Of a DNA stretch of 32,000 nucleotides, positions 1 through 32,000 are shown piece after piece. A program made the translations under genes and the position numbers. This DNA comes from Methanoregula sp. (GTDB taxonomy: Archaea > Halobacteriota > Methanomicrobia > Methanomicrobiales > Methanospirillaceae). The DNA is taken from positions 42,004-74,003 of the forward strand of contig NZ_PMZU01000026.1 of assembly GCF_003170075.1 (NCBI RefSeq), written 5' to 3'. The number at the start of each line of letters is the position of its first letter. Within the stretch, counting starts at the first letter, position 1. The notes below the pieces were generated by a model. It saw only the letters and a list, made by a program, of their open reading frames with translations, had not been told where the DNA came from and searched no databases.

Positions 1-749
1 TCATCGGCTTTGCAGTAGCCGGAGATCCGGACCAGAAAACGTCCGTCCGCATCGCACGGGCGCTCATTGACGGCGGGGCGGACATCCTCGAACTGGGAGT
101 TCCGTTCTCGGACCCGGTCGCGGACGGACCGACTATCCAGCGTGCAGACGACCGGGCGCTTGCTGCCGGTACCACGCCCGATACGATCTTTGCAATTGTC
201 CGGGAAGTCCGTGCCCATTCCACCGTGCCGATCGTCTTACTCTCGTATTATAATACGATCTACCGGAGGGGGATCGAACGGTTTTACCGCGAAGCACACG
301 AAGCCGGCGTTGACGGTATCCTCGTGGCCGATATGCCGGTCGAGGAATCAAAGGAAGTGGTTGAGATCGCCGGAAAATACAAGATCGACCCGATCTTCCT
401 TATCACGCAGACCACGTCCGATGAACGCATGGACGCAATCGTGCGCCAAGCACGCGGGTACCTCTACCTTGTCTCGGTACTCGGTGTCACGGGCGCACGA
501 AAGACCGTATCGCCCGAGGCTCTCGCTCTCCTGAACCGGGTCCGCACGCACACGACGCTCCCGCTTGCCCTCGGGTTTGGGATCTCGACACCGGCCCACG
601 TAACGACATGCACGAAAGCAGGCGCCGATGGCGTGATAGTTGGAAGTGCCATTGTGGATATCGTGGAAAAACATCTCGGTGACCTGAATGCGATGGAATC
701 TGCGCTCAGGCAGTACGTCGCCCGCATGAAAATGGCGGCAGGGACCTGA
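1..749 (+). CDS. trpA: Tryptophan synthase alpha chain (5'-truncated by window edge)
   Basis: Frame 3 is open from the window start and reads IGFAVAGDPDQ..ILELGVPFSDPVADGPTIQRA..VLLSYYN..GVDGILVADMP..GYLYLVSVLGVTG..GFGISTP..GADGVIVGSAIV, the classic TrpA motifs. Stop TGA at 747-749. Confidence 0.9.
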   Translation, partial: IGFAVAGDPDQKTSVRIARALIDGGADILELGVPFSDPVADGPTIQRADDRALAAGTTPDTIFAIVREVRAHSTVPIVLLSYYNTIYRRGIERFYREAHEAGVDGILVADMPVEESKEVVEIAGKYKIDPIFLITQTTSDERMDAIVRQARGYLYLVSVLGVTGARKTVSPEALALLNRVRTHTTLPLALGFGISTPAHVTTCTKAGADGVIVGSAIVDIVEKHLGDLNAMESALRQYVARMKMAAGT

Positions 750-793
750 CCGGCGGCATGTTCGCGGATGGAACCGGGATAACTAATCCGATC

Positions 794-800
794 TTTTTTT
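794..800 (+). terminator. Oligo-T tract (T7) downstream of trpA, archaeal-type termination signal
   Basis: Seven consecutive T at 794-800, 45 nt after the trpA stop. Confidence 0.3.
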
Positions 801-835
801 AACACGTGCCGGTAAACGTCTATCCGGTCAGGATT

Positions 836-1351
836 ATGGCTAGAACCTATGTATTTCTTATTCTGGGCCTCTGCCTCGTCGCCGGCATCATCAGTGCCGG
901 CTGTACCCAGCAGTCCACACAGGCATCGGCAACAACCACAACACCAACATCGCAGGTAACCGTATCTGGACAGGCCGGTCTGGCAAACCCGGCCTCGGTC
1001 AACTGCGGAAGTATCGGCGGCACCACTGAGATCAAAAAGAACGCTGACGGCAGCGAGTACGGTATGTGTACCTTTACCAACGGTACAACCTGCGAGGAGT
1101 GGGCGCTCTTCCGGGGTGAGGGATGCAAGGCCGGTGCTAAAGTAAACACGACACCAACCGGCGCCCCGTCCAACCAGACCGGCATCGCGAACCCGGCATC
1201 TGTCAACTGCGTGAACCTCGGCGGCACCCTTGAGATCAAGGACAGCGCAGCCGGCCAGTACGGCATGTGCACCTTTAAGAACGGTACAACCTGCGAGGAG
1301 TGGGCGCTTTTCCGCGGGGAAGGCTGCAAGGCCGCGAACGTGACCGCATAA
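836..1351 (+). CDS. Secreted lipoprotein with two tandem DUF333 (putative hemolysin-like) domains
   Basis: ATG at 836 gives MARTYVFLILGLCLVAGIISAGC, a signal peptide plus lipobox Cys. Thr-rich linkers follow, then two copies of ANPASVNC..GG..E.....G.YGMCTF.NGTTCEEWALFRGEGCKA, the DUF333 pattern. The ORF-track start at 806 is a GTG extension. Confidence 0.75.
   Translation: MARTYVFLILGLCLVAGIISAGCTQQSTQASATTTTPTSQVTVSGQAGLANPASVNCGSIGGTTEIKKNADGSEYGMCTFTNGTTCEEWALFRGEGCKAGAKVNTTPTGAPSNQTGIANPASVNCVNLGGTLEIKDSAAGQYGMCTFKNGTTCEEWALFRGEGCKAANVTA
977..1333 (+). repeat. Intragenic tandem duplication (two DUF333 modules, 977-1132 and 1181-1333)
   Basis: The two ~52-aa modules are near-identical at protein level. 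Stretches are near-identical at DNA level, e.g. ggtacaacctgcgaggagtgggcgct.ttccg.gg.ga.gg.tgcaaggcc at about 1081-1130 and 1281-1330. Confidence 0.85.
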
Positions 1352-1365
1352 GCAGGATCAAATTC

Positions 1366-1374
1366 TTTTTTTTT
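1366..1374 (+). terminator. Oligo-T tract (T9) after the DUF333 gene
   Basis: Nine consecutive T, 15 nt after the stop at 1351. Confidence 0.4.
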
Positions 1375-1511
1375 CTGCACTCTGTTGTACAAGATGCATC
1401 CTGCCTCTGCCACTATCCCTGTTTTTATTCTGGTGTGTCGTAAGATTCCAATAAAAATCCAACTTAGCAAATTTTATTTACTTTTGTAAAGTATACTTGA
1501 GGAGTGATGTA

Positions 1512-2228
1512 ATGCATATCATGGAAGGATTCTTACCCTGGCAATGGTGCCTCGTGTGGTGGCTTATCGCTATCCCGTTCCTTGTTATGGGAGTTATCGA
1601 ACTCAAATCTCTGTTGCGCAAAGACCGGGAATATCTCCCGCTGCTTGGCGTGTGCGGGGCGTTCATCTTCATACTGTCCGCACTCAAACTCCCTTCAGTA
1701 ACCGGTAGTTGTTCCCACCCGACCGGTACCGGGCTTTCGGTCATGTGTTTCAAGCCCTATATCACCGCGGTAATTGGTTTTATTGTGCTGCTGTTCCAGG
1801 CGCTCCTGCTCGCTCACGGCGGGTTGTCCACGCTGGGAGCCAACATGGTTTCAATGGCAATCGGCGGCCCCCTTGTCGGCTATGCTGTGTACAAACTCCT
1901 GAAAAATACCTCGGTTAATATCTACGTCACCGTGTTCTGCGTAGCGGCAGTGGCGGATATTGTCACGTACATCATCACATCCTTCGAACTTGCCCTCGCG
2001 TACCCGGCTGAGGTCGGGGGAGTTATGGCTTCGTTTACCGCATTCTTTGCGATATTTGCGATTACCCAGGTCCCGCTCTCAATTATCGAAGGACTCGTTC
2101 TTGCGCTGGTCTTCAAGTATATCATCCAGCTCAAACCGGATCTCATTGAGAAACTGGGCGTATTCTCGAAAGAGCAGATTGAATCCGCGCTCGGGACAAA
2201 GACAAATGATCCCCCAGAAAAGGTGTAA
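1512..2228 (+). CDS. cbiM: Cobalt ECF transporter substrate-capture component CbiM
   Basis: Starts MHIMEGFLP, the conserved Met-His N-terminus that is the metal ligand in the CbiM/NikM family. Multi-TM protein immediately followed by cbiN-cbiQ-cbiO. GGAG at 1501-1504. The ORF-track start at 1497 would destroy the N-terminal MH motif. Confidence 0.9.
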   Translation: MHIMEGFLPWQWCLVWWLIAIPFLVMGVIELKSLLRKDREYLPLLGVCGAFIFILSALKLPSVTGSCSHPTGTGLSVMCFKPYITAVIGFIVLLFQALLLAHGGLSTLGANMVSMAIGGPLVGYAVYKLLKNTSVNIYVTVFCVAAVADIVTYIITSFELALAYPAEVGGVMASFTAFFAIFAITQVPLSIIEGLVLALVFKYIIQLKPDLIEKLGVFSKEQIESALGTKTNDPPEKV

Positions 2229-2230
2229 TT

Positions 2231-2539
2231 ATGTTCGAGAACAGAAAACTTGAGATACTCACGTTGATTGGCCTTTTCACGTTTGTGGTACTCTTTATGA
2301 TAGTCAGCGGCCAGTCGGGCCATGCATTTTCCGGGTCGGATGATGTCGGATCGGAAAAGATTGCAGAGCTGACCGGCAAACCGGTCGAATCCTTTACACC
2401 CCTTATTCCCCAGTATGTGCCGCCAAGCGGCGAGATTGAATCGACCCTCTTTGCGCTCCAGGCAACCTTTGGGGGAGTTGTGGTCGGACTGGTGATCGGG
2501 TACTGGTACGGACAGAAAAGACGTCCCCTCAATTCCTGA
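2231..2539 (+). CDS. cbiN: Cobalt transport protein CbiN
   Basis: 102 aa with two TM segments flanking a loop (..PLIPQYVPPSGEIESTLFALQATFGG..). Typical CbiN size and position, 3 nt after cbiM. Confidence 0.85.
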   Translation: MFENRKLEILTLIGLFTFVVLFMIVSGQSGHAFSGSDDVGSEKIAELTGKPVESFTPLIPQYVPPSGEIESTLFALQATFGGVVVGLVIGYWYGQKRRPLNS

Positions 2540-2545
2540 TAACTC

Positions 2546-3340
2546 ATGTTTGAAACGCTGCTGGACAATATCGCACAAAATAGTACATTCCGGCACATCC
2601 ACCCGGGAACCAAAATCCTCCTTGGTCTTGGTTCCCTTCTTATCTGTCTTGTATCCCCTACACCGGTTGTTCCGCTGATTTCGGGGATTATACTCAGTCT
2701 GGTCCTTTTAATTCCTGCACGTATATCCCCGCTCGTGTACGGGGAGCTCCTTATTGCACCGGCCATATTTACAGCCTGTAGTATCATCGTCCTTTTATTC
2801 ATGCTTGGCGGTGGCGATGTTATCTGGCGTTTTTCCCCGGTTTCGTGGATCAATCTCACGATCACGGACAACGCTGTCAGGCACGCCATCCTCATACTTT
2901 TCCGGGTATTCGGGTGTACGATCTCGCTCTTCTTTATTGCGCTGACCACCCCTATGACGGATCTCTTCAATATCATGAAACGGTGCAGGATTCCTGTCGA
3001 ACTGATCGATCTGATGATGATCATGTACCGGTATATCTTTATCACCTACGAACAGGCCCGCGAGATCTGGCAGGCACAAATCATGCGTCTTGGGTACAGC
3101 AGGGTAAAAGAGTCAATCCGTTCATTCTCCATGCTCTGCGGGATGCTCTTCATCTCCAGCTGGATCGCCGGAGAGGGGCTTATTCACGCGATGGACTGCC
3201 GGTGCTATGATGGGATCATGCCTTCGCTGGATCCGGCGGAACCTGTGCAGATGCAGTCACTTTTCCCGGCCCTTCTCTACCTTGCCGGGCTGATCGCTGT
3301 TCTGCTGATGATAACAACAGGAGTTGTGGTAATACCATGA
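2546..3340 (+). CDS. cbiQ: ECF transporter transmembrane (T) component CbiQ
   Basis: 264-aa polytopic protein with the CbiQ/EcfT pattern (..ALTTPMTDL..RIPVELIDLMMIMYRYIF..A..IWQAQIMRLGY..). Its stop overlaps the cbiO start (ATGA at 3337-3340). Confidence 0.9.
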   Translation: MFETLLDNIAQNSTFRHIHPGTKILLGLGSLLICLVSPTPVVPLISGIILSLVLLIPARISPLVYGELLIAPAIFTACSIIVLLFMLGGGDVIWRFSPVSWINLTITDNAVRHAILILFRVFGCTISLFFIALTTPMTDLFNIMKRCRIPVELIDLMMIMYRYIFITYEQAREIWQAQIMRLGYSRVKESIRSFSMLCGMLFISSWIAGEGLIHAMDCRCYDGIMPSLDPAEPVQMQSLFPALLYLAGLIAVLLMITTGVVVIP

Positions 3341-4569
3341 AAATCATACTTGAAGCACGGGATGTCAGGTACCGGTACCCGGGAAGCCCGGATGCAATCA
3401 AAGGGATCAGTTTCCATATCCGCCCCGGAGAGAAAATTGCGCTTGTCGGTCCGAATGGAGCCGGCAAGTCCACGCTCCTGCAGATGTTCAACGGCATGAT
3501 CCGGCCGGACTCCGGGATCATGCTCATTGACAGCCAGCCGATCCGGTACGACAGATCATCACTACGCCAGCTCCGGAAACGTGTAGGGTACGTGCTACAG
3601 AATTCGGATCGCCAGATCATTGCCCCGACCGTATACCAGGATGTTGCGTTTGGCCCGGCAAACCTTGGGTATGATGACCAGGCCATCCGGAACGCGGTTG
3701 CGCTTGCACTCCGCCAGGTTGGCCTTGAGGGATTTGAACGGCGCCCGCCCCACCATCTCTCCGGTGGGGAGAAGAAACGGGTTGCAATCGCCGGCGTGCT
3801 GGCAATGGATCCGGATGTACTGGTATTCGACGAGCCGACCAGCGGTCTTGATCCTTCCGGTTCGGAAGATCTCATGGAACTGCTTGACGAACTGAACCAT
3901 GACGGTAAGACCATAATAATCTCCACCCATGATGTCGAACTTGCGTACCCGTGGGCTGAACGGGCAATCCTCCTCTTAAACGGGAGGATCCTTGAGGAGG
4001 ATGTGCCGGACGTGGCATTCGGGAATCTTGACCATGTCCGTATGGCGCACCTCTCTGTCCCTACTCTCCTCGAACTCTCGCAGGAACTCGGGCGGCGCGG
4101 GTTTGCGCAGCCGGAACGAAAACCACGCAGTGTCCTCGACATGATCAACATTATTGAGAGTCTGCTCCATCGTTCCGGCAATAACACCCGGATGGGCACC
4201 ATCTCGGTCTGCAATGTTGACGAGCAGGAGACGGCACCGCTCTCCGCATGGGTTAAAATCCGCCCGGGCCTCTCTGTCGGGGCGATGGGTACACGTGCGA
4301 AGCAGTGCGCCGCACGGGAACAGCTTGCCCTTGAGTTCACCTACGGTGTTATCGATAAGTGTATTCTGCGTGCACTGCGGGGGCAGGATTCCCTGATCCT
4401 GACCACCGGCAGCATGGTTAGCCGGGTCGCTGTCCGGGTGGAGGCGTACTGCCGGGAGAGCGGCAACACCATCAGCGTGATCTCTCTGAACACTACGAAC
4501 CACCCCTCAGTAAAGGGGCTTATAAACGAGGAAGTCCGACAGAATGATCCCTCCTGCCAAAAACCATGA
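3337..4569 (+). CDS. cbiO: ECF transporter ATPase CbiO with ~125-aa C-terminal extension of unknown function
   Basis: Walker A GPNGAGKST, Q-loop, signature LSGGEKKRVAIAG, Walker B VLVFDEPTSGLD and H-loop STHD. The canonical ECF-A part ends near aa 285; another ~125 aa follow (nt ~4189-4566). Confidence 0.9.
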   Translation: MKIILEARDVRYRYPGSPDAIKGISFHIRPGEKIALVGPNGAGKSTLLQMFNGMIRPDSGIMLIDSQPIRYDRSSLRQLRKRVGYVLQNSDRQIIAPTVYQDVAFGPANLGYDDQAIRNAVALALRQVGLEGFERRPPHHLSGGEKKRVAIAGVLAMDPDVLVFDEPTSGLDPSGSEDLMELLDELNHDGKTIIISTHDVELAYPWAERAILLLNGRILEEDVPDVAFGNLDHVRMAHLSVPTLLELSQELGRRGFAQPERKPRSVLDMINIIESLLHRSGNNTRMGTISVCNVDEQETAPLSAWVKIRPGLSVGAMGTRAKQCAAREQLALEFTYGVIDKCILRALRGQDSLILTTGSMVSRVAVRVEAYCRESGNTISVISLNTTNHPSVKGLINEEVRQNDPSCQKP

Positions 4570-4718
4570 ACGTCATGAAGATAACGACCATGATCATGGC
4601 CATTTCCATGAACGTGATCAGGGGAAGGCCATGATGACTATCGTGTTCCGGTTAACCTGAAATTTCATAGTACCTTCCTTTTAAAAATCCGGCCATAGCG
4701 GCCTTTTGACAGCCGGTC

Positions 4719-4801
4719 TTCCTGTTTTTGACCTGCAGGATGATGCCATTTTTGCCACTGCAAGAACACCGCTAAAGTGCAAAATTTTTCCTGTTTTGAC
4801 C
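4719..4801 (+). repeat. Direct repeats TTCCTGTTTT(T)GACC (4719-4733 and 4788-4801), with related TTTTGAC at 4704-4710 and TTTTTGCC near 4750, in the cbiO-cbiT spacer
   Basis: Read directly from the sequence. The two long copies differ only by one T in the T-run. Confidence 0.5.
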
Positions 4802-5000
4802 AAGAATTTTCCCAAAATACCTACGTCTAACCGGGTTATTTATCGCGGTGGACACCACTCCCCTCCCGGCATGTTCACCAGTCCGGGACTCTTGCAATCA
4901 GAGCCTGGATTACGCCCGGATTTGCAGGGATCTGCCGGTATCCTGTAACCTCCCCCACAAAACAAGCCTTAATACCTCAACACAACAAAATTTTCAGAAG

Positions 5001-5543
5001 ATGGTCAACACAATGCCTGCCGGCGGGCCGACACATGACGAAGTGATGGCGATCTCTCTGTTCAAGATGGAACTCAGGAACGGAGATACCATGCTCGATC
5101 TCGGGTGCGGGACCGGTAAGGTTTCGATCGCTGCTGCCAGGCTTGCGAAAAAAGTGTATGCAGTCGACCGGCGCCCGGAAGCGATCACCTATGCATCGGA
5201 TGCGGCAAAACATGCCGGCGTAACAAATATCGAATTTTATTCCGGGGAAGCTGCCGGTTTTCTTGCGACCGCCCCGGTCGTTGACTGTGCATTTGTGGGG
5301 GGATCGCAGCAGATCGAAACGATCCTGCCGGTACTTTCCCGCAAAGTCCGTCGGGTCATTGTCGTCAATGCCGTCCTTGTGAGCACCCTTGCGACCGTGA
5401 CTGCGACCATGCAGCGCCTCGGGATCTTCCGTGAGGCCGTGCACGTGCAGGTTTCCCGCTCGTACCCGCTCGGGCAGAGCATAATGTTCAAGCCGATCGA
5501 TCCGGTGTATATAATCGTGGGATCAGGTGCTGCATGCTCGTAG
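5001..5543 (+). CDS. cbiT: Cobalt-precorrin-6B C15-methyltransferase (decarboxylating) CbiT
   Basis: MVNTMPAGGPTHDEVMAISL..MLDLGCGTGKVSIAAA (SAM GxGxG motif), ~180 aa, the typical CbiT size. ATG at 5001 is preceded by a TTAATA TATA-like box at 4969-4974. The upstream part of ORF 4848.. does not look coding. Confidence 0.85.
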   Translation: MVNTMPAGGPTHDEVMAISLFKMELRNGDTMLDLGCGTGKVSIAAARLAKKVYAVDRRPEAITYASDAAKHAGVTNIEFYSGEAAGFLATAPVVDCAFVGGSQQIETILPVLSRKVRRVIVVNAVLVSTLATVTATMQRLGIFREAVHVQVSRSYPLGQSIMFKPIDPVYIIVGSGAACS

Positions 5544-6139
5544 GCCTTGGCCTCGGCCCGGGAAACCCGGAACTACTCACGCTCCGGGCAGTCCGGCTCT
5601 TAAAAGAGGCCGACACCATTTTTGTCCCGGGCCGGATCGCCGCGGATCTTGTCGCACCGTACGGCGATGCCGTGATGCTCGATTTTCCTATGACCGACAA
5701 CGAGGAAAAGATCCGGTCGTGTCTCGAAGCGAATGCAGAAAAGATCGCACCGGTCGCACAAAACGGCCTTGCGGTGTTCGGGATCCTCGGTGACCCAAAC
5801 TTTTTCTCCACGTTCTCGCGGCTCTGCGGGATCATCGCGGAGCGCTATCCGGGTATTGAATACCGGACCGAGCCCGGGATCAGTTCAATCACGGCGTTTG
5901 CATCTGCCGCACATGTCCCGCTCACCGGGGGTTTTGTCGTATCCGATGGCGCAGAACCTTCGGCCCTCATCCGGCTCAAGGCCCGGCACCCTCAGGAGAT
6001 CATCGCCGGTCTCAAGGCAGAAGGATACCGGGAGTTTGTCCTTGTCGAGCGGATGTTTTTCCCCGACATGAAAGTGTACCGCGATGATGAGATTCCAAAA
6101 AAGAGCGATTACATGAGCGTGCTGTACGCGAGGCGCTGA
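5534..6139 (+). CDS. cbiL: Cobalt-factor II / precorrin-2 C20-methyltransferase CbiL
   Basis: Tetrapyrrole methylase N-terminus MLVGLGLGPGNPELLTLRA, then ..FGILGDPNFFSTF..EPGISS.. 201 aa. Overlaps the cbiT end by 10 nt. Confidence 0.85.
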   Translation: MLVGLGLGPGNPELLTLRAVRLLKEADTIFVPGRIAADLVAPYGDAVMLDFPMTDNEEKIRSCLEANAEKIAPVAQNGLAVFGILGDPNFFSTFSRLCGIIAERYPGIEYRTEPGISSITAFASAAHVPLTGGFVVSDGAEPSALIRLKARHPQEIIAGLKAEGYREFVLVERMFFPDMKVYRDDEIPKKSDYMSVLYARR

Positions 6140-6140
6140 C

Positions 6141-6884
6141 ATGGTACAAAAACCTGCAAAGAGTACGAGCACAAAAGTCTGGTTCGTAGGCGCCGGCCCC
6201 GGAGACCCGGAGCTGATCACGGTCAAAGGGCACAACCTTGTCAAAAATGCCGATGTCCTGATCTATGCCGGATCGCTCGTCAACCCGGCACTGGTTGCGG
6301 GATCCGGCGCTGCGGTCAAACTTGACAGCTGGGGCATGCATCTCGATGACATAGTCGACACGATGGTGCAGCATGCGCAGGCCAGTAAAAACGTCGTACG
6401 GCTCCACTCGGGCGACCCGTCGCTCTACGGTGCGATTGTCGAACAGATCGAAAAACTTGAAGAGCGGGGCGTCGCGGTTGAAATCGTGCCCGGTGTCTCG
6501 TCCCTTTTTGCTGCGGCAGCAGCGCTCAGGACCCAACTCACGCTCCGGGGCGTATCCGAATCGGTTATCGTCACCAGGCCGGCAGGAAAGACACTCAAAG
6601 AAGATCAGATCGGGAAATTCTCGCGCCTCAATTCGACAATGGTCGTCTTCCTTGGCACGGAAAAACTCGGGGAGATAACAAAGAAACTTGCCTGCCCCAA
6701 GGACACGCCTGCCGCCGTCGTCTACCATGCCTCGTGGCCCGACCAGAAGATCGTCCGTGGCACCGTTGCCGATATCACAGCAAAGGCAAAGGATGCCGGG
6801 ATCGAACATACGGCGCTCCTTTTAATCGGCGGCGTTGTGGGACAAAAAAAGAAGGGCCACGTACCATCATACCTGTATTCATGA
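6141..6884 (+). CDS. cbiF: Cobalt-precorrin-4 C11-methyltransferase CbiF
   Basis: VWFVGAGPGDPELITVKG..VLIYAGSLV..VRLHSGDPSLYGAI..VPGVSS..VVYHASWPDQ, the characteristic CbiF/CobM pattern. Confidence 0.9.
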   Translation: MVQKPAKSTSTKVWFVGAGPGDPELITVKGHNLVKNADVLIYAGSLVNPALVAGSGAAVKLDSWGMHLDDIVDTMVQHAQASKNVVRLHSGDPSLYGAIVEQIEKLEERGVAVEIVPGVSSLFAAAAALRTQLTLRGVSESVIVTRPAGKTLKEDQIGKFSRLNSTMVVFLGTEKLGEITKKLACPKDTPAAVVYHASWPDQKIVRGTVADITAKAKDAGIEHTALLLIGGVVGQKKKGHVPSYLYS

Positions 6885-7753
6885 CCGACACCGTGGTGAT
6901 CGCACTGCCCCGGTTTCTCCGGGACGCCAGACGGATTGCAGAATTCCTGGATGCGGATGTGCTGGAATACCGGACCGGGATTTTTGCCGAGGTTTTTCCC
7001 AAGGCCCGCCGGATTGTTGCGCTGATGTCCATGGGGATCGTGGTACGCGGCATCGCCCCGCTCATCAGGGACAAGTGGACCGACCCTGCCGTCGTTGTCG
7101 TGACCCCGGATTTTTCGTATGCGGTCCCGCTGCTCGGAGGACACCATGGGGCAAACGAGCTCGCAAAGGAACTTGCGGGCCTCGGGCTTGTCCCGGTGAT
7201 CTCTACGGCAACAGAAGCCACCGGCCTCGATTCGGTGGAAGCAATTGCCGGCCGGGCTGGCTGCGATATTGTCAACCGCGACTCGACCCGTGCGGTCAAT
7301 GCCGGGATCCTGGACGGCACGACAAAACTCTATTCCGTGCCCGGCCCGGCGATCGTAATCGCCGGCTCGGATGTTTCTCTGCTGGTGCACAAAGGGGATT
7401 ATGTGGTCGGCATCGGCTGCCGCAAAGGAGTTACGGCAGGAGAAGTTACCGAAGCTGTCCGTGCAGCTCTCGCTGAAGCCGGCATTGCACAAAAAGACGT
7501 GCAGCTCTTTGCGACCACGGCAAAAAAATGCGGTGAGACCGGTCTCATTAAAGGGATTGCCTCAATCCCTGCCAACTTAATATTCCTTGATGATGACACT
7601 ATTAACGCACAGACCACTACCACACCCTCGAAGGCAAAAAAGATCGGCCTCGTCGGGGTCGCCGAACCGTGTGCGCTTGCGGTCGGGAAACACCGGGAAC
7701 TCGTCATGAAAAAGAAGGTTTTTGGGAAGGTGACCATTGCCATCGCCCGATGA
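6881..7753 (+). CDS. cbiG: Cobalt-precorrin-5A hydrolase CbiG
   Basis: ATG at 6881 overlaps the cbiF stop (ATGA). MTDTVVIAL..ALMSMGIVVRGIAPL..DPAVVVV..AVPLLGGHHGAN..IGCRKG, matching CbiG N-, mid- and C-terminal domains. The ORF-track extension from 6734 lies inside cbiF and is Arg-rich noise. Confidence 0.85.
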   Translation: MTDTVVIALPRFLRDARRIAEFLDADVLEYRTGIFAEVFPKARRIVALMSMGIVVRGIAPLIRDKWTDPAVVVVTPDFSYAVPLLGGHHGANELAKELAGLGLVPVISTATEATGLDSVEAIAGRAGCDIVNRDSTRAVNAGILDGTTKLYSVPGPAIVIAGSDVSLLVHKGDYVVGIGCRKGVTAGEVTEAVRAALAEAGIAQKDVQLFATTAKKCGETGLIKGIASIPANLIFLDDDTINAQTTTTPSKAKKIGLVGVAEPCALAVGKHRELVMKKKVFGKVTIAIAR

Positions 7754-8525
7754 GAGACAGACAAACGGTCTCTGGATCGTCGGGGTCGGGCCGGGACGGA
7801 TGGATTACATGACCGGCCGTGCAATTGACGCGATCTCCCGTGCCGACTACGTGATCGGAAACGACAGTTACCTTGAACCGCTCCGGCCGTTGCTTGCCGG
7901 GAAGCAGGTGATCCGGAGCTCGATGGGGAAAGAGGTCGAGCGGGCCAGAAAGGCGATCGAGCTTGCCCGGTCCCACGTGGTCGCGATCATCTCCGGCGGG
8001 GATGCAGGAGTCTACGGGATGGCCGGCATCGTCCTTGAGGTGCTCGAACATTCCGGTGCGACAATCCCGGTGGAGATTGTCCCGGGCGTTACTGCGGCAA
8101 ATGCCGGCGCATCGCTTGTCGGTTCGCCCCTCTCCGGGGATTTTGCCGTCATCAGCCTCTCGGACCTTCTCACGCCGCTTGAGGTGATCGAGAAACGCCT
8201 CGATGCTGTCTTCTCGGTCGGGATCCCGGTCGTGATCTACAATCCCCGGAGCCACGGCCGGCCGCACAATTTTGCGCTCGCGGTCGGGCACGCCCGGAAA
8301 TACTACCCGGCCACCGTTCCGGTTGCGGTGATAAAAAATGCCCTGCGCGAAGGACAGGCTGACCCGGTGATAACGACACTGGGGGAGATCGAGAGCGTCA
8401 TCGGAGAGATCGATATGCACACGACCGTTATTATCGGCGGGGACGAGAGCAGGATATGGAGGATGGGAAACGATGTCAAAGGAATCATCACGCCACGCGG
8501 ATACCACCACAAGTACGTATATTGA
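7737..8525 (+). CDS. cbiH: Cobalt-factor III / precorrin-3B C17-methyltransferase CbiH
   Basis: LWIVGVGPG..YVIG..VAIISGGDAGVYGMAG..VPGVTAA..FAVISLSD.. The only in-frame start upstream of the GVGPG motif is TTG at 7737, overlapping the cbiG end by 17 nt. Confidence 0.8.
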   Translation: MPSPDERQTNGLWIVGVGPGRMDYMTGRAIDAISRADYVIGNDSYLEPLRPLLAGKQVIRSSMGKEVERARKAIELARSHVVAIISGGDAGVYGMAGIVLEVLEHSGATIPVEIVPGVTAANAGASLVGSPLSGDFAVISLSDLLTPLEVIEKRLDAVFSVGIPVVIYNPRSHGRPHNFALAVGHARKYYPATVPVAVIKNALREGQADPVITTLGEIESVIGEIDMHTTVIIGGDESRIWRMGNDVKGIITPRGYHHKYVY

Positions 8526-9138
8526 CCCGGGCGCAACCACAGAGGAAGCCTACAAGATCTCAAAGACCTCGCGTACGCTCGCACGGAAGATTGTCGGGAA
8601 CGAGACCCCCGAGGACCGGGTGCGCCAGCGCTGCTCAGTCGCGGTCGGCGATTTTGCGATGGCGGACCTGTTGAGGTTCAATGCCGATCCCGTGCCTGCC
8701 ACAATAGCGGCGCTCAAAGCCGGCGCCCACATCATCACCGATATCCGGATGGTACAGGCAGGCATCCAGAAGAAAGGGCACGCGTCGAAAATTCTCTGTG
8801 CGCTTGACTTCGGCGGGGAGATCGCGCGGGAGAAGGGGATCACGAGGAGCTCAGCCGGGTTTATCGCGCTCCGCGACCGGCTGGCCGGCTCCATCATCGT
8901 CATCGGCAACGCTCCTTCTGCCCTGCTCACGGTCTGCGGGATAATCCACGAGGGGATCCGCCCGGCAGTCGTGATCGGCGCACCGGTGGGTTTTGTCAAC
9001 GCGGCTGAGTCAAAATCTGTCCTGCGTGCCCTTAATATCCCCTCGATCTCGACCGAAGGGACACGGGGCGGGACGCCGGTCGCTGTCGCTGCGATAAATG
9101 AGTGCATCACGATTCTTATCGAGGAATCCACGTCATGA
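8473..9138 (+). CDS. cbiC: Cobalt-precorrin-8 methylmutase CbiC
   Basis: ..IITDIRMVQAGI..IVIGNAPSAL..PAVVIGAPVGFVNAAESK..RGGTPVAVAAINE.., the CbiC/CobH pattern. ATG at 8473 overlaps cbiH by 53 nt, so the exact start is uncertain. Confidence 0.8.
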   Translation: MSKESSRHADTTTSTYIDPGATTEEAYKISKTSRTLARKIVGNETPEDRVRQRCSVAVGDFAMADLLRFNADPVPATIAALKAGAHIITDIRMVQAGIQKKGHASKILCALDFGGEIAREKGITRSSAGFIALRDRLAGSIIVIGNAPSALLTVCGIIHEGIRPAVVIGAPVGFVNAAESKSVLRALNIPSISTEGTRGGTPVAVAAINECITILIEESTS

Positions 9139-10139
9139 GGGACCCGGTCACCGGTTTTCTGTACCCGGAGAACTGGCAGGAGAAGGTTTTCGATCCGGCC
9201 GGACTTGACCTTGTCGTGCAGGGTTTTGCCGTCCTGACCGCATCGGGAACCATCCTCCGGCGCGGGTACACGACCGGGACCACAGCCGCTGCCGCATGCA
9301 AGGCAGCGATCCTTTCGCTGGAACAGGACGTGTCGCAGGTTACGGTCCGCCTCCCCTGCGGCCTTGTTGCCGATGTCCCGGCCGAGGCTCATGCCGGGCA
9401 CGCGTCGTGCAGGAAATATGCCGGTGATTACCCCTCTGATGTGACGGCGGGTATCGAGTTTGTCGCTGAGGCTGTTGCCGCACCAGACGGGCTTTCACTT
9501 ATACCAGGGCCAGGTATCGGGCGGTTCGCCCGGGACACGCCCCGGTACAAAAAAGGAGCGCCGGCGATCAGCGACGCCCCGCTTGCCTGCATTCTTGCAT
9601 CCATGCAGGAGGCCATAGATGACACCGGCATTTCCGGCGCTACGGTCACGCTCTCTATCCCCGAAGGTGCACGCATTGCAAATAAGACACTCAACCCCCG
9701 GGTCGGCATTGAGGGGGGATTATCCGTGCTAGGGTCGACCGGGCTTGTCGAGCCCTGGGATGATCACCTTGAGGAGTCAGTCCAGGCCCGGGTAAAAGAT
9801 GCAAAGAATGTCGTCCTCACGACCGGCCGGGTCGGGCTCCGGTATTCCCGCCTGCTCTTTCCCGATCACGAGGTCGTGCTTGCCGGGGGCCGGCTCGGGG
9901 AAGCACTGTCTGCTACGAATGGCGACGTGATCCTCTGCGGCCTTCCAGCGCTGATCCTAAAATATATCGAACCGCATATCCTTGATGGTACAGGATACGC
10001 GACCGTGGAAGAACTGTCCGCATCACCGGCATTTTTGCCAATCGCGGCGCCGATCTTAACGGCGTACAAAAAAGAACATCCTTCGGTAAAGGTGATCCTC
10101 GTGAACCGGGAAGGTACAATAATCGGAGAGAGCCCATGA
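9135..10139 (+). CDS. cbiD: Cobalt-precorrin-5B C1-methyltransferase CbiD
   Basis: ATG at 9135 overlaps the cbiC stop (ATGA). LRRGYTTGTTAAAACKAA..LNPRVGIEGGLSVLGSTGLVEPW.., the hallmark CbiD motifs. Confidence 0.9.
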   Translation: MRDPVTGFLYPENWQEKVFDPAGLDLVVQGFAVLTASGTILRRGYTTGTTAAAACKAAILSLEQDVSQVTVRLPCGLVADVPAEAHAGHASCRKYAGDYPSDVTAGIEFVAEAVAAPDGLSLIPGPGIGRFARDTPRYKKGAPAISDAPLACILASMQEAIDDTGISGATVTLSIPEGARIANKTLNPRVGIEGGLSVLGSTGLVEPWDDHLEESVQARVKDAKNVVLTTGRVGLRYSRLLFPDHEVVLAGGRLGEALSATNGDVILCGLPALILKYIEPHILDGTGYATVEELSASPAFLPIAAPILTAYKKEHPSVKVILVNREGTIIGESP

Positions 10140-10345
10140 AGATTGTCGGTGCCGGGTGCGGGACCGGCACGATCGATTTTACCGCACTCCTCCCGCTCCT
10201 GCCGGCATCCGCGTCCCGGATCATTGAGTGCTCGGACCCTGTGGCATACGAGAAGAGCGTGGCTTTCCTGTCATCGGTTGAAGAACGGGCGTGCCAGACG
10301 AAGGTGCCCGTGCGTAGGCAGACGCACGACAAATTATACCCATAA
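10136..10345 (+). CDS. Hypothetical 69-aa protein translationally coupled to cbiD; N-terminus resembles the start of a tetrapyrrole-methylase (CbiE-like) or CbiJ-like protein
   Basis: ATG at 10136 overlaps the cbiD stop (ATGA). MKIVGAGCGTGTIDFTALLPLLPASASRII.. resembles the M.I.VG.GPG..LT..A start of TP-methylases but is truncated. Ends 13 nt before cbiA. Coding status unproven. Confidence 0.3.
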   Translation: MKIVGAGCGTGTIDFTALLPLLPASASRIIECSDPVAYEKSVAFLSSVEERACQTKVPVRRQTHDKLYP

Positions 10346-10358
10346 AGAGGTAAACGAG

Positions 10359-11705
10359 ATGATCATGCAGGCAGAGATCCCCCGGGTCGTGATCGCCGGT
10401 ACGCACAGCGGCTGCGGCAAGACGACGATCGCAAGCGGCCTGATGGCGGCACTGGTCACCCGTGGCTGCACGGTCCAGCCGTTCAAGACCGGCCCGGACT
10501 TTATCGATCCCTCACACCACACGCTCATCTGCGGCCGGCCGTCACGGAACCTTGATTTCTGCATGATGGGGGAGACCGGGATACGCCGGACGTTTGCCGC
10601 TGCTTCGGCAGGCGCTGAAATCGCGGTCATCGAAGGGGCGATGGGCCTCTTTGACGGAAGGGAAGGGTCTGATACCGCGAGTGCCGCACACGTGGCGAGG
10701 ATCCTCAAGGCGCCGGTCATCCTTGTCGTAGATGTGCACGCGGTCTCGCGCAGCGTCCACGCGGTGGTGAAGGGATTCCGGGACTTCGATCCCCGGGTGA
10801 AGATCGCCGGCATTATCTACAATAAAATCGGGAGCGATCGGCACCGGCAGATGATCGCACAGGAGGAGTTTGTCCCGGCGCTCGGCTGGGTGCCAAAGCA
10901 GCTGGAGAGCGAGGTAAAAAGCCGGCACCTCGGCCTCGTAATGGCGCACGAGTCGCCGGCGATGAAGACTTACGGCCGGGTGATTGCCGAATCGTGCGAC
11001 CTTGACCGGATCCTCGACATCGCCCGGGCTGCCCCGCCGCTCAATATTCCGGTGCCTGTCGCACAAAAAACTCCTGCGGCCCGGCACCGACCGGTCATCG
11101 GGGTCGCACGCGATGATGCGTTCTGCTTTTACTACCAGGACAACCTTGACCGGCTCGCCCGGGCCGGCGCGGAACTCCGCCCCTTTTCACCGATTGCAGA
11201 CACGGAGCCGGATGTGGATGCGATCTATATCGGGGGTGGGTATCCCGAACTTCATGCTGAAGCACTCGAACGCTCGCGGTGCCGGCAGTTCATCCGTGAC
11301 CGGGCAGCAGCGGGCATCCCTATCTACGGTGAATGCGGGGGGCTCATGTACCTCTGCGGCTCGCTCGAAGCGGACCGCGAATATGAGATGGCAGGCGTGC
11401 TCCCGGCCCGGGCCGTCATGACGAAAAAACTCCAGGCGCTGGGATATGTGCACGGTGCATTCGGGAGCCGACCCGACCTCTGGACGGGAACAGTGGCATT
11501 CAGGGGGCACGAGTTCCATTACTCCCGGGTCGAGTGCGGCCCGGACGCACGCTTTGCAATCCGGCTCGGGCAGGGAGCAGGCATCAGGAGCGGCAATGAC
11601 GGGCTTACGGAATACAACACCATCGGGACATACACCCACGCGTATTTCACCGACGCGTTCTGCCGGAAATTTGTAGCGGCCGCTGCGGCATTTAAGAAAC
11701 GGTAG
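10359..11705 (+). CDS. cbiA: Cobyrinate a,c-diamide synthase CbiA (CobB)
   Basis: ATG at 10359 follows a GAGGT RBS. VVIAGTHSGCGKTTIASGLMAAL..FKTGPDFIDPSHH.. (ATP-binding domain) and a C-terminal glutamine amidotransferase domain (..IYGECGGLMYL..RGHEFHYS..). The 72-aa Arg-rich upstream extension in the ORF track is rejected. Confidence 0.9.
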   Translation: MIMQAEIPRVVIAGTHSGCGKTTIASGLMAALVTRGCTVQPFKTGPDFIDPSHHTLICGRPSRNLDFCMMGETGIRRTFAAASAGAEIAVIEGAMGLFDGREGSDTASAAHVARILKAPVILVVDVHAVSRSVHAVVKGFRDFDPRVKIAGIIYNKIGSDRHRQMIAQEEFVPALGWVPKQLESEVKSRHLGLVMAHESPAMKTYGRVIAESCDLDRILDIARAAPPLNIPVPVAQKTPAARHRPVIGVARDDAFCFYYQDNLDRLARAGAELRPFSPIADTEPDVDAIYIGGGYPELHAEALERSRCRQFIRDRAAAGIPIYGECGGLMYLCGSLEADREYEMAGVLPARAVMTKKLQALGYVHGAFGSRPDLWTGTVAFRGHEFHYSRVECGPDARFAIRLGQGAGIRSGNDGLTEYNTIGTYTHAYFTDAFCRKFVAAAAAFKKR

Positions 11706-11994
11706 CCAAAAAAGGTGCACACTGGGACAAAACCACGCTCTCACCCTGTGCGGCCGATGCACTCTCCTGGACCCGTCAGCTCACGGTCGCGGGAAAAACA
11801 GTTGGGCCCCCACCGGTTTTGACAAGGCCGTTGCAGCCATCGAGGCCCGGGAGCTCATCTCCGATTTAGAGATAGCAGCAGAATTCATGCGCCGGATACA
11901 GCAGGATAATTACATCCCACCGGCCTTAGCAAATGAGTATGCTGTTGCCGTGCTCGCTGAATACCACCGGGCCATGGCAAAAAAAAGCAACTGA
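11677..11994 (+). pseudogene. Start-less open frame with protein-like C-terminal ~60 aa: orphan gene fragment or non-canonical start
   Basis: The frame is open from 11677 to TGA at 11992-11994 and reads ..CTLGQNHALTLCGRCTLLDPSAHGRGKNSWAPTGFDKAVAAIEARELISDLEIAAEFMRRIQQDNYIPPALANEYAVAVLAEYHRAMAKKSN. There is no in-frame ATG/GTG/TTG before 11887, so it is absent from the ORF track. Confidence 0.3.
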
Positions 11995-12074
11995 TACCGG
12001 GATTGTCAGACCCCCGGATCAAAAGGGGAGTATAGCCCCAAGTCTTTTTCCCTCCACCCGAAATTACATTATTC

Positions 12075-13364
12075 ATGGATCCCCTCCTCGCGTTTGTGAT
12101 CACACTCGCCCTCATCACTATCGTCAGCCTCCGGTACAGGATCTCCCCGTTCTTCACCCTGATCGGCGGGGCGGTCCTGTTCGGGTTTCTGGCGGGCATG
12201 ACATTCGATGCGACCATGCTTGGGATCATCGCAGGTGTCGGCAAGGTATTTTCTGCATTCGGCATCATCATTCTCTGCGGGGCAGTCATTGCAAAGCTCC
12301 TGCAAGAGCAGCACCAGATCGAAGAGATCGTGGCCGATATCCGTAGGTACGTGAAAAACCCGCCGGTGATCGCCGGGGTATCCGGCTATCTTTTATCCGT
12401 ACCTATTACCTGCTGCATCACAGCCTATATCATGCTGAACCCGATCCTCGATAGCCTTGAGAAAGACAAAACGAAGCGCAACGTGCTTCTGTACCTTGCT
12501 GCGGTCGGTGGAATCATTTCGTATGCGCTCATATTCCCGACACCGGTTGTCATCCCGCTCTACGAAGCGTTCTCCAGGGGAATGAGCCCGGTTCTGTTTG
12601 ATGCCATATCTATCCCGCTCTCACTTCTGGTACTGGGTGGAATCCTCCTTTATTTCCGGTTCGTCCATCCAGATGTGGTCACCCCAAAAAGAACTGAATC
12701 ACCAGCAACGCCCCATCAAATCCCCGGGACCGAGACTCCGGTCATGCGTCAGGGAATCCACTGGCGGGCATGGGCTCCCTTTATCGCGATCCTGATCGCC
12801 ATTCCGGTCGCTCTTCTGCTCCTGCACCTGTCGCAGATGAGTATGATTAACGTAATCATGCTGGTCGGTGCAGTCACGGCCATCGCCCTTGCGTCTCCGT
12901 CAATGCGAACTCAGGGATTGTCACAGGGCGCAAAACACGCAGGCATAATTATCTTTGACATCTGCGGGGCGGGAGCGCTTGGTTATGTGATCGTCAGCAG
13001 CGGGTTTGCGCAGGATGCCATGGGCCGGATGACCCTGCTCATCCCCATCATCCTCGTGCCGTTCATCCTTGCCGCCTTGATCGAGACTGCGCAGGGCTCA
13101 CGGGTGGTGACGGCGGTGATTACGGCCGAAGTCCTCGCAGGATCGACCGTGGCCGGTGCAATCCACCCGATCCCCCTCATCCTCCTTATCAGTGCCGGGT
13201 CGTGTATCGTGTCCTACGTGACCGATCCCTTCTTCTGGCTTGTCCAGCGGACAACCGGGGACGATATTAAAACCGTGGTGAAGAATTACACGCTGCCCAT
13301 CGCACTCGCGGGTATCGGGATCTTTATTGTTGCCCTGGCCCTGGAGTACCTGGTCTTCCGGTAA
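12075..13364 (+). CDS. GntP-family (gluconate:H+ symporter-like) permease, substrate unknown
   Basis: 429-aa polytopic membrane protein. The N-terminal pattern ..ISPFFTLIGGAVLFGFLAGM..IIAGVGKVFSAFGIIILCGAVIAKLLQE..I..IVADI.. matches the GntP/DsdX family architecture. Confidence 0.6.
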   Translation: MDPLLAFVITLALITIVSLRYRISPFFTLIGGAVLFGFLAGMTFDATMLGIIAGVGKVFSAFGIIILCGAVIAKLLQEQHQIEEIVADIRRYVKNPPVIAGVSGYLLSVPITCCITAYIMLNPILDSLEKDKTKRNVLLYLAAVGGIISYALIFPTPVVIPLYEAFSRGMSPVLFDAISIPLSLLVLGGILLYFRFVHPDVVTPKRTESPATPHQIPGTETPVMRQGIHWRAWAPFIAILIAIPVALLLLHLSQMSMINVIMLVGAVTAIALASPSMRTQGLSQGAKHAGIIIFDICGAGALGYVIVSSGFAQDAMGRMTLLIPIILVPFILAALIETAQGSRVVTAVITAEVLAGSTVAGAIHPIPLILLISAGSCIVSYVTDPFFWLVQRTTGDDIKTVVKNYTLPIALAGIGIFIVALALEYLVFR

Positions 13365-13390
13365 ATGATATAAAAGGTTGATCTCTCGGA

Positions 13391-13777
13391 TTATTCTACA
13401 AATAATCTGCCCTGTTCGGTCAGCGAGTAGATGATCCAGTTGCCGTGATACTCGCCTTCAATCAGGCCGCTCTCTTTCAAAATATTCAGGTGATAGGAAA
13501 GTTTTGAGCCGGCAAGGTGCATGAACCGGTTAATAACGCAGACACAGAGCGGCTGGTCGCGGAGCAGAGAGAGGATAGTGAGCCGCAGCGGGTCGGAGAG
13601 TGCATGGTATCTCCTGCTCTGCTCAATGAGATCCTTTTCTTCCGGAATATGCCGGGAGAGAAATTCAACTCCTCCCAGATGTTCAATGGCCTCAAGGCCC
13701 ACATCGGGATTCATGGCCGCTCTCTTTTTGGGTCTGGGTTTTCGCGGGCCGCAACAGGAACTTTTTGATAATTTCAT
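13391..13777 (-). CDS. arsR: ArsR/SmtB-family metalloregulator (hgcAB/ars-associated)
   Basis: ATG at 13777 gives MKLSKSSCCGP... Winged-HTH core YHALSDPLRLTILSLLRDQPLCVCVINRF..LSYHLNILKESGLI with the CVC metal(loid)-sensing motif. Divergent from hgcA. The track start at 13837 would run through the shared promoter. Confidence 0.85.
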   Translation of the reverse strand: MKLSKSSCCGPRKPRPKKRAAMNPDVGLEAIEHLGGVEFLSRHIPEEKDLIEQSRRYHALSDPLRLTILSLLRDQPLCVCVINRFMHLAGSKLSYHLNILKESGLIEGEYHGNWIIYSLTEQGRLFVE

Positions 13778-13847
13778 TTCAAAATAATATGAAATGCCAA
13801 CGTATATACGCTTCACTTGCAGACAATATTTCAACAAAATTTGAAAT
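13775..13847. promoter_or_regulatory. Divergent arsR/hgcA control region: palindromic TATA flanked by two inverted repeats (candidate ArsR operators)
   Basis: CATTTCA-N8-TGAAATG at 13775-13796, overlapping the arsR ATG. Perfect palindrome CGTATATACG at 13801-13810, which contains the TATA element. ATTTCAA-N6-TTGAAAT at 13828-13847, between the TATA and the hgcA ATG at 13861. TGAAATGCC also occurs as a direct repeat at 13790-13798 and 13842-13850. Confidence 0.5.
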
Positions 13848-13860
13848 GCCGTGAAGTACT

Positions 13861-14985
13861 ATGACGAACATACCATCCGGCCCTAATCACAAAGGAACTC
13901 CGTTGAGGAGTGAACCATCCATAGAAAACACCATGCAATCCTGCTGCGGGAGTGTTCAAAAAGAGCCCGCATCCGCATGTTTCTGCACCGGAAAAACCGG
14001 CCCGGCACCGGGAATCCGTACCACCACATCCATAATCACATCTGCCGACAGGCGGGATCATTTCCTTGCCCGGTGGGGCGTCAACCGGATGGGCCGTATC
14101 GTTACGCCGGGTCTGTACCGGCTCGGCAGCCCAACCACAGATTCACCCGTCTTTGCGTCCGCTAACTACACACTCAGCTTTGACGCACTCCGTTCAGCGC
14201 TTGCCGGCACTGATGCATGGATCCTGGTGCTGGATACCAAGGGGATCAATGTCTGGTGCGCTGCCGGGAAAGGGACGTTTGGCACCGGTGAACTGATCCG
14301 GCGTATTGCGGTGACCGGGCTTTCCGAAATTGTCTCGCACCGCAGGATCATCCTCCCCCAGCTTTCGGCATCCGGGGTTTCGGCACATGACGTCGCCCAT
14401 TGGTCCGGTTTCTCGGTCGAGTACGGCCCGGTCCGGGCCCGGGATCTCCCGGCATACCTTCCCACCCGCACGGCAACGCAGGAGATGCGGACCGTCCGGT
14501 TCCCGCTTGCTGACCGGCTCCTCCTCTGCCCCATGGAACTTGTGCACGCACTCCTGCCCATGATTGCAGTAGCAGTCGTGTTGTACTTCCTTGCCGGCCC
14601 GGTTGCGGGGCTCGCAGCAATTGCCGCCGTGCTCGCAGGGACCGTGCTCTTCCCGGCGCTGCTCCCGTATCTCCCGACGCATGATTTCTCCATGAAGGGC
14701 TTCATCCTCGGGGCCATTGTCACGATCCCGTTTGCAGCAGCGTTTGCCCGGGCACCCGGCCTCTCCGGCATCGCACAGGTCATCGCGGTGCTCGTCCCGT
14801 TCCTCATCATCCCGGCCGTTGTCGCATACCTCGCCCTCAACTTCACCGGCTCGACCACGTTCACCTCCCGGACGGGCGTGAAAAAAGAGATCTTCCGGTA
14901 CGTGCCGACAATGGTGCTCATGGCAGGCGCCGGGACAATCCTCGGGATCGCGCTTGGCGTCCTCCGGCTCATGGGGGTGACCTGA
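13861..14985 (+). CDS. hgcA: Mercury methylation corrinoid protein HgcA
   Basis: Hallmark cap-helix motif NVWCAAGK at aa 130-137 (nt 14248-14271, Cys codon 14257-14259). N-terminal CFeSP-like corrinoid-binding domain followed by a C-terminal domain with about 5 TM helices. Directly followed by hgcB. An alternative start at Met25 (13933) is possible. Confidence 0.9.
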   Translation: MTNIPSGPNHKGTPLRSEPSIENTMQSCCGSVQKEPASACFCTGKTGPAPGIRTTTSIITSADRRDHFLARWGVNRMGRIVTPGLYRLGSPTTDSPVFASANYTLSFDALRSALAGTDAWILVLDTKGINVWCAAGKGTFGTGELIRRIAVTGLSEIVSHRRIILPQLSASGVSAHDVAHWSGFSVEYGPVRARDLPAYLPTRTATQEMRTVRFPLADRLLLCPMELVHALLPMIAVAVVLYFLAGPVAGLAAIAAVLAGTVLFPALLPYLPTHDFSMKGFILGAIVTIPFAAAFARAPGLSGIAQVIAVLVPFLIIPAVVAYLALNFTGSTTFTSRTGVKKEIFRYVPTMVLMAGAGTILGIALGVLRLMGVT

Positions 14986-15323
14986 TGTTTAACGCTTACG
15001 CAGAAAACACGCTCAAGTATTTCCCGGAGAAATGCATCAACTGCCGGCGCTGCACGCAGGTCTGCCCTCACGGAGTTTTTACTGAAGGGAAAAACCGGGC
15101 AGCACTCGTTAATCCCCGGGCCTGCATGGAGTGCGGGGCCTGTGCGAAAAACTGCCCGGTGCAGGCAATTGAGGTACAGAGCGGCGTCGGATGCGCATGG
15201 GCCATGATCAGCGCGGCACTCAGGGGAAAGGACATGGACAGTGGCGAATGCAGCTGCGGGGGGCCGGAGAGTTCCTGTTGCGGCCAGACAAAAGAAGACC
15301 CATGTTCTTACGGGGCAGAATAG
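14985..15323 (+). CDS. hgcB: Mercury methylation 2[4Fe-4S] ferredoxin HgcB
   Basis: Two CX2CX2CX3C motifs (CINCRRCTQVC, CMECGACAKNC) that include the HgcB-diagnostic CMECGA. Cys-rich tail with vicinal CC (aa 98-99, nt 15276-15281). The start overlaps the hgcA stop (TGATG). Confidence 0.9.
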   Translation: MFNAYAENTLKYFPEKCINCRRCTQVCPHGVFTEGKNRAALVNPRACMECGACAKNCPVQAIEVQSGVGCAWAMISAALRGKDMDSGECSCGGPESSCCGQTKEDPCSYGAE

Positions 15324-15334
15324 AGGAATCAGCA

Positions 15335-15778
15335 ATGAAGGCAACCACAAAATCTGATGATGCAGTGGCAAGTTACATGAGCAGGTTCACCTGCTCTGCA
15401 GCAGTGTTTTCTGCCTTTTCCGAAGATCTTGGCCTAAATCCCGATACGGCAAAAAAGATCGCATGCGGATTCGGTGCAGGGATATCGAAGACCGGCAATA
15501 TGTGCGGTGCGGTGTCCGGGGCAATCATGGTTATCGGGTTGAAATACGGAAAGACCGAAGCGGATGACGAAGCCGCAACCGAGAAGACACGGGCCCTCGT
15601 CCGGCAGTTCATTCACGAGTTTATAGCAAAGAACGGCTCGGTCAACTGTACGGATCTGCTCGGACTTAACATTAGCAACCCCGAAGAATTTGCACAGGCA
15701 CGCGATAATAAACTGTTTGTCACGAAATGCCCGGAACTTGTGCGGGACGCCACGGAAATCCTTGAAAAAATCCTTTGA
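15335..15778 (+). CDS. C_GCAxxG_C_C family putative redox-active protein
   Basis: ATG at 15335 follows a GAGGA RBS, 11 nt after hgcB. FTCSAAVFSAF..ACGFGAGISKTGNMCGAVSGA..NCTDL..KCPELV reproduces the C / GCAxxG / C / C signature of the family. Confidence 0.8.
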   Translation: MKATTKSDDAVASYMSRFTCSAAVFSAFSEDLGLNPDTAKKIACGFGAGISKTGNMCGAVSGAIMVIGLKYGKTEADDEAATEKTRALVRQFIHEFIAKNGSVNCTDLLGLNISNPEEFAQARDNKLFVTKCPELVRDATEILEKIL

Positions 15779-15800
15779 ATGTACAAATAGGTGAACGCTA

Positions 15801-25498: not shown

Positions 25499-26190
25499 AA
25501 CGGGCAGTCTGTTGTCCTGCACTCTGTGTTCATGCCGTAAAACTGGCAGGTGACCTTCGGGTCGATCGGGATTTTTACGTCAAGGTTTTCTGCTGCGAAG
25601 GCAACCGCCCCCTGTATCGCAAGGAACGTGTTGCGCTTGCAGCAGCGCGGGCCGCCGTGCATGGCAATCGTCATGAGACTTTTCGCGACCACGAGGTTTG
25701 CCTGCTGCCATTCGCGGTGCGAGAGCGGTGTCGCGCCGGTCACGAGCGAGATGAAGATCCCGGTGCCCACTGCCGCGCCGCAGTCGCCCATAAAACCACA
25801 GGCGCCTCCCTTTATCATCCCGGCACGTTCCCGTGCCGTCGCGATCAGTTTTGCTTTCCGGTCCGGCTGCCCGGTGATGTTGCAGTATGCCGCAAGAAGC
25901 ACGGCAGGCACGAGGAAGTGGTGCTCGGGGCCGTGCATGTTCACGACCGGGTTCTGCATCAGGGTGATCGCCATCCTGATCGGATCGGTCTCGGTTGTCT
26001 TTGTGCAGTACTGCTCTATTGCATCATCGGCCCCGAGCTGGTGGCAGCGATCGCAGACAAAGTGCCCGTCCACGCAGACAGCATTGGCCATCTGGACCTT
26101 GTGGCAGTACGCACACTCGTGCTGCTCCGGTGACTCGAGGTAGTGGAGCGGTTTACCGCAGACCATGCACCCGGTGCGGTAGTCAGTCAT
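25483..26190 (-). CDS. Cys-rich uncharacterized protein: N-terminal multi-CxxC zinc-ribbon-like region plus a helical domain with a C_GCAxxG-like motif (DUF5714-like, from memory)
   Basis: GCMVCGKPL..ECAYCH..VCVDGHFVCDRCH at the N-terminus. ACGFMGDCGAAVGTG at aa 130-144 (nt 25759-25803). A later PRCC. The family name is recalled, not verified. Confidence 0.6.
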   Translation of the reverse strand: MTDYRTGCMVCGKPLHYLESPEQHECAYCHKVQMANAVCVDGHFVCDRCHQLGADDAIEQYCTKTTETDPIRMAITLMQNPVVNMHGPEHHFLVPAVLLAAYCNITGQPDRKAKLIATARERAGMIKGGACGFMGDCGAAVGTGIFISLVTGATPLSHREWQQANLVVAKSLMTIAMHGGPRCCKRNTFLAIQGAVAFAAENLDVKIPIDPKVTCQFYGMNTECRTTDCPFYPVR

Positions 26191-26269
26191 GGAAACTCCG
26201 TGTTGTCAAAAGAGAGGGGCCCTTTGAGGGAAAAACTTTATTGATCCGGGCGGGTATCCTCTGCATGAG

Positions 26270-26923
26270 GTGGCTCGCATGCAGGATTGCAGTGGGGAAG
26301 TGGAAAAACTGATCAGGCTTGCTCGTGAACGGGGCGCACATGCACAGCAGATCGCGTCAGAAGACATTGTTGTGGCACAGTGGGTGAGGTTCAAGTGCCG
26401 CTACGGCTGCAAGGGGTACGGCAAGCATTTTGGCTGCCCGCCGTATGCTCCCTCACCGGAAGAGACCCGGAGGATGATTGGAGAATACACAACAGCGCTG
26501 CTGATCCGCTTTGATGGGGTGCCGGGCCATGGTGCGTTTGAGGCCGACGATATCCCCGATGATTTCCACCCCTATTTCCGCGACCTGATCATCTGGGTGA
26601 ACGGGACGGTCCATTTCCTTGAAAAAACCGCATTCTACGACGGGTTCTACAAGGCGTTCGGGTTCGGAGGCTATCCCTGTATCTGGTGCGAGCACCAGCA
26701 CTGCGTTGCGGAAGAAGCTGATGGCGTGGTGGATGAGAGCCTGCGCCGGAAGTGCCGGCATATGGACCTGGTCAGGCCCAGTATGGAGGCTGCAGGGATG
26801 GATGTGTTTGCCACGGCAAAGAATGCCGGCTGGACCCTGCACACAATCCCGTGCAAAGATATGGAGTATGGGAAGATCGTGCACTGCGATGTGCATTCTG
26901 TCGGGCTCGTACTCGTCGCGTGA
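26270..26923 (+). CDS. DUF2284 metal-binding protein
   Basis: ..WVRFKCRYGCKGYGKHFGCPPYAPSPEETR..LLIRF.. and ..YPCIWC..C..CRH...RPSMEAAGMDVF.., the typical DUF2284 cysteine pattern. Start is GTG at 26270 or ATG at 26279. Confidence 0.8.
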   Translation: MARMQDCSGEVEKLIRLARERGAHAQQIASEDIVVAQWVRFKCRYGCKGYGKHFGCPPYAPSPEETRRMIGEYTTALLIRFDGVPGHGAFEADDIPDDFHPYFRDLIIWVNGTVHFLEKTAFYDGFYKAFGFGGYPCIWCEHQHCVAEEADGVVDESLRRKCRHMDLVRPSMEAAGMDVFATAKNAGWTLHTIPCKDMEYGKIVHCDVHSVGLVLVA

Positions 26924-26928
26924 AATGA

Positions 26929-28077
26929 TCAATGGCCCGCACGCATGCGGTGTGGTGGCGGCCCGTGGTGGCGGCTTCTCCCTGAAAACCCGTGCAGGAG
27001 TGTGCCGGAGTACTTCGCTGCAAACGATCCCACAAAGGAGGTCACAATCACCATCACGGCAATGGTGGCAGCAACCGGAGGAGAGCCGTACAGCACGGCA
27101 AGCGCGATGGAGAACTCACCCCTCCCTATGGTGTTTGCCCAGATCTCAAGACCCGACGAGGCAGATCCATAGAGGTAAATGCCGGTCAGCACACCGGAAA
27201 TAAGTTTACTGACGATGGCAAGGACGCAGATGACCGAGATCACAAAGAGGCTCACGCTGCCGGACAGGTTGATGGTGATCCCGAAAAAGACAAAGAAGAT
27301 CACGAGAAATACGTCCTTAAACGGGCGGGCATGCTGCTCGAACGCATCCGGATCGGTGGTCGCAAACACGGCGCCAAGGGCGATGACCATCATGGTTTCG
27401 GGAACCCCTAAAAACATGGCAAATCCCGCAGTCGCGAGCACGGCGACAAACGTGAACAGGACGGGCAGCTCGTCTTCACGGTCGAGGATCGAGACCAGGA
27501 ATTCCTTACCATAATGGGCGAGCACGTAGAGGATGGCCAGCACAAAGATGATCTTTGCGGCAAAGAAGAGCAGGTTCTGGTCGCCGGCCGAAAGGAGGGC
27601 AAGGACGATGATCATTGCAATATCCTCAAAGACCATCAGCCAGATAATGGTCTCCGATTCCCGCATCATGAGTTTGCGGTTCTCGATTAACGAGGTGACG
27701 GCCATCGCAGTGCTGGAGATGTAGAATGCGGCAGCGACAATCAACGCCTCGATAAACGAAAAGCCAAGCATGTAGGCAGCGACAAAACCGATGAGCATAT
27801 TGACGTTGAGATCGATAATCCCGCTTGTGAGCACCGCCGACCGGTTCTCCGAGATCTTATCGATCCTGAGGCCGAGGCCCACGAAAAAGAGTAAAAAGAT
27901 CAGCCCCATTTCTGAGAAGAAACTGCTGATCTGGTCGGATACGACAAGCCCGAGGCCGGCTTTTCCCAGGACAACGCCGGCAATAATGTAGAACGGGATC
28001 GCCGGGAGGGACAGGTACTTGCTAGCCAGTGCAAGCACGAGGCAGACAAAAAGCGCGATTATGATGCCTTCCATCAA
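26929..28077 (-). CDS. Cation:proton antiporter, CPA2 family (Kef/KhtU-like membrane subunit)
   Basis: 382-aa polytopic protein: ..LPAIPFYIIAGVVLGKAGLG..FSEMGLIFLLFFVGLGL..GEFSIALA.., the CPA2 Na_H_exchanger pattern. The start overlaps the upstream TrkA-C gene stop by 4 nt. Confidence 0.85.
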   Translation of the reverse strand: MMEGIIIALFVCLVLALASKYLSLPAIPFYIIAGVVLGKAGLGLVVSDQISSFFSEMGLIFLLFFVGLGLRIDKISENRSAVLTSGIIDLNVNMLIGFVAAYMLGFSFIEALIVAAAFYISSTAMAVTSLIENRKLMMRESETIIWLMVFEDIAMIIVLALLSAGDQNLLFFAAKIIFVLAILYVLAHYGKEFLVSILDREDELPVLFTFVAVLATAGFAMFLGVPETMMVIALGAVFATTDPDAFEQHARPFKDVFLVIFFVFFGITINLSGSVSLFVISVICVLAIVSKLISGVLTGIYLYGSASSGLEIWANTIGRGEFSIALAVLYGSPPVAATIAVMVIVTSFVGSFAAKYSGTLLHGFSGRSRHHGPPPHRMRAGH

Positions 28078-28568
28078 TCCACCAAGATTTCCCGTTCGAA
28101 TAATCTGAGCTGGTCGGTTTCCCCGATAACCAGCACGGCATCGCCGGTTTCAAACACAAACGAGGGCGGGGGATTGATGATATTTTTGTCATTTCGGGAA
28201 ACGGCGATAACGGTCGTCCCGGTCTTTGCCCGGATCCGGAGGTCTTCAATCGTCTTTCCTGCAACGGCCCTGGGGACGATGTACGTATGGATGGTGACCC
28301 GGAGATCGGCAAGCGCAGAGAACGCGATCTCCACGCTCTCCTGGTCGGCCTCGATGATAGCGCCTGTAAGAATATTCCCGAGCCTCCGAGCCTCCACCGG
28401 TGTCATCTCGGCTGCGCTTGGCGTGTGGCAACCCTTCTGGAGGGTATACATCTGGATGGTACCGGTCTTTGTGAAAAATATCGCGACCGTATCGCCCTTG
28501 TCAGTCTCGAATTCGTATTTTGTGCCGACACCGGGAAGGTTGAGGGATCGAAGAGCCATAGGAGACAT
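28074..28568 (-). CDS. Antiporter regulatory subunit with TrkA-C (RCK_C) domain (KhtT-like)
   Basis: NLPGVGTKYEFETDKGDTVAIFF..G..Q.. at the N-terminus and a C-terminal ..AGKTIEDLRIRAKTGTTVIAVSRNDK.I.NPPP..VFETGDAVLVIG RCK_C pattern. Coupled to the CPA2 gene. Confidence 0.85.
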   Translation of the reverse strand: MSPMALRSLNLPGVGTKYEFETDKGDTVAIFFTKTGTIQMYTLQKGCHTPSAAEMTPVEARRLGNILTGAIIEADQESVEIAFSALADLRVTIHTYIVPRAVAGKTIEDLRIRAKTGTTVIAVSRNDKNIINPPPSFVFETGDAVLVIGETDQLRLFEREILVD

Positions 28569-29093
28569 TAGAGGAATGATCCTAAAATATATTACTCCTC
28601 CGCTGGCACACTATTACCCTCTGGGATGTTCCTCCCGTTAAGGATTGCATAGACCTGTGATGCTGATGAAGCCCACTTGTCTGGTCATACAGTAAGTAGG
28701 GAAACCGGGGCCGGTCACCCCTCTTCCGGACCCGGAGTGAGTGCCAGTTCTCTCCAGGTATCCCATCTTCTCCTTCTTATGAAACGGTGGATCACCCGGA
28801 CCCCGAAAATTCCAAATCTCCCGTCGCAAAACCGGCCGGGACAGCATCCCCCGGGGTCCGATAATGATCGGAAATATGGGAAGGTCTCATGGACCGGCCC
28901 ACTCACCACACCTCGACAAAACCCCAACGACACTGGCGACGTGCACATCTCTCTCAGGGAGTATAGGGAACTGTCATAAAAACGAAAAGCGTGTTGGACG
29001 CATGGAGAGGGTGAGAGGATCCCGTTCATGCATCGGACACAGATATCATTCAAGGATTTTCTGGTATGAGAGGCCGGGAGGATCGTTCTTTAG

Positions 29094-29129
29094 TGCCGGA
29101 CTGGTACCGGGCATGAGAACTTTTTTTTT
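29094..29129 (+). terminator. Hairpin (TGCCGG..CCGGGCA) followed by T9, inside the ORF-free region upstream of the oxidoreductase operon
   Basis: Imperfect 6-bp GC stem at 29094-29113, then TTTTTTTTT at 29121-29129, with a further T5 at 29135-29139. Confidence 0.3.
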
Positions 29130-29328
29130 AGGGGTTTTTGTCCTCCCTGTACCAACTGTTGAAAGAACCGGTGTTTAAACCCCAGACCGGGCGGGGTGAA
29201 AGTGATCACACGGGGGTCTCCCGGTACAAACAGCGACCGGCAAAACAGATCATTTTTTGTCTATCCATGATGATAAATAGTGATAGATCCGCGAACGTTT
29301 TTCGCGCACATCCGTTCATTCTGACAAC

Positions 29329-30231
29329 ATGTTTTGTCAGGAGTTGGTGATCATCGCAGAAATCCCGAAGGAAGAATACATAGAAAAATGCACGTCCGCC
29401 TGCGCAGGGTGCAGTTCGTCCCTGACGCTTCGCTATGTGCTAAAAGCTGCCGGGCATGACAGCGTGCTTGTCGTGCCTGCGTGCTGTACGAGCGTCATCC
29501 AGGGGGCCTACCCAAACACCGCGATGAACGTGCCGGTCTATAACGTCGCGTTTGCCTCCGCTGCCGCGTGTGCATCGGGCATGTCCGAAGCGTTTCTGGA
29601 GATGGGTAAAAAGACCCACGTGATCGTGTACGCCGGGGACGGCGGGACGCTCGATATCGGTATCCAGTCGATGTCGGGCGCTTTTGAACGGGGCACGGAT
29701 TTCCTGTACATCTGCTACGACAATGAGGCGTACGGGAACACCGGTATGCAGCGCTCGGGCGCGACGCCGCTTGGCGCAAAGACTACGACCACCCCGACCG
29801 GCAAGACCGTGGAGAAGAAAGACATCGACGCGATCGTGGCCGCCCACCATCTCGAATACATGGCAACCGCGTGCAGCGCGTACCCGCAGGACATCTATAA
29901 AAAAGTCACAAAGGCGCTCACGTTCCGGGGGCCGACCTTCATCCACATCCTTGCCCCCTGCCCACCTGGCTGGCGGTACCCGACCGAGAAGACGATCGAG
30001 ATGGGAAAACTCGCGGTCAAATCCGGCATGTGGGTGCTCTACGAGCGCGAGCACGGGAAACTCACGATCAGCGCACCCTCGAAAGCAGCGATGAAAAAAC
30101 CGCTGCCGCTTGAAGATTATCTCGCCCCGCAGGGAAGGTTCAAGGGCATCGATGCAAAGTCGCTTGAGATCCTCAAACAGCACCTTGCCGCAAACCTCAA
30201 GAAACTTACCGCAGAGGAGGCGCAGCCATGA
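29329..30231 (+). CDS. 2-oxoacid:ferredoxin oxidoreductase, beta (TPP-binding) subunit (POR/VOR/KOR type, specificity undetermined)
   Basis: ..CAGCSSSL..VVPACCTSVI..VYAGDGGTLDIGIQSMSGA..ICYDNEAYGNTGMQRS..TTTTPTGK.. shows the TPP GDGG motif and Fe-S cysteines. Alternative starts at TTG 29344 and GTG 29347 follow CAGGAG. Confidence 0.9.
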   Translation: MFCQELVIIAEIPKEEYIEKCTSACAGCSSSLTLRYVLKAAGHDSVLVVPACCTSVIQGAYPNTAMNVPVYNVAFASAAACASGMSEAFLEMGKKTHVIVYAGDGGTLDIGIQSMSGAFERGTDFLYICYDNEAYGNTGMQRSGATPLGAKTTTTPTGKTVEKKDIDAIVAAHHLEYMATACSAYPQDIYKKVTKALTFRGPTFIHILAPCPPGWRYPTEKTIEMGKLAVKSGMWVLYEREHGKLTISAPSKAAMKKPLPLEDYLAPQGRFKGIDAKSLEILKQHLAANLKKLTAEEAQP

Positions 30232-31340
30232 AGAAGATCGCAACAGGAAACAAGGCGGTCGCTGAAGCGGTCAAACAGGCATGGCCCAGAGTAGTCGCGG
30301 CATACCCGATAACCCCGCAGACCGAGATCGTCGAGACCATCGCGGATTATGTCACAAGCGGCCAGATGAAGAGCCGTTACATCCCGGTCGAGAGCGAGCA
30401 CTCCGCAATGGCGGCCTGCATCGGGGCAAGCATCACAGGAGTGCGGACGTTTACCGCGACAAGCGCACACGGCCTGCTCTACATGCACGAGATGACCAAC
30501 TGGGCCGCAGGTGCACGCCTGCCGATTGTGATGGTAAACGTGAACCGGTCGCTTGGTCCCGGCTGGAATATCTGGGCAGAGCACACCGATGCGATGCAGG
30601 AGCGCGACACCGGCTGGCTGCAGGTATATGTCTCAACCGTGCAGGAAGCCTACGACACAACCCTCATGGCATTCCGCATTGCGGAGCACAATGACGTGCT
30701 GCTGCCGGTGATGGTTAATCTCGACGGGTTCTCCCTCTCCCATATCATGCAACCGCTGGACACCGTCGAACCCGGGGACTTTATCCCGCCGATCCACCTG
30801 CCCCATGCCATCGATACGAAAAACCCAACCGGGTATGGCGGTCTTACCATGCCGGATCAGCACTTCCTGTTCCGGTGGGATATCGAACGCTCGATGCGCG
30901 ACGCCGGAAGGGTGATCGCGGCAACCGAGAAGGACTTTGCACGCCGGTTCGGGCGGAGCTACGGACCGACCGAGAATTACCGGTGCGAAGATGCGGACGT
31001 GATCCTCATCGCCATGGGAACGTTTGGGAAAGAAGCCGAGGTCGCCATCGACATCCTGCGAAAAGAGGGCATAAAGGCCGGCTCGATGCGCCTGCGCTGG
31101 TTCCGGCCGTTTCCAAAACTCGACCTCGCTGGAAAAGAGGTTGTCGTAATCGACCGGGACTACTCGTTCGGGTATGGCGGTATTGTCGCCGGCGAGATTA
31201 AGGCAAAGAACCACTGCGAGGTCTACAGCGTGATCGCCGGCCTTGGCGGCCAGGAAGTTACCTATGATGACATGGCGGAGTTTGTCCGGACACGTCGCAT
31301 GGGTGGGGAGTTCTGGTTTGGGGTGACCGGCAATGTTTGA
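30228..31340 (+). CDS. 2-oxoacid:ferredoxin oxidoreductase, alpha subunit
   Basis: GNKAVAEAV..VVAAYPITPQTEIVE..VESEHSAMAACIGAS.TG.RTFTATSAHGLLYMHE.., the canonical alpha-subunit N-terminus. ATGA overlap with beta. Confidence 0.9.
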   Translation: MKKIATGNKAVAEAVKQAWPRVVAAYPITPQTEIVETIADYVTSGQMKSRYIPVESEHSAMAACIGASITGVRTFTATSAHGLLYMHEMTNWAAGARLPIVMVNVNRSLGPGWNIWAEHTDAMQERDTGWLQVYVSTVQEAYDTTLMAFRIAEHNDVLLPVMVNLDGFSLSHIMQPLDTVEPGDFIPPIHLPHAIDTKNPTGYGGLTMPDQHFLFRWDIERSMRDAGRVIAATEKDFARRFGRSYGPTENYRCEDADVILIAMGTFGKEAEVAIDILRKEGIKAGSMRLRWFRPFPKLDLAGKEVVVIDRDYSFGYGGIVAGEIKAKNHCEVYSVIAGLGGQEVTYDDMAEFVRTRRMGGEFWFGVTGNV

Positions 31341-31860
31341 GATCCGGATCCATTCCCGGGGCGGGCAGGGTGGCGTGACTGCGGCCCGGCTCCTTGCGAT
31401 GGCAGCACTCCATGACGGGAAATACGCGACTGCATGCCCGTTCTACGGTGCGGAGCGCCGCGGGGCGCCGGTCGTCTCGTTTGTGAGGATCGACGACCAC
31501 CCGATCAAAGTCTACAGCCAGATCCGTGACCCGGACCTGGTCGTAGTGCTTGACGCAAGCGTGATGGAAACGGTCGATGTCCTGCACGGGCTCAAAAAGG
31601 GCGGCCGGGTGCTCATCAACAGCGCCCACCGGCCGGAGTTTGCCGGCTATACCACCTTCAATGTCGACCTGACCGGGATCGCCTTAAAAGAAAAACTCGT
31701 GGTCGCGGGGAGCCCGATCCTCAACACCCCGGTGCTCGGGGCGCTCGCAAAGATGGGGATCGTCTCGGTTGATTCAGCAAAGACGGCGATCCGTGAGATG
31801 TTTACCGATGAGCGCAATGTCAAGGCTGCCGAAGCCACATATGTGGAGATGAGCGCATGA
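31333..31860 (+). CDS. 2-oxoacid:ferredoxin oxidoreductase, gamma subunit
   Basis: MFEIRIHSRGGQGGVTAARLLA.AA...G.YA...P.YGAERRGAPV.SFVRI.., the canonical gamma subunit. 175 aa. Confidence 0.9.
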   Translation: MFEIRIHSRGGQGGVTAARLLAMAALHDGKYATACPFYGAERRGAPVVSFVRIDDHPIKVYSQIRDPDLVVVLDASVMETVDVLHGLKKGGRVLINSAHRPEFAGYTTFNVDLTGIALKEKLVVAGSPILNTPVLGALAKMGIVSVDSAKTAIREMFTDERNVKAAEATYVEMSA

Positions 31861-32000
31861 GCAGCAGCGTTAAAAAACGCGACCGGCTTGCAGTGAGCAG
31901 GCCGACCGAAGGCGCAGCCGGCCAGACCGGCTCGTGGCGGGTGTTTAAGCCCGTGGTCGACAAGGAAAAGTGCAACGAATGCGGGCTCTGTGCGATGTAT
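31857..32000 (+). CDS. 2-oxoacid:ferredoxin oxidoreductase, delta (ferredoxin-like) subunit, 3'-truncated by window edge
   Basis: ATG at 31857 overlaps the gamma stop (ATGA). MSSSVKKRDRLAVSRPTEGAAGQTGSWRVFKPVVDKEKCNECGLCAMY.. shows the delta-subunit pattern GSWR..P.....C..CG.C. Confidence 0.8.
   Translation, partial: MSSSVKKRDRLAVSRPTEGAAGQTGSWRVFKPVVDKEKCNECGLCAMY

What the first reader, a model, noticed from the sequence alone, without database searches (positions are those of the whole stretch)
13771..13860. Symmetric divergent control region: two ATTTCA/TGAAAT palindromes flanking a palindromic TATA element
Within the 83-nt arsR-hgcA spacer there are three symmetric elements:
- CATTTCA-N8-TGAAATG at 13775-13796, covering the arsR start codon and the presumed leaderless TSS.
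- A perfect 10-nt palindrome CGTATATACG at 13801-13810, which can serve as a TATA box for both directions.
- ATTTCAA-N6-TTGAAAT at 13828-13847, sitting where the hgcA TSS is expected.

TGAAATGCC is also directly repeated at 13790-13798 and 13842-13850. The layout is what one expects for a dimeric winged-helix repressor that controls both its own gene and the hgcAB-ars unit. It gives a concrete operator candidate for hgcAB regulation in an archaeon.
Basis: seen in the sequence. Interest (0 to 1): 0.6.

Follow-up and report, generated by a model that had tools for sequence, protein, structure and literature searches.

The report
Conserved ArsR operator pair controlling hgcAB
The short gap between a metal-sensing repressor gene and the mercury-methylation genes of a Methanoregula archaeon holds two copies of one 20-bp symmetric site flanking a single TATA box, a layout kept almost unchanged in about 75 related genomes, which gives a concrete and testable switch for mercury-methylation genes in methanogens.

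Summary
Window 13776-13795 and 13828-13847 are both ATTTCA-N8-TGAAAT. They have the same spacing, not N8 versus N6, and lie 52 bp apart around a TATATA core at 13803-13808.

The flanking genes are an ArsR/SmtB regulator (13391-13777, minus strand) and hgcA-hgcB-C_GCAxxG-acr3-arsC.

Of 80 Methanoregulaceae/Methanomicrobiales loci that encode relatives of this ArsR (49-86% identity), 76 keep the proximal dyad. It ends exactly on the A and T of the arsR ATG. 69 also keep the second dyad 51-53 bp away. Pairwise identity is 0.98 in the dyad arms and 0.97 in the TATATA core, against 0.41-0.45 at synonymous sites of arsR.

The cassette belongs to the regulator, not to hgcA. The divergent partner is hgcA in only about 14 loci. 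Elsewhere it is a DGC, cupin, thioredoxin-like, ArsP or unknown gene. Only 8 of 80 hgcA-anchored metagenome loci carry the cassette.

The 10-nt perfect palindrome is neither significant nor conserved. Only the TATATA core and AAG/CTT flanks are.

Best reading: ArsR dimers occupy both dyads of a shared-TATA bidirectional archaeal promoter. They repress leaderless arsR and the hgcAB-ars operon until a thiophilic metalloid binds. Binding, start sites and inducer are untested.

This is a new member of a known kind. Interest is moderate.

The parts
13391..13777 (-). arsR: an ArsR/SmtB-family metalloregulator of 128 aa. Conserved Cys8, Cys9 and Cys78-x-Cys80.
   Evidence: Pfam HTH_5 at 1.8e-12. NCBIfam NF033788 scores 70.9 bits against a cut-off of 55. 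The AF2 model matches SmtB, SrnR, CadC and CzrA. M1 is invariant; C8, C9, C78 and C80 are conserved in at least 90% of 37 sequences.
13776..13795 (.). Proximal operator dyad ATTTCA-N8-TGAAAT, extended to CATTTCA...TGAAATG at 13775-13796. It spans -18 to +2 relative to the arsR ATG, so its last two bases are the A and T of the start codon.
   Evidence: Present at the same position in 76 of 80 orthologous loci. Arm identity is 0.98, against 0.41-0.45 at synonymous sites.
13799..13801 (+). Purine-rich, BRE-like flank on the hgcA side of the TATA. It reads AAC here; the family consensus is AAG, seen as CTT at -24 to -22 on the arsR strand. It abuts the proximal dyad.
   Evidence: Column conservation and pairwise identity of 0.85. 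The BRE assignment is an inference from the BRE-TATA-BRE promoters described in PMC6640164.
13801..13810 (.). TATA element. The conserved core is TATATA at 13803-13808, which is -31 to -26 from the arsR ATG. The full 10-nt palindrome CGTATATACG is confined to this window and its closest relatives.
   Evidence: Core identity is 0.97 and information content is 1.7-2.0 bits. The palindrome arose in 17% of shuffles and most loci lack it.
13811..13813 (-). BRE-like flank on the arsR side of the TATA. It reads AAG on the arsR strand, at -36 to -34.
   Evidence: Pairwise identity of 0.83 and the column counts. The BRE assignment is an inference.
13828..13847 (.). Distal operator dyad ATTTCA-N8-TGAAAT, with conserved core TTCAA-N6-TTGAA. 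It spans -70 to -51 from the arsR ATG and covers the predicted hgcA start site at about 13829-13836.
   Evidence: It sits at -70 in 64 aligned loci, at -71 in 6 and at -69 in 5. Core identity is 0.984. The start-site prediction comes from the 49-52 bp rule for shared-TATA promoters.
13852..13855 (+). Shine-Dalgarno-like GTGA, 5 nt before the hgcA ATG. It implies a short hgcA leader of about 25-32 nt.
   Evidence: The commonest arrangement in related loci is a 12-nt gap after the distal dyad that contains G(A/G)(A/G)GTGA. None of the 75 arsR upstream regions has an SD-like 4-mer.
13861..14985 (+). hgcA, the mercury-methylation corrinoid protein. It carries the NVWCAAGK motif.
   Evidence: NCBIfam NF040863 scores 434.8 bits against a cut-off of 275. 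Pfam CdhD. Translation.
14985..15323 (+). hgcB, a 2[4Fe-4S] ferredoxin. Its start overlaps the hgcA stop codon.
   Evidence: NCBIfam NF040864 scores 118.6 bits against a cut-off of 99. Fer4 domains.
15332..15778 (+). C_GCAxxG_C_C family putative redox protein, 8 nt after hgcB.
   Evidence: Pfam PF09719 at 4e-34. TIGR01909.
15801..16874 (+). acr3, an arsenite efflux transporter.
   Evidence: TIGR00832 scores 432.8 bits against a cut-off of 282.8.
16871..17299 (+). arsC-like arsenate reductase of the LMW-PTPase type. It overlaps acr3 by 4 nt and is the last gene of the unit, followed by about 450 nt of non-coding DNA.
   Evidence: Pfam LMWPc. TIGR02691 scores 112.7 bits, below its 174.3 cut-off. 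Sequence.

Best explanation
The 83-nt spacer is a compact bidirectional archaeal promoter with two operators for the adjacent ArsR/SmtB repressor.

Promoter. A single TATA box (core 13803-13808) with purine-rich, BRE-like flanks on both strands nucleates pre-initiation complexes in both orientations.
- Leftward, it starts a leaderless arsR mRNA at or within 3 nt of the ATG (13777-13780).
- Rightward, it starts the hgcA-hgcB-C_GCAxxG-acr3-arsC mRNA about 52 bp away (about 13829-13836), with a short leader that carries an SD-like sequence.

Repression. ArsR homodimers bind the two identical 20-bp dyads (ATTTCA-N8-TGAAAT), which are centred 52 bp apart, about five helical turns, so they face the same side of the DNA.
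- The proximal dimer covers the arsR start site and abuts the BRE used for the hgcA direction.
- The distal dimer covers the hgcA start site.
- Together they block TFB and RNA polymerase recruitment in both directions.

Induction. A thiophilic metal(loid), most likely As(III), binds the Cys8/Cys9 plus Cys78-x-Cys80 site, lowers DNA affinity and derepresses both units.

Shown here: the sequence elements, their strong positional conservation, the identities of the genes, and the start codon.

Inferred: that this ArsR is the protein that binds, that it represses, where the start sites are, that the two dimers cooperate, and what the inducer is.
For: Elements and chance.

Conservation:
- The proximal dyad is present in 76 of 80 loci and ends on the ATG.
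- The dyad pair at 51-53 bp is present in 69 of 80 loci and in 0 of 800 shuffled loci.
- Identity is 0.98 for dyad arms and 0.97 for TATATA. It is 0.60 for the columns between the blocks, 0.41-0.45 at arsR synonymous sites and 0.33 beyond -72.
- Variable columns are interspersed with invariant ones.

The cassette follows arsR whatever the divergent gene is: hgcA, DGC, cupin, thioredoxin-like, ArsP or unknown. It persists in a second ArsR clade at 52-55% identity, again with exactly 52 bp between dyads.

The recognition helix SKLSYHL is invariant, which matches the invariant TTCA/TGAA core.

The protein is ArsR/SmtB by sequence and by fold. The CVC motif in alpha3 and the N-terminal CC pair are conserved.

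Geometry:
- The TATA sits at -32 to -25 from the arsR ATG, and no SD-like sequence lies upstream of arsR (0 of 75).
- The divergent genes have an SD-like GTGA about 12 nt past the distal dyad.
- Archaeal shared-TATA promoters give divergent start sites 49-52 bp apart with BRE-TATA-BRE motifs.

The downstream genes are tightly packed, with gaps of 22 nt or less or overlaps, and include acr3 and arsC.

There is bacterial precedent for ArsR-type control of hgcAB and for a link between arsR presence and lower hgcA transcription.
Against: - There is no binding, footprint, start-site or expression data for this or any orthologous locus.
- Symmetric, compensatory changes between the half-sites are few. 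The clearest is ATCTCA...TGAGAT in L064 and L067, plus AATTCA...TGAATT variants of the distal site.
- No protein-DNA covariation could be seen, because the recognition helix never varies.
- A paralogous ArsR in some genomes has a very similar dyad, so cross-binding or a different binder is not excluded.
- The spacers inside both dyads are also conserved (0.78-0.85). They may carry extra promoter functions, for example an alternative TATA for hgcA in the proximal spacer.
- The dyads are offset by 6 bp from mirror symmetry about the TATA.
- My anchoring of the alignment on the dyads inflates their measured conservation somewhat.
- The inducer is guessed from the cysteine layout and the neighbouring genes.
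Confidence: 0.7

Rival explanations
1. The dyads are real operators, but a different factor binds them. That factor could be a paralogous ArsR (the MATARCCPADC... type seen in some related genomes) or an unrelated regulator. In that case the adjacent ArsR is not the protein that controls hgcAB.
For: Very similar dyads (ATTTCAAT...TTGAAAT, followed by CCGGTTCCGGGATATATATCG) sit in the divergent promoter of a second ArsR paralog in L015, L018, L042 and L071. No direct link between this protein and this DNA was demonstrated.
Against: - The cassette tracks this arsR clade in 76 of 80 loci whatever the partner gene is, and the proximal dyad is fused to the arsR start codon.
- The 32-kb window holds no second ArsR paralog.
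- Autoregulation at a dyad that overlaps its own promoter is the family norm (own knowledge of ArsR/SmtB repressors).
Confidence: 0.12
2. The inverted repeats act as nucleic-acid structures: a hairpin in the hgcA 5' leader that affects translation or stability, or a cruciform. They are not protein operators.
For: Each dyad can form a 7-8 bp stem. The stems fold at -4.2 and -6.5 kcal/mol with z-scores of -4.2 and -2.9 when taken in isolation. A few changes keep the arms complementary.
Against: - The stems are AU-rich and weak. In its 50-nt context the distal one scores z = -1.0.
- The proximal dyad lies upstream of a start codon with no leader or SD, so it would not be transcribed in the arsR mRNA.
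- The same arm sequence, not just complementarity, is kept at both sites and across 75 genomes, and the arms almost never vary. That fits sequence-specific recognition rather than pairing.
- There is no Rfam match.
- The fixed 52-bp phasing around a TATA has no RNA rationale.
Confidence: 0.05
3. ArsR binds the dyads, but the two directions use separate core promoters rather than one shared TATA. For example, hgcA could be driven from the conserved AT-rich spacer of the proximal dyad (AAATAATA, 13782-13789), giving a leader of about 50 nt. The central TATA would then serve arsR only.
For: The spacers inside the dyads are AT-rich and conserved (0.78-0.85; columns -11 to -8). No start-site data exist.
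Against: - The central TATATA is the best and most conserved TATA match (0.97).
- It carries conserved AAG/CTT flanks on both sides at equal distance.
- The 52-bp dyad spacing equals the commonest start-site spacing of shared-TATA promoters in T. kodakarensis.
Confidence: 0.12
4. The symmetry is a chance property of an AT-rich intergenic region and has no function.
For: A single 6+6 dyad appears in 28% of shuffles of the spacer, and a 10-nt palindrome in 17%.
Against: - Two dyads with the same arm and spacing arose in 0 of 20,000 shuffles.
- Positional conservation holds across about 75 genomes whose synonymous sites are saturated.
Confidence: 0.01

Closest known systems
Canonical ArsR/SmtB repressor-operator systems (R773 ArsR, SmtB, CzrA, CadC)
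   Same: - A winged-helix protein of the same family by Pfam, NCBIfam and fold.
- A CVC motif in alpha3.
- An imperfect or perfect AT-rich inverted repeat overlapping the regulator's own promoter, which implies autoregulation.
- Neighbouring metal(loid) resistance genes (acr3, arsC).
   Different: - The setting is an archaeal TBP/TFB promoter, not sigma-70.
- There are two identical dyads 52 bp apart flanking one TATA, and one of them is fused to a leaderless start codon.
- The half-site orientation is TTCA-N8-TGAA rather than the TGAA...TTCA of 12-2-12 operators (own knowledge).
- The N-terminal vicinal Cys8-Cys9 plus Cys78-x-Cys80 layout resembles the CadC alpha3N site or C. glutamicum ArsR1, rather than R773 ArsR (own knowledge; the positions are).
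ArsR2 (DND132_1054) of Pseudodesulfovibrio mercurii ND132, the experimentally shown hgcAB regulator
   Same: An ArsR-family (PF01022) regulator immediately upstream of hgcAB. ars genes lie nearby in methylator genomes. The proposed mechanism is repression relieved by arsenic.
   Different: - ND132 arsR2 is co-oriented and co-transcribed with hgcAB. Here arsR is divergent.
- ND132 ArsR2 has Cys26, Cys47, Cys49, Cys86 and Cys88. This protein has Cys8, Cys9, Cys78 and Cys80.
- No operator is described for ND132 in the text I searched.
- This organism is an archaeon with a different transcription apparatus.
Archaeal bidirectional BRE-TATA-BRE promoters (Thermococcus kodakarensis, Pyrococcus furiosus)
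   Same: - One quasi-symmetric TATA lies between divergent units.
- Purine-rich flanks sit on both strands.
- The expected spacing between start sites is 49-52 bp, which matches the 52-bp spacing of the two dyads.
   Different: In those organisms most such promoters yield non-functional antisense RNA. Here both directions serve genes, and each predicted start site is covered by a repressor dyad. The start sites here are predicted, not mapped.
MsvR of Methanothermobacter and Methanosarcina (an ArsR-family archaeal regulator of a divergent msvR-fpaA promoter)
   Same: An archaeal ArsR-family wHTH protein that binds repeated boxes in its own divergent intergenic region, overlapping core promoter elements (own knowledge).
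   Different: - This protein is not an MsvR. NCBIfam MsvR scores 24 bits against a cut-off of 220.
- At 128 aa the protein is too short to carry MsvR's C-terminal V4R domain (V4R is own knowledge; not tested here).
- The box sequence is different.
- It is a putative metalloid sensor rather than a redox sensor.
AbrB/SpoVT-like (PrlF/MazE-like) gene upstream of archaeal hgcA (Zhang et al. 2023, PMC10349881)
   Same: Both are candidate transcriptional regulators placed immediately upstream of hgcAB in Methanomicrobia. I found this gene in 30 of 80 hgcA-anchored loci.
   Different: It is a different protein family, is co-oriented with hgcA, and has no dyad cassette. The ArsR cassette is the minority arrangement, present in 8 of 80 loci.

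Membership tests
ArsR/SmtB metalloregulators | HTH_5-type winged-helix DNA-binding domain with the alpha1-alpha5/beta-hairpin fold | tested here: met
   Pfam PF01022 at 1.8e-12. NCBIfam NF033788 scores 70.9 bits against a cut-off of 55. The AF2 model has a mean pLDDT of 76.7 and its best Foldseek hits are SmtB, SrnR, CadC, HlyU and CzrA with probability 1.00.
ArsR/SmtB metalloregulators | Cysteine-based metal(loid) sensing site (CVC in alpha3, with or without N-terminal Cys) | tested here: met
   C78-V-C80 and C8-C9 are conserved in at least 90% of 37 relatives. Metal binding itself was not tested.
ArsR/SmtB metalloregulators | Binds an inverted repeat overlapping its own promoter (autoregulation) | tested here: inconclusive
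   A dyad overlaps the arsR start in 76 of 80 loci and is under strong constraint. Physical binding cannot be tested with these tools.
ArsR/SmtB metalloregulators | Homodimer; the inducer lowers DNA affinity | not testable with these tools
   Needs biochemistry.
hgcAB-linked ArsR2 type (P. mercurii ND132) | arsR immediately upstream of hgcA | tested here: met
   arsR at 13391-13777 and hgcA at 13861-14985, 83 nt apart.
hgcAB-linked ArsR2 type (P. mercurii ND132) | Same strand as hgcAB and co-transcribed with it | tested here: not met
   arsR is on the opposite strand, so the arrangement is divergent. Co-transcription in Desulfovibrio-type loci is described.
hgcAB-linked ArsR2 type (P. mercurii ND132) | Four-cysteine motif (C47, C49, C86, C88 in ND132 numbering) | tested here: not met
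   The paper gives those positions. This protein has only C8, C9, C78 and C80. I did not hold the ND132 sequence, so I made no direct alignment.
Archaeal shared-TATA bidirectional promoter | A single conserved TATA box between divergent units | tested here: met
   TATATA sits at -31 to -26 from the arsR ATG, with 0.97 identity across 51 dereplicated loci.
Archaeal shared-TATA bidirectional promoter | BRE on both sides of the TATA | tested here: inconclusive
   Conserved AAG at -36 to -34 and CTT at -24 to -22 (0.83-0.85). No BRE consensus for Methanoregula was available to score them against.
Archaeal shared-TATA bidirectional promoter | Divergent start sites about 49-52 bp apart | not testable with these tools
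   No transcript data. The two dyads are 52 bp apart.
MsvR | Reaches the MsvR equivalog cut-off | tested here: not met
   NF053755 scores 24.2 bits against a cut-off of 220, and the protein is only 128 aa.
HgcA/HgcB mercury-methylation pair | Scores above the equivalog cut-offs and carries the signature motifs | tested here: met
   HgcA scores 434.8 against 275 and HgcB 118.6 against 99. NVWCAAGK in HgcA and CMECGAC in HgcB are visible in the translations. That these motifs are the family signatures is own knowledge.

The most novel reading that the evidence does not exclude
In Methanoregulaceae, hgcAB has been captured as cargo of a portable, metalloid-responsive ArsR promoter-operator cassette that otherwise drives arsenic-handling genes. 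Under this reading, mercury methylation capacity in these peatland and sediment methanogens is switched on by arsenite or another thiophilic metalloid rather than being constitutive. That would point to a native HgcAB role in metalloid detoxification. It would also mean that two phased repressor dimers clamp both orientations of a single-TATA promoter, a control logic not yet described for archaeal bidirectional promoters.
Probability: 0.3. Interest if true: 0.75.

Novelty: new member of a known kind. Interest (0 to 1): 0.5.

Why it matters
How hgcAB is regulated, and what it is natively for, are open questions in mercury biogeochemistry.

What is known:
- The only experimental case is a bacterial ArsR-like regulator, and no operator has been defined for it.

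What this locus adds:
- A precise 20-bp operator consensus, ATTTCA-N8-TGAAAT.
- A full promoter model with predicted start sites.
- Evidence that the arrangement recurs in many uncultured Methanoregula genomes, with hgcAB embedded at the head of an ars-type operon in about 14 of them.

The idea can be tested with recombinant protein and synthetic DNA alone, without a cultured host. The motif can also be used to flag metalloid-inducible hgcA genes in metagenomes and metatranscriptomes.

Tried and rejected
1. The sigma-70 promoter and intrinsic-terminator scans are irrelevant for an archaeon and gave nothing useful.
2. The 10-nt palindrome as a special element is rejected. It arose in 17% of shuffles and is not conserved beyond TATATA.
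3. Protein-DNA covariation between the recognition helix and half-site variants was uninformative, because SKLSYHL is invariant. L064 and L067 have ATCTCA...TGAGAT together with a G-to-S change just before the helix, but that is a single lineage.
4. Symmetric covariation of the arms gave only a handful of events. It is supportive but weak.
5. The RNA-family search found no match, and the hairpins are weak.
6. I looked for a cultured, confirmed methylator that carries the cassette. A second protein search with the distant-clade ArsR returned only Methanoregula MAGs and unnamed metagenome contigs.
7. Literature searches for an hgcAB promoter, start site or operator found none.
8. The extra ATTTCAT/ATGAAAT repeat at 13771-13777 and 13789-13795 comes from the Lys2 codon of arsR and is not conserved.
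Full report
**Observation**

Reading 13300-14100 confirms every element at the stated coordinates.
- CATTTCA-N8-TGAAATG lies at 13775-13796.
- CGTATATACG lies at 13801-13810.
- ATTTCAA-N6-TTGAAAT lies at 13828-13847.
- TGAAATGCC lies at 13790-13798 and at 13842-13850.

The two sites have the same architecture, ATTTCA-N8-TGAAAT. They form a 23-nt direct repeat (13776-13798 and 13828-13850, 87% identical) exactly 52 bp apart.

The exact dyad occurs only twice in the 32-kb window, and both copies are here. In 20,000 dinucleotide shuffles of 13771-13860, two separate dyads with the same arm and spacing never arose. A single 6+6 dyad arose in 28% of shuffles, and a 10-nt perfect palindrome in 17%. 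The pair of dyads is therefore highly non-random, and the palindrome on its own is not.

**Genes**

The ORF at 13391-13777 (minus strand) is an ArsR/SmtB metalloregulator.
- Pfam HTH_5 matches at 1.8e-12.
- NCBIfam NF033788 scores above its cut-off.
- The closest solved relatives by sequence are the CadC-like Lmo1102, NmtR, SrnR and CadC.
- An AlphaFold model (pLDDT 76.7) matches SmtB, SrnR, CadC, HlyU and CzrA.

Rightward lie five genes.
- hgcA scores 434.8 bits on NF040863 against a cut-off of 275.
- hgcB scores 118.6 against 99.
- A C_GCAxxG_C_C family protein follows.
- acr3 scores 432.8 against 282.8.
- The last gene is an LMW-PTPase-type arsC.

These genes overlap or are separated by 22 nt or less, and about 450 nt of non-coding DNA follows them. 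They most likely form one operon.

**Start codon**

The mechanical ORF list extends arsR to a TTG at 13837. However, 37 relatives are 126-134 aa long and align end to end with the 128-aa form. M1 is invariant, and C8, C9, C78 and C80 are conserved in at least 90% of them. The ATG at 13777 is therefore the start, and it lies inside the proximal dyad.

**Orthologous spacers from the regulator's side**

A scan of one genome per species returned 80 loci that encode relatives at 49-86% identity. Nearly all are Methanoregula, Methanoregulaceae or Methanomicrobiales MAGs.
- In 76 of the 80, ATTTCA-N8-TGAAAT (2 mismatches or fewer) sits at -18 to +2 relative to the arsR start. The A and T of the ATG are the last two bases of the dyad.
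- Of the four exceptions, three are N-terminally truncated arsR matches and the fourth is also a partial match, beginning at query residue 10.
- Across the 75 aligned sequences (74 of these loci plus the window), a second dyad sits at -70 in 64, at -71 in 6 and at -69 in 5.
- A stricter core test (TTCA-N8-TGAA twice, 51-53 bp apart) is met by 69 of 80 loci and by 0 of 800 block-shuffled loci.

Across 53 dereplicated sequences, information content is about 2 bits over the dyad arms and TATATA, and 0.1-0.4 bits beyond -72. Clearly variable columns (for example -49, -45 to -43, -21, -20, -12, -7) are interspersed among invariant ones.

Pairwise identities against a neutral benchmark:

| Region | Pairwise identity |
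|---|---|
| Proximal dyad arms | 0.98 |
| Distal dyad core | 0.984 |
| TATATA core | 0.97 |
| AAG/CTT flanks | 0.83-0.85 |
| Columns between the blocks | 0.60 |
| ArsR protein | 0.61 |
| Four-fold synonymous sites of arsR | 0.41-0.45 |
| Beyond the cassette | 0.33 |

One caveat applies. I anchored the rows on the proximal dyad and filtered for the register of the distal one, which inflates those columns somewhat. The fractions of loci that pass the filters show the effect is real.

**What the cassette belongs to**

The divergent partner differs between loci.
- hgcA is directly adjacent in 13 loci plus the window, and lies within 4 kb on that side in 22 loci.
- Other partners are a DGC-domain protein (PF08859), a cupin, a Thioredoxin_3 protein, ArsP permeases, and an 88-aa protein with no Pfam match.
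- acr3, arsC and the C_GCAxxG gene usually lie further along.

From the hgcA side, 80 metagenome loci encode HgcA at 52-82% identity. Only 8 of them carry the dyad pair with a divergent arsR. Thirty carry a co-oriented AbrB/SpoVT-like gene instead. That gene is the "TA-like" candidate regulator reported for archaeal methylators in PMC10349881.

Two of the eight (L093 and L098) encode a more distant ArsR at 52-55% identity. They still show two dyads (GATTCA-N8-TGAAAT) exactly 52 bp apart around a TATATA.

The cassette is therefore the regulator's own divergent promoter-operator, and hgcAB is one of several cargoes placed under it.

**Promoter geometry (inference)**

The conserved TATA octamer lies at -32 to -25 from the arsR ATG. 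No SD-like 4-mer occurs in the 16 nt upstream of arsR in any of the 75 sequences, which fits a leaderless arsR mRNA.

The divergent genes most often start 12 nt beyond the distal dyad, preceded by G(A/G)(A/G)GTGA (GTGA at 13852-13855 in the window). They are therefore leadered.

Conserved AAG (-36 to -34) and CTT (-24 to -22) flank the TATA at equal distances, giving a purine-rich element upstream of the TATA on each strand.

Published start-site maps describe exactly this kind of promoter.
- In P. furiosus, BRE-TATA-BRE promoters give start sites 49-50 bp apart, confirmed in vitro.

Applying that rule puts the arsR start at 13777-13780 and the hgcA start at about 13829-13836.
- The proximal dyad would then span roughly -18 to +2 of arsR and abut the BRE used for the hgcA direction.
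- The distal dyad would span the hgcA start site.
- Repressors bound at or just downstream of the TATA and over the start site are the usual archaeal way of blocking TFB and RNAP recruitment (own knowledge).

The dyad centres are 52 bp apart, about five helical turns, so two dimers would lie on the same face of the DNA. Cooperativity between them is speculation.

**Sensor (inference)**

C78-V-C80 is the alpha3 CVC motif of arsenic- and cadmium-type family members. The vicinal C8-C9 pair in the N-terminal arm recalls the CadC alpha3N site and the Cys15/Cys16/Cys55 site of Corynebacterium ArsR1 (own knowledge). Together with acr3, arsC and ArsP as regular cargo, As(III) is the most likely inducer. 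Hg(II), Cd(II) and others are not excluded.

**Rivals**

- A different binding protein is possible. A paralogous ArsR in some relatives has a very similar dyad next to its own TATA. However, the window has no such paralog, and the cassette tracks this arsR.
- An RNA or DNA hairpin role is unlikely. The stems are weak and AU-rich, and there is no Rfam match. The proximal dyad is not transcribed in a leaderless arsR mRNA. The arm sequence itself is kept, not merely its complementarity.
- Separate core promoters for the two directions cannot be excluded without start-site data.
- Chance is excluded.

**Comparison with what is known**

The system works like a classical autoregulated ArsR/SmtB divergon and meets that family's sequence and fold criteria.
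- It is not the ND132 ArsR2 type. It is divergent rather than co-transcribed, and its cysteine layout differs.
- It is not an MsvR, scoring 24 bits against a cut-off of 220.
- ArsR-like control of hgcAB is established in one bacterium and inferred from metatranscriptomes.
- arsR next to archaeal hgcA had been reported only in a Methanosphaerula genome among the confirmed methylators examined.
- No operator or promoter for hgcAB appears in the searchable literature.

What is new here is the operator sequence, the two-dyad/shared-TATA layout and its wide conservation in Methanoregulaceae. The principle itself is already known.

**Verdict**

This is a new member of a known kind, of moderate interest, because it turns archaeal hgcAB regulation into a directly testable problem.

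Noticed in passing
L015:2298, L018:6226, L042:4917, L071:7576 (also L014:4794, L028:4854, L030:7346): A second, paralogous ArsR (N-terminus MATARCCPADCALRSDWEDE...) has its own divergent promoter with a very similar dyad, A(T/C)TTCAA-N6-TTGAAAT. The dyad is followed directly by CCGGTTCCGGGATATATATCG and then a gene beginning M(D/E)YETIKI.KVTGKCPACE. This suggests a family of related operators and possible cross-talk between the two regulators.
   Followed up: partly
L022:4582, L031:4591, L032:5863, L050:4475, L051:4694, L070:4532 and others: A dyad-like sequence, A(A/C)TTCA-N8-TGAAAT, lies inside codons 3-9 of an apparently leaderless gene that begins [31 protein letters not shown]. That start looks FmdE-like to me by eye; I did not run a family search. 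A TATA-like TTATTTATAG sits about 22 nt before the ATG. The gene often lies near arsR. The sequence could be a downstream operator or simply a conserved coding sequence.
   Followed up: no
L022, L033, L050, L055, L064, L067, L070, L073, L075 (divergent partner of arsR); window 11741-11985: An 88-aa protein (MGNDNKPCCAADALRRIRQIPINGIPTGI...) with no Pfam match is a frequent divergent partner of this ArsR. The window holds a weak match to it, split across two reading frames and probably a frameshifted relic, just upstream of the gntP-like gene.
   Followed up: partly
L081, L085, L088, L097, L099, L101, L103, L110 (30 of the hgcA-anchored loci L081-L160): Most archaeal-type hgcA loci carry a co-oriented AbrB/SpoVT-like gene of about 95 aa (...VEAVLSVDERGQMVLPKDVREKAGIKTGDKLALISW...) ending just before hgcA. 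L081 has it despite 78% HgcA identity to the window. So closely related hgcA genes sit under two different candidate regulators.
   Followed up: partly
L064 and L067, -18..+2 and -70..-51 from the arsR ATG: Both arms of the proximal dyad changed together (ATCTCA...TGAGAT), and the left arm of the distal dyad is also ATCTCA. The ArsR in these loci has Ser instead of Gly just before the recognition helix (SSSKLSYHL). This may be a co-evolved specificity variant, but it is a single lineage.
   Followed up: no
L079 (JAPLJQ010000579.1, 1589 bp): This contig is binned as a Deltaproteobacteria MAG, yet it carries the Methanoregula-type arsR and both dyads at -18 and -71. It is probably a mis-binned archaeal contig.
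   Followed up: no
window 12075-13364 and many loci (e.g. L018, L027, L032, L039, L061, L074): A GntP-family permease gene converges on the 3' end of arsR in the window and in many related loci at 65-90% identity. The arsR-gntP pairing is conserved even where the divergent cargo differs.
   Followed up: no
L003, L005, L021, L045, L077: In these loci hgcA is not the first gene after the cassette. A cupin or another small ORF lies between the distal dyad and hgcA (215-540 nt), so hgcAB seems to have been inserted at different positions in the unit.
   Followed up: partly

What the first reader, a model, noticed from the sequence alone, without database searches (positions are those of the whole stretch)
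13745..15285. Shared S-C-C-G vicinal-cysteine tail in ArsR, HgcA and HgcB, with a 16-nt identical (inverted) DNA string between arsR and hgcB
The ArsR N-terminus reads MKLSKSSCCGP, with Cys codons at 13751-13756 on the minus strand. The HgcA N-terminal region reads MQSCCGS (nt 13942-13947). The HgcB C-terminal tail reads PESSCCGQ (nt 15276-15281).

The arsR and hgcB copies are encoded by the same 16 nt, AGTTCCTGTTGCGGCC. This lies at 15270-15285 on the + strand and at 13747-13762 on the - strand, so codon choice for SSCCG is identical. My rough estimate is that a chance 16-mer match somewhere in 32 kb is not very rare (expected count below one). A match that falls in frame on the same peptide motif in functionally linked genes is still notable.

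Vicinal cysteines are strong Hg(II) ligands, and the C-terminal CC of HgcB is known to matter for methylation. The same tail on the regulator and on HgcA suggests a common Hg(II)-binding or hand-off module, possibly spread by local duplication.
Basis: seen in the sequence. Interest (0 to 1): 0.6.

Follow-up and report, generated by a model that had tools for sequence, protein, structure and literature searches.

The report
Cysteine-pair arms on ArsR, HgcA, HgcB
Three neighbouring proteins in a methanogen (an arsenic-type repressor and the two mercury-methylation proteins) each carry a conserved, flexible Ser-Cys-Cys-Gly arm that probably binds a soft metal or metalloid, but each arm is an old trait of its own protein family and the 16-base DNA identity between two of them is a coincidence, not a duplication.

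Summary
ArsR (13391-13777, minus strand) begins MKLSKSSCCGP. HgcA (13861-14985) has MQSCCGS at residues 25-31. HgcB (14985-15323) has ESSCCGQ at residues 95-101. The 16-mer lies at 15270-15285 (+) and 13747-13762 (-).

All three motifs are conserved in relatives, with an S-CC-G consensus in each family.
- ArsR has four Cys, all invariant: Cys8/9 on a disordered N-terminal arm and Cys78/80, which align with CadC Cys58/60. This suggests a CadC- or CgArsR-like thiolate sensor site.
- HgcA residues 1-47 form a disordered, Cys-rich arm. It occurs in most methanogen HgcAs, whether or not arsR is nearby.
- The Cys pair in the HgcB tail is already known.

The duplication idea fails.
- ArsR keeps SCCG in loci that lack hgcAB.
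- The 16-nt identity is unique to this haplotype and is absent from the closest relative.
- It sits one synonymous C-to-T change away from the hgcB ortholog consensus.
- Random 32-kb sequences give 0.53 such 16-mers on average.

The genomic context points to arsenic. ArsR sits on a bidirectional promoter with two operator-like sites (ATTTCA-N8-TGAAAT) flanking a TATA box, conserved in 71 loci. That promoter faces hgcA-hgcB-C_GCAxxG-acr3-arsC.

Verdict: the motifs are real and the mechanism is plausible, but the shared-origin claim is rejected. Interest is moderate.

The parts
13391..13777 (-). arsR: ArsR/SmtB-family repressor of 128 aa. It has only four Cys (8, 9, 78, 80).
   Evidence: NCBIfam NF033788 scores 70.9 bits against a cutoff of 55. 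Pfam HTH_5 matches. The AF2 model has pLDDT 81, with Foldseek hits to SmtB, CzrA and CadC. All four Cys are invariant in the 71-sequence alignment A2.
13748..13759 (-). Codons for Ser7-Cys8-Cys9-Gly10 of ArsR, on the N-terminal arm.
   Evidence: Read directly from the sequence. Across homologs, S at -1 is 85% and G at +1 is 85%. Residues 1-22 are predicted disordered.
13538..13546 (-). Codons for Cys78-Val79-Cys80 of ArsR, at the start of helix alpha3 of the HTH.
   Evidence: These residues align exactly with Cys58-Val-Cys60 of S. aureus CadC (1u2w) and with the CVC of Lmo1102. They are conserved in 98-100% of homologs.
13747..13762 (-). The arsR copy of the 16-mer AGTTCCTGTTGCGGCC.
   Evidence: The same arsR codons (AGT TCC TGT TGC) occur in orthologs L081 and L084.
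15270..15285 (+). The hgcB copy of the 16-mer AGTTCCTGTTGCGGCC.
   Evidence: Orthologs L004, L082, L091, L096 and L163 read AGTTCC TGC TGC GG. The window differs from them by one synonymous C-to-T change in the first Cys codon.
13776..13798 (.). Operator-like site O1: inverted repeat ATTTCA-N8-TGAAAT(GCC). It overlaps the arsR start codon and lies between the TATA box and that start.
   Evidence: Repeats D1 and I3. Conserved in 71 non-redundant arsR-family loci. The pattern occurs 134 times in 1.12 Mb of fetched loci, about two per arsR-family locus; about 0.3 is my own estimate of the number expected by chance.
13803..13808 (.). Palindromic TATA-box candidate (TATATA) shared by the two divergent promoters. 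It is centred about 28 nt from the arsR ATG, which implies a leaderless arsR mRNA. This reading is an inference.
   Evidence: The consensus gtTATATAtcTT sits at a fixed position in 71 loci. No transcription start sites are available.
13828..13850 (.). Operator-like site O2: ATTTCA-N8-TGAAAT(GCC). It lies 52 bp from O1 and ends 11-14 nt upstream of the hgcA start codon, over the expected hgcA transcription start.
13861..14985 (+). hgcA: corrinoid protein with a transmembrane domain, 374 aa.
   Evidence: NCBIfam HgcA equivalog NF040863 scores 434.8 bits against a cutoff of 275. The cap-helix motif NVWCAAGK is invariant. AF2 predicts five long C-terminal helices.
13861..14001 (+). N-terminal arm of HgcA (residues 1-47). 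It carries two Cys clusters, Cys28-Cys29 (13942-13947) and Cys40/Cys42 (13978-13986).
   Evidence: pLDDT is below 50 for residues 1-47. All 99 full-length homologs have at least 2 Cys here; 74 have CC and 25 have CxC. The arm is present in most methanogen HgcAs and few bacterial ones.
14985..15323 (+). hgcB: 2x[4Fe-4S] ferredoxin of 112 aa. It has Cys70 (the ND132 Cys73 equivalent) and a Cys-rich tail with C89, C91, C98, C99 and C107.
   Evidence: NCBIfam HgcB equivalog NF040864 scores 118.6 bits against a cutoff of 99. In tails, S-CC-G is seen at 70% and 72%. The role of the tail Cys pair is described in PMC7305189.
15335..15778 (+). C_GCAxxG_C_C family protein, third gene of the operon.
   Evidence: TIGR01909 scores 103.9 bits against a cutoff of 47.4.
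15801..16874 (+). acr3: arsenite efflux transporter.
   Evidence: TIGR00832 scores 432.8 bits against a cutoff of 282.8.
16871..17299 (+). arsC-like arsenate reductase of the LMW-PTP / thioredoxin type. Its start overlaps the acr3 stop.
   Evidence: The best NCBIfam hit is TIGR02691 at 112.7 bits, which is below its equivalog cutoff of 174.3. The assignment is therefore at family level only.

Best explanation
The three S-C-C-G motifs are three independent, family-specific, flexible Cys-rich terminal arms. They have converged on the same small-residue-flanked vicinal dithiol. This is probably because that arrangement chelates thiophilic metal(loid)s such as As(III), MAs(III) and Hg(II).

1. ArsR.
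   - Shown: Cys8/Cys9 sit on a disordered N-terminal arm, and Cys78/Cys80 sit at the start of the HTH helix at the CadC Cys58/Cys60 positions. These are the protein's only four Cys, and all are invariant.
   - Shown at sequence level only: there are two ATTTCA-N8-TGAAAT sites, 52 bp apart, flanking a shared TATA box.
   - Inferred: the arm of one subunit closes onto the CVC of the other to form an S3/S4 inducer site, as in CadC and CgArsR. The apo-dimer binds the two sites and represses both arsR (probably leaderless) and the divergent hgcA-hgcB-C_GCAxxG-acr3-arsC operon. Inducer binding releases it. Given the regulon, the inducer is most likely As(III).

2. HgcB. Its tail Cys pair is the known substrate-handling pair.

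3. HgcA.
   - Shown: residues 1-47 form a methanogen-lineage Cys-rich arm (CC ... CxC) that is predicted disordered.
   - Inferred: it acts as a second capture or hand-off arm on the cytoplasmic side, near the corrinoid.

The 16-nt DNA identity has no function of its own. Both sites happen to encode Ser-Ser-Cys-Cys-Gly with the same codons. The hgcB copy is one synonymous transition away from its ortholog consensus, and the identity is not shared by any relative.
For: - Motif conservation: ArsR Cys8/9/78/80 are invariant in A2. SCCG is seen in about 100 of 120 hits, and most exceptions are truncated gene calls. S-CC-G flank statistics hold in all three families.
- ArsR architecture: the CVC aligns to CadC Cys58/60; the N-arm is disordered; the fold is ArsR/SmtB. 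CadC and CgArsR precedents are in PMC4287715 and PMC11868830.
- Operators: two inverted repeats plus a TATA box are conserved in 71 loci whatever the divergent gene, and the pattern is specific to arsR-family loci.
- Regulon: acr3, arsC and C_GCAxxG are in the window. DGC, ArsP, Trx, cupin and acr3 appear in other loci. hgcA is the first gene in 18 of 43 informative loci, lies deeper in the operon in 7, and is absent in 12 that still carry ars genes.
- HgcA arm: pLDDT is below 50 for residues 1-47. It is present in methanogen HgcAs with and without arsR.
- The 16-mer as coincidence. The window and L081 are 97-100% identical up to about 14353 and 83-91% identical beyond, so hgcB has a different ancestry in the nearest relative, which lacks the match.
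Against: - No experiment supports any binding claim. The inducer (As, Hg, Cd, or a persulfide) is inferred from gene context only.
- The monomer model cannot show whether the N-arm reaches the CVC.
- The arm-to-CVC distance is about 70 residues here, against about 50 in CadC, and the arm Cys are vicinal rather than CxxxC.
- Conditional on both sites encoding the motif, a 16-nt identity is rare (0.06% of cross-locus pairs). A tiny gene-conversion patch therefore cannot be strictly excluded.
- One clade (L082/83/91) lost both the ArsR pair and the HgcA arm. This could hint at a functional coupling that the small sample cannot test.
- The promoter and transcription-start assignments have no transcript data behind them.
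Confidence: 0.7

Rival explanations
1. One reading: the SCCG tail is one module that was copied between hgcB, arsR and hgcA by local duplication or gene conversion. On this view the 16-nt identity is the trace of that event.
For: The 16-nt in-frame identity on the same pentapeptide is rare for independent sequences: 0.06% of cross-locus pairs, and P = 0.0045 for identical codons. The genes lie within 1.5 kb of each other.
Against: - The identity is confined to 16 nt, with unrelated flanks.
- The ArsR arm is universal in a subfamily that often has no hgcAB nearby.
- The HgcB pair is found in bacteria and archaea alike.
- Each copy matches its own orthologs; hgcB differs from five orthologs by a single wobble base.
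- The nearest relative has a 6-nt run.
- The hgcA copy uses different codons (TCC TGC TGC GGG).
- 16 nt is too short for usual homologous exchange. This last point rests on general knowledge.
Confidence: 0.04
2. The ArsR is a Hg(II) sensor, an archaeal functional analogue of MerR. On this view the three arms form a dedicated Hg(II) relay (sensor, HgcB, HgcA), so hgcAB would be induced by its own substrate.
For: Hg(II) has very high affinity for dithiols. 25 of 43 informative loci of this ArsR subfamily have hgcA in the divergent operon. All three proteins carry the same motif.
Against: - The operon and the subfamily's other operons are built of arsenic genes: acr3, arsC, ArsP, DGC and Trx.
- No mer genes were seen.
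- ArsR keeps the arm where hgcAB is absent.
- Arm losses in ArsR and HgcA are not coupled.
- The one experimentally studied hgcAB regulator responds to arsenic and SAH (10.1101/2022.10.17.512643).
Confidence: 0.12
3. The ArsR Cys residues sense redox state or persulfide, as in the ArsR-family members BigR, SqrR and HlyU. They would do this by forming di- or polysulfide bridges rather than by binding a metalloid. This would suit a sulfidic methanogen habitat.
For: There are weak NCBIfam hits to BigR. Foldseek hits include HlyU, SqrR and BigR. Vicinal and paired Cys can form such bridges.
Against: - Those hits reflect the common fold.
- The Cys positions match CadC and EcArsR (CVC at alpha3), not the BigR/SqrR pair.
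- The regulon is arsenic efflux and reduction, not sulfide oxidation.
Confidence: 0.07
4. The HgcA N-terminal Cys clusters are structural or cofactor ligands (for example a Zn or Fe-S site, or an aid to corrinoid loading) rather than a substrate arm. On this view their resemblance to the HgcB tail is incidental.
For: Four to five Cys are arranged as CC...CxC with a roughly constant spacing of 8-12 residues. That arrangement is compatible with a tetrathiolate site.
Against: - The segment varies in length and sequence and is predicted disordered.
- Several lineages lost it entirely while keeping an otherwise intact hgcAB (L082, L086, L161).
- Most bacterial HgcAs, including proven methylators, lack it.
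Confidence: 0.12

Closest known systems
S. aureus pI258 CadC (alpha3N site: Cys7, Cys11, Cys58, Cys60)
   Same: Same ArsR/SmtB fold. A flexible N-terminal arm carries two Cys, and a Cys-Val-Cys sits at the start of the HTH helix. Cys78/80 align exactly with CadC Cys58/60. CadC gives the longest Foldseek alignment, at 101 columns.
   Different: - The arm Cys are vicinal (CC) rather than CxxxC, and lie about 70 residues from the CVC rather than about 50.
- There are two extra helices (24-41).
- There is no alpha5 His/Asp/Glu site: residues 118-128 contain no His.
- The regulon is arsenic genes plus hgcAB, not cadA.
- The host is archaeal, with a TATA-type promoter.
Corynebacterium glutamicum CgArsR (type 3 As(III) site: Cys15-Cys16 of one subunit plus Cys55 of the other)
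   Same: A vicinal Cys pair on the N-terminal arm is combined with Cys near the DNA-binding helix. It controls an acr3/arsC-type operon (PMC4287715, PMC11868830).
   Different: Here two Cys (CVC) are retained at alpha3 instead of one. Sequence similarity is weak (6j0e, E = 0.0033 with the family profile). I did not inspect the residue-level alignment to Cys55.
ArsR2 of Pseudodesulfovibrio mercurii ND132 (the experimentally shown hgcAB regulator)
   Same: An ArsR-family gene next to hgcAB. Arsenic-linked regulation of hgcAB has been proposed or shown (10.1101/2022.10.17.512643).
   Different: - ND132 ArsR2 is co-transcribed upstream of hgcA and has Cys26 plus a 4-Cys site (47, 49, 86, 88).
- The window's ArsR is divergently transcribed. 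It has Cys 8, 9, 78 and 80 only, and hgcAB is fused into an acr3-arsC operon.
- PMC10349881 reported arsR upstream of hgcA in only one cultured archaeal methylator.
HgcB C-terminal Cys pair (ND132 Cys94/Cys95) and the C-terminal Cys pair of MerA
   Same: A vicinal Cys pair on a disordered tail, proposed to acquire Hg(II) and deliver it to the active site (PMC7305189). The window's HgcB has it (Cys98/99).
   Different: In methanogen HgcBs the pair is internal to a longer tail with extra CxC clusters (ECSCGG...SCCG...C). The analogous arm on the HgcA N-terminus was not mentioned in the papers I could search.

Membership tests
ArsR/SmtB metalloregulators | Winged helix-turn-helix domain matching the family models | tested here: met
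   NF033788 scores 70.9 bits against a cutoff of 55. Pfam PF01022 and PF12840 match. Foldseek finds SmtB, CzrA and CadC with TM-scores of 0.66-0.79 relative to the target.
ArsR/SmtB metalloregulators | Binds an inverted-repeat operator at its own promoter as a homodimer | tested here: inconclusive
   Two ATTTCA-N8-TGAAAT inverted repeats flank the TATA box and are conserved in 71 loci. Binding and dimerisation cannot be tested with these tools.
CadC-type alpha3N thiolate site | Cys-X-Cys at the start of the first HTH helix (CadC Cys58/Cys60) | tested here: met
   Cys78-Val-Cys80 align column for column with CadC Cys58-Val-Cys60.
CadC-type alpha3N thiolate site | Two Cys on the N-terminal arm (CadC Cys7, Cys11) | tested here: inconclusive
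   Two invariant arm Cys are present (Cys8, Cys9), on a disordered arm. However, they are vicinal rather than CxxxC, and lie farther from the CVC.
CadC-type alpha3N thiolate site | Second (alpha5) Zn site made of Asp/His/His/Glu in the C-terminal helix | tested here: not met
   The C-terminal helix spans only residues 121-127. The sequence LTEQGRLFVE has no His.
E. coli R773 ArsR type 1 As(III) site | Cys32, Cys34 and Cys37 (CVCDLC) | tested here: not met
   The window reads LCVCVINRF. The first two Cys are present and the third is absent.
CgArsR type 3 As(III) site | Vicinal Cys pair on the N-terminal arm plus one Cys near alpha3 of the partner subunit | tested here: inconclusive
   The vicinal arm pair and the alpha3 Cys are both present. 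6j0e is only a weak profile hit (E = 0.0033), and I did not inspect its alignment. Inter-subunit geometry is not testable with a monomer model.
ND132 ArsR2-type hgcAB regulator | Four-Cys site (Cys47, 49, 86, 88) on a loop and a beta strand | tested here: not met
   The window's ArsR has no Cys outside positions 8, 9, 78 and 80. The ND132 site is described in 10.1101/2022.10.17.512643.
HgcA | Corrinoid-binding domain with the cap-helix motif N(V/I)WCA(A/G)GK, plus a five-helix transmembrane domain | tested here: met
   NF040863 scores 434.8 bits against a cutoff of 275. N130-V-W-C133-A-A is invariant. Five long helices span residues 216-370.
HgcB | Two CxxCxxCxxxCP motifs, a conserved Cys after the second motif, and Cys at the C-terminal tail | tested here: met
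   NF040864 scores 118.6 bits against a cutoff of 99. The motifs CINCRRCTQVCP and CMECGACAKNCP, the GVGC Cys70, and the tail Cys98/99 are all read directly from the sequence.

The most novel reading that the evidence does not exclude
In Methanoregula-type methanogens, hgcAB is a genuine member of an As(III)-inducible ars operon. That operon is controlled by an undescribed ArsR sensor type that combines an N-arm vicinal Cys pair with an alpha3 CVC. The enzyme there carries two Cys-rich capture arms, one on the HgcA N-terminus and one on the HgcB C-terminus. On this reading, the native substrate of methanogen HgcAB is a thiophilic metalloid such as arsenic, handled by corrinoid-dependent methylation or detoxification, and Hg methylation is a side reaction.
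Probability: 0.15. Interest if true: 0.85.

Novelty: new variant of a known kind. Interest (0 to 1): 0.4.

Why it matters
The native role and regulation of HgcAB remain open questions. One recent paper argued that archaeal hgcAB is regulated by a toxin-antitoxin-like gene rather than by arsR (PMC10349881).

This locus type bears on both questions. It shows many Methanoregula lineages in which hgcAB is the lead cargo of an ArsR-controlled acr3-arsC operon. It also provides a sharply defined operator pair and a four-Cys candidate sensor. Together these make the question of which inducer acts (As(III), MAs(III) or Hg(II)) directly testable by EMSA, reporter assays and Cys-to-Ser variants.

It also flags a methanogen-specific Cys-rich arm on HgcA that could affect Hg(II) capture and methylation efficiency.

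The 16-nt DNA identity itself does not matter.

Tried and rejected
- Local duplication or gene conversion. Rejected on ortholog comparison and on the nearest relative.
- Translation starting downstream of the motifs. Rejected on three grounds. The arsR ATG/GTG is fixed at the end of O1 in 71 loci. The hgcA start sits at a constant 83-84 nt from the arsR start in relatives. The alternative hgcA start (M25) still precedes the Cys pair.
- Apparent ArsR homologs lacking the arm (118-120 aa gene calls). These proved to be truncated start calls (L163) or a long-read homopolymer frameshift (L162 against L161).
- Trans-regulation of arsR-less hgcAB loci by the same operator. No operator-like site lies upstream of hgcA in loci without the adjacent arsR.
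- Correlated loss of the ArsR and HgcA arms. Both single losses and a double loss occur, and there are too few independent events for a test.
- Rfam scan of the window: no hit.
- Literature searches for a described HgcA N-terminal Cys-rich region: nothing relevant found in the searchable library.
- The 29-nt direct repeat at 1079/1280 is an internal duplication of a two-domain DUF333 protein and is unrelated to the finding.
Full report
**1. Observation**

The region holds arsR on the minus strand (13391-13777). On the plus strand it holds hgcA (13861-14985), hgcB (14985-15323), a C_GCAxxG_C_C gene (15335-15778), acr3 (15801-16874) and an arsC-like gene (16871-17299). The plus-strand genes are tightly packed, with overlapping or 12-22 nt junctions.

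- ArsR Cys8/Cys9 are encoded at 13751-13756.
- HgcA Cys28/Cys29 are encoded at 13942-13947.
- HgcB Cys98/Cys99 are encoded at 15276-15281.
- The 16-mer AGTTCCTGTTGCGGCC lies at 15270-15285 (+) and 13747-13762 (-). It does not extend further on either side.

The best protein hits are Methanoregula MAGs.

**2. Is the 16-mer more than chance?**

As a bare repeat it is not. Random sequences with the window's dinucleotide transitions give 0.53 exact repeats of 16 nt or more per 32 kb. The window itself has another, unrelated 16-mer pair.

Conditional on both sites encoding SSCCG, identical codons have P = 0.0045 from the window's codon usage. In 5064 cross-locus arsR x hgcB comparisons, an in-frame run of 16 nt or more through the Cys codons occurs in 0.06%. 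So it is a rare coincidence at the pair level.

Three results show it is a coincidence all the same.
- Of 18 same-locus pairs, only the window has it. The next longest runs are 12 and 11 nt.
- L081 is the closest relative: arsR 99% and hgcA 93% identical, with identical arsR DNA at the site. Its hgcB tail is different and the run is only 6 nt. The two sequences are 97-100% identical from 11954 to about 14353 and only 83-91% identical from there through hgcB. This indicates a recombination breakpoint inside hgcA.
- Each copy is orthologous to its own family. arsR of L081 and L084 reads AGT TCC TGT TGC. hgcB of L004, L082, L091, L096 and L163 reads AGT TCC TGC TGC GG. The window's hgcB therefore differs from five orthologs by one synonymous C-to-T change.

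Both mRNAs carry the string in the sense orientation, so no antisense pairing follows from it.

**3. Are the peptide motifs conserved?**

ArsR. In the top 120 homologs, SCCG(T/P) at residues 7-11 is nearly universal. In a 71-sequence alignment, Cys8, Cys9, Cys78 and Cys80 are invariant, and they are the only Cys in the protein. Apparent exceptions of 118-120 aa are artefacts. L163 is a truncated start call whose real N-terminus is MLSSKRSCCN. L162 has a homopolymer frameshift that the short-read copy L161 lacks.

HgcA. All 99 full-length homologs have at least 2 Cys before the conserved core. 74 have CC and 25 have CxC, usually followed 8-12 residues later by a CxC or CCC cluster. Among 80 species-representative genomes, the arm is present in most methanogen HgcAs irrespective of arsR. 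It is present in only a few bacterial ones.

HgcB. 92 of 99 tails have CC. This is the known functional pair (PMC7305189).

The residues flanking the pair converge across the three families:

| Family | S at -1 | Residue at +1 |
|---|---|---|
| ArsR | 85% | G 85% |
| HgcB | 70% | G 72% |
| HgcA | 62% | S 43%, G 30% |

**4. What the ArsR is**

It meets the ArsR/SmtB model cutoffs. The AF2 model (pLDDT 81) has the following layout:
- a disordered arm at residues 1-22;
- two extra helices at 24-41;
- a canonical winged HTH from residue 47, with Cys78/Cys80 at the start of the first HTH helix.

Foldseek returns SmtB, CzrA, HlyU and CadC, and CadC gives the longest alignment. The family profile aligns Cys78-Val-Cys80 exactly on CadC Cys58-Val-Cys60.

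Compared with the known sensor sites:
- It lacks the third Cys of the R773 type 1 site.
- It lacks the alpha5 site.
- It lacks the Cys pattern of ND132 ArsR2.
- The combination of an N-arm vicinal pair with an alpha3 CVC sits between CadC's alpha3N site and CgArsR's type 3 site (PMC4287715, PMC11868830).
- I found no description of this archaeal subfamily.

**5. Promoter and regulon**

The 84-bp arsR-hgcA spacer contains two 23-nt sites, ATTTCA-N8-TGAAAT-GCC, at 13776-13798 and 13828-13850. They are 52 bp apart and flank TATATA at 13803-13808.

The same module (O2, about 22 nt, TTATATA, about 8 nt, O1 ending in the arsR start codon) is conserved in 71 non-redundant loci of this ArsR subfamily, whatever the divergent gene is. 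The operator pattern occurs 134 times in 1.12 Mb of fetched loci, about two per arsR-family locus, against about 0.3 that I estimate by chance. It is absent upstream of hgcA where arsR is absent.

Among 43 informative metagenome loci:
- hgcA is the first divergent gene in 18;
- hgcA lies deeper in the divergent operon in 7;
- hgcA is absent in 12 that carry acr3, arsC or C_GCAxxG.

Other cargo includes DGC-domain proteins, ArsP permeases, a small thioredoxin, cupins and an MtrA-like protein.

From the TATA spacing I infer that arsR is leaderless and that O1 and O2 cover the two transcription starts. No transcript data are available to test this.

**6. Co-occurrence**

Among arsR-hgcA adjacent lineages, most have all three arms. 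Losses are not coupled.
- L096 and L097 lost the ArsR pair but keep the HgcA arm.
- L086 and L161/L162 keep the ArsR pair but lost the HgcA arm.
- The L082/83/91 clade lost both.
- HgcB always keeps its pair.

The sample has too few independent events for a formal test.

**7. Interpretation**

The motifs are real, conserved and most likely functional thiolate arms. They are convergent family traits, not a shared mobile module.

The best-supported mechanism is as follows.
- ArsR is a thiolate-sensing repressor of a bidirectional promoter. That promoter places hgcAB under the same control as acr3 and arsC. Context favours As(III) as the inducer, with Hg(II) or persulfide as less likely alternatives.
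- The HgcB tail acts as already proposed in the literature.
- The HgcA arm (disordered, residues 1-47) is a candidate second capture arm.

What is shown is the sequence, the conservation, the fold and the synteny. What is inferred is ligand identity, operator binding, inter-subunit site geometry and the role of the HgcA arm.

**8. Comparison with what is known, and novelty**

The arsR-hgcAB-ars gene association is already published for bacteria. The HgcB Cys pair is known. N-arm Cys in ArsR-family sensors is known from CadC and CgArsR.

The following appear new, at least in the searchable literature:
- this archaeal ArsR subfamily, with its four-Cys layout and its highly conserved double operator;
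- the frequency with which it controls hgcAB in Methanoregula, which contrasts with PMC10349881;
- the methanogen HgcA N-terminal Cys-rich arm.

I rate this a new variant of a known kind, of moderate interest.

Noticed in passing
window 13776-13850; also L081-L160: Two operator-like inverted repeats (ATTTCA-N8-TGAAAT-GCC), 52 bp apart, flank a palindromic TATA box. The architecture is conserved in 71 non-redundant arsR-family loci, and O1 ends in the arsR start codon. This suggests a leaderless arsR mRNA and a shared bidirectional promoter.
   Followed up: yes
window ~14350 (inside hgcA), compared with L081: Nucleotide identity to the closest relative drops from 97-100% (11954-14353) to 83-91% from about 14354 through hgcB. 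This points to a recombination breakpoint near the boundary between the corrinoid-binding and transmembrane domains of hgcA. HgcB is only 75% identical at the protein level, while ArsR is 99% identical.
   Followed up: partly
window 1497-11705: A cobalt-uptake cluster (CbiM, CbiQ, an ABC ATPase) and a cobalamin-biosynthesis cluster lie directly upstream of the arsR-hgcAB locus. The biosynthesis genes include several tetrapyrrole methylases plus CbiG, CbiC, CbiD and CbiA/CobB. HgcA, encoded next door, is a corrinoid protein.
   Followed up: partly
window 12075-13364 (+); L102 5412-6761, L121 5396-6682: A GntP-family permease lies convergent with arsR, 27 nt from its stop, and has a weak hit to the arsinothricin exporter ArsQ. 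Similar N-termini (MD(L/P)L(L/V)AF(V/I)ITL...) appear in the same position next to arsR in other loci. It may belong to the same arsenic island.
   Followed up: partly
L012, L021, L038, L102, L110, L111, L115, L144, L159: A second ArsR subfamily carries an N-terminal (R/Y)CCP(A/K/T)D vicinal Cys pair and a CVCE motif. It often sits near the SCCG-type arsR or near ars genes. It is another methanogen regulator with an arm pair plus a CVC.
   Followed up: no
L121 637-1335 (-); L022 2887-3567 (+): An MtrA-like protein (Pfam PF04208, the corrinoid-binding subunit family of methyltransferase Mtr) is encoded inside ars clusters, next to arsC or just upstream of hgcA. It is a second corrinoid-type protein in the ArsR-controlled neighbourhood.
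   Followed up: no
L162 2860-2900 vs L161; L163 1596-1983: Public gene calls for this ArsR subfamily are often truncated to 118-120 aa. The causes are internal TTG/ATG starts or a long-read homopolymer error (T8 against T9). Either way, the SCCG arm is hidden from protein databases.
   Followed up: yes
L163 3291-4724: The gene called downstream of hgcA is a 477-aa product with both ferredoxin (Fer4) and SBF/Acr3 Pfam hits. It is either an HgcB-Acr3 fusion or an assembly or calling artefact.
   Followed up: no
window 971-1334: Two pairs of 81-nt direct repeats, including a 29-nt exact match at 1079/1280, are an internal duplication within a two-domain DUF333 protein (806-1351). This looks ordinary.
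   Followed up: yes
window 9952-9967 and 28577-28592: Another exact 16-mer direct repeat (TGATCCTAAAATATAT) has no obvious meaning. It illustrates that 16-nt matches occur by chance in this window.
   Followed up: no
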